Shown here piece after piece: positions 1-64,000 of a stretch of DNA of 64,000 bases (positions are counted from its first letter, which is position 1; every line of letters begins with the position of its first letter). A model generated the notes under the pieces. The model did no database searches, had not been told where the DNA came from, and worked only from the letters and a program-made list of their open reading frames with translations. Source of the DNA: an uncultured Verrucomicrobiae bacterium. Lineage in GTDB: Bacteria > Verrucomicrobiota > Verrucomicrobiia > Chthoniobacterales > UBA10450. The position numbers were made by a program, and so were the translations under genes. Where the stretch lies: assembly GCA_963772365.1 (NCBI GenBank), contig CAVYXA010000005.1, positions 32,001 through 96,000 of the forward strand, in the 5' to 3' direction.

Positions 1-1
1 T

Positions 2-1465
2 TTGCGCGACGAGGCCGCGATCGCAATTTCTGCCGGCGAAACCTTGCGGGCCGAAGAAGCCGTGCGCGCGCTGTTGGCGACCAAACCGGAACCGACTGAT
101 TGGCTGCTCGCGGCCCAACTGTCGATCCATAAAGGCGTGCCCGAGGGAGCGACTGGGTTCCTCGACAAAATATTCAACGATGCGCGCGCCACCGAGCGCG
201 AACAATTTCAAGCTGCGCTGCTCAAGCTGACTACCGCGACGGACCCTGCATTGGTGGACGCCGCATGGGCGCAGGTGGAAAAACTTTCTCGTGGTCAAAG
301 CGCGACCGCGCTCGATGCCCTCGTGATCCTGGCCAGTCGCGCGCTGTCGGAGGTCAGAGACCAGAATTCAGAGGACAGAAATCAGAGGTCAGGGGCTGAG
401 AAACTGAGCCGGGCCCTGGAAACGCATCCGCTGGCAAAGGCGCCGCAGAAATTGATCGCGCTCGATCTGCTCGAACATGTCGATCCTGCGCAGCGACAGG
501 CCTTGATCGGGCGCGCCATTGCCGAATGGAAAGATGCCGAGCCTTCATCGCTGGCCGCGCTGGCGACGTGGCTCAATGGCAAGGGCGAATATCAACGCGA
601 GCTCGACACCATCCCGCTTAGCAAAACGCTGCAAAACCGCGAGCTTTTCCTCCAGCGCCTCGACGCGCTGGCCGCACTTGACCGCTGGGAGGAAGTCAAA
701 CAACTCGTGGACAACAACCGTTTTCCACTCGACCCGTTCGTCCAAAAAATGTATCTGGCGCGATGCAACGCCAAGCTGGGCGAAAAAGTCGCTGCCGAAA
801 ACAATTGGCAGCGGGCATTGGAAGACACAGCTGGCGATCCGACCAAACTGATGACAGTGGGCGATTACGCAGAAAAGAACGGCCTGCTTGATATAGCTGC
901 TTCCGCCTACAATAACGCAATCGCCGAGGCGCCAAAATTGCGTGCCGCCTACCAGGGCCGATTGCGAGTCGCGCAAGCCGGTGGCAACACGAAAAATATT
1001 CACGCTGTAGTCGCCGATATGCTGCGGGTGTGGCCTAACGATCCCGCAGTTCAAAATGACGAAGCCTATTTGCGATTGCTGCTGCTTGGAGGATCGGGAT
1101 CTCCGGCATCGGGAGAAGAACACGAGCCTCCGGCTGAGGCCTCAACATTCAATGCTCAAGGTTCAACGCTCGATGAAATCGAGAAGCTGGGTGAAAAACT
1201 AGTGCAGAAAAATCCTGCCAGCATGCCCCATCGAACACTGCTGGCTCTGGCACGGCTGCGCCAAAATCGCCCGGCAGATGCCCTGGCGACCTATGCCAAC
1301 ATTCAGGTGACGCCGCGCGCGCTTACGCCCTCGGCACTCGCTGTCCACGCTGCGGTATTATCCGCCAACGGGCACGAGGAGGACGCAAGAGCGGAAGTCG
1401 GCCAGGTGCGGGTTGAAGATCTCTTGCCGGAAGAACGCGCCCTGATCGCAGGTGTCCGGAAATAG
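2..1465 (+). CDS. TPR-like alpha-helical repeat protein (5' truncated at window edge); paralog of 5982..7805
   Basis: Long Ala/Leu-rich ORF sharing blocks with 5982..7805 (HPLAKAPQKL/HPLARAPQKL, LATWLN.KGEY.REL, WPND.A.QNDEAY, PHRTLLALARLRQ). Confidence 0.75.
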   Translation: MRDEAAIAISAGETLRAEEAVRALLATKPEPTDWLLAAQLSIHKGVPEGATGFLDKIFNDARATEREQFQAALLKLTTATDPALVDAAWAQVEKLSRGQSATALDALVILASRALSEVRDQNSEDRNQRSGAEKLSRALETHPLAKAPQKLIALDLLEHVDPAQRQALIGRAIAEWKDAEPSSLAALATWLNGKGEYQRELDTIPLSKTLQNRELFLQRLDALAALDRWEEVKQLVDNNRFPLDPFVQKMYLARCNAKLGEKVAAENNWQRALEDTAGDPTKLMTVGDYAEKNGLLDIAASAYNNAIAEAPKLRAAYQGRLRVAQAGGNTKNIHAVVADMLRVWPNDPAVQNDEAYLRLLLLGGSGSPASGEEHEPPAEASTFNAQGSTLDEIEKLGEKLVQKNPASMPHRTLLALARLRQNRPADALATYANIQVTPRALTPSALAVHAAVLSANGHEEDARAEVGQVRVEDLLPEERALIAGVRK

Positions 1466-1547
1466 AAGACGACCGGATCTCGTGCGGCCCCGCCTGTTAG
1501 TTGGCTAGAACGCTCGATTGCCAATCTCGGCGATGGTCGTCGAGAGA

Positions 1548-2160
1548 CTAAATCCTCTCCGAGCTTTCTGCGCTTTGGCGGCGAGAGAAGCGCTGCAAAC
1601 CGAAGAGGAGGAGCACGGGAAACGCGAGCCAAATGGTCGAGATCGATTCGGGGACGCCCACGACGACGTTATCGAGCCGGAAAAAGTCATTACCATGCTG
1701 GTAACGGAATTCCAAAGTAGTCGATGACCCCGTGGCCAGCAGGCCTGAAAACTGGAACTGCGTGTAGTCAAAGGTGGTCGTCTGCGGTTCGAGGATTGTA
1801 AAGATCGATACGTTGTTCCAAAAAACCTCGAAATAATCGCTGTTATCGAGGCCGGCAGTAAAATCGTTGGCCAGCCAGAATGAGAGATGATAGGTACGAT
1901 CCGGGAGAGGTGGTGAGGTTTTGATTCAGTGATCCAACGTTAGGATAGGCGCCTAAATATGCATAGTGACTTCCATCTTCGGCAAGGAGGGCGTTGTCAT
2001 CGACCCCGCTAAAACCGCTCGCGTCAACGTTAGTCCAGCCGCTGAAATCGCCGGTTTCAAAGCTGTGGTTCGCCACGATATTCGCCGATTGCGATGGGGA
2101 GGTGGCGGCACAGACGAGCCCGACGATGGCGAGGATTTTTGCCGGGAGCGAGAGTTTCAT
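1548..2160 (-). CDS. Secreted PEP-CTERM-type protein (VPES variant), one frameshift near 1895
   Basis: Signal peptide plus NHSFETGDFSGW in ORF 1843..2160; a second frame continues TYHLSFWLAND...FRLDNVVVGVPESISTIWLAFPVLLLFGLQRFSRR to TAG at 1548-1550. Confidence 0.7.
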
Positions 2161-2277
2161 GAGGGTCTCATGGGAGTTACGATGGGAACAGGATTACACC
2201 AGAGCGCATAGGCATCAGTCAAGTCATTTTTCTGCTCCCTACGAACAATTTATTCACAGCGCTAGTTTCCGCCCTGC

Positions 2278-4086
2278 CTAGCGTTTTGGGGGCGGCTGGG
2301 TCGATGAGGCGGCTTCTCCGCTCTTCGCCCACGCCTCGAGATGCGCCTGATAAAGTTGGGCGAGGGCAGTTGAGTGCGGATCGCGCGCGCGCGCGACGCC
2401 AAACATCCATTCGGCTTCGGGGAAGCGGCCCAACTGGTCGTAAGCAATTGCCAGATCGAGTGCGAAATTGCCATCGAGAGGTGCCAGCCGATGCGCTTGT
2501 TCGAACGCAGCCACCGCTTCGGCGGGTGGGGGCGGCGGCGACCCGCTCTGCTCGGCTTTGAAACGCAGCGCGAGCAAGGCGCGGCCGAGATAGAAAAAGA
2601 TCATGGGATTTTTGCGTTCGAACCGGAGAGCCTTTCTCGCAAAGAGGATAGCGGTCGCGGGCTCCTCGTTTTCCAGAGCAATCCGCGCCCGCAAGGCAAA
2701 ATACTCACCCGGGAAAAGGCGCGTCGCCTGCACCAGCAGCACAATGGCAAGCAGAGTCGTTACAATTCTCGGCGCAAAACTCGGAATAGGCCGCGCGTCA
2801 GCCGAACCGATTTTCAGGCCCGGACTGGCCACAATTCCAAACGCGAAGGCGAGGAGCACGGCATTCGCGGGAATGTGAAGATTGAAATCAACGATTGAAT
2901 GGACGGCGTAGGCAGCGATTGCCCCCAGGGCTCCGAGATTGAGCGCGAGGCGATTGCTCCGAAAGAAGCTGCCCGCGTGGATCCGTCGCGGGCCGAGGAT
3001 CAGGAAGGTGCGCCATCCGCGGCGCAGATGCGCATAGAGGAAGAAAAGGAATCCGGCGAAACCGACCAGGCCGTATTCGCAGAGCAGGTGAAGGTAGTCG
3101 TTGTGCACGTAGAGCGGATCGTTTTGCATGCGTGCACTGCGGAATTGGCGTCCATAAAAGCGATAGGTGCCGCTCCCGGTCCCAATGAACGGTTGCAATT
3201 TCCATTGCTCAAAGGCGGCGCGCCAAAGATCAAAGCGGGCATCATTGGCCACAGAAATCTTTTCCATTCGCGCGCGGACCTGCGCGTTCTGCGAGATCAG
3301 AGATCCGGCCGCGACCAACGCGACGACCAGCGCGACCAGCGCGCCGGCGCCAAGCCAGAGGAGGGATCTTCGCCCGGCTGGCCGCAGGGCGATGAGGCTG
3401 AGGAAAAGAAAGAGGAGGAGGCTGGCCCCCGCGCTCAGATATCCTCCGCGGCTGCCAGTCATGGCGAGGCCCACATAGCAGATCGCCGTGAGATAACCAA
3501 AAATCACCCGGGCCGACTTCGGCCAGCGACTCCAGCAGGTAATGGCGAGACCGAACACCCCGAGAATCTCGAGCAGCCCGGCGAGGTTATTCGGGTTGGT
3601 GTAGAGGCCGCTGGCCCGGTGCATCCCGGTTATGTTTTCCAGGTAAGGAAGGGGCTTGAAATTCTCGGCCACGCCGAATTGAACGAACCCGACAAAAACG
3701 TGGAGGACGGCGACGGCCAGCAGCGCCATGATGAGCGCAAGACGGCGGTCCGAGCTGGCCATGGCCGTGATCGTCAGGCCATAAACGACGAGCGCCGCCA
3801 GGACCGAATAGAGATCGGCCCGGGCGAAGTAGGGCGCTGGCGAGGTGAGCGCCCGGGTCGCGAGATAGCCGCAGAAGAGAGCGGTCGCCGCGAGACAAAG
3901 ACGATCGGCCGGGGAACTGGACTGGAGAAAAAAGGCAATCAGTGCCGCGACCCCGATCAGGCCATAAGAAGGGAGACAAAGCCCGAGTTCCTTGCCCCCG
4001 ATGAGCACTTGCAGGAGGGCGAGTCCAATGGCCAGGAACAGAAGGCAAAAAAAATTCCCGAGACGGGAAACCCACGGACTCGTCAC
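2278..4086 (-). CDS. O-antigen ligase family membrane protein with C-terminal TPR region
   Basis: Many TM segments; motifs GLYTNPNNLAG, TGSRGG, PFIGTGSGTY, HNDYLHLLCEYGLVG; helical C-terminus. Confidence 0.85.
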   Translation of the reverse strand: MTSPWVSRLGNFFCLLFLAIGLALLQVLIGGKELGLCLPSYGLIGVAALIAFFLQSSSPADRLCLAATALFCGYLATRALTSPAPYFARADLYSVLAALVVYGLTITAMASSDRRLALIMALLAVAVLHVFVGFVQFGVAENFKPLPYLENITGMHRASGLYTNPNNLAGLLEILGVFGLAITCWSRWPKSARVIFGYLTAICYVGLAMTGSRGGYLSAGASLLLFLFLSLIALRPAGRRSLLWLGAGALVALVVALVAAGSLISQNAQVRARMEKISVANDARFDLWRAAFEQWKLQPFIGTGSGTYRFYGRQFRSARMQNDPLYVHNDYLHLLCEYGLVGFAGFLFFLYAHLRRGWRTFLILGPRRIHAGSFFRSNRLALNLGALGAIAAYAVHSIVDFNLHIPANAVLLAFAFGIVASPGLKIGSADARPIPSFAPRIVTTLLAIVLLVQATRLFPGEYFALRARIALENEEPATAILFARKALRFERKNPMIFFYLGRALLALRFKAEQSGSPPPPPAEAVAAFEQAHRLAPLDGNFALDLAIAYDQLGRFPEAEWMFGVARARDPHSTALAQLYQAHLEAWAKSGEAASSTQPPPKR

Positions 4087-4152
4087 AGAATTCGCTTCAG
4101 GATTCGCAGCTCAGCAAGAAGCGCCACCACGAAACCTGCGACAGGTGTTAAC

Positions 4153-4392
4153 TTATTGGCTGGCCGGGCAGGCGCCCACCGTGTCGCCGTGGCCGATGTG
4201 CCGCTGATAATCCGGACTGCCGCACACCACCGTAATTGTGAGGGCCTTCTTATGGCAGAGGGTGCAATCGGTTGCCAACGCGCGCGGCGCCGTGGCGAAC
4301 CAGACGGCAATAGCGAGGCCGACGCCGATGAGGAGGCAGGCCAGCGTCAGCACAACACGGCAACGATCAATAAAATTGTGGAGTTTTTTCAC
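4153..4392 (-). CDS. Small secreted or membrane-anchored Cys/His-rich protein
   Basis: Hydrophobic N-terminus followed by CTLCH...TITVVC...HIGHGDTVGAC. Confidence 0.6.
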   Translation of the reverse strand: MKKLHNFIDRCRVVLTLACLLIGVGLAIAVWFATAPRALATDCTLCHKKALTITVVCGSPDYQRHIGHGDTVGACPASQ

Positions 4393-4468
4393 AGTGCTGA
4401 GTAATTTCTAAGGACCATCTTTTAATGAGTTCGAAACGGAATAGCAAGCATATTTTTTGGCGATCGGC

Positions 4469-4561
4469 GTGAAGATCACGCTGTCCGGTAGGCTGGGAGA
4501 CGATGCCAAACATTATCAGGAGCGAGATCTAAAGCGTGCAATCGAAAAGACCCAATCATGA
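4469..4561 (+). pseudogene. HicA-like toxin C-terminal remnant
   Basis: Translates KITLSGRLGDDAKHYQERDLKRAIEK*; stop overlaps the downstream ATG (ATGA); N-terminal half not evident. Confidence 0.5.
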
Positions 4562-4788
4562 GCAAACCATCTGACCGGTAGATGAAAGTTGTAGCTTGGA
4601 GCGAGGAGGACCAGTGCTACGTCGGCCGCTGTCCCGGCCTGATGCTGGGCGGGGTGCACGGCAGCGATGAACAAGCTGTTTATGCCGAACTGTGTGAAGC
4701 GGTCGACGAGTGGATTGCGTTATGCGAAGCCGAAGGCCTACCACTTCCGGGAGCGACATCCCTTCGCGAAATCGAAGCGATGGTATGA
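4558..4788 (+). CDS. HicB-like antitoxin; in-frame TAG at codon 8, restart ATG at 4582
   Basis: MSKPSDR*MKVVAWSEEDQCYVGRCPGL...GLPLP resembles a HicB N-terminal domain. Confidence 0.65.
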
Positions 4789-4938
4789 GCCGTTGTTGCT
4801 TCGGTCTTGCCCGGACCAAATGAGACAGAAGGAATCCGGGCTGGAGAGGGTTTCTCGCTTTGACGCGCTCGGGTCCTGAATTTTAAGAGAAGGAAGGGGC
4901 TTAGTTACCTTGTTTAGAATTCTGAGTTTCAGATTTTT

Positions 4939-5015
4939 AACAGAAGGAAACAAAGTTAACGAAGGTTTTGGCAACCCCCTGCTTCAGAATCTTTGTTGCC
5001 TTCGTTATCTTCTGT
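4939..5015. repeat. Imperfect inverted repeat built of 9-nt units
   Basis: acagaag-gaaacaaag-ttaacgaag versus ctttgttgc-cttcgttat-cttctgt. Confidence 0.65.
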
Positions 5016-5120
5016 GGAGTTTTCTCTGAAATTTTTAACTGTTTCAGAATCTTTGTGTGCTCTTCAGGCTGGAAAAGGATCTGATCAGCATGTATGCTGT
5101 CAAAGATCGGAAGCAAGCTT

Positions 5121-5303
5121 ATGGGTAACGCCAGCACTCTCAAGAAACCAACCCTGGAGTCGCTGGCTGCGGAGATGCGCCGACTTCAGGAGCGCCTCGA
5201 GGACATTGAAGACCTTATTGAGCTCCGCAGCGCCGTGGAACGCAATGTCGGCAAACCAGGAGTGCCATGGGAAAAAGTAAAGGCTGAGCTGGATCTCGAC
5301 TGA
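5121..5303 (+). CDS. Small antitoxin-like protein with no adjacent toxin
   Basis: LEDIEDLIEL...VPWEKVKAELDL pattern typical of small addiction-module antitoxins. Confidence 0.5.
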   Translation: MGNASTLKKPTLESLAAEMRRLQERLEDIEDLIELRSAVERNVGKPGVPWEKVKAELDLD

Positions 5304-5314
5304 CCTTCTTTGCC

Positions 5315-5347
5315 CGCCGTAGTCCGGCTGCTGCCGGACGAAGGCGG
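5315..5347. repeat. REP-like palindromic element (GTAG-containing); inverted copy at 35366-35398, weaker relative near 60352-60371
   Basis: cgccgtagtccggctgctgccggacgaaggcgg versus ccgccttcgtccggctgctgccgaactacggcg. Confidence 0.7.
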
Positions 5348-5981
5348 CTGACCGCTGACATTCTTCTGTTTAAACCCTGGCTGACAGGGCGCTTATTCTG
5401 GAATTCAGTTACTTACGACGAATTCTTATTTGCAGTTCAAGGTCAAGCTGTCGGAAATCTTTACGTATTACTCCCAATTTACCCCCGGCGCGGCTTTCGT
5501 CCCTGGTCCCTTGCCGGAGGTGGGACAGGGCGTGAACACGCCGTATAGCGGCACCACGCTCTCGGCGACCAGTTCAACTATCCACTTCGGCGACCCCACT
5601 ATACCAGCCGGGGACCACTCCAGCGCCTCCAGGGGGGATCTATGCGACTGGTCCGGCAGTATGTGAGCCATTTGGAGCCGCCAACAATAACGAATTTGCC
5701 CTGATCATCACCGGCACCTTCGTGGTGGATGCAGCATTTGCGGGGATCAATCTGCCGTTCGCGCTAGCGTCCGATGATGGGTCTCTGCTTTCTATACCTG
5801 ATAGCACCGGCACTTCAACGGTGCTGGACAATGGAGGATATCACGTAGCCATTACGGCCATTAGCGGAATGTCTCCCGTAGTCCTATCAAACCGGATCAC
5901 GCGACTTTCAAACCTAAGTGCCTAACGAACAGTTAGGAAGGCGGTGGAACGAGGTTGGGTAGTTCGACGATCGAACTGCGG

Positions 5982-7805
5982 CTAGAGCAGTGATTGAACG
6001 AGCGCGAGCTCCTCGGGCAGAAGTTTATCGGACGGGATTTGTTGCGCTTCCGTTTTCGCATCTCCTGCATGATTGGTGGCCGCGAGCACGGCCGCTTGGA
6101 TGGCAAGCGCTGAGGGAGTCATTGCGTTCGGCGCGATTCGGAGATCGGCGTAAACACGGAGGGCCTCTTGGTCGCGGCCTTGGCGCAAACGCGCGAGTGC
6201 GAGCAGCGTGCGATGGGGGAGGCTGGAAGGCTCGCGCCGGACGAGTTCCTCGGCGCGTTGTTCAATCGAAGCGAGGTCGCCGGTGTGGGTGGGATCGCTC
6301 TGCTCCGGCCAGAGGAGCAAACGCGTGTAGGCTTCATCGTTCTGGATCGCAGTGTCGTTAGGCCAGGACTTCATCATGTTCTCGAGAACACCGTGGATTT
6401 TTCTCGTGTCGCGTTGCGCTTGCGCGACACGGAGCAGGCCCAGGTGCGCGGCCCGTAACTTCGGCGCTGCGGTCACCGCAGAACTATAGGCGATCTCCGC
6501 AATTTCGAGAGTGCCGCTTTTCTCGGCATATTCAGCCAGGGTCATGAGTTTCTGAAGGTTGTTGCCAGCCGCTTCCAGCCCGCGCTGCCAGCTATTTTCT
6601 TCGGCAGCTTTTTCGCCCAGCTCGCCCGCGCAACGCGCCAGATACATCTGCTGAATTACCGGATCGAGAGGGAAACGTTCCGCTTCGAGCAAATCCTTGA
6701 TTTCATCCCAGCGCCCGAGTGGGCCGAGCGCATCGAGGTGCTGCAAAAAAAGCTCGCGCGTCTGCAACGCTTTCTCGAGCGGGATGGCCTCGAGTTCACG
6801 TTCATATTCGCCTTTTGCGTTCAACCATGTCGCCAGCGCCACGAGCGCAGTGGGATCAGCGTCTTTCCAGTCGGCGATGGCGCGCGCGAGGCAGGCCTCT
6901 TTTTCCGTAGGGTTGTCGTGCAACTGTAAATCGAGCGCGAGCAGTTTTTGCGGCGCTCTCGCAAGCGGATGTTTTTCGAGCGCGTGAATGAGATCCAAAG
7001 TTGGCATCGTCGCCGGGCCATCTCCCGCGAGGGCGCGCCGAGCGAGTATGCTGAGTGCTTCCAGCGCCGTATCGGTTTTCCCGGTCGCCAAACTGGTGAT
7101 ACGCGACCAGCCATCGGCGCGCGCTTGTTTGTTAGCTTCGCTCTCGCTCTCCGCGGAAGCTTGCAACTCGAGCATGGCGGCGTGCAACTCGTCGCGCTCG
7201 GTCCCTTCTTTGCCTTCGAAGATTTTCTGAAGATAGCGCTGCGCCTCCGGCATCGCGCCTTTTTGCATCGCGGCCTGGGCGGCGACTAACCAATCCTCCG
7301 CGGTGGCGTTCCTGCCCTCGTTCGCCAGCAGAATGTTGATCGCCTCGGCGGCTCGATCCGATTCGCCGTAGATCAAGGCGATCATGGCTTCGTCTCTCAA
7401 GTCTTCGCGGGTGAGCGGAGAAACGGCGCGGAGATTTTGCCAGAAATCGAGCGCATCCTGCTGCCGCGAGCGTGAGAGGTAACGGGCGACGGCGCGAAGG
7501 GCCTCGGGTTCTGTTGGTCGAAGCTGATACGCGGCCACGGCCTCCTGGCGCGCGCCGGTCCATTCTCCTTGCTCCATGAAGGCGAAGGCGCGCGTGGCGT
7601 GGCGGCGCGCCTGGAAGGCTTTGATAGCGTCCAATGTTGGTCGGCCGGCAAAAATTCCAGCGAGAACCAGCGCGAACAGGAACACGAAAATTATAAGAAT
7701 GCGGCGTCGTTTGTGACGGCGAAGACGCAACTCTTCCGCGGTTAGCATGAAGTCGTCGGAGCGCGCCATTGCCGACATAATCTCGCGAAGAAGCGCGCGC
7801 GGCAA
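5982..7805 (-). CDS. Membrane-anchored TPR-like protein (start probably at 7769 or 7778)
   Basis: Basic patch and N-terminal TM, then helical repeats; clear paralog of 2..1465. Confidence 0.8.
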   Translation of the reverse strand: MPRALLREIMSAMARSDDFMLTAEELRLRRHKRRRILIIFVFLFALVLAGIFAGRPTLDAIKAFQARRHATRAFAFMEQGEWTGARQEAVAAYQLRPTEPEALRAVARYLSRSRQQDALDFWQNLRAVSPLTREDLRDEAMIALIYGESDRAAEAINILLANEGRNATAEDWLVAAQAAMQKGAMPEAQRYLQKIFEGKEGTERDELHAAMLELQASAESESEANKQARADGWSRITSLATGKTDTALEALSILARRALAGDGPATMPTLDLIHALEKHPLARAPQKLLALDLQLHDNPTEKEACLARAIADWKDADPTALVALATWLNAKGEYERELEAIPLEKALQTRELFLQHLDALGPLGRWDEIKDLLEAERFPLDPVIQQMYLARCAGELGEKAAEENSWQRGLEAAGNNLQKLMTLAEYAEKSGTLEIAEIAYSSAVTAAPKLRAAHLGLLRVAQAQRDTRKIHGVLENMMKSWPNDTAIQNDEAYTRLLLWPEQSDPTHTGDLASIEQRAEELVRREPSSLPHRTLLALARLRQGRDQEALRVYADLRIAPNAMTPSALAIQAAVLAATNHAGDAKTEAQQIPSDKLLPEELALVQSLL

Positions 7806-8225
7806 GGCGAAATAGAGCGGCTGAAGTGGAGTTGAAGACGTTGGGTATGAAAGTTTTAGAAAATTATCGCTAAGAGGGCAGATCTTGCTTGCTCTTAAGT
7901 TCGCTCCCAGACAATACTATGGAGTCTTTGTATCGGAAATGACTTCGTCCATCCCGGTCACAGCTGGATTTCATAAAATTTACTTCGCCCAGAACGCTAA
8001 CTCAGACTTAACTGATGCCGTCGATTCGGTCTCGACTGCGTCTAGTTCAAATTCCAATTGGCCATCGACATCGAGTTGAGATGTGGATTGAGATGATCTC
8101 CCCGATGGCTCTCACCAGCTTAACGGAGGAGCTGAAGCCCCCGCAGTGAAGTGTAGTCGTCGGATGACCCAGTTCGGTATTGGCCGGATCAAAACCATCT
8201 CGATAGATGGATAGGATCGACCCTG

Positions 8226-9641
8226 TCAGCCTGGAAACAGCGCGCAGATCTTGCGCAGTCGTCGCCGTTGACTCCAGCCTAGCACGGCAGCCGCCATGGC
8301 GCCGCCGATCCATGTGCTGGGCTCAGGAACAGCAGTGATGTCGAAAAGCGTGATAGCGTCGATAATCGCATAAGTAGGAACAGGTGAGTAAGTGAATTGA
8401 AGACTTGTATCCGAAGCGGTAAAAGTTCCGACGGCATATTGCCCAGCCGTACTGGTACCCGGTTGGTCGCCCAACAGCGTGACCGACGGGGAACCCGAAA
8501 GAACTGCACCATTAGGAGCACCGGGCTGGTGCGCCCAATATTGAACCTGATAGACGTGGCCCGCGGTCAGGCCGCTTAATGTCACCGTCGCGCTGACGTC
8601 TTTGACATACAATAGACCGCTCAATATTGTGGAATAGGTTGAGGTTGTCCCCCCTGACCCGGCTGTGGTCATAGAAGAATAAGTCACAGAGATCTTATGA
8701 TAGAAATCCGTCGCGCCGGTTGTAGGGCCGCTTAACGTGGAAAATCGCACGCCGTTAACAACGGTGCCCCCAACGCCCGGAGCGGTCACAGCGGCAGCAC
8801 CAACAGCACCAGCGTCAAGGAGAGTGCCGACATTCCTAACATCGGCGTTACCGTTTCCAGCCGAAATGTTCATGGCCGATCCCCAAGTAATGGTTGCACT
8901 AGGAGGCAGAGGCCGAGGCCCCTTTCGCGCGGGCGGAGGCGCCGCGCCGGGGCCGGGTCCAGCGAACGACGTGCCATTAGCATTAGAGGAGTAGGCACCT
9001 GGTCCGCCGCTGGCGGGTGACAAATGCTCGATGTTGTCGGTCTGTAGAACGTCAGATGAAACCGATCGCGTTTGGGCGGTAATGGCGCTGCTATCGGCAA
9101 ACTTCAACTGGTTATTGCTCGCGGCGCTCGCGAAATCGATGATGGAAGTCGAGGAGAGCGTGGGAGCGGCGGGAGTTTGTGAGATCCCGTTCGTATCAAA
9201 GGTGCCGCCAGCCAGAGTCATCGTAGGTGGCGTCGTCGAGTTACCCGTGTTAGCCCAACCCCTTTCCGCATCGCCCCCTTCGTCCGGGACTTGGATTGGC
9301 AGGATATATTGGCTACCAGGTCCGTTGCTGGCGAGCGCGAATAGTTCGATGTTGTGGGTCGAGCGAGAATCATCCAGCCCAACCCGTCGCAGCCAGTCTG
9401 GTTGGAGTTGAAGAAGCCGGGTGGTGGCGCCGCTCTTCGCAAACTTGAGTTGATTATTGCTCGCGAAATCGAGGATTGAAGCCGAGGAGAGCGTCAAAGC
9501 GCCGAGAGCCCCGTCCAAATTTGCATCCGCATGCCTGCCAAGCGTCTGCGCTTGGGCATGGGCGGACCGGTCAGCAAAAACCGGGACGCTCGTAATGAGC
9601 GCAATTCCCGCAACGACCGACAATCGGCGAGGATATTTCAA
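8226..9641 (-). CDS. PEP-CTERM sorting domain protein
   Basis: Signal peptide, Thr/Ser/Gly-rich body, C-terminal VPEPSTW + TM + RRRLRK. Confidence 0.9.
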   Translation of the reverse strand: MKYPRRLSVVAGIALITSVPVFADRSAHAQAQTLGRHADANLDGALGALTLSSASILDFASNNQLKFAKSGATTRLLQLQPDWLRRVGLDDSRSTHNIELFALASNGPGSQYILPIQVPDEGGDAERGWANTGNSTTPPTMTLAGGTFDTNGISQTPAAPTLSSTSIIDFASAASNNQLKFADSSAITAQTRSVSSDVLQTDNIEHLSPASGGPGAYSSNANGTSFAGPGPGAAPPPARKGPRPLPPSATITWGSAMNISAGNGNADVRNVGTLLDAGAVGAAAVTAPGVGGTVVNGVRFSTLSGPTTGATDFYHKISVTYSSMTTAGSGGTTSTYSTILSGLLYVKDVSATVTLSGLTAGHVYQVQYWAHQPGAPNGAVLSGSPSVTLLGDQPGTSTAGQYAVGTFTASDTSLQFTYSPVPTYAIIDAITLFDITAVPEPSTWIGGAMAAAVLGWSQRRRLRKICALFPG

Positions 9642-9779
9642 ATGTACAGGCCTTGGTTAATTCTGCCCGATTCGATCAAAACGCCCTCGTAATGTCAAAC
9701 AAAAATAATACTCCAAACGCAGATAAATTGGGGGGAATTACGCTACAGCTAACTTTCAGTCGAAGAGAGGGATGACAGC

Positions 9780-9835
9780 AAGCACCAAATCCCAATCTTC
9801 AAGCCCCAAGGAAACTCCAATCCACAAACGCCAAA
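9780..9835. repeat. Degenerate heptamer array (aagcacc/aaatccc type)
   Basis: aagcacc aaatccc aatcttc aagcccc aaggaaa... Confidence 0.5.
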
Positions 9836-10536
9836 GCCGCGGCCAGCAGGCTGCGTTCGTCCCTCCACATTAGGATTTCTGCAATCCCTCGATTACGCGG
9901 CAGCCAAGGGCAATGATACTGATTACTTGCAATCGAGACGACTTCATCCCGCTGGCCAGCGCGCGAGCTCACTCTGGATTCGTTATCTTGATCCGACGGC
10001 CCTCTCGGATTTTGGAATGCGCCAAGGTTTTGCGCTTACTGGAATGACGAAGGCCTCGCGCTCGCGCCCTGACATTTCTGGCATCCTTTGTCGCCTATCA
10101 AAGCCAGGCCGTCCAATCACGTGAATTAGCTTTTAGCGCGCAGGTTACCGCAGGTTTCGGAGGATAGCGACAATCCATCGCCCAAAAAACTTCGAGGCGA
10201 TGCCGAGCGACAGCACGTTGGTCGGGAATCTCAAGACAATGGCCAATTACATCGACAAAAATCAAATGGAGCGAGACGCTGCACCATCGTTAGTGATGCA
10301 AAGCAGTTAAAGAAGGCCCTCGCGCAGTAAACCTGCGTTCCATCCAGCGCGTGGAAAGCTTTGATGCGCCTGCGCCGCGAGGAGACTGTGCCCACCCAGA
10401 AGAGCCATGGCACAGATTCCGAGTTTGCCTCTCGGTGTGGGTGATCATCTGCGCCGTCCTCGCTGCGTGTCGCGCGAGTTCTGGAGCAAATGCGCCGGAG
10501 CGAGCGCGGCAAGAAACCTCAAAAAACACACTGTTC

Positions 10537-10984
10537 ATGAACGAAGCTCAATTGAAAAAATTGTAAACGAAGCCGTAACGCTTCACCGGGACATCGCCGC
10601 TCACAGCGAACGCCTGAAAGCCGACCTCATTCGTGAGGCCCAGCGTCACAAGGAAGATTTCACCATCACTGACGGCGGCGGTTCGCGCTGGACCGCCTGC
10701 GGAACCGATGGATGTATCGCCCGCGTCAACTTCCAGCGCCCGCGCTTGTGTCGCACATCGATACTGAAGATGAAACGTTCGACAAAATTCTCGCGGTTGC
10801 GGGCGAATCGCTCGACGAGCTTTTCGATTCACGGCACTACTTAAAACCGATCGCAGACTTTCGCGACGAAGTAGCCGCCGCGTTGCCGAGACGCGCCGCA
10901 GCGCAATTGATCGAACTTTGCGAGGTGAAGTGCTCGCCGCGCGTCAGTTTCGAAACCGCGGAAACAAAAATCAAAGAGCGGTGA
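10537..10984 (+). pseudogene. Hypothetical protein, possibly phage-derived, with two frameshifts
   Basis: MNEAQLKK / IVNEAVTLHRDI...ARVNF / PAPALVSHID...RVSFETAE can be joined across three frames. Confidence 0.45.
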
Positions 10985-10999
10985 GAACGGGAGGCCGAA

Positions 11000-11278
11000 A
11001 TGCGTTACAAAAACAATATCGGTCCGCAAGTCCGTCGCCGACGCTACGCTCTCGGCTGGTCGCAATCGAAGCTCGCCGCGAAATTGCAGATCGCCGGCTT
11101 CGACATCAGCCGGAGCGGAGTCTCAAAAATCGAAGCGCGCCTTTCGTACGTCGATGACAAATCGCTGTTGTATCTCGCCGACGTGTTAAGAGTCCCCGTT
11201 CAATATCTATTCCCATCTCGACCGTCTGACAAAAGTATCTACGATTTCATCGAGACGCTTGAAACGACCCGATTCTGA
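11000..11278 (+). CDS. XRE-family helix-turn-helix regulator
   Basis: IGPQVRRRRYALGWSQSKLAAKLQIAGFDISRSGVSKIE. Confidence 0.85.
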   Translation: MRYKNNIGPQVRRRRYALGWSQSKLAAKLQIAGFDISRSGVSKIEARLSYVDDKSLLYLADVLRVPVQYLFPSRPSDKSIYDFIETLETTRF

Positions 11279-11357
11279 TTTCGATGAAGTCCACGCGCGA
11301 AAGCAATCCGGTTTGCGAAACAAAGTTGGAATGCTGCATGTTTTCGCCACAGGAAAA

Positions 11358-11382
11358 TTGTACCCCCTGATTGTACCCCTTA
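11358..11382. repeat. Tandem direct repeat resembling tyrosine-integrase arm-type sites
   Basis: ttgtaccccctga-ttgtacccctta, about 110 nt from the tRNA fragment. Confidence 0.5.
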
Positions 11383-11494
11383 TGTCCAAAAAGTGGCAAA
11401 AAATAGCTAATGCTGGCTAATGCGTAAATATCGTAACTGGCCGAAAATCAACCCTTAGCATCAAATGGCTAACGATAGCAAAACCCCATTTCTC

Positions 11495-11534
11495 GATTAC
11501 AAATCAGCTGCTCTACCAACTGAGCTATGCCGGC
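11495..11534 (-). pseudogene. 5' half of tRNA-Thr(TGT), broken just after the anticodon loop (att-like)
   Basis: Minus strand GCCGGCATAGCTCAGTTGGTAGAGCAGCTGATTTGTAATC, then no T-arm or 3' acceptor strand. Confidence 0.8.
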
Positions 11535-11656
11535 GTGCCTGCGGACAATACTCGCTGCCGTCAGTTTCGCGAGCGGCTTTCTGGCTTTGAATTGGTTTTT
11601 GTTCAAACCGAACTGTTCACGTCCCTTCACCACGCTGGAACGTCAAGCAGCCGGCA

Positions 11657-12586
11657 TCAAGTCATTTGGCGCCCAAGATCTTCTAAAATAGCGAGGTAAG
11701 CTTTAAGCGCTTCGCTTGGATTGTTCTTCTTCCATCCCACGGCGGAATCCATCAACACGGCCGGTGTGATATCGCGAATGGTGATGTTTTCATGGGGAAC
11801 GTCTCTGATCTGTTCCGGTAGAACCGCCACACCTAGTTGGTTTCTGATTGCCTGAATCAACAAGGAGTCGCTCTCTACGGTTTCAAGGACCTTCGGTTTG
11901 AACCCCGCTTCCTCGCATGCCGAATTTAACCAGCGCGAATATCCTGGATAAACGGAGTCGGAGACGCTGATAAAAAACATTGACTCGAGGTCTTTCAGTT
12001 TCACTGAATTTTTTGAAACGAGCTGATTGTTTCTGGGCAGGAGAGCTATGCCGGGATAGGAAGCGATTACCCGAAATTCAAAAGCTCCAGCGGAGTTCAG
12101 CCCGGAGAGCCCGACAAAGGCAATATCGATCTTGTCCTCGGTCAACGCCTGGAGAAGATCTTTTGGAGGCATACCGAAAAGATTCACCGAGGTGGTGGGA
12201 AACTGCTGTTCAAACGCAGTGATGCTTGCCGGAAGCATTCGATGAAAAGGATTGGGGACGTAGCCAATTCGAATCGATCCCGATTGTTTTCCGACATCGC
12301 GAACGGATCGGATGACCTCGGTGCTGTAACCGAGAAGACGTTTGGCCCCAGCGAGGAGACACTCGCCTTCCCGAGTTAGTTTTACTCTTTTCTTTGAGCG
12401 ATCGAGAAGGCGCGCCCCAATCTCTTCTTCGAGATCTTTGATTTGTCGGGTGAGCGAAGGCTGCGCGATCCGGAGTTTCTCGGCTCCCTTGGTGAAGCTG
12501 AGTTCCTCGGCAACGGCGACAAAATAGCGAAGATGGCGCAGCTCCATTGATCTGGTCGAAGATCGGTTGGACATCTCTTCTACCAC
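11657..12586 (-). CDS. LysR family transcriptional regulator (likely start 12547)
   Basis: MELRHLRYFVAVAEELSFTKGAEKLRIAQPSLTRQIKDLEEEIG. Confidence 0.95.
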   Translation of the reverse strand: MVEEMSNRSSTRSMELRHLRYFVAVAEELSFTKGAEKLRIAQPSLTRQIKDLEEEIGARLLDRSKKRVKLTREGECLLAGAKRLLGYSTEVIRSVRDVGKQSGSIRIGYVPNPFHRMLPASITAFEQQFPTTSVNLFGMPPKDLLQALTEDKIDIAFVGLSGLNSAGAFEFRVIASYPGIALLPRNNQLVSKNSVKLKDLESMFFISVSDSVYPGYSRWLNSACEEAGFKPKVLETVESDSLLIQAIRNQLGVAVLPEQIRDVPHENITIRDITPAVLMDSAVGWKKNNPSEALKAYLAILEDLGRQMT

Positions 12587-13020
12587 AGTGATTATGAAAA
12601 TGATAGGAAAAAAGTATCAGGATTTCTTATTCCGGGCTTGCAATCCCGTCGTATTTTTGCCTTGAACCACCACTGAGTTTATTCCGGGCAATTGGATTTT
12701 GGACTCATACGCCAAAAGCATGGGAAACAGCGCAAGGAAGTATTAGCTAATCCAACGTAAAATGTGGCACAATCCTCAGCTCACGCATGAGCACCGATCA
12801 AGCCCTTACTGAGGCATTGTTCCCCTCCGACCGGTTTTTCGTAACTTCCACCCTCCTTTCTCGGAGAACTTACCGGACACGCCTTTTAGAAATGAATGTC
12901 TTCGCAATAAGAGATCGATTCCCGGCCAGTAATAACTTGGCGGGTTTTTTATCCCGATTTGCACATCCTGGGTCCTCCCTGAAGAGGACCCAAAACATCT
13001 GATCCCCGGCCGCCGACCGG

Positions 13021-14016
13021 TTGGGTGATAACACAACCTGGCAAAGAGAAATGAAAGGTTTCGCGCGAAAAACGCGTCGATCGACCAAGGGCGGCAGCTT
13101 GCCTCGAAACGGCGGAACTGAAATGCGTACCCGAAGCGATTTGGGCTACAACGGCAGCCATAGTAACGCAAACCAAAGCGATGGCCCGGGCTACAGAAAC
13201 GGGCAGGACGGCGGGAATGGCAACGGCGCAGTGATGGCTTGCGACGAGATCGCGCAGCCGGTATTTCCATTGGCGGGTCGCGTTCGATTTGTTCCGCGGC
13301 GACTTTCTGCAGGCGTGCCGCGTTGGAAGCGGATCTTCGACATTACTTGCATCGCTCTCACATGCCCAGTGTGGGCTCCGCTTATGTTGATGGTCATGGC
13401 GTTAATCCGAGTTGCATCGCCCGGCCCCATCTTTTATCGGCAGGAGCGGGTCGGCTTTGGTGGCCGGCGCTTCATGCTCTTCAAATTCCGAACCATGCAC
13501 GTGGACGCAGGAACTGGAACGCATGAGGATTATGTTGCTGAATTGATCAAGAGCGGGCGGCCGATGGCTAAGCTCGATTCGGCCGGCGATTCCCGGCTCA
13601 TCCCAGGCGCCGGTTTTCTTCGCGCGTGTGGTTTGGACGAGTTGCCACAGATCTTCAACATTCTAAAAGGCGATATGAGCCTAGTGGGTCCACGCCCCTG
13701 TTTACCAAGGGAGTTTGTTCATTATGAGTCGTGGCAAAAACATCGTGTGGAAGCCCTGCCCGGACTGACTGGCTTATGGCAAGTGAGTGGCAAGAACGAG
13801 ACCACATTCAAGGAGATGATCGTTCTGGATCTGCAATATGTCCGCACTATGTCACTCTCGCTGGATCTCGAAATCATTTTGAAAACCATTCCCGCATTGA
13901 ACAAAGAAGTTTCACGGTGCTTAGGCCGTCTTTTTCGCAGACTGGCGGTCCGAATTTCAGTTCTCGGCCAGCCGCAACTGGCCGCGAATGTCGCGGCGCC
14001 AGATCGTAAATCATAG
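13021..14016 (+). CDS. Priming sugar phosphotransferase (bacterial sugar transferase family); start uncertain
   Basis: KRIFDI, FYRQERVG, KFRTM, LDELPQIFNILKGDMSLVGPRP, PGLTGLWQV. Confidence 0.92.
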   Translation: MGDNTTWQREMKGFARKTRRSTKGGSLPRNGGTEMRTRSDLGYNGSHSNANQSDGPGYRNGQDGGNGNGAVMACDEIAQPVFPLAGRVRFVPRRLSAGVPRWKRIFDITCIALTCPVWAPLMLMVMALIRVASPGPIFYRQERVGFGGRRFMLFKFRTMHVDAGTGTHEDYVAELIKSGRPMAKLDSAGDSRLIPGAGFLRACGLDELPQIFNILKGDMSLVGPRPCLPREFVHYESWQKHRVEALPGLTGLWQVSGKNETTFKEMIVLDLQYVRTMSLSLDLEIILKTIPALNKEVSRCLGRLFRRLAVRISVLGQPQLAANVAAPDRKS

Positions 14017-14019
14017 GTC

Positions 14020-15108
14020 ATGAAAGCCCAGACAGGGCTTGGGTTAATCGGCTGCGGATATTGGGGACCGCTCCTCATCCGCAACTTTAAAGGGCTACCG
14101 CATTGCCGTCTCAAGACGGTTTGCGACCTGAGCGATACGCGCCTCGGGCATGTTAAGAAATTGTACCCGGACGTCGAATGCATTACCGAGACCGATCAGT
14201 TGTTCGCCGATCCCGCGATCGATGCCATCGTCGTCGCCACGCCGGTTCAATATCATTACTCGTTGGCGAAAGCCGCCCTGCTCGCTGGCAAGCACGTATT
14301 CATCGAGAAGCCGATGGCTTCCTCCTCAGACCAATGTGAAGAACTAATTCAGATCGCCAAGGCCGCGGGGCTGGTTCTGATGGTCGATCATACTTTTCTG
14401 TATTCCGCCGCTGTTCGTAAAATTGCCGAGATCATCGAAGCTGGTGACATCGGCGACATTCGCTACATCAATTCCCGCCGGCTCAACCTCGGTCTGTTTC
14501 AAAAGGACATCAACGTCGCTTGGGATCTCGCTCCCCACGACATCTCAATCATTCTTTACATTTTGGGTGAGTTCCCGGTGACCGTGAATTGCCAGGGAAA
14601 CGCGCATGTCACGCCCAAGGTGGAAGACGTAACCAACATGTCGCTTTCGTTCCGGCACAAACGTTTCGCCACAATTCAAAGCAGCTGGCTCGAGCCGCGC
14701 AAGGTTCGCGAAATGACCATTGTCGGCAGCCGCCGCATGATTGTTTACGACGACTTGCAGACACATGAAAAAATCAAGGTCTATGATGTGCGGGTCGAGC
14801 GTCCGCCGCACTACGACAGCTTTGCCGAATTCCAGTACTGGTACCACTACGGTGACAGTTACATTCCGCACATTCATCAGGAGGAACCTTTGAAGCTGGT
14901 TTGTCAGCACTTCATCGATTGCATCGAGAGCGGATCGAAGCCGATCACGAGCGGACGCGAAGGCCTGGAGATGGTGCGCATTCTAGAGGCTGCCTCCGCT
15001 TCTTTAAAAGCCAATGGCGCGCCGGTCACGCTTTCGCCAATTGTCGATCGAATCGCTATCTCCGAGCCCGGCGAAAATCTCAGCATCCTTCCGTCCGCAC
15101 GGGCCTGA
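14020..15108 (+). CDS. Gfo/Idh/MocA oxidoreductase (WbpB/WlbA-like)
   Basis: GCGYWG, GKHVFIEKP, WDLAPHD. Confidence 0.9.
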   Translation: MKAQTGLGLIGCGYWGPLLIRNFKGLPHCRLKTVCDLSDTRLGHVKKLYPDVECITETDQLFADPAIDAIVVATPVQYHYSLAKAALLAGKHVFIEKPMASSSDQCEELIQIAKAAGLVLMVDHTFLYSAAVRKIAEIIEAGDIGDIRYINSRRLNLGLFQKDINVAWDLAPHDISIILYILGEFPVTVNCQGNAHVTPKVEDVTNMSLSFRHKRFATIQSSWLEPRKVREMTIVGSRRMIVYDDLQTHEKIKVYDVRVERPPHYDSFAEFQYWYHYGDSYIPHIHQEEPLKLVCQHFIDCIESGSKPITSGREGLEMVRILEAASASLKANGAPVTLSPIVDRIAISEPGENLSILPSARA

Positions 15109-15142
15109 GAGAGTCCTCATTCACTGACCTCCGACCTCTGAC

Positions 15143-16258
15143 ATGATTCCCTTTCTCGATCTTAAGGCTCATCATGCACCACTGCGCGATGAGTTCGATC
15201 GCGCGATTCGCGAAGTGATCGAAAGCGGCGCCTTTGCGGGTGGTCCGTTCGTCGAAAAATTTGAAAACGAATTTGCCGCCTATTGCGGTTGCGACCATGC
15301 GGTTGGCGTCGGCAACGGCACGGACGCTCTCTGGCTCGCGCTGATGGCTTGTGGCATCGGGGCTGGCGACGAAGTCATTACCGTGCCGAATACATTCATG
15401 GCTACGGCAGAAGCCATTACCTATTCAGGAGCCCGGCCGGTCTTTGTCGATGTAAACGAGCAGACGTACACGATGGACCCGGCCGGGCTCGAAGCGGCGT
15501 TCACGTCAAAAACCAGGGCTATTGTTCCTGTTCATCTGTTTGGACAAACGGCCGATATGGACCCGATCCTGGAATTCGCCAAAGCACATAATTTGGTAGT
15601 CATTGAAGATGCTGCGCAAGCCCACGGCGCGAAATACAAAGGACGCACCGCCGGGACGATGGGAGTGGCTGGTAGTTTCAGCTTTTACCCGGGCAAAAAT
15701 CTCGGCGCGTTTGGCGAGGCGGGTACGGTTATTACAAACGATGTGGCGTTACGGGACAAAATCCGCACCCTCCGCGATCACGGGCAGATCCGGAAATATC
15801 ACCATTCTCTGATCGGTTGGAATTGCCGGATGGATGGAATTCAGGCGGCGGTGTTGAGCGTGAAACTGCCACACCTCGACCGAGGGAACACGCTCCGCCG
15901 CCGTCACGCCCAACAATACAATGCCGCATTTTGTGGCATCGATGAGATCACTCCGCCCGTCGAGGAATCATATGCGAAACATGTTTATCACGTTTACGCA
16001 ATTCTCGTTCAGGAGAGAGATGAGATCATGTCGATCCTGAATAAGACCGGCATTCACACTGCGATTCATTATCCGGTTCCAATTCATCTTCAGCCGGCCT
16101 ATGGCCACCTCGGCTACGAGACCGGCGATCTTCCCGTTTCCGAGCGAATTGCTCACGAATTCCTTTCGCTTCCGATGTTTCCGGAATTAAGCGAAGCGCA
16201 GATCGAACAGGTCGCATCGACGGTAAAAGAAGCCGTCGCAACTGAGGCCGTAGCGTGA
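15143..16258 (+). CDS. DegT/DnrJ/EryC1/StrS aminotransferase
   Basis: NGTDAL, IEDAAQAHG, SFYPGKNLGAFGEAG. Confidence 0.95.
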   Translation: MIPFLDLKAHHAPLRDEFDRAIREVIESGAFAGGPFVEKFENEFAAYCGCDHAVGVGNGTDALWLALMACGIGAGDEVITVPNTFMATAEAITYSGARPVFVDVNEQTYTMDPAGLEAAFTSKTRAIVPVHLFGQTADMDPILEFAKAHNLVVIEDAAQAHGAKYKGRTAGTMGVAGSFSFYPGKNLGAFGEAGTVITNDVALRDKIRTLRDHGQIRKYHHSLIGWNCRMDGIQAAVLSVKLPHLDRGNTLRRRHAQQYNAAFCGIDEITPPVEESYAKHVYHVYAILVQERDEIMSILNKTGIHTAIHYPVPIHLQPAYGHLGYETGDLPVSERIAHEFLSLPMFPELSEAQIEQVASTVKEAVATEAVA

Positions 16259-17382
16259 ACCAGTTGCGCATTTTATCTGTAGGGGAAGCTGACAGCTTCC
16301 CATGTGGCCGGGTTGCAGGGAAGCTGTCAGCTTCCCCTACAGCCTCCGATGTAACGATTGTCGATCCTCTGAGTGGTGATGCATGGGATAATCTCCTGGA
16401 TCATTTTCCGGAGGCGACTGCCTTTCATACGAGTGCTTGGGCCAGAGTGCTGTCCCGAACTTATGGCCATACACCTTTCTATCTTAAATTCACCCGCGCT
16501 GAGAACGTGATGGGAATACTTCCTCTGATGGAGGTTCGAAGCCCGCTTACCGGTTCGAGAGGTGTATCTCTTCCGTTTACTGATTTTTGCGGACCCCTCG
16601 TCGCCGACCACGGCGTTACGAAAATGATTGGCGAAAAGTTGAGTGAATTAGCGGCAGAACGACGCTGGAGATACATCGAGCTGCGAGGAATCGACCCGGC
16701 CATTTTTCCAAACGCGTGTCGAAGCGCAACCTTTCATGCTCACACACTTTCACTCGATCATTCGCCGACTGAATTATGGGACCGACTGGAGAGTTCCGTT
16801 CGGCGCGCTGTGCGAAAGGCCGGGCGGGAAGGCGTGACGGTTGAGTTTGCGTCGAATGGGAGCGGTATCCGCGAGTTCTATCGTTTGCACAGCCAGACTC
16901 GACGGCGTCATGGTCTGCCTCCTCAGCCGATCCGCTTTTTCATGAATATTTACGAGGAGATGATCGAAACGGGACGCGGTTTTCTGGTCCAAGCCAGAGC
17001 GTCTTCCAAAACCATTGCTGCCGCGATTTTCTTTCAATTTCGCGATCACGCGATCTACAAGTTCGGAGCATCGGACGAAACCTCTCAGAGATCTCGCCCT
17101 AACAATCTCGTGATGTGGGAAGCGATCTGTCGTTTAGTCGAACGTGGCTGCCGGACATTACATTTTGGCCGAACAGAAATGGAAAACGAGGGGCTCCGAC
17201 GATTCAAACTCGGCTGGAGAACCAGCGAAAACAAAATACAATATGTTCGTCTCGGAAAAGGCTCACCGGCCAGCACAGAACCGGGGCTTCACACTACCTC
17301 TTTTCACAAGATTTTTTTCCGAATGGTTCCCCTTTCCCTGAACCAGCTCGCCGGAGCCGCGATTTATCCGCATCTCGATTAA
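16255..17382 (+). CDS. FemAB-like double-GNAT protein (PEP-CTERM/EPS-associated type)
   Basis: SLPFTDFCG, VRRAVRKAGREGV, HGLPPQP, NNLVMWEAI, FGRT, GLRRFKLGW. Confidence 0.8.
   Translation: MNQLRILSVGEADSFPCGRVAGKLSASPTASDVTIVDPLSGDAWDNLLDHFPEATAFHTSAWARVLSRTYGHTPFYLKFTRAENVMGILPLMEVRSPLTGSRGVSLPFTDFCGPLVADHGVTKMIGEKLSELAAERRWRYIELRGIDPAIFPNACRSATFHAHTLSLDHSPTELWDRLESSVRRAVRKAGREGVTVEFASNGSGIREFYRLHSQTRRRHGLPPQPIRFFMNIYEEMIETGRGFLVQARASSKTIAAAIFFQFRDHAIYKFGASDETSQRSRPNNLVMWEAICRLVERGCRTLHFGRTEMENEGLRRFKLGWRTSENKIQYVRLGKGSPASTEPGLHTTSFHKIFFRMVPLSLNQLAGAAIYPHLD
16278..16341. repeat. Inverted REP doublet (REPIN-like), 24-nt unit
   Basis: tgtaggggaagctgacagcttccc (16278-16301) and its exact reverse complement (16318-16341). 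Confidence 0.9.
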
Positions 17383-17406
17383 ACGAGACACACAAGAAAA
17401 CTAGTT

Positions 17407-19743
17407 ATGTCCAAAGAACCCTCAGATCTGCAAATCAGAAAATCGGAACCCGTTCTTGCCCGACCAATCCCGCGCCCGCGCGAAGGCCGTGCTGCCGAGC
17501 ACCATTCGAGCTTGAATCAGGCCGATGTTCTCTATGCCCTGTTCAAACACAAAAAGAAGATCCTTTTCGCGACAATCGCCGGACTGATCGTGGCGGCATT
17601 GGTTTACGTCTTTTATCCTGCCGTCTATGAGTCAGATGCGAAACTACTAGTACGTTATCTCGTCGAGCGGAGCACCGTCGATACCGTTGAAACGGCCAGA
17701 AATCCGGGTGGTTACACCCCGGCAACCGATGCAGTCATCCGTGCTGAATCGGAAATTCTCAGCAGCTGGGATCTGGCGGTACAAACTGCGGAAGCGATCG
17801 GACCTAAGCGATTACTACCCGACTTTAAAGGAACTCCTAGCAAAGAGGACGCTGCTGCAGTGATTGCATCCGGTCTTTCACTTTCAACAACGAAAGGTAG
17901 CAACATCATCTTTGTTGCCTACAAAAATCACAATCCGGAACTGACTACCGTAGTCCTGAACGAGTTGGTTAATCGTTATTTTAACAAACACCTTGAAGTC
18001 CACCGCTCTGCCGGTGCGTTCGATTTTGTGGCTCAGCAAACCGATCAGGTCCGGGCCCGCCTGAATCAAACCGAAGACGCCCTGAAAGATGTAAAACAGA
18101 AGGCGGGAATCCTTTCGTTGCAGGACAGTACGTCGGCTCTTGTTGATGAATCCCAAAAGGTCGAGGATCAGCTACACTCTGCAGAGGCGGACATTGCCGA
18201 ACATCAGGCCCAACTACGCCAGCTTCGAACATCCACTGGAGGTGTCACCGTCATGGCTGGCGAAGAGAATGCTAGTCAGGGTTCCGACTCCTCAGTCTCA
18301 GATCAAGAAAATGGAGAAGAAAAGGCGGCGGGATCCAAGCCGGCAGCTTCGCCCAAGCCCACAGTTCCTCCTGAGCTTGTCCAGAAGTACGAAGGGCTCA
18401 GTGCCGGTCTGGACAAACTGAAGAAAGAGCGGACCGACTTGTTTGCTCACTACACGACTCGAAGCGAACGGGTAAAGGCGAACCAGGCCGGAATTGATCA
18501 GACTGCAAAGCAAATGCGGCAATTGGAGAAGCAATATCCCGACGTTTCCACCAAAGCCGAGACTAGTTCGCGCGGAAGCAGAGAGCTTACTCCCGCGTCC
18601 GAAGCTACGCGGGTCGCTGGCTTGCGAGCGCGCAGAGGCGCATTGGCCGCCAGGCTTGCTGACGTGAAGAAAAGAATTCAGCAGTTAGAGGAGGTCAGCC
18701 CAGAAATTATCGATCTTGAGCGCCAAAAACAACTGCAAGAGACCAACTATAAATATTTCCAGGAGACACTGGAAAAAGCACGCGTAGATGAAGCGCTGGA
18801 TCCATCCAAGATTCCCAACATCAGTGCGGTGCAACGGCCTTCTCCTCCTCGGCTCGACACCGGCAAGCGCAACAAAATTGTGATGGGCCTGGCCGTTTCC
18901 GGTCTTGGTTTGGCGATTGGGCTGGTCTTGCTCAAGGAGTTAATGTTCGACCGCAGCATTCGGCGCCCTTCAGAGATTGAAAAGTTCGTGGGCGCTGGTT
19001 CGCTCATGGCGATTCCTTATCATTACAAATTAAATGGCGCGTCCAAGGTGAAACGAAATGGGAAAGGGATGGCAATAATTCCGGCCGTGGCGTCGCAGAA
19101 AATCGCGCCATGGGATAAGGGGCATTTCATTCGCGCGTATGCCGAAGCGATTCGAGACCGGATCGGCCTCTACTTCGAGCTTCACAATCTGACGCACAAA
19201 CCTAAACTGGTCGGTGTTGCCGCGATCTCCGAAGGGGGCGGAGCTTCAACTCTTGCTACAGGGCTGGCCGCCGCCTTATCTGAAACGGGCGATGGAAAAG
19301 TTCTGCTGGTAGATGTGAACCTAGGTCCGGATCAGGTCCATCCCTTCTTCCGAGGTAAGCCCGCTTACAGTTTGAATACCGCCCTCCAGCCCGATGGCCA
19401 GATTGCCGCCGCGGCGGAAAATCTTTATCTGGCCGTCGTCGGTTCGCCCAATGCTGGTCCGGCCCAACTCGGCTTGAAAAAGTTTTTCGATCTCATGCCA
19501 AACCTCAAAGCCAGCGACTTTGATTACATCATCTTTGACATGCCGCCGCTAGATCAGACTAGCCCAACGTGGGGCATGGCGCCGTTCATGGACAAGATGC
19601 TGCTCATCGTGGAAGCGGAAAAGAACAGCCGCGACACGGTCAAACGCGCTCACCGAAAACTTGTTAGCGACCGGGATAATGTGTCCCTGGTGGTAAACAA
19701 AGTCCATTCCTACGCGCCAAAGCGCCTCGAATTAGAGGCGTAA
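17407..19743 (+). CDS. Wzc/GumC-like polysaccharide co-polymerase
   Basis: N-terminal TM, coiled coil, Pro-rich motif plus second TM, C-terminal P-loop-like domain (VLLVDVNL, FDYIIFDMPP). Confidence 0.85.
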   Translation: MSKEPSDLQIRKSEPVLARPIPRPREGRAAEHHSSLNQADVLYALFKHKKKILFATIAGLIVAALVYVFYPAVYESDAKLLVRYLVERSTVDTVETARNPGGYTPATDAVIRAESEILSSWDLAVQTAEAIGPKRLLPDFKGTPSKEDAAAVIASGLSLSTTKGSNIIFVAYKNHNPELTTVVLNELVNRYFNKHLEVHRSAGAFDFVAQQTDQVRARLNQTEDALKDVKQKAGILSLQDSTSALVDESQKVEDQLHSAEADIAEHQAQLRQLRTSTGGVTVMAGEENASQGSDSSVSDQENGEEKAAGSKPAASPKPTVPPELVQKYEGLSAGLDKLKKERTDLFAHYTTRSERVKANQAGIDQTAKQMRQLEKQYPDVSTKAETSSRGSRELTPASEATRVAGLRARRGALAARLADVKKRIQQLEEVSPEIIDLERQKQLQETNYKYFQETLEKARVDEALDPSKIPNISAVQRPSPPRLDTGKRNKIVMGLAVSGLGLAIGLVLLKELMFDRSIRRPSEIEKFVGAGSLMAIPYHYKLNGASKVKRNGKGMAIIPAVASQKIAPWDKGHFIRAYAEAIRDRIGLYFELHNLTHKPKLVGVAAISEGGGASTLATGLAAALSETGDGKVLLVDVNLGPDQVHPFFRGKPAYSLNTALQPDGQIAAAAENLYLAVVGSPNAGPAQLGLKKFFDLMPNLKASDFDYIIFDMPPLDQTSPTWGMAPFMDKMLLIVEAEKNSRDTVKRAHRKLVSDRDNVSLVVNKVHSYAPKRLELEA

Positions 19744-19794
19744 TCGTCGTCGTTTTCGCTGACTTCTGCCGTCTGATCTCGGACATCTGAAGAG

Positions 19795-22047
19795 ATGCTA
19801 CGCAATAAGATCTATTACCGCGTAAAACCGTTCATACCTCCGGCGGTCCGAACCGCCGTCCGGCGGAAAGTCGTCAGACGACTCCGCAATGGCGTCGGGA
19901 ACATATGGCCCATCATGCCCGGCTCGGAACGGCTGCCGCAAAGCTGGGAGGGTTGGCCGAACGGAAAGAAGTTTGCGCTGGTTCTAACTCACGATGTAGA
20001 AGGTCGCGCCGGGTTAGCTCGGTGCCGTGATCTGATGAAGCTGGAGATGGATCTCGGTTTCCGTTCTTCGTTCAATTTTGTCCCGGAAGGTGAGTACCGC
20101 GTCCCTCGAGAATTAAGAGAAGAGTTAACTCAAAATGGCTTCGAGGTGGGACTCCACGATTTGCGTCATGATGGGCGATTGTTCGAATCGAAGCGGGAAT
20201 TCAGTCGGAATGCGTCGCGAATTAACCATTACGTGGCCGACTGGGGCGCGGCTGGATTCCGCTCCGGGTTCATGCTGCACAAGCTCGAGTGGCTTCATGA
20301 ATTGAAGGTTAAATACGACGCCTCCACTTTCGATACCGATCCATTCGAGCCCCAGCCGGAAGGGCGTCACACGATTTTCCCGTTCTGGGTTCCGGCTCCC
20401 GAAGTCGAAATTAGCCGGGCAATCAAACATCAAACATCAAACATCAAACATTCTGGCGGCGGCTACGTCGAGCTCCCTTACACACTTCCTCAGGATTCCA
20501 CACTCTTCCTATTGTTAGGCGAAACGACGATCGACATCTGGAAACGCAAACTCGATTGGATCGCGGAGAACGGGGGGATGGCCTTGCTGATCACACATCC
20601 CGATTACATGAGCTTCCGTTCGAAGCCAGACAGGACAGACGGGTATTCGGCTGCGCTCTATACTGAATTTCTCCAGTACGCCCAATCCAGATACGGCGGA
20701 CAATATTGGCATCCTCTGCCAAACTCGATTGCCGAGTTTGTCGTTCAACAAAAATGCGAATTGGCGTCCGGAGATAGTGCGGAAGCAAAGCATCCGATTT
20801 CCACTGGAATCAATGGTACCAATGGCAAGCTCCCGCCTGCGTCATTGGATCGACTGCGAGGCAAGCGCGCAGCGGTGCTTCTATTCTCCTATTATCCTGC
20901 TGATCCGCGACCCCGGCGGGCTGCGGAAGCGCTGGCCAGAGAAGGACTGATTGTCGATCTAATTTGTCTTCAACAAAATTGGAGAGAGGCACGAAGAGAA
21001 ATGATCAACGGAGTCAACGTTTTGCGAATTCCGGTAAAGCGCTCCCGCGGCGGTCAGTTGCGATACGTTTTCCAGTACTCCTCTTTTATTTTGCGGTGCT
21101 TTTTTCATCTCACTTTTCGCTCGTTGCTCCGACGGTATCATCTGGTTCACGTCCATAACATGCCGGACGTGCTCGTGTTCAGCGCGCTGGTTCCAAAGAT
21201 GTTAGGCGCGAAGATCGTCCTGGATCTTCACGATCCTATGCCGGAATTGATGCAGTCCATCTTCGGTCTTTCGCAGGAAAGCTGGAGTGTGCGCTTCCTG
21301 AAGCGACTGGAACAATGGAGCATTCAATTTTCCGATGCGGTGATCACCGTCAATGAAGCCTGCCGCAGGATTTACAGCAGTCGCAGTTGTTCCAAGGAAA
21401 AAGTCAGCGTGGTAATGAACGCGCCGAGTGAGGAGTTGTTCCCGCTTTCGCCTCCCGCTTTCAACTCTAATGGTCGCAATGGAGATTCATCGCGGCCATT
21501 TGCCATTTTGTACCATGGTTCCCTCGTGCCGCGAAACGGGTTCGACCTCGCCGTGGAAGCACTTCGCACGGCAACGAAGAGTGTGCCTGCGGCGGAGCTT
21601 TGGGTTTGCGGTGAAAGGACCCCTTTCTTTGACCAGGTCATGGCAAATGCGGAAAAGTCGGGGATCGGCCATGCCGTTCACTACCTGGGGCCGAAAGATC
21701 GACACGAAATTGCCGATGTGATTCGCCGCTGCGATGTGGGCGTGATTCCAAATCAACGAAACATATTTACCGAGATCAACACACCCACTCGAATCTTCGA
21801 GTGTCTCACGCTGGGCCGGCCAGTAATCGCGCCGCGGGCAGCAGGGATTCAGGACTATTTTGGCGATGATGACCTGATCTTTTTTGATTTGGGGGATGCA
21901 AACGACCTGGCGCGCAAGATCGAGTTTACTTTTTCACAGCCGGAATCTGTGGCGCGCATCGTCGAGCGAGGGCAGCAGGTCTACCGCGCTCACAGTTGGA
22001 CTCAGGAGAAATCAGTACTTCTGCAGACTCTCAGTAATTTGTTCTAG
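19795..22047 (+). CDS. Fusion of polysaccharide deacetylase-like domain and GT4 glycosyltransferase
   Basis: LTHDVE, EVGLHD, GFRSG in N-half; DPRPRRAAEAL, HNMPD, PTRIFECLTLGRPVI in C-half. Confidence 0.85.
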   Translation: MLRNKIYYRVKPFIPPAVRTAVRRKVVRRLRNGVGNIWPIMPGSERLPQSWEGWPNGKKFALVLTHDVEGRAGLARCRDLMKLEMDLGFRSSFNFVPEGEYRVPRELREELTQNGFEVGLHDLRHDGRLFESKREFSRNASRINHYVADWGAAGFRSGFMLHKLEWLHELKVKYDASTFDTDPFEPQPEGRHTIFPFWVPAPEVEISRAIKHQTSNIKHSGGGYVELPYTLPQDSTLFLLLGETTIDIWKRKLDWIAENGGMALLITHPDYMSFRSKPDRTDGYSAALYTEFLQYAQSRYGGQYWHPLPNSIAEFVVQQKCELASGDSAEAKHPISTGINGTNGKLPPASLDRLRGKRAAVLLFSYYPADPRPRRAAEALAREGLIVDLICLQQNWREARREMINGVNVLRIPVKRSRGGQLRYVFQYSSFILRCFFHLTFRSLLRRYHLVHVHNMPDVLVFSALVPKMLGAKIVLDLHDPMPELMQSIFGLSQESWSVRFLKRLEQWSIQFSDAVITVNEACRRIYSSRSCSKEKVSVVMNAPSEELFPLSPPAFNSNGRNGDSSRPFAILYHGSLVPRNGFDLAVEALRTATKSVPAAELWVCGERTPFFDQVMANAEKSGIGHAVHYLGPKDRHEIADVIRRCDVGVIPNQRNIFTEINTPTRIFECLTLGRPVIAPRAAGIQDYFGDDDLIFFDLGDANDLARKIEFTFSQPESVARIVERGQQVYRAHSWTQEKSVLLQTLSNLF

Positions 22048-22094
22048 CGTCCGGCGATGGTTTGGTCGATCACGAGTCTGATTGATTTTCTCGA

Positions 22095-23732
22095 ATGATC
22101 GCCGTTAGGGCGAGTGAAGACGAAAAAGATGTCGTCCGGGAATTTTTCGAGCTGTTCAAGACGCCGTGGCAGTTTTACGGGGATGGCTCGAATTATGACG
22201 TTCTGATCTGCTCGGGCGACCAGTTGCCGGAGAATGACGCGAGGCTGGTCTTGATTTATGGAAACGAACGAAACGATTTTGATCGACAAAACCGGCTCGA
22301 GTTTCTTTCTCAGCGCCCAAACGCGATTCTTTCCTTTCAGCACGATCGAATCCCAATTTATGGGAAGTGTATCGCATTTGCCGGGCAGGCCACGGAACAG
22401 CTTGTCGATGCTTCCACGCGCGAGTCGATCGCAACGGAAATCGCAACGCCGCGCCAAACCATTATCCGCATTGGTTTCAACCTGTTTGGCGAAATTCGGT
22501 CCTTACTAACCCATGGCCAACCGATTGAGCATGCTGCGGTCCCAACGCTCGATCTGCACATTGCGCTTCTTCGCCGTTTGATTCTCAGCCACTCGATAAC
22601 TCTTCTTGAAATTCCTCCTCTTCCCAGCGGTTACCGTTTTGCAGCATGTCTCACTCATGATATCGATCATGCCGGAATCCGACACCACCGGTTCGATCAT
22701 ACCATTTTCGGATTTCTTTACCGGGCGACCATTGGATCATTAGTCGATTTTCTTAGGGGCCGAAGATCGGCGGGGCAATTAGCTGCCAATTGGAGGGCAG
22801 CTTTTTCTTTACCTTTTGTTTACCTCGGATTGCTCCGGGATTTTTGGAAACGATTCGATCGCTACACCGATCTAGAACAGCGTCTCCCTTCAACTTTTTT
22901 CGTTGTACCCGATAAGAACCGCCCGGGAAGGAATGGAACGGCATCCGCCCCGCAAAAGCGCGCTACGCGTTACGATGTCTCCGATGTCGCGGAACAGATT
23001 CAGTGCCTTGCTGCCGCAAACTGCGAAATCGGTTGCCATGGCATTGATAGTTGGTCCGATACCAGTGAGGGCGCTCAAGAATTAAAGCGGATTCAGGGCG
23101 CAACGAACAGAGCAACAATTGGTCACCGGAGCCATTGGCTTTATCAAGATAAAGATTCGCCGCGATATCTGGAAGAAGCGGGCTTCGCTTATGATTCCAG
23201 CGTCGGCTACAACGAAACGATCGGTTATCGAGCGGGCACCACTCAGGTCTTCAAGCCTCTAGCGGCAACGCGGATACTCGAACTACCCCTGCACATCATG
23301 GATACGGCGCTATTCTTTCCTGATTACATGAACCTTTCAGAAGAACAAGCCAGGCGCCGACTGCGACCAATACTGGAGAACGCCGATCGCTTCGGCGGCG
23401 TGTTAACCGTGAACTGGCATGGTCGAAGTATCGCTCCGGAAAGACTCTGGGTGGATCCCTATCTGTCTCTGTTAGGCGCGTTGAAGAGTAAAGGAGCTTG
23501 GTTCGCTACTGCCGGTGATGCGGTCTCATGGTTCCAAAAGCGTCGCTCGGCCAGGATCGACAATATTACCAGCGAAGGCGATTCCATCCGCGCGCATGTT
23601 TCCGTCGCGGAGTCGGACAGCAAACTTCCGGGATTACTGGTCAGATTGCACAAGTCACCGTCCGAACATGTCGATCAGCCACTCAATGAATCCGGAGAAG
23701 TTGTGTTCGCCGACCTCCTTGGCACGCCGTAA
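22095..23732 (+). CDS. Polysaccharide deacetylase-like protein
   Basis: CLTHDIDH, EIGCHG, GHRSHWL, YDSSVGYNETIGYRAGT, LPLHIMDTALF. Confidence 0.8.
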   Translation: MIAVRASEDEKDVVREFFELFKTPWQFYGDGSNYDVLICSGDQLPENDARLVLIYGNERNDFDRQNRLEFLSQRPNAILSFQHDRIPIYGKCIAFAGQATEQLVDASTRESIATEIATPRQTIIRIGFNLFGEIRSLLTHGQPIEHAAVPTLDLHIALLRRLILSHSITLLEIPPLPSGYRFAACLTHDIDHAGIRHHRFDHTIFGFLYRATIGSLVDFLRGRRSAGQLAANWRAAFSLPFVYLGLLRDFWKRFDRYTDLEQRLPSTFFVVPDKNRPGRNGTASAPQKRATRYDVSDVAEQIQCLAAANCEIGCHGIDSWSDTSEGAQELKRIQGATNRATIGHRSHWLYQDKDSPRYLEEAGFAYDSSVGYNETIGYRAGTTQVFKPLAATRILELPLHIMDTALFFPDYMNLSEEQARRRLRPILENADRFGGVLTVNWHGRSIAPERLWVDPYLSLLGALKSKGAWFATAGDAVSWFQKRRSARIDNITSEGDSIRAHVSVAESDSKLPGLLVRLHKSPSEHVDQPLNESGEVVFADLLGTP

Positions 23733-23759
23733 CTTCAGCATAGGCGGCTGATTTCTGAA

Positions 23760-24770
23760 ATGCTTACGCTTGCTCAATTTGGTTGTGGTTACTGGGGGCC
23801 GAACCTGCTACGGAATTTTTCTGCGCTGCCCGACTGCAGTGTGAAATATGTGGTCGATCAGAGTCCGGACCGCCGGCTGTTCGTGGAACGGAACTTCCCC
23901 AAGACCGTCGCAATCGAGTCGTGCGACCGCGTCTTAAAGGACTCCGATGTAGACGCCGTAGTCATCGCTACTCCGGCGGCGAGCCATTTCGTTTTGGCAA
24001 AGCAGGTGTTGGATGCCGGCAAGCATGTCTTTGTTGAAAAACCGTTAGCGACTAAGGCGAGCGAAGTGGATGAGCTCAGCCGGTACGCCGCCGATCGAAA
24101 CCTCGTAGTAATGGTGGGTCACACCTTCATTTACAATTCTGCCGTCCGTTACGTGAAGCAGCTGATCGACGCAGGCGAACTGGGGGAAATCCGCTACATC
24201 TACAGCCAGCGTTTGAATCTTGGCCGGATCCGGGCGGACATTGATGCTCTTTGGAATTTTGCGCCTCACGACATCAGCATCATCCAATACTGGCTGGGAA
24301 ATCCGGAGCCGCTCTCCGTTTCACGCCAGGGGATGGCTTACATGCAGGACGGAATCGACGATGTTGTTTTCCTTAATCTCGAGTATCCCGGGAAGATCAT
24401 CGCTAACATTCACGTGAGTTGGCTCGATCCGCAGAAAGTCCGCAAGATGATCGTAGTCGGCTCGCGCAAAATGGTTGTTTACGACGACGTCGCTGAAAAC
24501 AAGATCGCCATTTACGACAAGGGAATCGATAAAAAAGCGATCCTTGGACAAAATATGGACTTCGATCATCCGCAGCCGCTGCAATTCAACTATCGAAGTG
24601 GCGATGTGCTTTTGCCTCAGGTGGAGTTTACCGAGCCGCTCCGCGTCGAAGCCGAGCATTTTGTCGATTGCATTCTGAACAGTCGCACTCCTCTAACCGG
24701 GGCCGATCACGCCCGCACTGTCGTCTCGATCCTCGAGCGCGCCCGGCCGTTCAATCATAATGGGCAATAG
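23760..24770 (+). CDS. Gfo/Idh/MocA oxidoreductase (second copy)
   Basis: GCGYWGPNL, GKHVFVEKP, WNFAPHD; paralog of 14020..15108. Confidence 0.9.
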   Translation: MLTLAQFGCGYWGPNLLRNFSALPDCSVKYVVDQSPDRRLFVERNFPKTVAIESCDRVLKDSDVDAVVIATPAASHFVLAKQVLDAGKHVFVEKPLATKASEVDELSRYAADRNLVVMVGHTFIYNSAVRYVKQLIDAGELGEIRYIYSQRLNLGRIRADIDALWNFAPHDISIIQYWLGNPEPLSVSRQGMAYMQDGIDDVVFLNLEYPGKIIANIHVSWLDPQKVRKMIVVGSRKMVVYDDVAENKIAIYDKGIDKKAILGQNMDFDHPQPLQFNYRSGDVLLPQVEFTEPLRVEAEHFVDCILNSRTPLTGADHARTVVSILERARPFNHNGQ

Positions 24771-24801
24771 GTCGGCACAACAAATCGCGAAGCGTTAAAT
24801 A

Positions 24802-25332
24802 ATGGCCCGAGAACGCAGTGTCGCTGTAGGGGAAGCTGACAGCTTCCCGCTGGGAGAGGATCTGCGGGCCGCGAACGTTCCCAAACTCCGTCATGTCGGC
24901 ATTGTCGATGTTAATTTCGGAAAAAACGTCACAGTCGTACAGCCGGTGAATCTCTACGGCTGCGAAATTGGTGATGAAACGTTCATCGGACCATTTGTCG
25001 AGATTCAAAAGGGCGCCACGATCGGCAAACGCTGCCGAATCCAATCACACGCTTTCATCTGTGACATGGTGAAGGTTGGCGACGACTGCTTCATCTCCCA
25101 TGGCGCGATGTTCATTAACGACCTGTTTACTACCGGCGGACCAGCCGGAAAACCCGAGCTCTGGCGCTCAACCAAAATCGGCAAACACGTCAGCATTGGA
25201 ACGAACGCGACGATTCTTCCGGTGACAATCTGTGATCACGCGGTGATCGGCGCTGGCGCCGTAGTGACCAAGGACATCACCGAACCCGGCTTTTACGTTG
25301 GTAACCCTGCGCGTTTGCTGCGGCCGATTTAA
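24802..25332 (+). CDS. Hexapeptide-repeat N-acyltransferase (WbpD/WlbB-like)
   Basis: IGDETFIGPFVEIQKGATIG, IGAGAVVTKD, GNPAR. Confidence 0.9.
   Translation: MARERSVAVGEADSFPLGEDLRAANVPKLRHVGIVDVNFGKNVTVVQPVNLYGCEIGDETFIGPFVEIQKGATIGKRCRIQSHAFICDMVKVGDDCFISHGAMFINDLFTTGGPAGKPELWRSTKIGKHVSIGTNATILPVTICDHAVIGAGAVVTKDITEPGFYVGNPARLLRPI
24825..24848 (+). repeat. Single REP copy identical to 16278-16301
   Basis: tgtaggggaagctgacagcttccc. Confidence 0.9.
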
Positions 25333-25433
25333 CGGTTCAACGATTTAACTATTTAACGATTGCTCGTTGTAGCGTGCGCTGTCTCAGCGCAAAATATCGT
25401 TTACGCGTTGCGCAACGTGTTTAACTTTACGAC

Positions 25434-26018
25434 ATGAGGGCTACAATCGAACCACCGAGTCCGATCGGTTCTGATAAACGGCTTTACACGTACAACGAGT
25501 TGGTGGCAGAAATGCCCGAATCAAGCCAGCCCACCGAATTGTGGGACGGAGAATTGATCATGTCGCCAGCGCCATCGTTTTTTCACCAAAAGATCGTCTT
25601 TCGCTCCCAGAAGGCGCTTAACGACTGGGTTGTCGCTCGTCGGTTAGGCGAGGTTGTCGGCGCGCCTATCGATATGGTCCTATCGCCACACCGGGTAGTG
25701 CAACCGGATGTCGCCTTTATCGCGAAAGAGCGGCTGAATATTATTGAGCGGGCAATCATGGGTCCGGCCGATCTTGTCCTGGAAGTGATTTCACTCGGCG
25801 GACGCAATCGCGATCGGATAGAGAAACGTGACCTCTACGAGCAATACGGAGTCAAAGAGTATTGGATTATCGATCCTGAGTCGGAAACGGTCGACGTCTT
25901 GGAGTTAGTGAACGGGCGATTCGAGCTTGGCATGCGCTGCATAAATGGCCAGAGCGCAGCCTCGCGCCTACTACCCGGGTTTGAAATTGCGCTCGGATAC
26001 CTATTTGGCGGCGATTGA
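25434..26018 (+). CDS. Uma2 family (DUF820) endonuclease-like protein
   Basis: ELWDGELIMSPAP, VVQPDV, LVLEVIS, KRDLYEQYGVKEYWIIDP. Confidence 0.9.
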   Translation: MRATIEPPSPIGSDKRLYTYNELVAEMPESSQPTELWDGELIMSPAPSFFHQKIVFRSQKALNDWVVARRLGEVVGAPIDMVLSPHRVVQPDVAFIAKERLNIIERAIMGPADLVLEVISLGGRNRDRIEKRDLYEQYGVKEYWIIDPESETVDVLELVNGRFELGMRCINGQSAASRLLPGFEIALGYLFGGD

Positions 26019-26136
26019 TGCGCGTAGGTTCTGTCCACCTACATCCACCCTCCTGGCCTCAATTCTTGAATCTTCCCTCTGACTTGAACGTTGGATGTTG
26101 AGCGCTGAGCGTTCGGCGTTTTCCTCCTTTTCCAAC

Positions 26137-27264
26137 ATGAAAATAGCCTTTGTCGATCTTCATGCTCAGTATCTGAGCATTAAATCGGAAACCGATGCGG
26201 CGATTGCCGAAGTGATCGCTGAGTCGTCGTTTATTCGAGGCCCGCACGTAGACAAGTTCGAGAAGAACTGGGCCAAGACTGTCGGTGTAAAACATTGCAT
26301 CTCCTGCGCCAATGGAACGGATGCGCTTTACATCGCAATGCGCGCGCTTGGGATCAAGCCCGGCGATGAAGTCATTACCAGCGCGCACTCCTGGATCGCC
26401 ACCTCGGAAACGATTACCCAGGCCGGCGGACGCGTCGTCTTTTGCGATACGGAACAGGACACGTTCACTGTCGATCCTGCGGATATCGAAGCGAAGATCA
26501 CGCCGAGGACGGTCGGCATCATCCCAGTCCATTTGTACGGTCAACCAGCCGATATGGGCGCGATCATGTCGATCGCGAAGAAGCACAAGCTTTGGGTGAT
26601 AGAAGATTGCGCCCAGGCGCATCTCGCCCGGTACAAAGGACAATTTGTCGGAACATTCGGCGACATTGCGACCTTTTCGTTCTATCCCGGCAAAAATCTC
26701 GGCGCCTATGGCGACGCCGGATGCATCGTGACCGGCGACGATCGCCTGGCCGATTGGATGACAACTTTTGCCCGTCACGGCGGCAAAGGCGAGCACGTGA
26801 TGGAAGGGATCAATAGCCGGATGGACGGCCTGCAAGGGGCAATTTTGAACGTGAAATTGCCGCACCTCGCTGCGTGGACAACAGCCCGGCAGCAAATCGC
26901 AGCGCGATATGATGAGTTCCTGAAAGATGTGACCGATGTCGTTACGCCAATCGTCGGGACGGGGCGCGAACACGTTTACCATCTCTATGTGATTCGCATA
27001 GAAAAACGGGATGCATTGCGGAAACATTTGGCCAATGCTGGCGTCAGCACGGTCCTAAATTATCCAAAGGCGCTGCCATTTTATCCGGCTTATTCCTATC
27101 TCGCTCATAAGCCGGAAGATTTCCCCGTAGCCCACGCGAATCAGTCGCGTATTCTTTCCTTGCCCATCTATCCTGAGATCTGGGACGAAATGATTTCTTA
27201 CGTGGCTGACTCCATTGGCGAGTTTATGAACGCCGGCGCGAGAAAAACCACCGCTGTCTCCTGA
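26137..27264 (+). CDS. DegT/DnrJ/EryC1/StrS aminotransferase (second copy)
   Basis: MKIAFVDL, NGTDAL, IEDCAQAH, SFYPGKNLGAYGDAG. Confidence 0.95.
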   Translation: MKIAFVDLHAQYLSIKSETDAAIAEVIAESSFIRGPHVDKFEKNWAKTVGVKHCISCANGTDALYIAMRALGIKPGDEVITSAHSWIATSETITQAGGRVVFCDTEQDTFTVDPADIEAKITPRTVGIIPVHLYGQPADMGAIMSIAKKHKLWVIEDCAQAHLARYKGQFVGTFGDIATFSFYPGKNLGAYGDAGCIVTGDDRLADWMTTFARHGGKGEHVMEGINSRMDGLQGAILNVKLPHLAAWTTARQQIAARYDEFLKDVTDVVTPIVGTGREHVYHLYVIRIEKRDALRKHLANAGVSTVLNYPKALPFYPAYSYLAHKPEDFPVAHANQSRILSLPIYPEIWDEMISYVADSIGEFMNAGARKTTAVS

Positions 27265-27453
27265 TTTCAGCGTTTCAGTTTGTCAGCTTTTAAAATTCAG
27301 TCGCTGCCCACGCTCCTTCATCGCTACCCTCGCGATTTTACCTTCTATGTCGCTCTTCCCGATCGCTCCATTCAGTTTTTCGAGCCTGTCCTCTGCCATC
27401 AGTCGTCTGTCCTCCTCTTCTGACTTCTGATCTCTGACCTCTGACCTCTGGCT

Positions 27454-28068
27454 ATGCCTTCTCCTCTCAACGTCCTCTGCGTCATCGGAACGTCAGCGGC
27501 AACTTCTGCCACGCATGTGGTCGTTGGGCATATTGCAAAGCGACTTCAGGCATTAGGCGCCACGGTTGACGTTTTCGATCCCAGTAAAAAGGCGCTATTG
27601 CTTTTTAATCCCGAGTCCTCGTTTGGTGCGTCGGAGTTCCTGGAACTCAAGAAGCGAGTGGAGTTGGCTGACGTCTATGTACTGGCCACACCGGATTATC
27701 ACGGCAGCATTTCCAGCACACTCAAAAATTTTTTGGATCATTTTTGGCAGGAGTTTACCGGCAAGCTCTTTGTTGAAGTAGTTTGTTCTCCCGAAAAAGG
27801 TCTGACTGTCATCGATCAGCTCCGGACCGTCGCTCGTCAATGCTACGCCTGGACGTTGCCCTACGGCTTATCTGCTGCTCCCACGGATGTGAAAAAGAAC
27901 GAGATCGTCGGCGATGCTCTTCGTGAGCGGATCGAAATGCTCGTTCATGATCTCAAAGTTTACGGCGTCATTCTTCGCCAGCAGCGTGCGGCTGACTTGT
28001 CGGGTTTCGATCCGAGCTTCTTAACTCGATTACGCCGGCACGGATCCGCGGCCGGTTTGGCAGGTTGA
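27454..28068 (+). CDS. NADPH-dependent FMN reductase family protein
   Basis: ATPDYHGSISSTLKNFLD. Confidence 0.85.
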   Translation: MPSPLNVLCVIGTSAATSATHVVVGHIAKRLQALGATVDVFDPSKKALLLFNPESSFGASEFLELKKRVELADVYVLATPDYHGSISSTLKNFLDHFWQEFTGKLFVEVVCSPEKGLTVIDQLRTVARQCYAWTLPYGLSAAPTDVKKNEIVGDALRERIEMLVHDLKVYGVILRQQRAADLSGFDPSFLTRLRRHGSAAGLAG

Positions 28069-28077
28069 TTCCACCCC

Positions 28078-29108
28078 ATGCCATCACTTAAGAAACCGAT
28101 TTTCATAGTCGGCTTGCCCAGAACTGGATCAAAGCTGTTGATGAATATCATCAACAACAATGCTTTGACCAATTATCATGTTGCCAATGAAGTGCAGTTC
28201 TTCGGTCATTCTCGGCTCGGGCGGGTCCTTCAGAGACGTCGGGGCATAATGCCAATTATCGAAAGGGAACGAAGTGGTTCCGGCCGGATCAACTGGGAGC
28301 GCGCAGTCGATCGCTTGTATTCGGGCGAAGCCAAGGGCGTTCACTGGAACGGTCTCAGTGGCGGCTGGTTGAACATTCCCAAGAGCAAACTTTTGCAAAG
28401 TCTGTCGCAAACGGATGAGAGCCCGAGATCAATCTATGAAGCCATTCTAGCCACGCAGGAAAAGGAGTACAGCGGTTACGGCGACAAAAGCGGCCCGAAT
28501 CTTTATTTTGTGGATGAGCTTCTGAGCTGGTTTCCTGATGGGAAGGTAATTCAAATCATCCGCGATCCGCGGGCGATCCTGACTTCCCAACACAAGCGAT
28601 TGCTCTCGATGTTGGATACAAAAGCGGGGCGCCGGGTCTTGTCACGAAAGTCAAGAAACTGTGCTACAGCCCGATGATCGTCCTCTATATTCTAACGTAT
28701 TGGGGATACGCCATTTGGGTGGACAATCGATTATCGCGATCGCATCCCAATAACTATCTTGGCATTCAGTTCGAGAAATTGATTGCGAAGCCGGAGGAGA
28801 CGACAAGAACGATCTGTCAATTCCTCTCTATTCCGTGGGACGCCAGAATGATCGCGCCGCCGAAACGGGATTCCAGTTATATTGATCCCAGCGATATTCG
28901 AAAAAAAGTCGACCGCGGCACGGGCATGGATCAAGAGGCGACCGACCGTTGGCGTGTCCACATCCGGCCGTGGATGAAACTGGCTGCGAACATTTACGGT
29001 TCGCTCTTTTATCCTGCCGCTTTGGCGAGATTCGGTTACGTGGATCATAACGTTTCGCGCTCTGTCGTTTCCAGTAAGGAAACAATGGCGTCCGTTCCGA
29101 AAGGATGA
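28078..29108 (+). CDS. Sulfotransferase, split by a frameshift near 28645
   Basis: PIFIVGLPRTGSKLL, GDKSG, IIRDPRA; second ORF has FEKLIAKPEE...RW. Confidence 0.8.
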
Positions 29109-30652
29109 GAACGGAAGAAGTCCATAGTCTGATCCTGGGCGCGGGGACTTCTGGTCTTGCCGCTGGACACGTCCTAGCAAAGGCCGGCCTTAATCCCGTG
29201 ATCCTGGAAAAAGATTCCGCGCCTGGCGGTTTATTTCGATCCATTCAGAGGGGCGACTTCGTCGTCGATATCGGCCGCAAGGAATTATACAATCGGATTG
29301 CCAAGGTTGATGCGTTCTGGAGCGAGCTTCTGGGAGGCGATTATCGCGACTATTCCCATCGCGGCGGGATCCTCTTCAACGGACATATCATCGACATGTC
29401 CCCGGCCTTTCGCGGATTTCGCCGCGGTATGCCATGGACCATGTTGCTTGGATGCGGTCTTGATTTTCTCTGGTCGCGCGCCAGACCGAGTAAACCTGCG
29501 CCGCGAAATCTCGAAACCTACTTTTACCAAAAACGTGGACGCCGTCTTACCCAGATCGCCGCGCAAGGTTTTCAGGAAAAACTGAATGGACACAAATGGT
29601 CGGAGATCGCCCTCGCGGAAAACTATAAGAACGGCGCCGACGCCAGTTTCTTTTCAACCGTCAGTGGCCTGGTCACACGCATCACTTCTCGAAGGGAAGT
29701 GAACACCTACAAAGGGATCTGGCGGCATCCCGCCAAAGGCACTGGCCAAATTTGCGAGAAACTAGCGGAACATATCCTTAAGCTGGGAGGAGTGATTCAC
29801 TACAAGGCGCAAGTCACGGCAATGGCCTGCGTTTCTGATGACGGACGGCAGAGGGCAGAGGACAGAGGACAGAGGACAGATGTCAGAACTCAGTCGTCAA
29901 TCGTCAGTCATCAGTCATCCGGTCAGCGCATTGACACAGTTACCGCGCAGATCGGTGAGGAAACGATCTGTTTCAAGCCATCGCACGTTGTCTCCAGCAT
30001 CCCCCCCGGATTGCTCAAGCGTTTTTTGTACACAGGTGCGGCGTCTCCGTCATCAGCCATCGGTCCTCAGTCGTCTGCTGCGAGTGCGCCAAAGCGCACT
30101 GTGATCCTCGTCTATTTGTTCCTGAACGAGGAACCACGTTTCCCACACGCCTGGCTCCAGGTAACTTGTCCGAGCACACAAATTGGCCGGATCACCAATT
30201 ACGCTGCGTTCAGTCGCGACATGGTCCCACAGGGCAAAACCTGCCTTTGCTGCGAGCTGTATTGCTTCGGGCCGGACGAACTCCTCGAAATGAACGACCA
30301 GGCAATTGTCGATCTTACACTTTCCGACTGCGCGAAGTCGGGCCTGCTGGATCGGGCAAAATGCTTTGATCATCTGGTTTTGCGGCTTCCGGGCGCAGAC
30401 GCATCGCAAAACCGGGACAACTGGATGAGCCCGGAGCGGATGAAGCTCCTGTCTGAGCTGGAGCAGTTCAAAAATCTGTACTACGTCAATCGCACCGAGA
30501 CAGACATTGCCACCTTGGCCGGGTTGGAAGCCGCCGAATCGATTGTGTCGGGTGACCGGACACATTTCGATCGGCGGGTCGATCCCGCCGAACTGGGGAT
30601 CAGGAGCGAATCCAAAGCCTTCGAATTCCAACTCCCCGTCGTGTCCGAGTGA
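29105..30652 (+). CDS. FAD-dependent oxidoreductase (protoporphyrinogen oxidase/UGM-like) with in-frame repeat inserts
   Basis: ILGAGTSGLAAG...LEKD..PGG Rossmann motif. Confidence 0.8.
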   Translation: MRTEEVHSLILGAGTSGLAAGHVLAKAGLNPVILEKDSAPGGLFRSIQRGDFVVDIGRKELYNRIAKVDAFWSELLGGDYRDYSHRGGILFNGHIIDMSPAFRGFRRGMPWTMLLGCGLDFLWSRARPSKPAPRNLETYFYQKRGRRLTQIAAQGFQEKLNGHKWSEIALAENYKNGADASFFSTVSGLVTRITSRREVNTYKGIWRHPAKGTGQICEKLAEHILKLGGVIHYKAQVTAMACVSDDGRQRAEDRGQRTDVRTQSSIVSHQSSGQRIDTVTAQIGEETICFKPSHVVSSIPPGLLKRFLYTGAASPSSAIGPQSSAASAPKRTVILVYLFLNEEPRFPHAWLQVTCPSTQIGRITNYAAFSRDMVPQGKTCLCCELYCFGPDELLEMNDQAIVDLTLSDCAKSGLLDRAKCFDHLVLRLPGADASQNRDNWMSPERMKLLSELEQFKNLYYVNRTETDIATLAGLEAAESIVSGDRTHFDRRVDPAELGIRSESKAFEFQLPVVSE

Positions 30653-30744
30653 TCCGTCCTCCGTCCTCTGACTTCTGACTTGTGTCGTGTGTCGCCCATC
30701 CGTCCTCTGAACACTGACCTCTGACATCTGATCTCTGAAATAGA

Positions 30745-32136
30745 ATGCCTCCCCAACTGGCATTAGTTATAACGCTCGTTTTCGTTGCCTGGTTATTCTG
30801 GCGTGACATTGGCGAGAAGCCAAACATCACAGGCGCGATCTGGCTGCCTACGATATGGATGTTCCTCGTCGCTTCGAAAGCTCCTTCTAAATGGCTTAGC
30901 ATCCTGGGTTTTCCTGGCCTTATGGCCACTTCCACCGAAGAGGGAAGCTCGTTTGACGCTGCAACGTTGCTCGTTTTGATTGCTTTGGGCATTTGGGTTT
31001 TGGCCAAACGGCGAGTCGGTCTGACCGAGTTTGTTCGGGATAATCCGTGGCTTACCCTGTTCATCTTCTACTGTTTTCTCGCCACGTTTTGGGCGGATTT
31101 ACCTTATGTTTCTTTTAAGCGCTGGATCAAAATATTGGGTCACCCTGTGATGGTTTTGGTCCTATTTACGGAGCCGAACCCGATGGAGGCGTTTACTCGG
31201 ACGGTCAAACGCTGTGCTTACGTGATTCTGCCTGTCTCAATTCTTTGGATAAAATATTTTCTCCATCTCGGTCGCAAGACTGGCGAGTGGGGAGGATCGG
31301 CAAACTGCGGTGTTGCTGCAGGGGCAAATGCTCTGGCTGGTACTTGCATGCTATTAGCGCTGTTCTTCTTGTGGTATGGACTCCAATTGCTTCAGACAGA
31401 TAAGACCCGATGGCGGCGCAACGAAATTCGCCTCGTTGTTTTCCTGCTTTGGATGACTGGGTATTGCTTGGTGAAGGCAGGCAGTGCAAACGCCGATTTG
31501 TCCCTTGTAATTGGGATAGGGACGATGGTCTTTATTAGTTTGCGCTCCGTTAACAAAAAGCAGATTGGCGCCTACGCTCTCGCGGCAATTATTGCGTTCG
31601 TCGTGGCACAGATGACATTTGATGTTTACGGAATCATAGTAGGGCTAACTGGACATCAGACCACGATAGAAGGACGAGGCAGGCTCTGGCAGACATTGCT
31701 GGAAAGTGACACGAATCCACTTTTCGGAGTAGGATTTGAAGCCTATTGGCTCGGTGAGCGTGCCGAAAGGATTTGGGCAATGCCGGAATTTTGGTGGCAC
31801 CCAACGCAGGCCCACAATGGCTATCTTGAGTTGTATCTAAATCTCGGAATCATCGGCATCCTGATCTTCTTTGGGGTGATTGTGGCCGGCTTCCGGAAAA
31901 TTCGCCGCGACCTTCTGATAGATTTTGAGTGGGGAAGATTTGAAATAGCCTCTTTCGTCGCGATTTTGCTTCACAATTGGACCGAGGCGAGCTTCAAGGG
32001 CCTGGACTTCTCATTTTTTTTCTTCTTCATCCTGGCGGTGAACTGGTCGAGGGCTGCAATGCCGTCTGGCGTGGATGTGGCATGGGAAACCGAAAATGCA
32101 GAGCTCTACGATAGCGTAAGGATGTCGCATGCTTGA
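30745..32136 (+). CDS. O-antigen ligase/Wzy-type polymerase
   Basis: Multi-TM; GRGRLW, NPLFGVGFEAYW, QAHNGYLELYLNLGIIG. Confidence 0.85.
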   Translation: MPPQLALVITLVFVAWLFWRDIGEKPNITGAIWLPTIWMFLVASKAPSKWLSILGFPGLMATSTEEGSSFDAATLLVLIALGIWVLAKRRVGLTEFVRDNPWLTLFIFYCFLATFWADLPYVSFKRWIKILGHPVMVLVLFTEPNPMEAFTRTVKRCAYVILPVSILWIKYFLHLGRKTGEWGGSANCGVAAGANALAGTCMLLALFFLWYGLQLLQTDKTRWRRNEIRLVVFLLWMTGYCLVKAGSANADLSLVIGIGTMVFISLRSVNKKQIGAYALAAIIAFVVAQMTFDVYGIIVGLTGHQTTIEGRGRLWQTLLESDTNPLFGVGFEAYWLGERAERIWAMPEFWWHPTQAHNGYLELYLNLGIIGILIFFGVIVAGFRKIRRDLLIDFEWGRFEIASFVAILLHNWTEASFKGLDFSFFFFFILAVNWSRAAMPSGVDVAWETENAELYDSVRMSHA

Positions 32137-33592
32137 ACGGGCGATTGTCTTGTTGGCAGGGATTGCGATTGGATTTTGCGAGACTGCGAGCGGGGCGCCG
32201 ATTAAATCAAAGAGTCCATCGCGGCCTGATGTTGCTGCAGCGATTGAGTCGGCGAATGATGGCGATACGATCGAGATTCCGGCGGGAACAGCAGACTGGG
32301 ACAAAACAGTGAACGTGACCAAAGGCGTTACGATTCAAGGTGCCGGGATTGGGCAGACAATCATCCAGGATAACGTGCTCGGGACAAAGCGGGACACCTC
32401 TTCTCTCCTCAATTTGTGCACGGTAAAAAGCAAATTGTACCGGGTAACGGGAATTGAGTTCGCGCCGGCGAAGGCAATAACAGGCGATAACCGGCACGGA
32501 GGGAAAGGCATGGTTCGCATCGCGGGCGACTCCGTCAGCGTCAGGATCGATCATTGCAAGTTTGTCAGCGTAGCGAATCGAGGATGTGCTTTCTTCAATG
32601 CCGCCTTGGGTGTGATAGATCATTGCGAGTTCGTCGGGAAAGGAGTTATCGTCAATCATCAAGAGTGGGGCGGGGGTCAGTTCGGGGATCAATCCTTTGC
32701 CGATGATGCTAACTTCGGATCAGCGGATGCAGTTTACGTCGAGGACTGCAAATTCGTTCGTGCCGTCATGGATGCTCAGGGCGGGTCCCGGTACGTTTTT
32801 AGACACAATATGGTTATTGACGGAACGGTTGTGACTCACGGTTCTGAAACCAAGGGCCCGCTTCGCGGCACACGGATGTTTGAGATTTACGACAATATAT
32901 TCACGTCTAATCACTACAGAACAAATGCCGTTTTTATACGTAGTGGGAGCGGTGTGATTTTCAATAATACCGTCTCGAACTACAAAAATTTCTGCATGTT
33001 GAACCATTACCGTGCCCTGCACGATCATTTCTATTGGGGGATCAGCGATGGCCGTTCGCCATGGGATGACAACTTGCCCGGGGGGCCTTTCGAAAAGGGC
33101 ACCCATACGGGCGAAAACGATTCGAAAAACCTTACCGATGCGACCAAAAATTGGCAGTCAAATCAATGGGTTGGTTATTCGATACTTAACACAACGACTG
33201 GTCGCGCTTCAGTCGTGATGTCCAACAACAGCAACACCATTCTCGAATGGCCGGAAGCTGGTCATATCCCGAGTCAGGGAGGTGGTCACATGATGACGTT
33301 CAATAAGGGAGATTCTTACGAATTTTGGCGGATCAGAAATGCAATGGACATGCCCGGAATGGGGAAATCGGATCTGCTCGCGCCCCCGAAACATCCCAGG
33401 ATTGGTTTTCCGCATCAGGCGATCGAAGGGATCTACGGCTGGAACAACAAAATGAACGGCGCTCCTGCCAGGATCATTTGTCCGAAATATCCATTTATCG
33501 TCGAAAGTGTGCATTATTTTAATGATAAGCAGAAGCCCGGCTACAAACCGTTCGTATATCCCCACCCGTTGACAAAGGATGTATCCAGATGA
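32129..33592 (+). CDS. Secreted right-handed beta-helix (pectin lyase-like) protein
   Basis: Signal peptide, GDTIEIPAG, TIQGAG, RIDHC/VIDHC, EIYDN. Confidence 0.7.
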   Translation: MLERAIVLLAGIAIGFCETASGAPIKSKSPSRPDVAAAIESANDGDTIEIPAGTADWDKTVNVTKGVTIQGAGIGQTIIQDNVLGTKRDTSSLLNLCTVKSKLYRVTGIEFAPAKAITGDNRHGGKGMVRIAGDSVSVRIDHCKFVSVANRGCAFFNAALGVIDHCEFVGKGVIVNHQEWGGGQFGDQSFADDANFGSADAVYVEDCKFVRAVMDAQGGSRYVFRHNMVIDGTVVTHGSETKGPLRGTRMFEIYDNIFTSNHYRTNAVFIRSGSGVIFNNTVSNYKNFCMLNHYRALHDHFYWGISDGRSPWDDNLPGGPFEKGTHTGENDSKNLTDATKNWQSNQWVGYSILNTTTGRASVVMSNNSNTILEWPEAGHIPSQGGGHMMTFNKGDSYEFWRIRNAMDMPGMGKSDLLAPPKHPRIGFPHQAIEGIYGWNNKMNGAPARIICPKYPFIVESVHYFNDKQKPGYKPFVYPHPLTKDVSR

Positions 33593-33653
33593 GCGCGGGG
33601 CACCGTCGTCACGGTGAAACTCGCCGGAGCGGAGCAGCTCGAAGTTCCATAAT

Positions 33654-33669
33654 TGGCATATTCACTGCT
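33654..33669 (+). promoter_or_regulatory. Putative sigma-54 promoter
   Basis: TGGCATATTCACTGCT (GG-N10-GC) just upstream of 33693. Confidence 0.5.
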
Positions 33670-33692
33670 ATTTCTGCCATGGTCTATCTCGC

Positions 33693-35264
33693 ATGCGCAC
33701 TTTGGAAAGCCTCAGTTCGGGCCACTTTAATTTAGTAATTGCCCGCTTTGCCTTACGACTGACCAGCGTCGTATTTATCTTGGGAATTTTCTTCAGCTCA
33801 GCCCACATGGACGCGGGCATCGTCAGTGCGGCTAGCGCAGCTTATGCGGATGTTGCCGCCGCCATCACCGCTGCCTCAGAAGGGGACACAGTGACCATTC
33901 CTGCCGGAACCGCACAATGGGACGCGACACTGACGGTTACCAAGGCCGTAACGATACAAGGCGCCGGAGTCGGCCTAACGATTCTTCGCGACAATGCTCC
34001 CGGCAGCGGCAATGACAATTCATCCATTTTCAACCTCTCTACCGTTGCCGACAGATTCTATCGTATCACAGGAATCGAGTTTACCCAGGGAGACCGCATC
34101 GCTCCGCTCACAAAGGGATTAGTCCGGGTCGCAGGCTTTACGAGCACTTTCAGAATTGATCACTGTCGTTTTGCCACCGGCACAAATAGAGCGATTACCG
34201 TTGCCGACGCTGCGATTGGCGTGATCGACCATTGCGAATTGGTAAGGACTAGCGGACCCATCGGAGAGTCTGAAATTGTTGTAAATCATGAACAATGGGG
34301 TGGCGGCAGCTTTGGCCATCAATCCTTTGCCGATCCATCGTTTCAGGGAACGGAGAAAGCCGTTTACATCGAAGATTGCACGCTTACGGGTGCAGCCATC
34401 GATGCTCAAGGAGGTTCACGCTACGTCATTCGCCATTGTAATGCGACAAATGCGATGCTGGTGACGCATGGATCGGAGTCGGCCAGCGGCCCCGTCCGGG
34501 GAACGCGGTGGTTTGAAATATATGACAATACTGTCACTGCAGGACCCGATACGAGCACTAATGCCATTCTCATTCGGAGCGGTGGTGGAGTTATTTTCAA
34601 CAATCAGGCATACGGCTGGGGGAAGTTCTGCCGTTTGGTCCGTTACGCATCGGCGCACGACAACTACTACTGGGGCATCAGTGATGGCACGTCGGCTTGG
34701 GATGACAATCAAGCTGACGGTCCATTCCAAAGCGGCACGCACACAGGAGGCAACAACTCCACCTCGATGACGGATTCGACTAAGAACTGGACACCGGACC
34801 AGTGGGTTGGCTACTCAATCCACAATACCACGAGCGGGCGTGCATCCATTGTCATCTCCAATACGTCCAACGCTGTTACTGGCTGGCCTGCTGCAACACA
34901 GGTTCCAAGCCAGGGCGGAGGAACGATGATGACGTTCAATACCGGCGACCATTACGAATTTTGGAAGATCAACAACGGAATGGACATGCCGGGCATGGGA
35001 AGATGCGATTTACTCACTCCACCCGATAACCCAACGCCCGGTTTTCCTCATCAAGTAATCGAGGGCATCTACGGCTGGAACAATACTCTCAACGGCGGTC
35101 CTGGACCAATCGTCGTAAACGAATACAAGTGCATCCGAGAAGGGGTGCACTTTTTTAATGATACTCAAAAGCCTGGTTATACTCCCTACGTCTACCCGCA
35201 CCCGCTCGTAACTGGGGAGCCCCCGCCGCCGGGCGCGCCAGAACATCTAAGGGTTCAGCCGTAG
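33693..35264 (+). CDS. Secreted beta-helix protein, tandem paralog of 32129..33592
   Basis: Shared blocks DAQGGSRYV, THGSE, WGISDG, PSQGGG, MDMPGMG, YPHPL. Confidence 0.75.
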   Translation: MRTLESLSSGHFNLVIARFALRLTSVVFILGIFFSSAHMDAGIVSAASAAYADVAAAITAASEGDTVTIPAGTAQWDATLTVTKAVTIQGAGVGLTILRDNAPGSGNDNSSIFNLSTVADRFYRITGIEFTQGDRIAPLTKGLVRVAGFTSTFRIDHCRFATGTNRAITVADAAIGVIDHCELVRTSGPIGESEIVVNHEQWGGGSFGHQSFADPSFQGTEKAVYIEDCTLTGAAIDAQGGSRYVIRHCNATNAMLVTHGSESASGPVRGTRWFEIYDNTVTAGPDTSTNAILIRSGGGVIFNNQAYGWGKFCRLVRYASAHDNYYWGISDGTSAWDDNQADGPFQSGTHTGGNNSTSMTDSTKNWTPDQWVGYSIHNTTSGRASIVISNTSNAVTGWPAATQVPSQGGGTMMTFNTGDHYEFWKINNGMDMPGMGRCDLLTPPDNPTPGFPHQVIEGIYGWNNTLNGGPGPIVVNEYKCIREGVHFFNDTQKPGYTPYVYPHPLVTGEPPPPGAPEHLRVQP

Positions 35265-35451
35265 TGCTGTATCGTAGATAGAGATCGGAGATCGCAGTTA
35301 GGGACTATTAACGGACTACGGACCACCGACCACTGACGACAGACTTCTGGCAGATGGAAGATTGTCCGCCTTCGTCCGGCTGCTGCCGAACTACGGCGAG
35401 GCGAGAGCTACTGCGCGATAAACAGACCGCCGCTACAGCAGCTACAGCAAT

Positions 35452-36588
35452 ATGAGACCGGAGCGCATCATTTCGCCAGACGACCGGATTCTGGTGACTG
35501 GATCGAGCGGCTTTATTGGAACAAGGGTTGTCCGGATTCTGCTCGAATATGGGTTCACCAGAGTTCGCTGCTTCGTTCGTCCCTCCAGCCATCTCGGCCG
35601 GCTCAAAAAGGTTCTCAGCGAATTCGATCTCGGAGAGAATGTTGAGATTGTTACCGGCGATCTTCTTTCCGCTGAAGATTGCCGGAAGGCGACAGAAGGA
35701 GTGTCGCTGATTTATCATCTGGCGGTTGGGATCGAGAAATCATTCGCCGGCGCGTTCATGAATTCGGTCTTGACCACTCGAAACCTGATTGAGGCGCTCC
35801 TTGAGGTTGGCAAACCGAAGAGATTCATAAACGTCAGCTCATTCGCAGTTTATTCGAACCTGCTCTTAAACCACGGAAGCGTGTTGGATGAAACCTGTGA
35901 ATTGGAGGATGCCTCGCAGGATCGCTTTGACGCCTACGGATTCGGAAAGCTGAAACAGGAGCAGTTAGTCAAAGAGTACGGAACAAAGTGTAATCTACCC
36001 TATGTCATTGTTCGTCCGGGTTACGTTTTCGGACCCGGCAAAAAAGAACTCAGCGGCCGGGTCGGTATCAAAACATTTGGGCCGTTCATCCAGGTAAACG
36101 GTTCCCATAGGTTGCCGATTACCTACGTGGACAACTGCGCTGAGGCGATCGTCCTCGCGGGTCTCAAACCGGGCATCGACGGCGAAGTCTTCAACGTGGT
36201 GGATGATGAGCTTGTGACTGCCCGGAAATTTTTGAGAGCATGCAAACGAGTGAAACGCTTTCGTTCGGTCCGCGTTCCTTATTGGGTTGGGTACAGCGGA
36301 TGTTTCCTTTGGGAAAAATATTCCCGATGGTCCAAAGGCCAGCTTCCTCCGGTTTTTAATCGACGGCGATGTGTCGCCGAATGGAGGAGCCAACGGTACT
36401 CCAATCAAAAGCTAAAGGACCGTGTCGGGTGGAAGCCGCGCGTGCCAATGAAGGAAGCGATGGCGCGTTTTCTGAGTCAGTTCGAGTCAGAAAACGCGCA
36501 GAGGTCAGATATCAGAGATCAGAGGTCGGGAATCGGATATCAGTCGACAGATGTCAGACTTCAGCAGCAGAACGGCAATGCAGATTAA
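35452..36588 (+). CDS. NAD-dependent epimerase/dehydratase
   Basis: LVTGSSGFIG, YGFGK (YxxxK), RPGYVFGPG; repeat-derived C-terminal tail. Confidence 0.9.
   Translation: MRPERIISPDDRILVTGSSGFIGTRVVRILLEYGFTRVRCFVRPSSHLGRLKKVLSEFDLGENVEIVTGDLLSAEDCRKATEGVSLIYHLAVGIEKSFAGAFMNSVLTTRNLIEALLEVGKPKRFINVSSFAVYSNLLLNHGSVLDETCELEDASQDRFDAYGFGKLKQEQLVKEYGTKCNLPYVIVRPGYVFGPGKKELSGRVGIKTFGPFIQVNGSHRLPITYVDNCAEAIVLAGLKPGIDGEVFNVVDDELVTARKFLRACKRVKRFRSVRVPYWVGYSGCFLWEKYSRWSKGQLPPVFNRRRCVAEWRSQRYSNQKLKDRVGWKPRVPMKEAMARFLSQFESENAQRSDIRDQRSGIGYQSTDVRLQQQNGNAD
36498..36567 (+). repeat. Heptamer array, left arm (TCAGANN x10)
   Basis: gcagagg tcagata tcagaga tcagagg tcgggaa tcggata tcagtcg acagatg tcagact tcagcag. 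Confidence 0.9.
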
Positions 36589-36967
36589 GTCAGCGAAGGA
36601 TCTAATTGTTTATCAGAAAGCGTACACGCTGGCGATGGAGATCTTTCACGTAAGCAAAAGCTTTCCTGCCGAAGAGAAGTATTCGCTCACGGATCAGATC
36701 CGCCGTTCCTCTCGGTCGGTTTGTACCAACATTCGAGAGGCATGGGCCAAGCGAAGATACGAGGCGCATTTTGTAAGCAAACTATCGGACTCCGATGGTG
36801 AAAACGCCGAGACGGATACCTGGCTGGATTTTGCGCGCGATTGTGGATACCTCCCGACACCTGATCACACCCTTTTGATAGACAAATGCAGTGAAGTTGG
36901 AGCGATGCTTGGCAGCATGATGAGCAATCCTTCGTCGTTTATCATCCGCTCGGCTTCTGACGCCTGA
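36578..36967 (+). CDS. Four helix bundle protein (23S rRNA IVP / bAvd-like family)
   Basis: DLIVYQKAY, FPAEEKYSLTDQIRRSSRSVCTNIREAW, ETDTWLDFA. Confidence 0.92.
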   Translation: MQIKSAKDLIVYQKAYTLAMEIFHVSKSFPAEEKYSLTDQIRRSSRSVCTNIREAWAKRRYEAHFVSKLSDSDGENAETDTWLDFARDCGYLPTPDHTLLIDKCSEVGAMLGSMMSNPSSFIIRSASDA

Positions 36968-37004
36968 CCTCTGACTTCTGATCTCTGATTTCTGACATCT
37001 GAGG
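36956..37004 (+). repeat. Heptamer array, right arm (TCTGAYN x7), inverted relative to the left arm
   Basis: tctgacg cctgacc tctgact tctgatc tctgatt tctgaca tctgagg. Confidence 0.9.
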
Positions 37005-37007
37005 ACA

Positions 37008-38214
37008 ATGCTACGCATTGCCATAATCGGTTGCGGCAAGATTGCCGATGACCACGTGCAGGCTATCCAGAGGATTTCGGATTGCGAAATCGTGGCTGTC
37101 TGCGATCGGGAACCGCTCATGGCGAAACAGCTTGGCGAACGCTTTGGTGTGCCGGAATGCTTTACCGATTTGAAAGAGATGCTTCGAGTGACAAAACCCG
37201 ACGTTGTTCACATTACTACGCCGCCGCAAAGCCATTACTCTATTGGCAAACAATGTTTGGAAGCGGGAAGTCATGTTTATCTCGAAAAACCGTTCACGAT
37301 CACAGCTGATTCAGCTGAATCTTTAATCCAACTAAGCGAAAAACTGCGCAGGAAAGTAACGGTCGGGCACAACGGGCAGTTTACGCTCGAGATGATGGAG
37401 ATGCGCCGACTAGTCAACCGAGGATTTTTAGGCGGGGAGCCAGTTCATTTGGAAAGTTACTTTTATTATGACCTCGGTGATGGCAGCTCTACGACCTCGC
37501 TGTTATCTAATCCGGAGCATTGGGTGCATCAATTGCCTGGCCGACTACTTCACAATGTTATTAGCCACGGAATTGCCAAGATTGCTGAGTTTCTCGACGA
37601 CGAAATTGTCGAAACAATAGCCATAGCCAATAAGAGCCCGCGGATTCAAGCAGTTACTGGAGCGGAAATGCTTGATGAATTGCGCGTTCTGATTCGGGAC
37701 AAGCGTGAAACGACGGCGCTATTCTCTTTCTCGACGCAGATCAAAGGGCTCAACCAGTTGCGTCTTTATGGATCGACTGGATCTATCAGCGTAGATCATT
37801 TCGCCGGAAGCGTGGTTCGAAGTACAGAATCGATCGTATAAGAGCTACCTGACCTATGTTATTCCGCCGCTCCTTGCCGCGCGCGAACATCTCAGAAACG
37901 CGTGCATCAACATGATCAATTTTGGCCGAAGAAGGCTCTACCAGGATTTCGGAATGAAAGAGTTGATTGAGCGATTCTATAACAGTATCCGATCGAACGG
38001 CCCGCCGCCAATTCCCTATCGCGAGATTCTGCTCACCGCGCGGATCATGGATTGTATCTTCCGCCAAATCTACCCCAACCGGACGACGGAAGACGGACGA
38101 CAGACGACGGAAAATGGGGAGCAAGACGGAGTACGGACGGTCGACGACCGAGTACGGACGACAGCGGACGGAGATCGGAAAGAGGTCCTCGGTCATCCGT
38201 CATCAGCCATCTGA
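37008..38214 (+). CDS. Gfo/Idh/MocA oxidoreductase, frameshift near 37830
   Basis: IIGCGKIA, GSHVYLEKP; continuation FYNSIRSNGPPPIPY in another frame, ending in a repeat-derived tail. Confidence 0.8.
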
Positions 38215-38272
38215 TTGCTCCGGCTGATCGCTGATCGCTGACTTCTGACCTCTGATTTCTGAAACAAGCACC

Positions 38273-39232
38273 ATGCGCTACGTGTTGATTACTCCCGCGC
38301 ACAATGAGGCGCGTTTTATTACTAAAACGCTCGACTCAATGGCTGCGCAGACCCTCTTGCCCGAGCGCTGGATCATCGTCGATGATGGTTCAACGGACAG
38401 GACCGCGGAGATCGTCGGGACTTACGTACGGCGTTATCCTTGGATAGAGTTGATTCGGCGTCACCAACGCAAGGACCGAAACTTTGCCGGCAAAGTCCAT
38501 GCTTTCAACGCCGGATATTCGTCACTTGTCACTCATCACCCATCACTCTCCTTCGACGTCGTCGGGAATCTGGATGGCGACCTTTCTTTTCCGCCGGATT
38601 ATCTGGAGTTCCTGATACAAAAATTCGCCGAAGATTTCAGACTCGGTGTGGCTGGCACTCCGTTCACAGAGGATGGCGGTTACGACACCGCCAGGGATAG
38701 CTTTGAAGGAGAAAATTATGTCGCCGGTGGTTGCCAGTTATTCCGGCGCGCATGTTTCGAGGAGATCGGCGGCTACGTCCCCAATGCCGCCGGTGGTTTG
38801 GATTGGATCGCAGTCACCATGGCGCGGATGAAAGGATGGAAGGTGCGCTCCTTTTCGGAAAAACGATTTCATCATTACCGAACGCTGGGGACAGCGCAGC
38901 GGAATCAGTTCTCTGCTCTATTCTCCTACGGGGAAAGGGCTTATTACCTCGGCTGGTCGCCGATCTGGCAATTCGTTCGCTGCGTTTATCGCATGACTAG
39001 AAAACCGATCTTCTTCGGTGGCCTGGCCCTGCTCTCTGGTTACTGCTGGGCTGCTGTAAAGCGAACCAAACGCCCGGTGTCATCGGAAATCATTCGCTTC
39101 CATCGCCGCGAACAAATACGAAGACTTCGCGGCATTCTCGGACGCGTGTTGCGACTCAAAAAGATCGACAATTTTCGTTTAGAGCGTTCGGCTTCCGTCT
39201 CCGATCTTCCATCTTCGATCTCCGGTCGTTAA
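38273..39232 (+). CDS. Glycosyltransferase family 2
   Basis: ITPAHNEA, IIVDDGSTDRT, LDGD. Confidence 0.92.
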   Translation: MRYVLITPAHNEARFITKTLDSMAAQTLLPERWIIVDDGSTDRTAEIVGTYVRRYPWIELIRRHQRKDRNFAGKVHAFNAGYSSLVTHHPSLSFDVVGNLDGDLSFPPDYLEFLIQKFAEDFRLGVAGTPFTEDGGYDTARDSFEGENYVAGGCQLFRRACFEEIGGYVPNAAGGLDWIAVTMARMKGWKVRSFSEKRFHHYRTLGTAQRNQFSALFSYGERAYYLGWSPIWQFVRCVYRMTRKPIFFGGLALLSGYCWAAVKRTKRPVSSEIIRFHRREQIRRLRGILGRVLRLKKIDNFRLERSASVSDLPSSISGR

Positions 39233-39234
39233 GA

Positions 39235-40712
39235 ATGCAGTCATCCGTCGTCAATCATCGGTCGTCTGGAGACAAAGTCTCTCGCGTCCTAAGAAACTTC
39301 GTCAATTGGCTCGATAACTACGGCGACACTTCTTGGGATCACCAAAGTTTTTTTGCGGGACCGACGGGACGCATGGCAAAATCATTGTATTATCGACATC
39401 GATTCATCGGAACTGCGGCAGTCGCTCCGATGATTTTGTGTGAAGCCATCCTGCCCTCGGCAAGGCGACTGTTCCATCATCCAATCCGGTTCCCGATCTC
39501 CGATGCGCATTACGCGATGGCTTTGCCTTTCTTTATGAAACGACTGGAGAGCTTCATTGCCTCACGAAAGCAATTCACTTTTTAGATGAACTAAAAAAGT
39601 CGCGCAGTCCTGATTTCGAAGATTACTGCTGGGGTTATCCATTCGATTGGGTCACGCGCAAAGGAACAATTAAGGCACACACACCGCTGATCACGACAAC
39701 GCCGTACTGCTATGAGGCGTTTTTGCAAGTAGCGAAGCTGCTTGGTCAGAGATCAGAGATCAGAGATCAGAGATCAGATCGTGAATCTGAGGAATCAGCG
39801 TCTTCTGACTTCCGACCGCTGACATCTGGCCTCTGTGCGATGGACATCGCCGAGTCCATCGCGCGGCACGCAGCCAATGACATCAAAGACTTTCCAACGT
39901 CGGCAGCGGGCAGCAGTTGTTCTTACACGCCTTATGATGAAGGCGGAGTCATTAACGCTGCGGCGTATCGTGCTTTCCTGCTGACGAGCGCATCACAGGT
40001 TTTTTCCAATGACGATTACTGGAAGATCGGTGAGCGAAATCTGAATTTCGTTCTGGAGAACCAAAACCCCGATGGTTCCTGGTTTTATGCCGTCGATGGC
40101 GTGCGCAATTTTGTCGATCATTATCACACATGCTTTGTCATGAAGGCGCTGGCCAAGATTCACGATCTGACCGGGCATGAAGCGACTTTTACGGCACTCG
40201 AAAAGGGCGTTCAGTATTACCTCGAAAATCTGTTTGCGGAGGATGGAATGCCGAAGCCTTTTGCCAAGGCGCCGCGGCTGACCGTTTACAAACGGGAGCT
40301 CTACGACTGTGCCGAGTGCATCAATCTCTGCCTGTTGTTGCGCGACCGGTTCCCCGAGCTGGACACCACGCTGGAAACCGTCGTTCACGGAATGCTGAGC
40401 GACTGGATCAAGCCCGACGGCTCGTTCCGCTCGCGCCGGTTGCATCTTGGCTGGGACAACGTCCCGATGCATCGCTGGGGGCAGTCGCAGATGTTTCGCG
40501 CGCTCGCGCTCTATTTGCGCGAAACATCTGCGCAAGAGGACAGAAGTCAGAGGACAGGAGTCAGAGGTCAGATGTCAGCGGTCAGCGGTTCGCAGGGCGC
40601 GAACTATACGGCGGGAGGTCGTGAGAATCGATCTAGGGAAGCCGGCGACTCGGTTTTGGTGAAGACCGAGAGGTCAGAAATCGGTCGCAGCCGTCGGCCA
40701 TCAGTCGTCTGA
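39235..40712 (+). CDS. EPS-locus alpha/alpha-barrel-like protein, frameshift near 39525
   Basis: Frames join via CWGYPFDW...TPLITTT; QNPDGSWFY, FVDHYHTCF, MHRWGQSQM. Confidence 0.6.
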
Positions 40713-40717
40713 GTTAG

Positions 40718-42500
40718 ATGCGCGTCATGAAGATCTTGTACGCTAATCAGGTGTCGGAAAACGTAAAGCGTCTGAGCGCGCTGGCGGAGTGCCTTGGAAT
40801 CGAGACGGAACTCATAAACATTGGAGGAAATGGATCGTTCCTGACGCTGTTTGGGAATGGCTCACAAAAAAGAGGGATCGCTTTGGATGTAGCGAGCCTG
40901 AAGCACCGCACGAGTGGCGACGAACTGCGAAAGACGCTCGTTTCCGGTAGCGTGGCCAGTCTGCTCATTCTTGTGACGGACAACGACGAAGCAACCAATC
41001 GCTTCATCCGAGATCTAACGGCCGGAGAAATATCCGGTGTCGATCCGCAACGTTCGGTTGGAAAAGTATCATTCCCAGCATCTGGACAAGCGCTAAACCA
41101 TGATTTGTCTTCGCAGATATATCCGAGACAAAGTAAGGATGCGATTACGTTGAGGATTGCGCCTCCTTCAACTGCCGAGGTTGTAATGGAACTGAACGGT
41201 GCGGCCGGCTTTGCGCATTTCCGCCATGGTCGCGCCGAGTTTTTTATTTGGAGCACGACAGAAGTATTCGACATGAATCGCCGACTAGCAGCCGAGCTGG
41301 AGTTTGAACTCGCTTCCGATGAATATATTCCGGGTATCATCTTTCTCAGATCTGCATTCGGACAGCGGTGCTGGCATAACCCCGTTTCCGGCGCGGGAAT
41401 CGTCATCGACGATCCGTTGCTCAAGGAAAATTACGGCTTTATCGACTTTCGAAAACTTTTGGAGTCTGCCCGGAAACATCAATATCACGTCACCCTGGCT
41501 TTTATTCCCTGGAACTATTGGCGTAGCCGTCGCAAGACAACCCAGTTATTTCGGGATTATTCAGATTGCTTCGATATTTGTGCTCATGGGTGCGATCACA
41601 CTGACAGCGAATTCAGACACGGAAGTTACGACGAACTGCTGAGCCGAAATTTCATCGCCAGCAACCGAATGGCTACGCACGCTCTGCGCACCGGCATGGA
41701 GTCGGCAGCCCCTCATGGTATGTCCGAAGGAGCAATATTCGACCAAAGCGATGCAGGCTTTTGCCGATAGCAGGCAATTCATTGCGCTGATTTGCACTGC
41801 CTGCATGCCGCGCGACTTGGATCGGCCCGCACTAACAGGTTCCGATCTACTCCTTCCAGCGCAGGATTCCTTCTCAGGGTTCCCGGTTTTCAAGCGGCAT
41901 TACTCGAATGGGATGCAGACAGGTGTTTTCGCGATGGCGTTGTTCCTAGGGAAGCCAGCAATTCTGGTCGAGCATCATCAGTTTTTCCGCGGGGGACCGG
42001 CCGGTGCGGAGGAGTTCGCCAGACTGATCCGTGAGATGCAGCCGGGGTTGCGATGGAGGTCGCTTCAACAAACGGTGATGCGCACACATGCCCGACGCCA
42101 AATTTCCCATGACCGGTGGGCGATCCGATTTTTTACCGATCAGTTTCTTTTGGAACCGGTTCCGGAAAGCGGAATTCAATACGAGTTTATTCGAAGAGTT
42201 CCGGAGCCGACGCGTGTCGAATGCGTGCGTGTGGCAGGCAAGGAGATTCCATTCCGCAAACGGGATGGATTCCTCACATTCGAAACGGAATTGCGAGAGC
42301 CGGAGACCGTCCTTGTCGAGGTTAAAGTCACTCCCGCCAGACCAAGCAAATCGGCCTCAAACGGCGTCAAGCACCATACTCGGGTGGCACTTCGGCGCGG
42401 TCTGTGCGAAATGAGGGATAATCTGGTCGCGCGAAATCGATTTGCCGTTAACGCGGGTCGACGTCTGATGAAGACTTTCGGGCAGAAAGCGCGTCAATGA
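40718..42500 (+). CDS. Polysaccharide deacetylase-like protein, frameshift near 41710
   Basis: IVIDDP, LAFIPWN, ICAHGCDH; second ORF continues MVCPKE...LVEHH. Confidence 0.6.
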
Positions 42501-42623
42501 TCAGAGGTCTGAGGCCAGCGGTCAGAAATCACAGATTCGCCGCGGCGAATCCATCTATTGGCGGATCAGAAGTCAGATCACGTTGTAACGTTGTAACCAT
42601 TTAACGATTCACTTTCGCGAAGC

Positions 42624-44514
42624 ATGTGCGGCATAACAGGCCAGTTTAACTTTATCCGGCGCGAACCGGTCGAACCGGACACGATCCGGCGCATGACTGC
42701 GACGATCGTTCACCGCGGACCGGACGATGAAGGGTATTACATTGCCGGGGGCATCGGGCTGGGCGTTCGCCGATTGTCTATCATCGATATTGCGGGCGGG
42801 CATCAGCCGATGTCCGACGCGGAAGAGACTGTCTGGGTCGCGTTCAATGGTGAGATTTACAATTTCAAAGAACTTCGCATCGAACTCGAACAGCATGGTC
42901 ACCAATTCCGCACCAAGTCCGATACGGAGGTGATCATTCACGGTTATAAACAATGGGGAACGGAGATCTTGAATCATCTCAATGGGATGTTCGGACTCGC
43001 CATTTGGGACGTGAAAAAACAGAGACTCGTCGTGGCGCGCGATGCCATGGGCATCAAGCTAATCTATTATAGGATCGACAATGGACGGCTGACCTTTGGG
43101 TCCGAAATCCGGCCGCTTCTTGCCGCAGACGATTCCAAGCCGGATGTCGATCCGGTCGCGCTGAATCTCTTTCTTCGTTTTCGTTATACGCCATCGCCGT
43201 TAACCATTTACCAGGGCATTCGAAAACTCGCGCCCGGCACGATGCTGGTTTGCGAAGATGGCAAGTGTGAAGAGAAACGCTGGTATAACTTTGTCCGAAC
43301 TCCGTTTCCGGAACACAAGGGCGAACAAGAAAGACGCGAAGAACTGCTGGAGTTGTATCGCGCGGCGGTCCGGCGACATTTGTTGAGCGATGTCCCAGTT
43401 GGGATTCTTCTCAGCGGTGGGCTCGACTCGGGATTGCTCCTGGCGCTGATGAACGAGCAGGGCGGTCCCTGGCCGGCTTATACGATCGGCTACGGCGAAA
43501 CATTCGATGACGACGAGCTGGTCGATGCAGCCGAAACGGCGAGGGCATTGGGTGCGCGGCATGTCACGGTAAAACTCGATCGAGGCGAGTTTGAAAGATC
43601 GCTGCCTAAAATCGTGGAATGCCTCGAGGAACCGATTGCTGCTTCTTCCATTGTGCCGATGTATTTTATCTGTGAGCGGGCACGACAGGATGTAAAGGTC
43701 GCCTTGATCGGCCAGGGACCCGACGAACTATTCGGCGGCTACAAACGTCACCTCGGTGTGTCACTATGGCGATTGGTGGCGGCTTCTACCGAAGAGTGTC
43801 CGGTCCGCTTTTGGGTATGCGGTAAACGGGCTGCCCCGCAACGAGACTCTCAAACGCGGCGTCGCTTCGCTGGGGACAAACGATCGGTTGAAACGATACC
43901 AGGATGTATTCGCGCTGGCGCCGGCCGAGACGATCGACGGTTTGTTTCAGGATGGCCTATTTCGAAATGGCCGCAGCCATGGTTTGGCCGATTACTGGAG
44001 CGACCTCGTACCCCAAATGGTCCATACCGATGAGCTGGGCGGATTTCAGCTGCTCGAGATCCGGTCGTCGCTTCCAGACGAGCTGCTCATGTATGCGGAC
44101 AAGCTATCAATGGCCCACAGCTTGGAGGCGCGTGTGCCGTATCTCGACCGGACCGTGGTGGAATACGTCCAGAGATTAAACGCCGATCTCAAGATTCGGA
44201 ACGGCAGCCGGAAATGGCTCCACCGGCAGGTCTGCGCGAAATATTTGCCGCGCCGGATTCTCAAGGGAAAGAAGCGTGGCTTCGCCGTAAACGTGGTGGA
44301 CGATTGGTTTCGCTCATCGCTGAATGGGAAATTCCAGGAATCGCTGCTCGACGAAGGTTCGCTCATGTTCGGCCTGCTCAAGTCCGGAGCGATACGGGAA
44401 CTGGTGAACGACCATCAATCCGGGCGTCAGGACAATCACAAGGTGCTGTTCAGCCTGGTGATGTTCGAGCAGTGGCTGCGCAGCAAAACATCACTTGCTG
44501 GCAAAAATCAGTAG
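42624..44514 (+). CDS. asnB: Asparagine synthase-like amidotransferase (glutamine-hydrolysing), frameshift near 43765
   Basis: MCGITG, HRGPD, FNGEIYN, LSGGLDS, GPDELFGGY, DKLSMAHSLEARVPYLD. Confidence 0.9.
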
Positions 44515-44519
44515 GACGG

Positions 44520-45557
44520 ATGAAATCTGCAATCAACAAGGCGTTTCTTTTTGCTTCCTATGGTTTCCCGCGGGCAATCCTTGCGAGGACCATTCATTTC
44601 CCCTTACTGGCACCGTTTTATCATCTGGTTAGTGATGATCACCCGCCACACATTAAGTATTTATTTCGTTATCGGACGATTGCCGAATTCAAAAGGGACA
44701 TAGAGTTTTTCTTACAAGATTACCACCCGATCAGTCTTGATGAAATCCTTCTACACATTAGAACGGGAAAAGCTCTGTCCCGAAAAAGCTTCTTTCTCTC
44801 TTTCGACGATGGACTACGCGAGATTCACGAAGTAATTGCACCGATTCTGAAGGAAAAAGGAATTCCGGCGACTTTCTTCGTGACAACCGCAACGCTCGAC
44901 AACGCCGACATGATCTACAGGCACAAAGCGAGCCTGATCGTTGATCAACTGATGAGAGTACAACAACAAAACATCGCAGAAGTGAAAAGAGTCCTGGGGA
45001 AAAGAGGAATCTACAATGACGATCTTGCGGCTGCAGTCCTTGGCGTAAAGTACAGGGACCGTGAAGTGCTCGATGACGTAGCACAATGCATCGAATTAGA
45101 CCTTAGAGAATACCTGGCTCGACGACGGCCCTACGCAAGCACTGGCGAAATCAAAAAGTTGATCTCAGAAGGGTTTACCATTGGTGCACACAGCGTTGAT
45201 CACCCGTTTTATCCAGAATTGCCCGTTGATGATCAATTGCGACAGACCAACGAAAGTCTCGAGATTGTCACCCGGCTATTTGGGCTTTCCTACAGAGCTT
45301 TCGCTTTTCCCTTCGGGGATAATGGAGTTCCAAAGCGATTTTTTAATCAAGTCCTGGCAGAAAACGCAGCCGATGTCCTGTTCGGTAGCAGCAGCTCATT
45401 TTGGAACGACGAATATTATCCGTTCGCTGTTCAGAGGCTCGGTATGGAGAGCGGATTTCATAGAGCGGCGGATAATCTGCGCGTCGCTGAGATCAAGTTC
45501 GGACTAAGAGTGATGATTGGCAGGTCGAACGTTAGAAGATCGAGTGGTAGAAATTAA
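44520..45557 (+). CDS. Polysaccharide deacetylase
   Basis: YHLV, LSFDDG, PATFFV, IGAHSVDHP, FAFPFG. Confidence 0.9.
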   Translation: MKSAINKAFLFASYGFPRAILARTIHFPLLAPFYHLVSDDHPPHIKYLFRYRTIAEFKRDIEFFLQDYHPISLDEILLHIRTGKALSRKSFFLSFDDGLREIHEVIAPILKEKGIPATFFVTTATLDNADMIYRHKASLIVDQLMRVQQQNIAEVKRVLGKRGIYNDDLAAAVLGVKYRDREVLDDVAQCIELDLREYLARRRPYASTGEIKKLISEGFTIGAHSVDHPFYPELPVDDQLRQTNESLEIVTRLFGLSYRAFAFPFGDNGVPKRFFNQVLAENAADVLFGSSSSFWNDEYYPFAVQRLGMESGFHRAADNLRVAEIKFGLRVMIGRSNVRRSSGRN

Positions 45558-46653
45558 GCAATACACACTGGCCGATTTGAGCGAGCTGGTGCACTCGAAC
45601 AGTTTTTGGAATGGAGATTTGATTCCAATTACAAAGCATCGCGCATTGTCCCAAGTCAAAAACCCACGCGCCCACCCGGAAGACGTTGTTTTGCTTGTCG
45701 CCCGAGACGGGGACACAATTTGTGGATTTACCGGTGTGTTGCCTGACCTCATTTTCTTGCCGGAAGAAACGCTCAGAGTAGGATGGCTTACGGCATGGTG
45801 GAGGAAACCCGGTTCACGATATGCAGGGATAGGGTCGAAGCTTCTGATGAGGGCGTTAGAGCTTTATCAGGGAGCAATTTGCGTGGAACCGCCTTCAGAG
45901 TCTGCCAGGAAGGTCCTGGAGAGGTCAGGACAATTCGTAACCCTGCAGGAGAACACGGAGGTGCGAGCGATCATAAGAGTGAATACGCGCTCTATTCTTT
46001 CTCGAAAGATTCCTGCATTGAAGAAATTCGGATTGTTTCTTGGACTGCCCGATAGTCTGGCGAACATTTTTTGCCGAGCGAGATTGCGATTTTGGACGGC
46101 GCGGCATGGAATCTCCGGAGCGCTGCGGGTCGAGTATATTACTGCAGTCGACCCTGAAACAGCCGATTTCGTAAACAAGCTCCGGGACCATGATTTGCAC
46201 AGAATGGGTGCGCCCGAGTTAAACTGGATTGCCCAGAGTCCGTGGATTTTAACGGCGCCTTTGAAGGAGGGAACGGTAAAGAACTACTATTTTTCAGCGA
46301 CCGCTAAAGAATCACTTTGTTTGATGATAAAGATTCTCGAATCTAAGGGCTCTCTGATTGGTTTTGCGATCCTGACGTTAATCAATGGGCACTTAAGAGT
46401 CCCATACTGTTACATGCAGCCCGAGCATGCCGATGAAGTATTTCGAGTCATCGGCGAACATGCGGTCGCCCTGCGAGCCGAAAGTCTCACCCTTGGTCGA
46501 TCGGAATTAAAAGCGAGTATGCGTCGCCTGAGGTTTCCATGTCTCCTAAGGAGCCAGAGGCTGCGCCGGTGGACGATTGGGAATCTGTACGCTGGCAAGG
46601 TCACACGCTGTGCTCAAATTCAGGATGGAGCCGGAGACTGCGCATTTTTTTAG
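45517..46653 (+). CDS. GNAT-like protein
   Basis: LVARDGDTICGF, GIGSKLL acyl-CoA-binding-like motif; ends DGAGDCAF. Confidence 0.55.
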   Translation: MAGRTLEDRVVEIKQYTLADLSELVHSNSFWNGDLIPITKHRALSQVKNPRAHPEDVVLLVARDGDTICGFTGVLPDLIFLPEETLRVGWLTAWWRKPGSRYAGIGSKLLMRALELYQGAICVEPPSESARKVLERSGQFVTLQENTEVRAIIRVNTRSILSRKIPALKKFGLFLGLPDSLANIFCRARLRFWTARHGISGALRVEYITAVDPETADFVNKLRDHDLHRMGAPELNWIAQSPWILTAPLKEGTVKNYYFSATAKESLCLMIKILESKGSLIGFAILTLINGHLRVPYCYMQPEHADEVFRVIGEHAVALRAESLTLGRSELKASMRRLRFPCLLRSQRLRRWTIGNLYAGKVTRCAQIQDGAGDCAFF

Positions 46654-46753
46654 AGTTCTGAAACCGGCTTTCGGCGGGTTAGCGGAGCCAGCGGATCTGT
46701 GTTGGAAACGGTCGGAAGCACTGAATAATAAGCCGTAGGGCTTTTGTGAATCG

Positions 46754-47755
46754 GTGAGTGACGTGTCTAATAACTCTGCAAATGTCAGAATTTTTGAGGA
46801 GACAATCCGCTTCAGGGGCGTCCCTGTGCGGCGAACCGCTGTGTTGGTTGATCATCAAACATTCATCATTTCGGGAAAGTTTCTGAGAACGGCAAGCTTG
46901 AAAAGAGAGTGGCAGGAGGATGTGAGCGACCCGAGAACGGTCATTCAAGCACTAACGAGTGACCTTGCGAGACCCGATCTGCTGAAGTTCTGGCAGAGGG
47001 TTCCCGACATTGCTGCCAAGTTTGGCTACTACAAGGAATGGCGGCAAATTGCCGCGATCCCGATCACCAGTTACAAGCAATGGTTTGAAAAACAAATCAG
47101 TCCCAAGGCGCGAAACAAAATTCGAAAGTCGCAGAAACTTGGGGTCGTTGTCAGACAGGTCGATCTTAATGACGACTTTGTTAGCGGCGTCATGGCAATC
47201 TACAACCAATCTCCGATCCGGCGCGGGAAGCCGTTCTGGCATTACGGAAAAGATTTCGAGACGGTAAAGAGCGAATTATCGGCTGATTTGGACAGCTCTG
47301 TTCTTATCGGTGCCTATTACAAGGAAGAGCTAATCGGTTTCATTAAGTTTATGATCACCGACAGATACGCGATGACGCTGTTGATTCTGGATAAGATATC
47401 GCATCGCGACAAAGCGCCAATGAACGCGATGATCGCAAAGATCGTGGAGATTTGCGCCGACGAGAAGATTCCATATTTCACCTATACAGTGTGGCGGCGG
47501 GGCGAGCATGGTCAGTTTCAAGAAAGTGTTGGATTCAAAAAAATCCCAGTGCCCGAATACTTCGTTCCTTTGACAGCAAAGGGGAAATTAGCTTTGTGGC
47601 TCGGGTTACATAAAGGACTCAAGGGAGCGCTCCCAGAAAAAATAATGGTTTGGCTGTTAACAATGAGAGCGAAATGGTACGCAATGAAGTATTCTAAAAA
47701 ACACCGTACCCGATTGAACGCTGGGCACAAATCCATGGCGGTATCCTCGACCTAG
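46754..47755 (+). CDS. FemAB-like GNAT-fold protein
   Basis: ISPKARNKIRKSQKLGVVV matches the Fem-family R..IRK..K.GV helix; LIGAYYKEELIGF; PMNAMIAKIVE. Confidence 0.6.
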   Translation: MSDVSNNSANVRIFEETIRFRGVPVRRTAVLVDHQTFIISGKFLRTASLKREWQEDVSDPRTVIQALTSDLARPDLLKFWQRVPDIAAKFGYYKEWRQIAAIPITSYKQWFEKQISPKARNKIRKSQKLGVVVRQVDLNDDFVSGVMAIYNQSPIRRGKPFWHYGKDFETVKSELSADLDSSVLIGAYYKEELIGFIKFMITDRYAMTLLILDKISHRDKAPMNAMIAKIVEICADEKIPYFTYTVWRRGEHGQFQESVGFKKIPVPEYFVPLTAKGKLALWLGLHKGLKGALPEKIMVWLLTMRAKWYAMKYSKKHRTRLNAGHKSMAVSST

Positions 47756-47808
47756 CCTCGTTTTCGGTTCCTCGTGATTTAGCGCGTACGGACTACGTAC
47801 TGAAACTG

Positions 47809-48810
47809 ATGAAAAGCCCAATATTTATTGTGGGGCCGCACCGAAGCGGGAGCACGCTTTGGCATAATCTCATTGCGATGTGTCCAGGCGTCATGAGATT
47901 GGGCGATCCGCGGTTTCTCGCGCGGCGGGGACAACTCGATTTCAGATTCTTTCTTAACACACAGGCTCGTAACCTGGCGACGATCGAAGAGAGCGAAACT
48001 CTGGTCGAGCTCTGTTTCTCGAAAAAGCGCATCCCAGGTCTGGAAGGCGCTTTCTGGAGATTTGAAGGCATTCCCGCGGTGGACGATCCCGAATTGCGAA
48101 AGGAAGTTGCTCGCCGGATTTTTGAATCGGATCGGAGCTCGGGAACGATCGCGCGGATTTTGATTGAAGAGATCACGAGGTTTAGCGGATGTGAGCGGGC
48201 CTGCATCAAGTTTCCTGTCGATGTTGCGCATATCTCGGAGCTGATGGAATGGTTTCCGGAGGGGAAGGTTGTTCATATCACGCGGGATCCCCGAGCCTTG
48301 GCGATGTCGAAGAGCAACGATCCGTCCGGAACGGCGATTAAACTGGTGAAACATCCGCGGTTTGCCTGGCTGATAAGAAAGGCGAGCATCTGGGCGACAA
48401 TTGTTCAGTATCGCCTCAGTGCGCAAGTGCATCAGCAGTTTCAGGGGCGAACGAATTACCAGTTGTTTCGATATGAAGATTTATTGGCCGATCCGGAACA
48501 GATTTTGCGTGAGCTTTGCGAATTCATCGACACCGATTTTCAGGAAGAGATGCTTGAACCGCAAATGGGCCGCCATGAACATCAGCCGTCGAGCCTGACT
48601 GGCAAACGGCAGAAAGCGTTCGACCCAGCCGCAGCGGACCGATGGAGAAATGTGATTCCGCGAATAGATTACTGGCTGATCACCTGCTTTACGCACGGCA
48701 GCATGAAAACATTGGGATACGGAGACAGACGTCAGAAGTCACAAGTCAGAAATCAGCACTCGAAACACGACAATAGCTCGGACGTAGTTGAGTATTTCGC
48801 TGACCGCTGA
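47809..48810 (+). CDS. Sulfotransferase
   Basis: PIFIVGPHRSGSTL, ITRDPRA, RYEDLLADPE. Confidence 0.9.
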   Translation: MKSPIFIVGPHRSGSTLWHNLIAMCPGVMRLGDPRFLARRGQLDFRFFLNTQARNLATIEESETLVELCFSKKRIPGLEGAFWRFEGIPAVDDPELRKEVARRIFESDRSSGTIARILIEEITRFSGCERACIKFPVDVAHISELMEWFPEGKVVHITRDPRALAMSKSNDPSGTAIKLVKHPRFAWLIRKASIWATIVQYRLSAQVHQQFQGRTNYQLFRYEDLLADPEQILRELCEFIDTDFQEEMLEPQMGRHEHQPSSLTGKRQKAFDPAAADRWRNVIPRIDYWLITCFTHGSMKTLGYGDRRQKSQVRNQHSKHDNSSDVVEYFADR

Positions 48811-48872
48811 CCACTGATCGCTGTCTTCTGTCCTCCGTCGTCGGTCCTCTGTTTTGTTTTGGAATCTAATTT

Positions 48873-48963
48873 GGAGAGGTGGCTGAGTGGTTTAAGGCAG
48901 CAGCTCGAAAGAGCTGCTATACGGCAGCGGCCGTATCGGAGGTTCGAATCCTTCCCCTCTCCG
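48873..48963 (+). tRNA. Non-canonical tRNA-Ser-like gene lacking a normal anticodon loop
   Basis: GGAGAGG acceptor, GAGTGG D-loop, GCAGCTC-GAAA-GAGCTGC hairpin, long variable arm ATACGG/CCGTAT, GGAGG-TTCGAAT-CCTTC, G discriminator; CCA not encoded. Confidence 0.9.
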
Positions 48964-49089
48964 CTCTTCCAAAACTGAAATACTGAAAACTGAAACGCTG
49001 AAAATTCCAGCATGTCCGCCTTTCCCGCTTTTGTGTTCTCTGACTTCAGTTTTTCCTTTTATCAGAGTTTCAGATTTTTAGCGTAACTT

Positions 49090-50964
49090 ATGCCTGGCAT
49101 AGTTGGAATCGTTAGCCGCCGGCCGGCAGGCCAATGCGAGTCCCTGGTTTACTCAATGGCGGCTACGATGCAGCATGAGAGCTTTTACAAATCGGGAGCC
49201 CATTCTGCTCCGGAGCTGGGAATCTACGCGGCTTGGGTTGCGCATGAGAACTCGTTTGCCGCGAGTCAGGCCTTCTTCAACGAGCAACAGGATGTCGCGC
49301 TCCTCTTTTCGGGCGAATGCTTCGCGGATCCGGAAATTGTGTCCAACCTCCGGGAAAAAGGCCATAACATCACGACAACGAGGGACTGGTTAGTTCATCT
49401 CTACGAAGATGAAGGGGACAGATTTTTTGAAAAATTGAACGGCCTCTTTAGCGGATTGTTGATTGATAAACGACAGCGAAAAACATTTCTCTTCAACGAC
49501 CGGTACGGACTGGAACGCATCTATTTTCACGAACGGGATAACGATCTCTATTTTGCCAGCGAGGCGAAGGCTTTGTTGCGAGTTCTGCCCGAGCTAAGGG
49601 GATTTGATCGGGAGGGTGTCGCGCAGTTCGTCGCTTTCGGGTGTACGCTGCAAACACGAACGTTATTTCGGGGCGTTGAAATGCTCCCAGGAGCGTCGTG
49701 CTGGGCATTTGAAAACGGAACGTGCCGGAAACGAACTTATTTCTCTCCGAAGCAATGGGAGGAGCAAAGCTTCCTTTCGCCCGATGAATTTGAAACCCAG
49801 TTTCAAGAGACATTTGCAGAGATATTGCCCAAGTACTTCGAATCGGAATCAAAAATCGGTATCTCGCTAACCGCCGGTTTGGATTCCCGAATGATTATGG
49901 CGTGTCTTCCAGGAACAAAACAGCCGCCTGTTTGTTATACATTCTCCGGCCAACATCGGGATACGTTAGATGCCCGTCTGGCGGCCCAGGTTGCGAAAGC
50001 CTGTGGCCTGGAACACAAAACTTTTCCCGTTCGTCCCGATTTTTTCTCCGACTTCAGATCTCTTGTCGATCAAACCGTTTACCTCAGCGACGGCTATCTG
50101 GGAGTTCTCGGCGCACATGAGATTTACTTTAACGGGCGGGCGCGCCAGTTGGCGCCCGTGCGAATCACCGGAAATTTCGGAAGCGAGATCCTTCGAAACG
50201 TTTCGACGTTCAAGTCGCGTCGGCTTTCACCTGAACTGATCAATCCGGATGTTCTTCGAGATACAGGTGACGTAGCGTCTGCTCTCGATCGAAACCGATG
50301 TAACCCGGTCAGTTTTGCGGCATTCCGGGAAATACCGTGGAAAAGATTTGGAATCCTGAAGGCGGGAAGTTCTCAATGTGCTTTTCGAACTCCTTATCTT
50401 GATAATCGACTTGTAGGCCTGGCCTATCGAGCCCCTGAAAGCCTCCGCAACTCCCCGTATCCGGCGCTGCGTCTTGTGGAGAAGAACCATCGGGGTCTTA
50501 CTCAAATTCCGACAGACATGGGGTTCACTATATATAATCGGAAGGCTCCTCTGTTTCGAAATGCGTTTTTCAAGGCGACCTTCAAACTGGATTATCTCTA
50601 CAATGATGGTCTGCCTCACTTTCTATCTTCGCTAGACCCATTTTTTAGGGGAGTGCATTTGAGGTCAGGTCTTTTGGGCCTTCACAAATTCCTTCATTAC
50701 CGAACATGGTTTCAGCATGAGCTTGCGAACTATATTGTTGAAAGTTTGGAAGGCGCGCGAACAAACGCGGACTGTTTCTGGAATCCTCGTTTTCTTGAAC
50801 ACGTTGGGATAGGCCATACGCGCGGCCGAAAGAACTACCTCCAGGAGATCGACATCGTGCTGACCTTGCAAGCTGTCGAGCGACTGCTTTTTACAGATCT
50901 GCCTCGCTCCATTAATCCAGTTCCGACTTCCATCCGATCGGTTGAACTGGCAACAGCACATTAG
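49090..50964 (+). CDS. AsnB-like amide ligase lacking the N-terminal catalytic Cys
   Basis: Starts MPGIVG; NDRYG, FASEAKAL, SLTAGLDSR, RTPYLDN. Confidence 0.85.
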   Translation: MPGIVGIVSRRPAGQCESLVYSMAATMQHESFYKSGAHSAPELGIYAAWVAHENSFAASQAFFNEQQDVALLFSGECFADPEIVSNLREKGHNITTTRDWLVHLYEDEGDRFFEKLNGLFSGLLIDKRQRKTFLFNDRYGLERIYFHERDNDLYFASEAKALLRVLPELRGFDREGVAQFVAFGCTLQTRTLFRGVEMLPGASCWAFENGTCRKRTYFSPKQWEEQSFLSPDEFETQFQETFAEILPKYFESESKIGISLTAGLDSRMIMACLPGTKQPPVCYTFSGQHRDTLDARLAAQVAKACGLEHKTFPVRPDFFSDFRSLVDQTVYLSDGYLGVLGAHEIYFNGRARQLAPVRITGNFGSEILRNVSTFKSRRLSPELINPDVLRDTGDVASALDRNRCNPVSFAAFREIPWKRFGILKAGSSQCAFRTPYLDNRLVGLAYRAPESLRNSPYPALRLVEKNHRGLTQIPTDMGFTIYNRKAPLFRNAFFKATFKLDYLYNDGLPHFLSSLDPFFRGVHLRSGLLGLHKFLHYRTWFQHELANYIVESLEGARTNADCFWNPRFLEHVGIGHTRGRKNYLQEIDIVLTLQAVERLLFTDLPRSINPVPTSIRSVELATAH

Positions 50965-50971
50965 CGGTCGT

Positions 50972-51757
50972 ATGTTTATTGCGTCTGACTTTGTCGTAGT
51001 TCACTTGTCGAAAACTGGCGGCACATTCGTAGAACGAACGCTGCGCGAGATGTTTTGTTCTAGCGCACTGGGCCGCAAGATCCACCGGCTAAAGACAAGA
51101 TATGGCGTGCCGATCCCTTTTTATCCTTATCGATACGACGAACAATGCGATCAACACGCTCTCTGTAATGACATTCCCGAATCGCAGCGTGGCAAGACGA
51201 TTATGTCATGCATTCGTAATCCATTCGATCTGTACGTGTCGGAATATACCTTTGGATGGTGGAAGAAACATCCGGGAAAATGGTTTCACGATCTCCCCGC
51301 GTTCGAGAAGCTTTATCCTGATTGGCGTAGCTTTAGTTTTGGAGAGTTCTTCTCAATATCCTGCCGCCATGCATCGTGGGTTCAACGGACTTTGGCGGAG
51401 TATCCTAAAGCCAATCGGCTAGGCTGGTTTTCACATAAATTCGTCTACTACTACTGTCGCGATTACGACTATGTTTTCCAAGCGGTCGAGGATCCCGATC
51501 TTTTCTTCAATCGGGTCAAAGAAACCATGTATCCGGTTCACTTCATCCATACAGAACAACTAAACCGCGAGCTCTACGCATTTCTTCTGGCCAAGGGTTA
51601 CGCCGAGGAGCGAATCGCTTCTATTCCGACAAAAGAGAAAATCAACACGAGTCGAAAAGATTACAATTGGCGGAAGTGGTATGACGAGGAATTGCGGCGT
51701 GGGATTGAAGAGAAAGATGCATTGATCTTTCGATTGTTTCCCGAGTTTCAGTTTTAG
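50972..51757 (+). CDS. Sulfotransferase-like protein
   Basis: VHLSKTGGT, IRNPFDLYVSEY, WRKWYDEE. Confidence 0.75.
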   Translation: MFIASDFVVVHLSKTGGTFVERTLREMFCSSALGRKIHRLKTRYGVPIPFYPYRYDEQCDQHALCNDIPESQRGKTIMSCIRNPFDLYVSEYTFGWWKKHPGKWFHDLPAFEKLYPDWRSFSFGEFFSISCRHASWVQRTLAEYPKANRLGWFSHKFVYYYCRDYDYVFQAVEDPDLFFNRVKETMYPVHFIHTEQLNRELYAFLLAKGYAEERIASIPTKEKINTSRKDYNWRKWYDEELRRGIEEKDALIFRLFPEFQF

Positions 51758-51829
51758 GGTTCGGCGAACGGTTCGTGGTTGTCAGCAAATGAGATCGGTC
51801 AACGGATTGAAATCAGAGGCGGTTTCGCA

Positions 51830-52822
51830 ATGATGAAATCCAAGAGATTCTCAGAGAAGAGATTTCTGATCATCGGAGGCACAAGCAGGGCCGGAACAAC
51901 CGCTGTATTCAATTATCTCGCCGGTCACCCGGAAATGTGCGCCTCGATCGCCAAAGAGACGCGGTTCTTTCTGGATCGCGGTTACCCGCTCCGCTCGGAG
52001 AAGCGATATGCAAGAGACGGGGCGGAAGCGTACCTCTCGTTCTTTGAAAACAAAGCAGAGCGAAACGGAGGACGCTGGTGTTTGGAAGCTACCCCGGACT
52101 ACCTTTACTCTCAGGGTACCGCTAATTTAATTCATGAAACCCTGCCGAACGTTTCCTTCATTTTTATCTTACGCGATCCGGTTTCAAGACTGATTTCTTT
52201 TTATCGGTTTGGTCGGCAGCTGAATGAAATCCCTTCCCGGATGAGCTTTGATCAGTACGTCGAACTGCAAAAAAATGACTCCTGCAAGTCGCTCTTGGAT
52301 AAGTATCGGCACCCTGCCTTTTGCGCCCTGCCGCATGGCCGTTACTCGGTCTATTTGAAGCCATATCTCGAGTTGTTTGGGAGATCGGCGATCCACATAG
52401 AATTTTACGAGGATCTGAAACGCAATCCGACCAGCTTCGTGCAATCGATTTGCCGGTGGGCCGGGATAAACGAGAGCTATTTCCATCATCGACCTCTCGA
52501 AGTCGCGAACAAGAGCATGAACGTGCGGAGCCAGCGTTTGAATCGCACATACTTTGAAGTGAAACGAAGAGCTCTGATTTTTAAGCGCCGTAATCCGCGG
52601 TTGTGGTCGATTCTCCATGCGGCGTTGCATCGAGCAGACGTCGGCTACAGGAAGATGAACATCAAGAAGCCGAACGAGGTCACAATGTCTCTTTCGACGA
52701 AGGAGCTACTGTCAAACTATTACCGGGAGGAGCCTGCACAGCTTTCGGAGCTTTTGGGTATTGAAATCCCATGGTTGGAAAAGATGCCAGCCGATTCAGC
52801 GGACAGGCGGGCAGCTTCCTGA
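51830..52822 (+). CDS. Sulfotransferase
   Basis: IIGGTSRAGTT, KETRFF, EATPDYL, LRDPVSRLIS, YEDL. Confidence 0.88.
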   Translation: MMKSKRFSEKRFLIIGGTSRAGTTAVFNYLAGHPEMCASIAKETRFFLDRGYPLRSEKRYARDGAEAYLSFFENKAERNGGRWCLEATPDYLYSQGTANLIHETLPNVSFIFILRDPVSRLISFYRFGRQLNEIPSRMSFDQYVELQKNDSCKSLLDKYRHPAFCALPHGRYSVYLKPYLELFGRSAIHIEFYEDLKRNPTSFVQSICRWAGINESYFHHRPLEVANKSMNVRSQRLNRTYFEVKRRALIFKRRNPRLWSILHAALHRADVGYRKMNIKKPNEVTMSLSTKELLSNYYREEPAQLSELLGIEIPWLEKMPADSADRRAAS

Positions 52823-52838
52823 ACAGAGCACCAAAGAA

Positions 52839-54344
52839 ATGAGCGCCGTAGTCGAGACCGCCGAGCCTGTGCTGACCAAAATCAGCCGGCAAAGCATCAT
52901 CGTGTTTCTGACCAGAGCCGTGGCGGTGCTGCTGGGAATCGGCTCAACTTTTCTTCTGGCCAGGATTCTGGGACCCTCTGGATTTGGAAAGTTTCGGCTT
53001 GGATCTGTCGTAGTCCAACTGGTGACGGGATTCTGTATTCTTGGATTGGACAGAGCCTTGCTTCGATATCTCCCGGCTCTAGAGACTCGCGCCGAAAGCG
53101 GTAGAGGTCTCTTGATTCGGGCCGGCAGCATTGTGTTCGTTATATCGGTGGCTTTGTCGATCCTCTTGTTCGCCAACGCTTACCTTGTCGCAACGCTTGT
53201 ATTTCACTCCCGCGAAATGGCCGGCGTCATCCGTTTCTTTTCGTTGCAGATTCCGGTCCTCGCGGCTTTCCGGTTCTTTTCGGGTGCAGTTACCGCATCA
53301 AAACGTTTCGATTACGCATCGAAGATCACCAATATTCTTTCCCCCACGATTTTTGTAGTACCGCTGATCCTCCTGTTTGTAGTGCATCCAAGTATTTACG
53401 GGACAATCAGTGCACGTATCGTGGGACAGTTTGTGGCGGTTGCATGTCTCGCCCTGTTTCTTCTCCGGCGTTATCCGAATGTGACTCAAAACGGACCGGC
53501 CGCCCCAGGTACGTTCAAAAGCTATGTCATGCTTTCGGTTCCGCTTTTTATGATCGGGCTCGGATATCAGTTGTTGCATCAGATGGATACGCTAATGCTC
53601 GGATATTTTTCCAGCCAGAAGGATGTCGGCATTTATTCTGTGGCTTTGAAAATATCTGCTTTTGTTCTCATCGGGATCGAAATCATGTTGCCGATTGTCT
53701 CCCCCTTGTTTTCGCAATTTTGTGAGACCCGTGACCGCCAGTCGATGGAGGGACTGTTTAATACGAGCACGAAGTGGCTGTCCTACGCGGGACTGGTGAT
53801 ATTCACCTGCATCGCTATTTTCCGCGAGGAGGTGTTGCACGTTTTCGGAAAGGGATTCGTCGGCGGCTCGACTGTTTTGCTGATACTTTCTGCCGGGCAA
53901 TTGGTGAATGCGGCGACCGGCCCAACGGGAGCGCTGCTGACTATGACTGGTAAACAAAAGTGGGAGCTTGCCAATACAGGGGTAATGGTCGGGATAAATT
54001 TCCTGCTGAACCTCCTGTTGATCCCGAGAATGGGAATGACCGGCGCAGCAATCGCGACGGCCACTAGCATTGCGCTTATCAATAGCGCGAAACTTATTCA
54101 AGTTTATCTGCTATTCGGAATACGCGCGTATGACTGGAGATTTTTAAAAGGGCTGATTGCGGTTGGAACCGCAGCGGCAGTCGCTTACGCGTTTCGGCTC
54201 TGGTTGGAGAATTTCGGGTGCGGTCCTTACACGGTAATGCCGGTGGGTGGAATGGCATTCCTGATTACGGCTGGGACTGCATTCTGGCTGCTGGGACTGG
54301 ACCAGGAAGATAAGCTGGCCCTGGTGGCTCTGCGCAGGCGGTAG
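52839..54344 (+). CDS. Wzx-type polysaccharide flippase
   Basis: LARILGPSGFG, DTLMLGYF, VGIYSVA; many TM segments. Confidence 0.9.
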   Translation: MSAVVETAEPVLTKISRQSIIVFLTRAVAVLLGIGSTFLLARILGPSGFGKFRLGSVVVQLVTGFCILGLDRALLRYLPALETRAESGRGLLIRAGSIVFVISVALSILLFANAYLVATLVFHSREMAGVIRFFSLQIPVLAAFRFFSGAVTASKRFDYASKITNILSPTIFVVPLILLFVVHPSIYGTISARIVGQFVAVACLALFLLRRYPNVTQNGPAAPGTFKSYVMLSVPLFMIGLGYQLLHQMDTLMLGYFSSQKDVGIYSVALKISAFVLIGIEIMLPIVSPLFSQFCETRDRQSMEGLFNTSTKWLSYAGLVIFTCIAIFREEVLHVFGKGFVGGSTVLLILSAGQLVNAATGPTGALLTMTGKQKWELANTGVMVGINFLLNLLLIPRMGMTGAAIATATSIALINSAKLIQVYLLFGIRAYDWRFLKGLIAVGTAAAVAYAFRLWLENFGCGPYTVMPVGGMAFLITAGTAFWLLGLDQEDKLALVALRRR

Positions 54345-54370
54345 AGGTTTTCAAGTCATTTGAGACCCAG

Positions 54371-55165
<795 letters not shown>

Positions 55166-55258
55166 TGGTAGGAATGGACCGCCGGGCCGTCCGATTGTGA
55201 CAAAGTCACAGGTCTCTGATTTAACGTTGTAACGAGGTAACAATTCAACCCTCCTCTA

Positions 55259-56251
55259 ATGAATATCTTGATCCTTAAACGGGGCGCGACGGGCGACGTG
55301 GTAAGGACGACGCCATTACTGGCCCGGCTAGAAGGAAATTTCACCTGGATCACGGAAGCGAATAATGCCGTTCTGCTTAAAGGACTGGGGAAACATCTGC
55401 GTTGTTTCGCTTGGGAAGATCGGGAAAAAGCGCTGGATAGATCCTACGATCTGGCAATCAACCTCGAGGATACTGTCGATGTAGCTCAATTTCTGAAACA
55501 GCTAAAATGCAGCGATCTCTTTGGCGCTTACCTTGGCCCCAACAACTCCTTGCGATACACCAAAAATTCGCAGTGTTGGTTCGATCTCAGCATCATCAGT
55601 ACTCTGGGAAAGCTGAAAGCTGACAAGCTGAAATTCGGAAATCGAAAGACGTATCAACAGTTGATTTTTAAGGGTATTGGCTTCGAGTTTGCCGGCGAAA
55701 CCTATTTGCTGCCGGATGCCATTGAGACCGGTCTGACTGGCGATATAGCTATCGCCGCGGAAGCCGGGATGGTGTGGCCGATGAAGAAGTGGGCGCATTA
55801 TCTCGAACTGAAACGAGCTTTGGAAGCGGAGGGTTTTAGGGTGAATGTGTTGCCGAAGAGAGGATCTCTTCTGGAACATTTGGCCGATGTCCGCAATCAT
55901 CAATGCCTCGTTAGCGGTGACAGTCTCCCGATGCATTTCGCGCTCGGGACAGGAACCCGCTGCGTAACGTTGTTCACCTGCACGAGCCCATGGGAGATCT
56001 ACGATTACGGTGTTCAGGCAAAAATCGTTTCACCTTTGCTGGAAGAATTCTTTTATAAGCGCGGCTATGACGAGCGGGCGACGACATCGATCAGCGTTGA
56101 TCAAGTGTTCGAGGCCGTGATGCAGCAACTGGCAGCTTCAAAGGTCAGATCCGCCAAAGGACGGATTCGCCGTGGCGAAGGTCAGAAATCAGAAGTCAGC
56201 GCGATTGAAAGCGCGGAGCGCGATGCTGCTCGTGACAAGGCAATAGTATGA
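55259..56251 (+). CDS. Glycosyltransferase family 9-like
   Basis: GATGDVVRTTP, WPMKKW, VSGDSLPMHFA. Confidence 0.85.
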   Translation: MNILILKRGATGDVVRTTPLLARLEGNFTWITEANNAVLLKGLGKHLRCFAWEDREKALDRSYDLAINLEDTVDVAQFLKQLKCSDLFGAYLGPNNSLRYTKNSQCWFDLSIISTLGKLKADKLKFGNRKTYQQLIFKGIGFEFAGETYLLPDAIETGLTGDIAIAAEAGMVWPMKKWAHYLELKRALEAEGFRVNVLPKRGSLLEHLADVRNHQCLVSGDSLPMHFALGTGTRCVTLFTCTSPWEIYDYGVQAKIVSPLLEEFFYKRGYDERATTSISVDQVFEAVMQQLAASKVRSAKGRIRRGEGQKSEVSAIESAERDAARDKAIV

Positions 56252-57561
56252 TTGTCTCGGAGATTAGCGATCAGAAGTTCGCCCCGGCGAATCCGTCCAC
56301 GGGCGGATCAGATATCGCGGTCGACTGTTCCGCCCGCGGTCCTCAGTCCTCCGTCCTCAGTCATCCGACTCTGCATGTCGCTTTGCTGAGCGGTGGCGGA
56401 GACAAGCCTTACGCGCTGGGGATGGCCGAAGGGCTAACCTCAGCCGATGTGTTTGTTGATCTTGTTGGCAGTAATGATCACTCGGCGCCAGGACTGTTGG
56501 GCATTCCTCGTTTGAACTTTCTTAATCTCCGAGGTGATCAGTCGACGGAGGCAAACTGGTTGGCAAAGATTTCGAGAGTATCGAAATATTATATTCGACT
56601 GATTCGGTACGCTGCGACGGCAGAACCCAAAGTGTTTCACATCTTGTGGAACAACAAGTTTGAATTTTTCGATCGGACGCTCTTGTTGATCTATTACAAA
56701 TTGCTGGGCAAGAAGATCGTTTTTACGGCCCATAATGTAAACGCAGGCAAACGCGATTTGAATGATTCGTGGCTTAACAGATTGTCGCTGCGAATTCACT
56801 ATCGCCTGTGCGATCACATTTTCGTTCACACCGACAGTATGAAACGGGAACTCACGATGGATTTCGGAGTCCCGCAACGCAAGGTGAGCGTCATCCCGTT
56901 TGGAATTAACAACACGGTTCCGAACACAAACTTATCAAGAGGAGAGGCAAGACAACATCTTGGCCTGACAGATGGCGATCGGGCGCTGTTGTTCTTCGGC
57001 AACATCGCGCCTTACAAGGGGCTGGAATATCTGATCGCGGCATTCACAAAACTCTCAGAGAGGGACACTAGTTACCGATTGATTGTCGCGGGAAGACTCA
57101 AAGGGGACGAGAGTTACCGGCACCGCATTCAGCGAGTGCTGAAAAATTGTGGTGTGCGCGACCGAATCGTTGAACGGATGGAATACGTGCCCGATGAGGA
57201 GACAGAATTGTATTTCAAAGCGGCCGACGTCCTAATTCTGCCCTACACCCGCGTATTTCAGAGTGGCGTGCTCTTTTTGGGATATAGTTTTGGTCTTCCC
57301 GCGATTGTCGCCGACGTGGGCGAACTGAGACAAGACATCATCGAAGGCGAGACGGGATTTGTATTTGAACCGCGGAACTCATCCGACCTCATGGCCAGGA
57401 TCGACAGGTACTTTAGGAGCGACTTATTTCACGATGCGGAAAAGACACGATCAAGGATCAAGGCCTACGCCAACAAGCGCTACGCGTGGAGCAAAGTTGC
57501 CGCAATCACCAAGGAAGTTTACACGAATCTTTTGCAGTCGAGACCTGGCGCGCTGGCTTAA
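56248..57561 (+). CDS. Glycosyltransferase family 4
   Basis: LFFGNIAPYKGL, ADVLILPY, QSGV, GETGFVF; repeat-derived N-terminal extension. Confidence 0.9.
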   Translation: MIVSEISDQKFAPANPSTGGSDIAVDCSARGPQSSVLSHPTLHVALLSGGGDKPYALGMAEGLTSADVFVDLVGSNDHSAPGLLGIPRLNFLNLRGDQSTEANWLAKISRVSKYYIRLIRYAATAEPKVFHILWNNKFEFFDRTLLLIYYKLLGKKIVFTAHNVNAGKRDLNDSWLNRLSLRIHYRLCDHIFVHTDSMKRELTMDFGVPQRKVSVIPFGINNTVPNTNLSRGEARQHLGLTDGDRALLFFGNIAPYKGLEYLIAAFTKLSERDTSYRLIVAGRLKGDESYRHRIQRVLKNCGVRDRIVERMEYVPDEETELYFKAADVLILPYTRVFQSGVLFLGYSFGLPAIVADVGELRQDIIEGETGFVFEPRNSSDLMARIDRYFRSDLFHDAEKTRSRIKAYANKRYAWSKVAAITKEVYTNLLQSRPGALA

Positions 57562-57562
57562 G

Positions 57563-58375
57563 ATGACAATCGAAGTCGATCCTCAACAGACGCAACAAGT
57601 GGCGCCAGTTTCGAGCGGCGGAGAGCATCGCGCGTTCGGTGGTCTTTTGGTTCGCAAAGAGTCGTGGCGACTGTCCGGTTTGGGAAGATTGATTGTGGCA
57701 ATTGCGGCTGCGGGATTGGTCACTTGGATTTTTTTGGGAATTTTTCCCTTTCTCGCGATCACGGCCAGGGTGGATACCGACACGCTCGTGGTGGAGGGGT
57801 GGGTGCATAAGGCTGCCATTCGCATGGCCGTGCAGGAGTTCAAAAGTGGTTCCTATCAACATCTGTTTACGACCGGCGGTCCCGTGGTTGGAAATGGAGG
57901 TTACGTCAACGACTACCAAACAGCCGCCAGCGTCGGAGCCGATCTGCTAAAAAAGTTTGGAGTTCCAGCTGAGTCCGTCCAGATGGTTCCGTCGCGTGAA
58001 ATGGATCGGGACCGAACCTATAGCTCTGCCGTTGCACTGCGAAACTGGTTTCGGGATCACGACATCCGGGTTCGTAGTTTTGACATTCTTACGGAGGATC
58101 TGCATGCTCGGCGGACGCGCCTTCTTTTTCAGGAAGCGTTCGGCGACACCGTGAAGGTTGGCATTATTTCTATTCCGAACCCCGATTACGATCAGAAGCA
58201 CTGGTGGCGTTATAGTGAAGGAGTGGAGAGCGCCCTGGGCGAGACGGTGGCGTATCTGTATGCGAAGTTTTTCTTTTGGCCGGCGAGTCCAAAGGACGAG
58301 ACCACGGGACAACGCGACAACAAGACCATGAGACAACGGCAAGACGAGACCAGGGACAGCCTGTCTACAAGATAA
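57563..58375 (+). CDS. YdcF/DUF218 (ElyC/SanA-like) protein
   Basis: TM, LVVEGW, FTTGG, RTYSSA, HARRTRLLF. Confidence 0.75.
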   Translation: MTIEVDPQQTQQVAPVSSGGEHRAFGGLLVRKESWRLSGLGRLIVAIAAAGLVTWIFLGIFPFLAITARVDTDTLVVEGWVHKAAIRMAVQEFKSGSYQHLFTTGGPVVGNGGYVNDYQTAASVGADLLKKFGVPAESVQMVPSREMDRDRTYSSAVALRNWFRDHDIRVRSFDILTEDLHARRTRLLFQEAFGDTVKVGIISIPNPDYDQKHWWRYSEGVESALGETVAYLYAKFFFWPASPKDETTGQRDNKTMRQRQDETRDSLSTR

Positions 58376-58389
58376 CAGACCAAAACGAA

Positions 58390-58824
58390 ATGAGAGACTA
58401 CACCAAGATTAAAGCCTGGCAGCTTTCCGACGATCTGACAGTTGCGGTCTATAATATCACACGATCTTTTCCAAAGGAGGAAGTGTACAGTCTGACCAAC
58501 CAATTGCGCCGGGCTTCGTATTCCGTGCCGGCAAACATTGCCGAGGGAGCATCGCGCGAAAGCAAAAAGGATTATCTTCATTTCCTTTATATTGCCCGCG
58601 GGTCTTTATCCGAAGCGCAATATTTCATTCACCTGTCTCGGCGACTTGAGTATCTCTCAGAAGAAGGTGCAACGGAACTGGACGCGCAAACCAAGGTGGC
58701 TTTCGGGTGCTTACACGGCTTGATTCAAGCCGTAGAAAAAGAAACAGGTAAGGTCGGAAAAGCTATCGCCGCTATTACCAGCCTGATGGTTATCGGCTTC
58801 GCTCGGTTTTCGACGGGTCAGTAG
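58390..58824 (+). CDS. Four helix bundle protein (second copy)
   Basis: IKAWQ, FPKEEVYSLTNQLRRASYSVPANIAEG, FLYIARGSLSE. Confidence 0.92.
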   Translation: MRDYTKIKAWQLSDDLTVAVYNITRSFPKEEVYSLTNQLRRASYSVPANIAEGASRESKKDYLHFLYIARGSLSEAQYFIHLSRRLEYLSEEGATELDAQTKVAFGCLHGLIQAVEKETGKVGKAIAAITSLMVIGFARFSTGQ

Positions 58825-58860
58825 TCCGTCGTCAGTTGTCGGTAGTCGTCTAGTTTTGCT

Positions 58861-60303
58861 ATGAAAATTGCCATCATCGGCCTGGGTTATGTTGGGCTTC
58901 CTTTATCGATTCAGTTCGCGCGGTCGTGCACGACTGTCATCGGCATTGATGTCGATCCTCAAAAGATCGAGCTGCTCAACAAAGGCCAAAGCTATATCAA
59001 GCATGTATTGGCGGATGGAATTCGGGAGATCGTAGATGGCGGGAAGTTTGTTGCCACGACAGATTTCAGCCGGATCAGAGAGGTCGAGTCGGTGATTATT
59101 TGTGTGCCAACACCGCTCAACAAGAATCGCGAACCGGATCTGTCTTTTGTCCTAGGTACTGGGCGCGCAATCGCGCCTTATCTCAAATCGGCGAAGGCCG
59201 ATTTAGAGATGGGAAATGGAAGATCGAAGATCGGAGAAGCAGGGAGTCGAGCACCTTACCCCCACCCTCTCCCCGATCGAGGCGGAGAGGGAGAAGCTAT
59301 GGCCAGCCCAAGCTCCGAACTTCCAACTGCGAACTCCCAGCCTTTGAAAAAGCTGATAGTGCTTGAGTCAACAACATATCCGGGAACAACGGAAGATGAG
59401 CTGCGTGCCGTGCTGGAAGAAGGATCCGGGCTAAGAGCGGGCGTTGATTTTCACCTCGCGTTTTCGCCAGAGCGGGAGGATCCGGCGAATAAGCTAAGCA
59501 AAGTCAAAAAAATTCCGAAGGTCGTCGGGGGATATACGCCGCTCTGTCTGGAACGCGCCGTGGCTTTATACAAGAGGGCCATCGATACCGTTGTGCCTGT
59601 TTCTTCCTGTCGGGCCGCGGAAGCGACCAAGCTTCTGGAAAACATTTTTCGCAGCGTGAATATTGCCCTCGTCAACGAGCTGAAGGTCGTTTACGAGGCA
59701 ATGGGAATCGATATATGGGAAGTGATCGAAGCGGCCAAGACCAAGCCGTTTGGCTTTATGCCGTTTTATCCCGGGCCGGGGCTGGGCGGACATTGCATCC
59801 CGATCGATCCGTTCTATCTCACCTGGAAAGCTCGTGAGTACGGCCAGCACACGCGGTTCATTGAATTGGCCGGCGAGATCAACACCCATATGCCTGAGCA
59901 CGTTGTGCATCGCGTTTCCGATGCGCTCAACTGTCAACAAAAAACAATTAACGGCTCAAATGTCCTGATCCTCGGTCTTGCCTACAAACCAAATGTCGAT
60001 GATGAGCGAGAATCACCGAGCTACACCCTCATGCGACTGCTGGCCAAGGGCGGTGCTACGGTTGAATATCACGATCCGTATGTGCCTGTTATCAAGCCGA
60101 CGCGTGAGCACCCGCAGTTTGCAGGCAAGAAATCGATCGAATGGTCAAGATCGACAATTAATGATTTCGATCTCGTCCTTGTCGCGACCAATCATTCTTG
60201 TGTAAACTACAAAGAGCTGGGGGACTGGGCCCGTTGCATTGTCGATACCCGGAATGCGATGTCGGGGGTCGACGTCGCGAAAGGGAAAGTGTGGAAAGCG
60301 TGA
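58861..60303 (+). CDS. UDP-N-acetylhexosamine 6-dehydrogenase (WbpA/WecC-like) with an in-frame insert of about 50 aa
   Basis: IGLGYVGLP, ICVPTP, ESTTYPGTT, FSPER, GGHCIPIDP, GLAYKPNVDD.RESP. Confidence 0.93.
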   Translation: MKIAIIGLGYVGLPLSIQFARSCTTVIGIDVDPQKIELLNKGQSYIKHVLADGIREIVDGGKFVATTDFSRIREVESVIICVPTPLNKNREPDLSFVLGTGRAIAPYLKSAKADLEMGNGRSKIGEAGSRAPYPHPLPDRGGEGEAMASPSSELPTANSQPLKKLIVLESTTYPGTTEDELRAVLEEGSGLRAGVDFHLAFSPEREDPANKLSKVKKIPKVVGGYTPLCLERAVALYKRAIDTVVPVSSCRAAEATKLLENIFRSVNIALVNELKVVYEAMGIDIWEVIEAAKTKPFGFMPFYPGPGLGGHCIPIDPFYLTWKAREYGQHTRFIELAGEINTHMPEHVVHRVSDALNCQQKTINGSNVLILGLAYKPNVDDERESPSYTLMRLLAKGGATVEYHDPYVPVIKPTREHPQFAGKKSIEWSRSTINDFDLVLVATNHSCVNYKELGDWARCIVDTRNAMSGVDVAKGKVWKA

Positions 60304-60582
60304 TGTCAAAAAGCTGAAACGCTGACATGCTGAAAAGCTGAAAGGCAGCCTCCTTCGCCCATGCTACGGCGAGCCAGGGAAAACCTGAGAAGCTGAAAAG
60401 TTAAGATGAAGCTGGTAGATCGAAGATCGTAGTTTTGTTCCAAATGCGTCGGAAAGTTTTACGGATTTTTTTGTGCGAGTTTAATGCGATACTTCGATTT
60501 CGTCGCGCAAGCTACTGAACCACTGTAGCTTATAATCTTGAGATTTCGACCAAGTACAGTTCCTGCTAACGGGTCGAATTCT

Positions 60583-61236
60583 ATGAAGAACCTCTCCTTC
60601 GCTTTGGTAATTGCTATCGGAATTTTGGGGCAGATTCATGCAGCTACGATCTGGGAAAATCCGATTACCGGAATGAATCCAAACACTTCGAACCCGTACA
60701 CAACGGGAGATGTAGTCGCCTCAAATCTCACAGTCTCAGGTATCGGAAGAGGCACGGGGATAACGGGAGTCAATTCCAATAATCGCTACAACGCCAGCAG
60801 CTGGAATACCGCTACGCTTGATACGACGGCTTACTTTTACTTCATCCTTACCCCGGACAGTGGTTTTCAGATTAATTTCACAAGCTTCACCTACACTGGC
60901 CAAGTTAGTTCCACAGGTCCATCCAGCTTTGCTTTTCGATCGAGTCTTGACGGCTTTTCCTCAGATATCGGTTCCCCGAACTCGACAGGGACGACGATTT
61001 CGTTATCAGCATCACAATTCCAAGGGCTGACTACGCCCATCGAGTTTCGCTTCTACGGATTTGGCGCAACGAGTAGTGGTGGCACTTTTAGTATCAATGA
61101 TTTTCATTTCGATGGCGTAGTAGATGCGGTGCCCGGCGTCCCGGAAGCTTTCTCGACGCTGCCGTGGATGTCATGCGGGTTCGTTCTATTTGTACTCGCA
61201 CGACAGCGCAAATCCTGGCTTCCGAAGAGCCGCTGA
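60583..61236 (+). CDS. Secreted PEP-CTERM-type protein (VPEA variant)
   Basis: Signal peptide, Thr/Ser-rich body, VPGVPEAFST + TM + RQRK. Confidence 0.75.
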   Translation: MKNLSFALVIAIGILGQIHAATIWENPITGMNPNTSNPYTTGDVVASNLTVSGIGRGTGITGVNSNNRYNASSWNTATLDTTAYFYFILTPDSGFQINFTSFTYTGQVSSTGPSSFAFRSSLDGFSSDIGSPNSTGTTISLSASQFQGLTTPIEFRFYGFGATSSGGTFSINDFHFDGVVDAVPGVPEAFSTLPWMSCGFVLFVLARQRKSWLPKSR

Positions 61237-61431
61237 CAAGCAAGAGTAACATTCGAAGACAAATCTTGGTCGTTCCGTAATTCTGCGTTGCGGCTTTCCC
61301 GTTTAGAGATTCAGAGTGTTTCTGACCTGTATCCATCAGATTCGGGTAGCAGCTGGACGTAAACCTACGGTTTCTCATTGTCAGCTTTCTAAGTAGATCC
61401 TGCCGTTGGCGGTAGTTCTCTGGTCGTTCAT

Positions 61432-62406
61432 ATGGACTCTTCTTCAGCAAAGGCGGGAAATCTTTCGGCGAGGGCGCCGCAAGATGCACGCGATGCGCCC
61501 GCACACGAGCCGTCAGGCAGTCCGCTCCCCGATACTAAATCTCGCGCTCATCTGATCGGCTTTGGAATCTGCGTGGCGGTTCTGATCGCGGCTTTCATCA
61601 GGCCGCTGATCGGGCTGGCCGTTTATGCTGCCCACAGCAATCTGAATTCGCACATTTTGTTGGTCCCGTTTGTGACTGCTTATCTATTACACATTCGTCG
61701 CGATCCGCTTTCGACGAGATTTAAATCCTCACCGCTTTGGGCGATCGCCCCGCTGATCGTCGCGCTGCTGAGCTTAAGCGCTGCATTTGTCTGGGACACC
61801 GAACTGAGTCGAAATGATCACTTCACGTTGCTGGCTCTCTCGTTTCTTGGATTCCTGGTTGCAGCCGGATTTTTATTCCTGGGACGCGCCTGGATGTGGT
61901 CGGCCGCGTTCTCAGTGTTCTTTCTCATTTTCATGATACCGATGCCGGATGCCATGGCGAACGCATTGGAGACGGCATCGAAGTTCGCCTCGGCCGATGC
62001 GGCCAGTTTCTTCTTTAATCTGACTGGCACACCGGTTCTGCGAGATGGTTTGGTTTTCCAGTTGCCGAATATCGCGATTCAAGTCGCCCAGGAATGCAGC
62101 GGTATTCGATCGAGCTGGGTGCTGTTCATCACCAGTTTGCTGGCGGCAAATCTTTTTCTACAAAGCCCATGGCGGCGCGCGGCACTAGTGGTGTTCGTTA
62201 TTCCGCTCGGGATTATCCGGAATGGTTTTCGCGTCTTCGTGATCGGCACGTTGTGCATCCGATACGGGCCGCAGATGATCCACAGTATTATTCATCGCCG
62301 CGGCGGGCCGTTCTTCTTCGCGCTTTCGCTGATTCCGCTGTTTCTGTTGCTCTGGTGGCTACGGCGGGGCGATGACGGAGCACGGATGAAGGCGGAAGAC
62401 AGATAA
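61432..62406 (+). CDS. Exosortase, probably the VPDSG-CTERM-specific XrtC type
   Basis: Multi-TM; VAQECSGIRS (Cys), RNGFRV (Arg), IIH (His); adjacent VPDSG substrate. Confidence 0.88.
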   Translation: MDSSSAKAGNLSARAPQDARDAPAHEPSGSPLPDTKSRAHLIGFGICVAVLIAAFIRPLIGLAVYAAHSNLNSHILLVPFVTAYLLHIRRDPLSTRFKSSPLWAIAPLIVALLSLSAAFVWDTELSRNDHFTLLALSFLGFLVAAGFLFLGRAWMWSAAFSVFFLIFMIPMPDAMANALETASKFASADAASFFFNLTGTPVLRDGLVFQLPNIAIQVAQECSGIRSSWVLFITSLLAANLFLQSPWRRAALVVFVIPLGIIRNGFRVFVIGTLCIRYGPQMIHSIIHRRGGPFFFALSLIPLFLLLWWLRRGDDGARMKAEDR

Positions 62407-62508
62407 CGGTGGGCGAAAGATGGCGAGATTACAGAGGACCGAGGATAGATGACGGCACAGCGAGACTACAGTCCGGCGTCGGAAAGGCGAAGGATCGAAA
62501 AAGCTCCC

Positions 62509-63258
62509 TTATCCAACAGTTGTGCGGCGCTGATGAATAAATTTCCGATGGAAGAGAAAGAGCCCACCCAAGCCCAGTGTCAGCAAGGCGACAGTCGTTC
62601 CGCTGTCTGGAACAGGAACAAGAATCAACTGGTCCTGTACGTATCCAGTCAAGTTAGGATTTATCCACAAGTTGAGAACACCGACACCAAAGCCACGGTG
62701 AACGTTATCGGCCATCGCGTGTGCTGCAGTGCCAAATCTAGTCACGACTGCCACCTCGAATTTATTACTGGGGTCGTAACTAAGGCCGGCCTCTCCCTCG
62801 AGCCACCACATGGCGTTTTGCAGCAGCCCAGCATCCGCGTTGGTATACAAATAACTCGTCAAACCATCGAACGATGTGTTTCGAGCGAAGTTAGAATAAA
62901 GCCAGGCAGTACCTCTCGAGAGGGGGTCGCTCGGACCGCCGCTTCCTCCCAAAAGCGCTGCATCGCTAATAGCATACGTATATGTAGAACCGGGATTAAA
63001 ATGCTCATTGTATTCCACGCAGAATGTTTCGAAGCCCACGCCATGCCCCGTGTTAGCGATCGCCGACGCCCCGTAGCCCATCGAAGCGGGATTCAGAGTT
63101 GTAGAATACGCGTTGAATTCTCCTCCCAGACCAGAGTGATGGACCCCATAATCTAGAATCAGCGTGTTCGCGGAAACCTTTGGAAGAAATAAGGATATCG
63201 ACGCAAAGGCGATCACGGCGACAGAAAGGAGCTTCGCGGAGTAAGTCAGAGTTTTCAT
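62509..63258 (-). CDS. VPDSG-CTERM sorting domain protein
   Basis: Signal peptide, TFCVE, QNAMW, VPDSGTTVALL + TM + RK. Confidence 0.92.
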   Translation of the reverse strand: MKTLTYSAKLLSVAVIAFASISLFLPKVSANTLILDYGVHHSGLGGEFNAYSTTLNPASMGYGASAIANTGHGVGFETFCVEYNEHFNPGSTYTYAISDAALLGGSGGPSDPLSRGTAWLYSNFARNTSFDGLTSYLYTNADAGLLQNAMWWLEGEAGLSYDPSNKFEVAVVTRFGTAAHAMADNVHRGFGVGVLNLWINPNLTGYVQDQLILVPVPDSGTTVALLTLGLGGLFLFHRKFIHQRRTTVG

Positions 63259-63293
63259 AGTTTCAAAAATAGATTGTAAGTGCCGAGGAATAC

Positions 63294-63309
63294 AGCAAGC
63301 ATCGCGCCA
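63294..63309 (-). promoter_or_regulatory. Sigma-54 promoter of the VPDSG-CTERM gene
   Basis: Minus strand TGGCGCGATGCTTGCT, close to the TGGCACG-N4-TTGC consensus. Confidence 0.75.
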
Positions 63310-63410
63310 CGAATCGTTCTGCCGCTTCTTAACTAGATGCAGGTAGCTAATGTTGTGCGGCTTATAAATAAATCATCGTCTTTTTCAACAGACGGCAACT
63401 TTGTCGAAAT

Positions 63411-63427
63411 CGTAAAACATTCCGACG
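63411..63427. promoter_or_regulatory. Putative enhancer-binding-protein site; related copies at 60447-60463 and 5449-5465
   Basis: CGTCGGAATGTTTTACG (minus strand), CGTCGGAAAGTTTTACG, TGTCGGAAATCTTTACG. Confidence 0.6.
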
Positions 63428-63599
63428 ATTTCGCGCCAGGAGGTGGTTTGCCACTTTGAGCACGCTGCCCGTCGAGCATTCAGAAATGGGATCGACGCTC
63501 GAGTGGCAGGCGCGATGCTGAGTTTTATTTCGGGACACCGCAGCGAGTTTGAAAACAAATAGGCTGACGTTTCGCAGAGAGGTCTTTACAATAGCTGAA

Positions 63600-64000
63600 A
63601 TGAAGTCGCATCTTCTTATCCTAACGATGGCTGCCGTTTTGATTGGCTGCCAGAGCATCAATCACTCCGTTATCACGGAAAAGCAGACGGCAGCTTCTGC
63701 GCCCGTGAAATTGAGGCCTGGCGACGTGATTAAACTGACATTTGCCGGCGCACCGGAATTGAACCAATCGCAGAAAATCAGGGGAGATGGGAAAATCAAT
63801 CTTCCGCTTGTCGGCGAGGTAACCGCGTCGGGCAAGACGGTTCCAGGATTTCAGGCTGAACTCGTCGGGTTATATAAATCGCAGCTCAAAGACAGCGAGG
63901 TCTTAGTGACACTGGAAAGCGGCGTCACGAATGTTGTGGTTTCCGGCTATGTGAGCAAGCCGGGCCGGCAGGTGTTCGACCGCCCGACGACCGTGTTCCA
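63600..64000 (+). CDS. Wza-like polysaccharide export lipoprotein (runs off the window)
   Basis: My translation: MKSHLLILTMAAVLIGC (lipobox), LRPGDVIKLTF, IRGDGKINLPLVGEV. Confidence 0.88.
   Translation, partial: MKSHLLILTMAAVLIGCQSINHSVITEKQTAASAPVKLRPGDVIKLTFAGAPELNQSQKIRGDGKINLPLVGEVTASGKTVPGFQAELVGLYKSQLKDSEVLVTLESGVTNVVVSGYVSKPGRQVFDRPTTVF

Follow-up and report, generated by a model that had tools for sequence, protein, structure and literature searches.

What are the purine-rich (R) and pyrimidine-rich (Y) stretches that recur at gene junctions in this DNA? The stretch analyzed (the window, 64,000 nucleotides from an uncultured Verrucomicrobiae bacterium) has as its host operon a mosaic polysaccharide/exosortase cluster of a soil bacterium. 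An earlier note had read the R and Y stretches either as footprints of a single element or as transcript hairpins that tune processing of the operon.

The 7-base periodicity of these arrays is real. In the period-7 scan proposed by the earlier note, run at a lenient threshold of at least 11 of 14 lag-7 matches, 27 arrays were found in the window compared with a mean of 1.25 (maximum, 4) in 20 triplet shuffles, and the heptamer arrays were listed independently by TRF. Lag 7 was the best of lags 3 to 12 at 18 of 18 stretches (four R/Y pairs, numbered 1 to 4 in the table, their arms, and six solo arms), with a shuffle p of ≤0.003 at 15 of them; the signal is weak at the right-hand end of pair 3 (40650-40710; 0.39, p = 0.015). 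Array density is 422 per Mb in the window versus 69 per Mb in the remaining genome. At the same threshold, the whole genome yields 252 arrays at lag 7, a count that is partly noise because control lags of 5, 8, and 10 already give 104 to 156. Period-7 chains of CTGA/TCAG are concentrated, with 14 of the genome total of 22 inside the window and 17 within C5:16-103 kb, the region surrounding a resident cassette. Other repeat words, such as GTTTGAT (9 arrays) and TTTCGAT (7 arrays), have no obvious cognate cassette in this genome.

Table. Heptamer arrays and associated features of the window
Feature	Position	Strand	Context and evidence
Solo Y array, 3 units	15122..15142	+	reaches ATG at 15143; array table, lag-7 test
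Solo Y array, gapped, CTGA every 7 nt	19758..19791	+	ends 5 nt before ATG at 19795
Solo Y array, TCTGACY, ~6 units	27385..27452	+	reaches ATG at 27454; TRF, array table
R array (CAGAGGA-type), then directly Y array (GTCATCA-type)	29837..29922	+	in frame in amine-oxidase-like ORF 29105-30652
Y arrays, TCCGTCC then TCTGACY	30648..30738	+	end 7 nt before ATG at 30745
Cassette left R arm, CAGAGGT-type	36499..36550	+	overlaps 3' end of epimerase-family ORF 35452-36588; TRF, array table
Cassette cargo, PF05635/bAvd-like four-helix-bundle (4HB) gene	36551..36967	+	Pfam, 7.4e-34
Cassette right Y arm, TCTGACC-type	36950..37004	+	ends 6 nt before ATG at 37008
Pair 1 R arm, GGACGAC-type	38079..38180	+	TRF, array table, lag-7 test
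Pair 1 Y arm	38183..38262	+	GTCATCC-type units, then six CTGAYNN units
Y array	39198..39227	+	3' end of GT2 gene 38273-39232, 8 nt before next ATG; absent from earlier note; TRF, array table
Pair 2 R arm, TCAGAGA x5	39742..39790	+	in frame in ORF 39537-40712; TRF (100% matches), translation, homolog alignment
Pair 2 Y arm	39795..39838	+	in frame in ORF 39537-40712
Pair 3 R arm, GTCAGAG-type, ~8 units	40535..40595	+	C-terminal tail of ORF 39537-40712; TRF, array table, lag-7 test
Dispersed ~95-nt three-hairpin repeat	40587..40690	+	copy filling the "spacer" of pair 3
Short Y stretch (CCATCAGTCGTCTGA)	40690..40712	+	supplies stop codon 5 nt before ATG at 40718
Weakly periodic R stretches	42501..42585	+	flank a small palindrome; lag-7 0.35, p = 0.032
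Pair 4 R arm	48722..48760	+	in 3' end of sulfotransferase ORF 47809-48810; TRF, array table, lag-7 test
Pair 4 Y arm	48796..48854	+	ends 19 nt before tRNA-like gene at 48873; array table
R array and Y array	56179..56367	+	straddle overlapping stop/start; array table
Second PF05635 gene with own arms	58276..58852	+	left ACGAGACA-type period-8 array, right GTCGTC-type array
Purine-rich stretch	62385..62460	+	junction of exosortase gene and next ORF; weakly periodic, lag-7 0.45, p = 0.007

The full form of the cassette appears to be a pair of heptamer arms around a small PF05635 gene, with one full copy at 36499-37002. The arms of this resident copy are strongly complementary (score 43, reached by 0 of 500 shuffles). 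The label of the PF05635 family is "23S rRNA intervening-sequence protein." The units CAGAGGT/TCTGACC and GACGGAC/GTCCGTC are common to the window arrays and the resident cassette arms, and whatever the empty sites have in common with the resident cassette is confined to the arms; none of the empty pairs in the window itself contained a 4HB gene remnant.

The order of the arms is fixed within the window. An R array precedes a Y array in six close pairs and the reverse is never seen, as the earlier note had claimed; five pairs (R/Y starts at 29840/29889, 36499/36957, 38079/38183, 48724/48796, and 56179/56334) come from the array table, which contains no Y-then-R pair within 500 nt, and the sixth (39742/39795) has a Y arm below the array-table threshold that was seen by eye and in the lag-7 test. 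Elsewhere, the polarity is a strong bias but not a rule. Arms score at least 28 at 34 of 41 PF05635 loci, and these well-armed loci comprise 29 G-first, 3 C-first, and 2 neutral cases; a rough count over 80 related loci gave a weaker bias (R-then-Y, 12; Y-then-R, 5). The G/purine-first order characterizes the cassette class as a whole and is not specific to this operon.

The R arms of pairs 1, 3, and 4 contain no stops in three frames, and that of pair 1 is translated at the C-terminal end of ORF 37912-38214. Conversely, the Y arms of pairs 1 and 4 and those at 19758, 27385, and 30651 have stops in three frames, the TGA recurring in each frame because 7 mod 3 = 1. Y arrays end 0 to 11 nt before the ATGs at 15143, 19795, 27454, 30745, 37008, 38273 (pair 1, 11 nt), and 39235. 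Shine-Dalgarno-like motifs accompany 14.5% of the called starts versus 12.3% of an in-gene control, the start calls being crude.

Not all of the sites described in the earlier note have the structure it gave them. Of its four cargo-free pairs at gene junctions, those at 38080-38262 (pair 1) and 48725-48854 (pair 4) were recovered as such. Each has an arm complementarity of 21, reached by 10 and 6 of 500 shuffles, respectively; the six CTGAYNN units of pair 1 have no partner in its R arm, and the mirrored sub-unit order in the Y arm makes pair 4 a proper fold-back. Pair 2 (39746-39838) lies inside a coding frame instead of at a junction, and pair 3 (40538-40710) is not empty but holds the three-hairpin repeat. 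This repeat has matches in 7 of 41 genomes and two further copies in this genome, 7 of its 28 predicted pairs stay paired through two-sided changes, and it had no match in Rfam. The Y stretch at 40690-40712 does not pair significantly with the pair 3 R arm (complementarity 14, reached by 98 of 500 shuffles). Three of the Y arms described as solo (15121, 19758, and 27385) are indeed so; the fourth, at 30651-30737, has a partner in the R array at 29840-29888 (score 34; shuffle maximum, 26; 0 of 500), 764 nt away and with a sub-unit order that is not mirrored. The two supposed solo purine arms, at 42500 and 62385-62460, are purine stretches of weak periodicity (0.35 and 0.45); the former lies between ORF 41715-42500 and an asparagine-synthase-like gene at 42624, and the latter is below the array-table threshold. 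A further pair, absent from the earlier note, consists of an R array (56179-56199) in the 3' end of ORF 55259-56251 and a Y array (56334-56367) in the 5' part of ORF 56248-57561.

Could the paired arms function as mRNA hairpins? In that case, base pairing between the R and Y arms of the polycistronic mRNA, followed by RNase III cleavage or by opening through the upstream ribosome, would determine how stable each segment is or link the translation of adjacent genes. The geometry would suit coupling, given that the upstream ORF extends across the R arm and ends within the Y arm, shortly ahead of the next start codon; an RNase III gene was found in the genome, and precedents are described in the available text on the hmw1A (ATCTTTC)n 5'-UTR hairpin, which is cut by RNase III (PMC12721329), and on the Coxiella 23S intervening sequence, which holds an S23p ORF and is excised by RNase III (PMC4990558). 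When RNA folding, a check named in the earlier note, was carried out, all four pairs folded end to end in their minimum-energy structures, but the sense-strand z-scores are modest (pairs 1 to 4: -1.1, -0.2, -1.8, and -1.6), and the antisense strand folds equally well or better for pairs 2 and 4. The pairs are poor inverted repeats, with within-pair complementarity that is weak and no better than that between pairs: the R arm of pair 2 scores 19 with its partner versus 46 with the right arm of the cassette, and that of pair 3 scores 14 versus 56 with the Y arm of pair 4. Stems consist of 4- to 5-bp helices interrupted by 2-nt mismatches, and mismatches in 34 cassette stems are balanced (34 G-U versus 30 A-C), with no G-U excess. 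Furthermore, arms also occur singly, as do inserts with R only or Y only, and promoter-like and terminator-like sites between 29.6 and 49.5 kb are not above chance, with none at arrays. The suggestion that the hairpins tune processing thus found no support, and a function in the mRNA is unlikely.

Some arrays lie within coding frames. Across pair 2, the coding frame alone of the three is stop-free, and the arm complementarity (19) was reached by 0 of 500 shuffles. Among 52 anchored homologs, 17 carry an insert at this site and 35 a 45-nt base loop; the inserts contain R only, Y only, or both, in differing words (CAGAGGA, CTCAACG, and CAACGCC), and every length is a multiple of 3. An entire cassette is hard to imagine passing through a coding loop; arrays must therefore have additional, gene-independent ways to spread or arise. 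The array stretch at 29837-29922 (fold z, -2.9) is skipped in alignments of distant homologs (~30% identical) to its ORF, which cover residues 8-248 and 290-464. Such in-frame arrays, at 29837-29922 and 39742-39838 in a surface-polysaccharide cluster, recall phase-variation switches, in which the reading frame shifts whenever a single 7-base unit is added or lost, as documented in the portion of the hmw1A report available (PMC12721329). However, most arrays are in 3' tails or spacers, where a shift alters little; all 52 homologs are in frame at the loop, one of them with two in-frame stops; and the frame breaks in the assembly (about 39530, 37841/37912, and 28677) are away from the arrays. Switching is therefore highly improbable.

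Orthologous junctions in relatives connect the arrays to the cassette. At the junction after the 39537-40712 gene (the pair 3 junction), arrays are present in 25 of 75 anchored related loci, and R precedes Y in all six loci that have both. A full 4HB gene is found by tblastn in nine of the 75 loci (six confirmed by Pfam); a further two loci hold partial remnants, and another has a weak match of 32 residues. Five of the six genes compared are 73 to 80% identical to the 36551 gene and the sixth is 52% identical, versus ~30% identity to other paralogs; the arms and other arrays of these loci share the repeat words of the window. The macA-macB junction, a second and independent site compared in 27 genomes, presents seven full cassettes with GTGACGA arms, two empty heptamer pairs, 14 plain gaps of 13 to 66 nt, and four unanchored cases. 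Because the macA-macB tree is poorly resolved, this series carries no order of gain and loss. The shared units, the full cassette at the pair 3 junction, and the macA-macB series together support the idea of the same element without cargo. The earlier reading of the sites as footprints of one element is thus supported as to the shared element, whereas no 4HB remnant that would show loss of cargo lies inside the window's own pairs.

The arrays might instead be simple-sequence repeats that arose in place through heptamer-prone slippage, unrelated to the cassette, with 4HB genes merely settling there. Among the long simple repeats of bacteria, heptamers are reported to be the most frequent (Mrazek 2007, as cited in the available text of PMC4679880), this genome has many unrelated repeat words, words turn over at the pair 2 loop, and Xanthomonas has 70 to 75 convergent pairs with no gene mentioned in the part of PMC4692102 available. 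Slippage alone, however, yields one direct array, not a facing complementary array of the same word or a mirrored composite as in pair 4; moreover, the word family is clustered around its own cassette and, in relatives, accompanies both the cluster and the orthologous 4HB gene. An origin by slippage is accordingly quite unlikely.

The reading favored here, at a probability of roughly 55%, is that the R and Y stretches are gene-less and one-armed members or leftovers of the heptamer-armed 4HB cassette family, tolerated rather than tuned. The same cassette, with the same words, is at other cluster junctions in relatives, including the pair 3 junction, and the arrays would be relics of, or alternative sites for, one cassette lineage that spread and was reshuffled within the cluster. 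They would persist where harm is small. The R arm, stop-free in every frame and hence read through into the upstream protein, may form a hydrophilic tail or loop; the Y arm carries TGA in every frame and reaches the next start codon, which may be tolerable in a genome with almost no Shine-Dalgarno signal.

Several known systems resemble these arrays in part. Leptospira has ORF-bearing intervening sequences in its 23S rRNA. The Coxiella burnetii 23S rRNA intervening sequence, as far as described in the available text (PMC4990558), has the layout of the resident cassette, a PF05635/S23p-type ORF within a long stem. Unlike the Coxiella element, the window sites occur in and between protein-coding genes rather than in rRNA, and include arrays without an ORF.

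Rickettsia palindromic elements form hairpins, are dispersed through the genome, and sit in frame within coding genes where insertion is tolerated. The in-frame inserts of the window share these traits but consist of tandem 7-mers, variable in number and word, of which one arm may stand alone.

In Beggiatoaceae, cyanobacteria, and Bacteroidetes, start codons can be preceded by direct repeats of TAACTGA (MacGregor 2015, PMC4679880, available in part); like the solo Y arms, these end within a few nucleotides of the start, in genomes that also have few canonical ribosome-binding sites; TAACTGA and the window words both hold CTGA and so place TGA in all three frames. The window word is instead YCTGAYY, linked to a cassette gene, and many window arrays face a complementary R array, whereas the available text reports one indirect repeat among 170 sets (PMC4679880). 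A heptamer array set against a complementary purine-rich arm is found in the Haemophilus influenzae hmw1A 5'-UTR hairpin, where it is transcribed and pairs; there, according to the part of the report available, the pyrimidine-rich arm is on the left, the opposite order, at a single locus, and RNase III cleavage and phase variation are shown by experiment (PMC12721329).

Finally, Xanthomonas (GGGAATC) and Nostoc (GGGGAYT) have convergent heptamer repeats rich in G, with 70 to 75 convergent pairs per genome, G-rich on the plus and then the minus strand (Rehm et al. 2015, PMC4692102, available in part). As there, window units are tandem 7-mers, mostly between codirectional ORFs and in R-then-Y order. 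Unlike there, window units (TCAGAGG and GACGGAC) are without G3-4 tracts, so the quadruplex reading is not transferable; some arrays are translated in frame; and they are associated with a PF05635 cassette, of which the available text on those repeats makes no mention (PMC4692102). The G-rich-first polarity and the placement by stops and starts were thus already known, from the Xanthomonas and Nostoc heptamers, in the part of PMC4692102 available.

Tandem arrays of 7-nt units, forming purine-rich (R) and pyrimidine-rich (Y) arms, are concentrated in the window, where 27 arrays were found compared with a mean of 1.25 (maximum of 4) in triplet shuffles. The periodicity proposed in the earlier note was borne out, as lag 7 gave the best autocorrelation at all 18 stretches tested and TRF placed arrays where they had been proposed. 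The signal was weak at three stretches alone, namely, the right part of pair 3 and the two solo R arms, so that the latter retain lag 7 as their best period but are only weakly periodic. At a lenient threshold (at least 11 of 14 lag-7 matches), array density was 422 per Mb in the window and 69 per Mb in the remaining genome, and the genome-wide count was 252 arrays at lag 7 versus 104 to 156 at control lags. At a stricter threshold, the genome (3.35 Mb in 6 contigs, 55% G+C) contains 124 period-7 arrays, 22 of which fall inside the window, versus 39, 18, 2, and 0 arrays for periods 5, 8, 10, and 11, respectively. Period-7 chains of the word with a CTGA/TCAG core number 22 genome-wide; 14 fall inside the window and 3 others lie close by on its contig, so that 17 of 22 are within 87 kb around the resident cassette. 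In six 20-kb stretches of a same-genus genome, one 80-kb region had 6 such chains and the other had none, an uninformative comparison. The fixed polarity held as well: the array table for the window includes six R-then-Y pairs within 500 nt and no Y-then-R pair. The six take in the resident cassette, a pair at 56179/56334 that had previously escaped notice, and the pair at 39742/39795, the Y arm of which fell below the threshold of the array table.

Positions of the heptamer arrays and neighboring features (window coordinates unless a contig, C, of the same genome is named), with the local complementarity within each pair, the number of shuffles reaching the observed arm complementarity, and the sense-strand fold z score against dinucleotide shuffles
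Feature	Position	Complementarity	Shuffles	Fold z
Resident cassette	36499-37002	43	0/500	
PF05635 gene of the resident cassette	36551-36967			
Pair 1	38080-38262	21	10/500	-1.1
Pair 2	39746-39838	19	0/500	-0.2
Pair 3	40538-40710	14	98/500	-1.8
Pair 4	48725-48854	21	6/500	-1.6
Further R/Y pair	56179/56334			
Solo Y arms	15121; 19758; 27385-27450; 30651-30737			
Solo R arms	~42500; 62385-62460			
ORF containing pair 2	39537-40712			
In-frame insert at pair 2	39742-39838			
In-frame R+Y stretch, amine-oxidase-like gene	29837-29922			
Three-hairpin repeat (~95 nt) in pair 3	40587-40690			
Further copies of the three-hairpin repeat	C1:700158-700238; C3:669672-669760			
Two ORFs of unknown family before asnB	40718-42500			
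tRNA-like gene	48873-48964			
Period-8 fold-back	48971-49085			
Spacer with a different dispersed repeat	27265-27415			
Two cassettes in the apparent gap-pgk-tpiA region	C5:226852-227160; C5:229395-229703			

The arrays lie in what the earlier note called a roughly 47-kb operon, which is a co-directional polysaccharide cluster and a putative single transcription unit. It comprises ~44 plus-strand ORFs with short gaps between them (13021 to 62406), encoding sugar transferases, aminotransferases, Wzz/Wzy-type proteins, sulfotransferases, asparagine-synthase-like enzymes, a flippase, and an exosortase (Pfam). Frame breaks or stops at 37841/37912, 28677/28674, ~39530, and 44033/44214 split cluster genes (a Gfo/Idh/MocA gene, a sulfotransferase, the gene at 39235-40712, and an asparagine-synthase-like gene); none is located at a heptamer array, and either assembly indels or genuine pseudogenes may account for them. 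The named relatives used for comparison were mostly Verrucomicrobiae, Chthoniobacterales, and Udaeobacter MAGs. Near-identical cluster architecture was also observed in MAGs labeled Acidobacteria, Terriglobales, Methylomirabilota, and Alphaproteobacteria (loci L083, L084, L089, and L127), together with the same repeat words and an orthologous gene for a four-helix-bundle (4HB) protein, reflecting either cross-phylum transfer or binning errors. When 15.6 kb of the cluster was compared with a same-genus genome, the DNA-level matches were confined to the arrays, and orthologous junctions are therefore not comparable in that genome.

The gene of the resident cassette encodes a bAvd-like 4HB protein of the "23S rRNA intervening-sequence protein" family (PF05635, Pfam) and lies between a CAGAGGT-type array and a TCTGACC-type array. 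The genome harbors 12 PF05635 genes, nearly all flanked by inverted tandem-repeat arms, the word of which varies from locus to locus (GTGACGA, GGGATTC, GGGATGA, GATCATG, and others). In a survey of 41 PF05635 loci (these 12 plus 29 from 29 related genomes), arms scoring at least 28 were found in 34; of these, the G-rich arm leads in 29 and the C-rich arm in 3, the remaining 2 being neutral; without two unpublished loci, one being the C-first locus L037 of genome G014, the corresponding numbers are 33 of 39, with 29, 2, and 2. Because an inverted repeat is identical on both strands, the arm order is a property of the element rather than a coding-strand effect. Of two cassettes in the apparent gap-pgk-tpiA region, one separates gap from pgk. 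GATCATG-type arms flank one of the two; the other has GAAGAGG-type arms with the pyrimidine-rich arm first, an exception to the order.

Pairs 1 to 4 had been read as footprints of the same element, and this reading stands in part: it is supported by the shared words, by an orthologous cassette at the pair 3 junction, and by a series of states at the macA-macB junction, but not by any gene remnant in the pairs themselves. No PF05635 ORF or remnant was detected inside pairs 1 to 4 by blastn, tblastx, or tblastn, and they were accordingly filed as cargo-less derivatives, not as cassettes. The only part of the 12 cassettes that they resemble is the pair of arms of the resident cassette, with which they share the word family, and the orthology of the site could be established at the pair 3 junction. 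There, 80 related loci were surveyed, 75 of them anchored at the C terminus of the gene homologous to ORF 39537-40712. Arrays are present within 700 nt in 25 of the 75, and a full 4HB gene is found in 9 (tblastn), 6 of these being confirmed by Pfam; two more loci retain partial 4HB remnants of 51 and 67 residues, and one gives a weak 32-residue match. In all six loci with both arrays, R precedes Y. Five of the junction 4HB genes are 73 to 80% identical to the resident gene and one is 52% identical, all being about 30% identical to other PF05635 paralogues, and their arms consist of the same words as the window arrays. Gene identity and words together indicate a single cassette lineage that follows the 39537-40712 gene in relatives and lies 3.6 kb upstream here, where the pair 3 junction retains arrays without the cassette gene. 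In most of the loci surveyed (L081 to L160), an asparagine-synthase-like gene (protein start MCGI...) comes next, directly or after the cassette. In the window, two ORFs of unknown family precede asnB, with arrays bounding both sides, and loci L114 and L152 appear to carry a similar extra ORF before the asparagine-synthase-like gene.

At the conserved macA-macB junction, the 27 genomes compared comprise 7 cassettes with GTGACGA arms, 2 empty heptamer pairs (GGAGTGA type and CGTGAAT type), 14 plain gaps of 13 to 66 nt, and 4 unanchored cases; the picture is unchanged without two unpublished genomes (G008, plain gap; G003, unanchored), and the tree is too poorly resolved for ordering gains and losses. 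Orthologous junctions thus range from no repeat through one arm, an empty pair, and a partial gene to the full cassette, and a single cassette lineage, with a single repeat word, is found at different junctions of one cluster from genome to genome. This series, together with the changing site of the cassette, ties the solo and empty arrays to cassettes and provides comparable natural variants. The arrays are cargo-less and one-armed members of a family of heptamer-armed 4HB cassettes. Integron attC-type cassettes were rejected as a reading, given that no tyrosine-recombinase integrase is encoded in the window (no integrase domain in 56 ORFs, Pfam), and so was a resident reverse transcriptase as the repeat maker, given the lack of a PF00078 match in the 90%-complete genome.

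Pair 3 is not devoid of cargo, contrary to the initial description, as it contains a copy of a dispersed repeat of ~95 nt with three hairpins. Seven of 41 related genomes have matches to this repeat (loci L168 to L176), one of them as many as 8, and the present genome contains two further copies. Of its 28 predicted pairs, 7 still pair although both partners have changed, with compensatory changes in the middle stem, and it has no Rfam match. At L175 the copy lies immediately behind a tRNA gene; other copies come after heptamer arrays. Other structured sequences were observed in the cluster. After pair 4 lies a tRNA-like gene, to which ARAGORN assigned a four-base "anticodon" (gaaa); its anticodon arm is compatible with an 8-bp stem capped by a GAAA tetraloop, and the top-scoring Rfam model is tRNA-Sec, at 37.3 bits and thus short of the gathering score of 47. 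Directly behind the gene is a fold-back in which period-8 AAAACTGA-type units face their complement (fold z of -2.4 on the plus strand). The spacer ahead of the solo Y arm at 27385 contains a different dispersed repeat of about 50 to 85 nt, with 8 further partial copies on C1 and C5 (76 to 86% identity) and a separate 27-nt match on C3.

Arrays also occur inside coding DNA. Pair 2 lies in frame, with no stops in the coding frame of the insert, within ORF 39537-40712; the gene to which this ORF belongs shows an assembly frame break near 39530. All 19 aligned homologues (67 to 78% identity) have a hypervariable insert at this spot, encoding repeat peptides such as SEIRDQRSD... and DLRPLTSDLC; the homologue P0084 carries the ~95-nt element there instead (78% identical over 41 residues). 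At the DNA level, 52 loci could be anchored: 35 show a base loop of 45 nt, and 17 carry inserts, every length being divisible by 3, with R only, Y only, or both arms and with differing words. A second in-frame R+Y stretch, in an amine-oxidase-like gene, is skipped by distant homologues. Such one-armed and two-armed inserts show that arrays can spread or arise without the gene and that a single arm is viable.

At gene junctions, the R arms of pairs 1, 3, and 4 contain no stops in any of the three frames, whereas the Y arms of pairs 1 and 4 and those at 19758, 27385, and 30651 contain stops in every frame, so that upstream ORFs read through R and terminate in Y. The resulting protein tails are rich in D, G, R, Q, E, and T, and the translation of arrays as tails and loops bears on the annotation of gene ends in Verrucomicrobiota MAGs. 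An all-frame stop in the Y arm does not extend to a general rule: in most of the other word families (GTGACGA, GTTGAGA, GGGATGA), TGA occurs in the G-rich arm, and GGGATTC has none. Y arrays end 0 to 11 nt before ATG at seven junctions. Among arrays located no more than 50 nt ahead of a called start anywhere in the genome, 20 are C-rich on the sense strand, 9 are G-rich, and 4 are neutral; downstream of stops, no bias is resolved (22 versus 25). Shine-Dalgarno-like motifs, present at 14.5% of starts versus 12.3% of controls, are barely enriched, the start calls being crude.

The evidence weighs against the further proposal that the pairs form transcript hairpins tuning the processing of the cluster mRNA. 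Complementarity within pairs 1 to 4 ranges from 14 to 21, compared with 43 for the gene-bearing pair; measured against shuffles, it is significant for pairs 2 and 4 and marginal for pair 1, and for pair 3 it is equaled by 98 of 500 shuffles. The arms match foreign partners better than their own (complementarity of 46 between the left arm of pair 2 and the right arm of the cassette and of 56 between the left arm of pair 3 and the right arm of pair 4), and the antisense folds of pairs 2 and 4 equal or surpass the sense folds. Among 34 cassette stems, the sense strand of the cargo shows no excess of G-U-type mismatches (34 versus 30 of the A-C type). Between 29.6 and 49.5 kb, there are 6 promoter-like sites versus 14.4 expected and 24 terminator-like sites versus 23.0 expected, none at the arrays. 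No Rfam family reaches the gathering score in the window, and nothing meaningful appears at 40480-40780. Cleavage of mRNA hairpins at the pairs by RNase III has low odds: all four pairs close end to end in the minimum-energy fold, the genome has an RNase III gene, and cleavage of such stems has experimental precedents (PMC12721329, PMC4990558), but the fold z scores are modest (-0.2 to -1.8) and the stems are broken up at intervals of 4 to 5 bp. Metagenome contigs contained no exact match to a 26-mer taken from the beginning of the GT2 gene, which served as a probe for strain variation. The observation behind the hairpin and footprint proposals is real but was over-read; most likely, the arrays are relics of the operon's own cassette that are tolerated, or alternative sites for it.

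A bolder possibility, to which we would give about one chance in ten, is that the heptamer word serves as an address. The resident 4HB protein would recognize CAGAGGT/TCTGACC on RNA or single-stranded DNA, the ~20 operon arrays would be its working sites, for cluster-private post-transcriptional control or as module-exchange joints, and each paralogue would have another word. Compatible with this are the concentration of the word around its cassette, the joint travel of word, cluster, and orthologous 4HB gene in MAGs labeled as several phyla, the location of the cassette at different junctions in different genomes, and the two extra genes between arrays where relatives go straight to asnB. If the arrays are protein-recognized sites, they would represent a new type of operon-private signal, for control or for shuffling. 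We know of no accepted explanation for the heptamer excess and strand placement and, since their discovery inside rRNA intervening sequences, of no function for PF05635 proteins.

Among long simple repeats of bacteria, those with 7-nt units are reported to be the most common (PMC4679880). The window arrays resemble the convergent repeats of Rehm 2015 (PMC4692102) in lying between co-directional ORFs, G-rich after the stop and C-rich before the start; that paper describes this placement for Xanthomonas and Nostoc heptamers, including 70 to 75 "convergent" pairs. A G-quadruplex would require four or more G-tracts, and this reading was rejected for the window units because TCAGAGG and GACGGAC contain no GGG runs. 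Like the TAACTGA repeats of MacGregor 2015 (PMC4679880), the solo Y arms end a few nucleotides from the start codon, but the window unit is YCTGAYY, with the CTGA core alone in common. The pair 2 insert resembles RPE-type in-frame inserts in being missing from some homologues, having a length that is a multiple of 3, and keeping the frame open. No published link of PF05635 to heptamer arms was found in the titles and abstracts of the literature searched. In order and placement, the arrays repeat what has been published for other phyla; their connection to cassettes, the series of junction states, and the in-frame copies go beyond what was found in print.

Follow-up and report, generated by a model that had tools for sequence, protein, structure and literature searches.

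In a 64,000-nucleotide stretch of DNA from an uncultured Verrucomicrobiae bacterium (hereafter the window), we identified a tRNA-Ser-like RNA in which a closed tetraloop hairpin takes the place of the anticodon arm, encoded in a polysaccharide operon close to a protein with a predicted Fem/MprF-like fold. Comparison of the RNA and its neighbourhood across homologous loci suggests that it probably acts as a private carrier of serine, with no part in decoding, for a Fem-like enzyme that modifies glycans.

Architecture and conservation of the RNA

The element forms a complete type-II tRNA body with a 7-bp hairpin stem closed by GAAA (Table 1). Many of its features are those expected of tRNA-Ser, including a 7-bp acceptor stem with G1-C72, G2-C71 and G73, a 3-bp D stem with C11-G24 and a normal loop containing G18G19, a canonical T loop, and a long paired variable arm, which spans 20 nt (the normal tRNA-Ser genes of this genome have 16-20 nt). 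Two expected features are missing. One is an anticodon stem of 5 bp whose 7-nt loop carries U33, a serine anticodon and R37; the other is a regular 7/5 stacking of the acceptor and 5-bp T stems, in which 12 pairs follow one another without an extra nucleotide. Instead, the T-stem/acceptor helix is a nucleotide too long in its 3' strand (CCTTC-C-CCTCTCC; C48955, or alternatively a bulged N64), an extra nucleotide that is absent from all four of the genome's normal tRNA-Ser genes. An 8-bp acceptor using the base 5' of G1 was considered and rejected, this base being g, a or t among members of the family. CCA is not encoded in the window copy, and its predicted fold energy of -43.9 kcal/mol (-29.9 +/- 3.2 in shuffled sequences) was equalled by 0 of 200 shuffles. 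Every base that an earlier note on this DNA had named in the acceptor, discriminator G, GG D loop, hairpin and TTCGAAT T loop is present; the variable arm is long and paired as described there, but extends over 7 bp (ATACGGC/GCCGTAT) instead of ATACGG/CCGTAT. The extra T-stem nucleotide and the Fem/MprF-type protein adjoining the RNA had both escaped that description.

ARAGORN returned an undetermined call, as had been anticipated ('tRNA-??? anticodon (gaaa)', 48873-48964), which was the sole tRNA called in the window, and at gathering thresholds no Rfam family, Rfam tRNA included, matched the window. The best sub-threshold Rfam match of the RNA was tRNA-Sec (RF01852; 37.3 bits compared with a gathering score of 47). 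An identity as tRNA-Sec or allo-tRNA was rejected on the basis of this score, the 3-bp D stem, the 7-bp acceptor and the lack of an anticodon loop; according to the available portion of PMC5389517, those tRNAs resemble the RNA in their serine identity and extended variable arm, but differ in having 8/4, 9/3, 8/5 or 9/4 acceptor/T helices, a long (6-bp) D stem capped by a tetraloop, and a functional anticodon. The genome also has a separate true tRNA-Sec, together with the separate normal tRNA-Ser genes whose presence the earlier note had asked to confirm (GCU, GGA, UGA and CGA), and the RNA is surplus to this decoding set, as is characteristic of carrier tRNAs. One SerRS gene is present, and a search of the genome for a dedicated second SerRS found only this single serS and one weak match (30.5 bits).

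We collected 111 distinct homologues of the RNA from Verrucomicrobiota, Acidobacteriota, other MAGs and metagenomes, a set including much close kin, such that counts exaggerate independent support. Against the covariance model (CM) the window RNA scores 111.8 bits, and in the same taxonomic family 15 copies scoring at least 85 bits were found in 13 of 151 genomes, with normal tRNA-Ser genes reaching 78.8 bits or less. Full copies numbered 50 in 48 of 51 GTDB loci, and a further 78 copies were found in 80 metagenome loci. Among 105 parsed hairpin arms, loops comprise 4 nt (n=93), 5 nt (n=4) or 6 nt (n=8), and never 7 nt; GNRA loops account for 87 of them, and the sequences vary among members (GCAA, GAAA, GUAA, CUUG, UCAC). 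The hairpin stem is 96.3% paired with compensatory changes in 6 of its 7 pairs, and has a covariation score of 0.285, compared with 0.149 in shuffles (0/500 as high) and 0.08 or less in slid registers, a result with which a small seed alignment agrees. Pair 4:69 of the acceptor stem covaries as well. Members share a canonical elbow (GG in the D loop, TTCRAAT in the T loop), and in every one of them the 3' strand of the T stem contains the extra nucleotide. The conservation of G1-C72 (47/48 copies), G2-C71 and C11-G24 (48/48 each), G73 (98 of 99 distinct sequences with a readable 3' end, 62 of which encode CCA) and a 16-20-nt variable arm throughout the family supports the prediction that the RNA is chargeable by SerRS.

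Because 111 distinct sequences, drawn from independent assemblies, share this architecture, an assembly artefact can be ruled out; comparison across them likewise shows a maintained RNA family, with decay all but excluded. The earlier note had found no way to draw a canonical 7-nt loop, and had proposed that the RNA cannot decode and is not a product of random decay; comparison with homologues supports it in each respect, the tetraloop being conserved and no normal loop occurring in any parsed arm. Its suggestion of a Ser(CGA) origin is not supported, since the normal tRNAs scoring nearest to the CM are tRNA-Ser(GCU) genes. Because the two pairs that would need to open covary, and the loop is mostly GNRA and never 7 nt, the predicted inability to decode is supported. 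We therefore regard an expanded-loop tRNA that still decodes, reading four-base codons or acting as a frameshift or stop suppressor, as very improbable: ARAGORN does assign 4-base anticodons to some members or opens their stem, and a 5-nt loop in three related MAGs (UUUAU) could open to 7 nt, but in addition to the covariation, loop sequences lack the conservation expected of an anticodon, neither U33 nor R37 is present, and the tetraloop hairpin is predicted to be very stable (-12.2 kcal/mol for the arm by itself). Also close to excluded is a decaying tRNA-Ser pseudogene or a mobile-element attachment-site remnant. Three Holophagaceae loci retain a 3' 24-nt motif without the tRNA body, as att remnants might (L078, which was inspected, is a 3' fragment only), and a few members have degenerate arms (L067, L097); against this, all helices are kept by compensatory change among the 111 sequences from several phyla, at a fixed place within one operon, and the covariation argues against recent copying of a single mobile sequence.

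The Fem-like protein and the surrounding operon

The 333-aa protein encoded upstream of the RNA yielded an AF2 model (pLDDT 85.5) whose top Foldseek matches were Sbb17/Sba18, FemX and aaPGS/MprF. In VIA-align comparisons the best 13 rows were all aminoacyl-tRNA transferases (Z 15.3-19.2 over 232-262 residues), among them FemX (6snr; 19.2), Sbb17 (18.6) and FemA (17.4). Plain tandem-GNAT acetyltransferases score Z 13-15, so the fold by itself is no proof of aminoacyl-tRNA use. The modelled protein has two GNAT-like lobes in the Fem arrangement, resembling FemX (Weissella), Sbb17/Sba18 and MprF/aaPGS, from which it differs in sequence (8-15% identity, below Pfam/NCBIfam thresholds), in presumably having a glycan acceptor, and in having its own carrier RNA gene alongside. 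No Pfam family was found for the protein, with Pfam FemAB (PF02388) reaching only E 0.18; TIGR03019 matched weakly (20.9 bits against a cut-off of 260), and a relative's Fem-like protein matched PF13480 below threshold (E 0.0033), placing the protein outside all three families as judged by sequence. More than 1,200 homologues belong to this unannotated family.

The Fem-like gene and the RNA are tightly linked. In genome loci, the gene lies within about 4 kb of the RNA in 45/48, and the two are co-stranded in 47/47 copies, separated by a median of 51 nt; in metagenomes, Fem-like or AsnB2-like genes occur no more than 1.5 kb from the RNA in 73 of 80 loci. All 13 RNA-bearing genomes of the same taxonomic family also encode the Fem-like protein. 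The family lies in polysaccharide loci, the context that the earlier note had anticipated for homologues, and the genetic link to a predicted Fem-family aminoacyl transferase, drawn from synteny and modelled fold, is again a trait of carrier tRNAs. As a Fem/MprF-type fold protein adjoins the RNA in nearly all genome loci, the proposal that the RNA serves a putative non-ribosomal transferase in a polysaccharide locus is supported. The RNA is not obligatory, since 8 of 32 Fem-positive genomes of the taxonomic family showed no tRNA-like gene near the Fem-like gene in CM and ARAGORN searches; five of these eight were also scanned with Rfam by E-value, again with none found. Permissive ARAGORN calls ('Ala' in L111, '?' in L115) overlapped coding sequence or folded poorly, and were set aside.

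Table 1. Features of the RNA and of the polysaccharide operon, in window coordinates.
Feature	Position	Strand	Basis or details
GT2	38273-39232	+	upstream conserved cluster
Unannotated protein, whole in relatives, split here	39235-39585 + 39723-40712	+	comparison with relatives
Second unannotated protein, whole in relatives, split here	40718-41770 + 41715-42500	+	comparison with relatives
AsnB-like protein 1, resembles XrtA/PEP-CTERM amidotransferase, Cys2, SGGLDS	42624..44514	+	
Polysaccharide deacetylase	44214-45557	+	
378-aa GNAT protein	45517-46653	+	
333-aa protein, Fem/MprF-like tandem-GNAT fold, candidate aminoacyl-tRNA-dependent transferase	46754..47755	+	AF2, Foldseek, VIA-align, synteny
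Sulfotransferase, between Fem-like gene and RNA	47809..48810	+	
Anticodon-less tRNA-Ser-like RNA	48873..48963	+	ARAGORN, fold energy, CM score, family covariation
Acceptor stem of RNA	48873-48879 with 48956-48962	+	GGAGAGG/CCTCTCC
D arm of RNA	48882-48898	+	GG in D loop
Anticodon-position hairpin of RNA	48900-48917	+	GCAGCTC-GAAA-GAGCTGC, 7-bp stem and GAAA tetraloop
Variable arm of RNA	48919-48936	+	ATACGGC/GCCGTAT (48919-48925 with 48930-48936), AGCG loop
T arm of RNA	48938-48954	+	T loop TTCGAAT
Extra nucleotide of RNA, C	48955	+	T-stem/acceptor 3' strand
Discriminator G of RNA	48963	+	
AsnB-like protein 2, 624 aa, immediately 3' of RNA	49090..50964	+	start MPGI, PP-loop TAGLDS
Sulfotransferase	51779-52822	+	co-oriented glycan operon
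Wzx-type flippase	52761-54344	+	co-oriented glycan operon
CysQ	54371-55165	+	co-oriented glycan operon
GT9	55259-56251	+	co-oriented glycan operon
GT4	56248-57561	+	co-oriented glycan operon

The second AsnB-like gene is co-stranded with the RNA in 43/43 copies, and its product lacks the N-terminal catalytic Cys, position 2 being Pro in 34 of 38 homologues and Cys in none. No sigma-70-like promoter or + strand terminator was found between the genes flanking the RNA. The slot filled by a sulfotransferase gene in the window is also occupied in seven other loci (L052, L060, L063, L073, L082, L086, L102), and the insertion comprising the deacetylase and GNAT genes (44214..46653) is missing from all five relatives' loci that were compared. 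AsnB-like protein 1 is divided between two overlapping frames (42624-44033 and 43756-44514), and because several cluster genes are frame-split in this manner, the operon as it stands in the window may carry damage or an assembly error. A similar cast of an AsnB-type amidotransferase, a Fem-like protein, a deacetylase and GT4 is found in XrtA/PEP-CTERM exopolysaccharide loci (TIGR03019, TIGR03108), with every score here falling below the curated cut-offs; for example, an intact relative's AsnB-type protein reaches 474.7 bits against the TIGR03108 cut-off of 816.9. The literature that we searched reports no tRNA-like gene in XrtA/PEP-CTERM loci, and we know of none there.

Thr-type and Ala-like RNAs in sister clusters

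In sister clusters, other tRNA-like genes may occupy the same position. A deviant tRNA-Thr fills the slot in 11 of 19 Fem-positive genomes lacking the Ser type; it retains a 7-nt loop with an NGU anticodon (G35-U36 kept, position 34 being C, U or A), but its D loop lacks GG and its T stem is mismatched. Canonical tRNA-Thr(CGU) was found elsewhere in 5/5 of the genomes tested that carry the deviant form. Both types occur together in L089, in the order Fem, Ser type, Fem, Thr type, AsnB2, where the second Fem is placed in the Thr-linked clade (SH-aLRT 99, quick tree). In addition, five loci possess an Ala-like RNA (G3.U70, A73) with a tetraloop or mini-loop. Since the Thr type retains NGU and the Ser and Ala types carry tetraloops, the anticodon appears to be kept only where the synthetase reads it, and the identity rules given in the available text of PMC9976931 fit a loss confined to Ser and Ala.

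These sister clusters bear on two further explanations in which the RNA would not act as an amino acid donor. In the first, which we consider unlikely, the RNA would be an uncharged structural or processing element, either as punctuation cut by RNase P/Z that splits or stabilises the operon mRNA, or as a scaffold for the AsnB- or Fem-like protein. Its location inside a co-oriented operon with no promoter or terminator detected on either side, the short gaps to its neighbours, and the GNRA tetraloop, a common docking or protein-binding motif, are consistent with such a role; yet a processing element would need neither the SerRS-specific G73, G2-C71 and long variable arm nor the CCA that most readable copies encode, and would leave unexplained why Thr (G35-U36) or Ala (G3.U70, A73) marks occur beside different Fem-like clades. 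The second, a regulatory tRNA mimic that senses serine or SerRS status or titrates a tRNA-binding protein to tune polysaccharide output, is more doubtful still. While the RNA exceeds decoding needs, and the available part of PMC3399842 offers a precedent in a Bacillus cereus pseudo-tRNA (tRNA-Other) with cell-wall regulatory effects, Rfam searches of the window detected neither a T-box nor any other leader, and two observations suggest a substrate and not a sensor: the close association of the RNA with a Fem-fold enzyme, and the change of tRNA identity in step with the Fem clade.

Proposed role and relation to known systems

In the carrier model, the RNA would derive from tRNA-Ser, and would probably be transcribed inside the polysaccharide operon and excised by normal tRNA-processing enzymes. 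The housekeeping SerRS, reading the acceptor end and long variable arm and not the anticodon, would then charge it with serine. The closed GNRA hairpin would bar it from translation, as probably would the extra T-stem nucleotide, located at the EF-Tu binding site. The Fem/MprF-like transferase may take Ser-RNA as acyl donor, transferring serine onto a glycan intermediate at an amine or hydroxyl, with the glycan suggested as acceptor by genomic context only; the AsnB-like, sulfotransferase and glycosyltransferase neighbours might then process the seryl intermediate further.

To our knowledge, dedicated non-proteinogenic tRNAs are established in very few systems, essentially staphylococcal peptidoglycan synthesis, where the anticodon is retained. 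Based on the available text of PMC9976931, the S. aureus non-proteinogenic tRNA-Gly species that donate to FmhB/FemA/FemB resemble the RNA in being extra to the decoding set and in having T-stem changes at EF-Tu contact pairs, as well as in two properties that are predicted for the RNA, dedication to Fem-family aminoacyl transferases and charging by the housekeeping synthetase. According to the same text, the staphylococcal tRNAs have a normal anticodon loop, lie in tRNA clusters and serve peptidoglycan, whereas the RNA has a tetraloop hairpin, an extra T-stem nucleotide and a gene in a polysaccharide operon beside its putative enzyme, and its hosts are mostly Verrucomicrobiota and Acidobacteriota. 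Carrier tRNAs of this kind are charged by their cognate synthetase yet bind EF-Tu poorly, and the RNA shows sequence signs that correlate with both properties, its identity elements being conserved and its T stem irregular. The tRNA-like domain of tmRNA also lacks an anticodon, has a tRNA-mimicking acceptor/T arm and is aminoacylated (with Ala, via G3.U70), and aminoacylation is likewise predicted for the RNA; tmRNA differs in its SmpB-assisted ribosome entry and mRNA part, while the RNA is a full 91-nt cloverleaf (D, variable and T arms) that lacks a coding part and has nothing to connect it with ribosome rescue. Our literature search, whose scope was journals available without subscription, found no description of the RNA family, nor is it described in the available portions of PMC7609411, PMC5389517 and PMC13434031.

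More broadly, Fem-like transferases in soil and freshwater polysaccharide operons may own aminoacyl carrier RNAs of at least three identities (Ser, Ala, Thr), with T-stem irregularities insulating them from the ribosome, and a tetraloop replacing the anticodon loop exactly where the synthetase is blind to it (Ser, Ala) but not where it is read (Thr), a generalization to which we give even chances. If true, this would represent a natural modular system by which charged amino acids are diverted to decorate glycans, and would supply a tRNA scaffold already orthogonal to the ribosome. A widespread family without an anticodon by design would show that a tRNA can be reduced to a pure aminoacyl carrier, that aminoacyl-tRNA synthetase identity rules predict which carriers may drop the anticodon, and that tRNA-dependent aminoacylation reaches the polysaccharides on the cell surface in abundant soil phyla that are mostly uncultured. 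It would also provide a testable handle on an unannotated Fem-like family, and on how carriers are shielded from EF-Tu and the ribosome. The family additionally presents an annotation hazard, as ARAGORN labels some members tRNA-Ala (cgc), Leu, Phe, Cys or Val, gives others 4-base anticodons, and even names a stop suppressor, Stop(tta).

The Ser-type RNA and its operon in the window

Our analysis establishes the Ser-type RNA, the tRNA-Ser-like gene that lacks an anticodon, as a conserved, surplus, non-decoding tRNA-Ser derivative that is genetically coupled, inside a polysaccharide operon, to a protein of aminoacyl-tRNA-transferase fold. The earlier note had described a complete tRNA body carrying a 7-bp stem with a GAAA loop and no 7-nt loop, all of which we read in the sequence as parts of a whole type-II cloverleaf (see table). 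The T-stem/acceptor helix carries one surplus nucleotide on its 3' strand, C48955 (a bulged nucleotide 64 being an equal reading), which none of the four ordinary tRNA-Ser genes in this genome shares; CCA is not encoded in this copy. Folding energy was -43.9 kcal/mol, compared with -29.9 +/- 3.2 in dinucleotide shuffles, none of which (0/200) was as good. ARAGORN, for which an undetermined or pseudogene call had been anticipated, reported the RNA as the sole tRNA of the window, 'tRNA-???' with the four-base anticodon gaaa. Across the entire window no Rfam family reached its gathering score, and under relaxed thresholds the top match was tRNA-Sec, at 37.3 bits below the 47-bit cut-off. Short direct repeats were also found on either side of the gene.

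The assembly (3.35 Mb in 6 contigs, with the window at C5:32001-96000) encodes 48 tRNA genes and a tmRNA, together with a single seryl-tRNA synthetase (462.8 bits). A true tRNA-Sec and the separate, normal tRNA-Ser genes that the earlier note had proposed looking for (GCU, GGA, UGA and CGA) were all found elsewhere in the genome, and the Ser-type RNA is surplus to the decoding set.

The gene is embedded in a co-oriented glycan operon comprising, in order, a GT2, two unannotated proteins, an AsnB-type amidotransferase, a polysaccharide deacetylase, a GNAT protein, the Fem-like 333-aa protein (assigned to no family), a sulfotransferase, the Ser-type RNA, AsnB-like protein 2, a second sulfotransferase, a Wzx flippase, CysQ, a GT9 and a GT4. 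A crude scan tuned to other bacteria identified neither a sigma-70-like promoter nor a + strand terminator between the RNA and its neighbours. Three cluster genes are frame-split in the window and single ORFs in relatives, which may reflect indel errors of long-read assembly or real pseudogenisation.

Positions and features of the Ser-type RNA, its cluster genes and the sister RNAs
Feature	Position (strand)	Description
Ser-type RNA of the window	48873-48963 (+)	type-II cloverleaf
Acceptor stem		GGAGAGG/CCTCTCC
U8 and G9		present
D stem		3 bp; 11-nt loop containing GG
A26		present
Anticodon-position hairpin	48900-48917 (+)	palindromic GCAGCTC-GAAA-GAGCTGC
Variable stem		7 bp, AGCG loop
T arm		GGAGG-TTCGAAT-CCTTC
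Discriminator		G
Upstream repeats	48800-48825	GCTGACC-like
Downstream repeats	48968-49005	CTGAAA-like
Frame-split gene	39235-40712	unannotated
Frame-split gene	40718-42500	unannotated
Frame-split gene	42624-44514	AsnB-like protein 1
AsnB-like protein 2	49090-50964	PP-loop variant TAGLDS
Second Ser-type copy	L057:12616-12690	75 nt
Thr-type RNA	L108, L110, L112-L114, L116-L121	~30-100 nt after Fem-like gene, in slot of Ser-type RNA
Thr-type RNA of L089	L089:11080-11154
Ala-type RNA	L088:5505-5580
Ala-type RNA	L092:14482-14557 (-)
Ala-type RNA	L065:8357-8431
Ala-type RNA	L101:8490-8564
Ala-type RNA	L085:214-292 (-)

Distribution and conservation of the Ser-type RNA family

When 61 related genomes were searched by similarity, five look-alikes were identified in four other genera, and in all five a GCAA-capped 7-bp stem replaces the anticodon arm. 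In a MAFFT alignment of the six sequences the cloverleaf was 98.3% paired and eight pairs had changed on both sides; neither 500 shuffles (0/500) nor any slid register approached the observed structure. A covariance model built from this alignment was run on 151 genomes of the same taxonomic family, four of which (G159, G008, G003 and G014) are unpublished and count in denominators only, with no match from them used. The model recovered 15 copies in 13 genomes at 85.4-112.8 bits; the next matches scored at most 78.8 bits, and those inspected (L036 and loci from the similarity search) were ordinary tRNA-Ser(GCU) genes.

Scanning one genome per GTDB species for an exact 24-nt 3' motif yielded 52 stretches, corresponding to 51 loci after removal of a duplicate; 48 of these loci contained full copies according to the model, 50 in all. 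Record titles were mostly from Verrucomicrobiota (Chthoniobacterales, Pedosphaera, Limisphaerales, Opitutaceae and Udaeobacter), but Acidobacteriota also appeared, as did one MAG each under the labels Alphaproteobacteria, Methylomirabilota, Chloroflexota, Eremiobacterota and Bifidobacteriaceae. Binning errors or transfer may lie behind some of the labels, since two pairs of loci with near-identical RNA and Fem-like genes bear different ones: L072 and L079 (Terriglobales and Elarobacter, in the order given), and L066 and L083 (unclassified bin; Limnocylindrales). Such pairs would reflect either recent cluster transfer or binning contamination. Three loci from Holophagaceae MAGs (L056, L058 and L078) gave no match to the model despite carrying the motif. 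The one that was read, L078, holds a 3' fragment without a tRNA body beside an opposite-strand tRNA-Pro, and looks like a tRNA-gene remnant of the kind left by integrating elements. In metagenomes the same motif occurred in at least 122 stretches, and 78 of the 80 loci fetched from the matches listed contained a full copy, bringing the total to at least 142 copies and at least 111 distinct sequences.

Among the 48 distinct GTDB sequences, both partners have changed in six of the seven 'anticodon'-stem pairs, and paired cells make up 96.3%. Covariation over the whole structure was 0.285, compared with 0.149 +/- 0.007 when shuffled (0/500) and at most 0.08 in slid registers; fitting to the model biases this alignment towards the structure, but the independent six-sequence MAFFT alignment agrees. 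Of 105 arms delimited automatically among the matches listed, 87 end in a GNRA loop (GCAA 72, GAAA 11, GUAA 4); loops are 4 nt in 93 arms (UCAC, ACAA and CUUG also occurring), 5 nt in four and 6 nt in eight, and none has a 7-nt anticodon loop. Of the six arms that the parser could not delimit, five show a GCAA or GUAA loop by eye. Given a stem that changes on both sides beneath GNRA caps, with no 7-nt loop, these sequences indicate that the hairpin stem is under selection and that its loop serves as a cap rather than a reading head.

Features required by the synthetase and by tRNA-processing enzymes are, in contrast, all fixed. Pairs G2-C71 and C11-G24 occur in 48/48 GTDB sequences, and G1-C72 and A3-U70 in 47/48 each; the D-loop GG and T-loop TTCRAAT are conserved across the family, and among the matches listed G73 is present in 98/99 and CCA is encoded in 62/99. 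Every member carries the surplus T-stem nucleotide. Among the matches listed, the nucleotide taken as bulged is a U in 87 and an A in 12, more in keeping with an unpaired base than with a G.U pair. Together, these patterns show a conserved family rather than a product of decay. Intact stems had been put forward earlier as an argument against decay, and family-wide conservation with compensatory changes supports it; the suggested covariance-model search recovered copies most of which keep both the tetraloop and the glycan-cluster neighbours.

A second, 75-nt copy at L057 (45.4 bits) adjoins the AsnB-like 2 gene. It retains the family acceptor, D and T arms, with little left of the anticodon and variable arms, and may be either a remnant or a minimal form.

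Linkage to the Fem-like and AsnB-like proteins

A Fem-like profile matched an ORF no more than ~4 kb away from the RNA at 45 of the 48 GTDB loci; of the other three, two lie at contig ends and one (L091) is without any of the cluster. Consistent with the co-oriented placement in an EPS-type operon previously described for the window, the nearest Fem-like gene lies on the same strand as the RNA in 47/47 copies (median gap 51 nt). AsnB-like protein 2 does so in 43/43 (median gap 78 nt), mostly downstream. With only 1.5 kb of flank, 73 of 80 metagenome loci among the matches listed had one or the other gene. Within the 151-genome family, the Fem-like protein occurs in 32 genomes and the Ser-type RNA in 13, all of which are among the 32.

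Homologues of the Fem-like protein number more than 1,200; all are 'hypothetical' or unnamed save one tagged as a GNAT domain, and no Pfam domain is assigned to any of them. Its AlphaFold model (22-sequence alignment, pLDDT 85.5) has the fold of the aminoacyl-tRNA-dependent peptide synthases Sbb17/Sba18, which shared the top Foldseek ranks with Weissella FemX and MprF aminoacyl-phosphatidylglycerol synthase domains. VIA-align Z scores, over 230-262 residues in all alignments, were 19.2 for FemX 6snr, 18.4-18.6 for Sbb17/Sba18, 17.4 for FemA, 16.6-17.1 for Weissella FemX and 15-16 for MprF; ordinary tandem-GNAT acetyltransferases came next (Z 13-15, with worse rmsd). Similarity at the sequence level is faint (PF02388, E 0.18; PDB GNAT chains, E 5e-4; TIGR03019, 'FemAB family XrtA/PEP-CTERM system-associated protein', 20.9 bits). 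The modelled fold makes the protein a candidate aminoacyl-tRNA transferase, a fold by itself being no proof of the donor.

AsnB-like protein 1 starts with MCG in 28/28 sequences and has SGGLDS. AsnB-like protein 2 starts with MPG in 34/38, residue 2 being Pro in 34, Ser in three, Val in one and never Cys. The latter is predicted to be a conserved glutaminase-dead amidoligase-like protein; it resembles AsnB relatives that are glutaminase-dead, for example the lasso-peptide cyclases, and shows weak matches to them.

Sister RNAs and a proposed mechanism

Among 19 genomes with a Fem-like gene but no Ser-type RNA, 11 possess a deviant 'tRNA-Thr' of 72-78 nt; in eight Fem-positive genomes there was no tRNA-like gene near the Fem-like gene. 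Thr-type RNAs have a G1-C72/C2-G71 acceptor stem, a D loop without GG, two T-stem mismatches and a 7-nt anticodon loop with invariant G35-U36 and C, U or A at position 34. Canonical tRNA-Thr(CGU) was found elsewhere in 5/5 genomes tested. Locus L089 combines both types, in the series Fem-like, Ser-type RNA, second Fem-like, Thr-type RNA, AsnB-like 2. Of the 11 Thr-linked proteins, 10 grouped with the second L089 protein in one clade (SH-aLRT 99) of a quick maximum-likelihood tree built from 59 Fem-like proteins; the Thr label required three changes there versus 10.3 in shuffles, a descriptive result because kin share labels and the tree is a quick search.

Five loci contain class-I-sized RNAs of 75-79 nt that have G1-C72, G2-C71, G3.U70 and A73 and encode CCA, although the L065 and L101 copies are cut after A-C. 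A closed hairpin capped by GCAA or a mini-loop forms their anticodon arm, and ARAGORN labels them '???', Lys or SeC. Their G3.U70 and A73 mark them as an alanine-type counterpart within the same clusters. The anticodon loop is lost for Ser and Ala, whose synthetases ignore the anticodon, and retained for Thr, whose synthetase reads it, in line with the identity rules given in PMC9976931. Loss only where the synthetase ignores the anticodon is hard to explain unless the Ser-, Ala- and Thr-type RNAs are aminoacylated.

We propose that the Ser-type RNA is co-transcribed with the operon, matured by RNase P, RNase Z and the CCA-adding enzyme, and serylated by the single SerRS. The closed hairpin would bar it from translation, as may the surplus T-stem nucleotide, by analogy with staphylococcal tRNA-Gly species whose altered T-stem pairs 49-65 and 51-63 allow escape from EF-Tu (PMC9976931). 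The Fem-like enzyme would then move the seryl group onto a sugar intermediate, at either an amine or a hydroxyl. More speculatively, the deacetylase might expose the acceptor amine, the Cys-less AsnB-like protein 2 might form a further amide, and the sulfotransferases and CysQ hint at a sulfated product. The Ser-type RNA would accordingly belong to a known kind, the non-proteinogenic carrier tRNAs of Fem-type transferases. In the literature covered, which includes reviews of unusual tRNAs and leaves most subscription journals outside, we found no account of tRNAs with a tetraloop for an anticodon loop, nor of tRNA genes within such operons.

ARAGORN opens the stem of Ser-type members at L053, L054, L055, L061, L063, L072, L079, L080, L086, L088, L092, L096, L099 and L100, naming them Ala(cgc), Stop(tta), Cys(gca), Leu(caa/taa), Phe(gaa) or Val(cac), names that could give rise to mistaken reports of suppressors or odd tRNAs.
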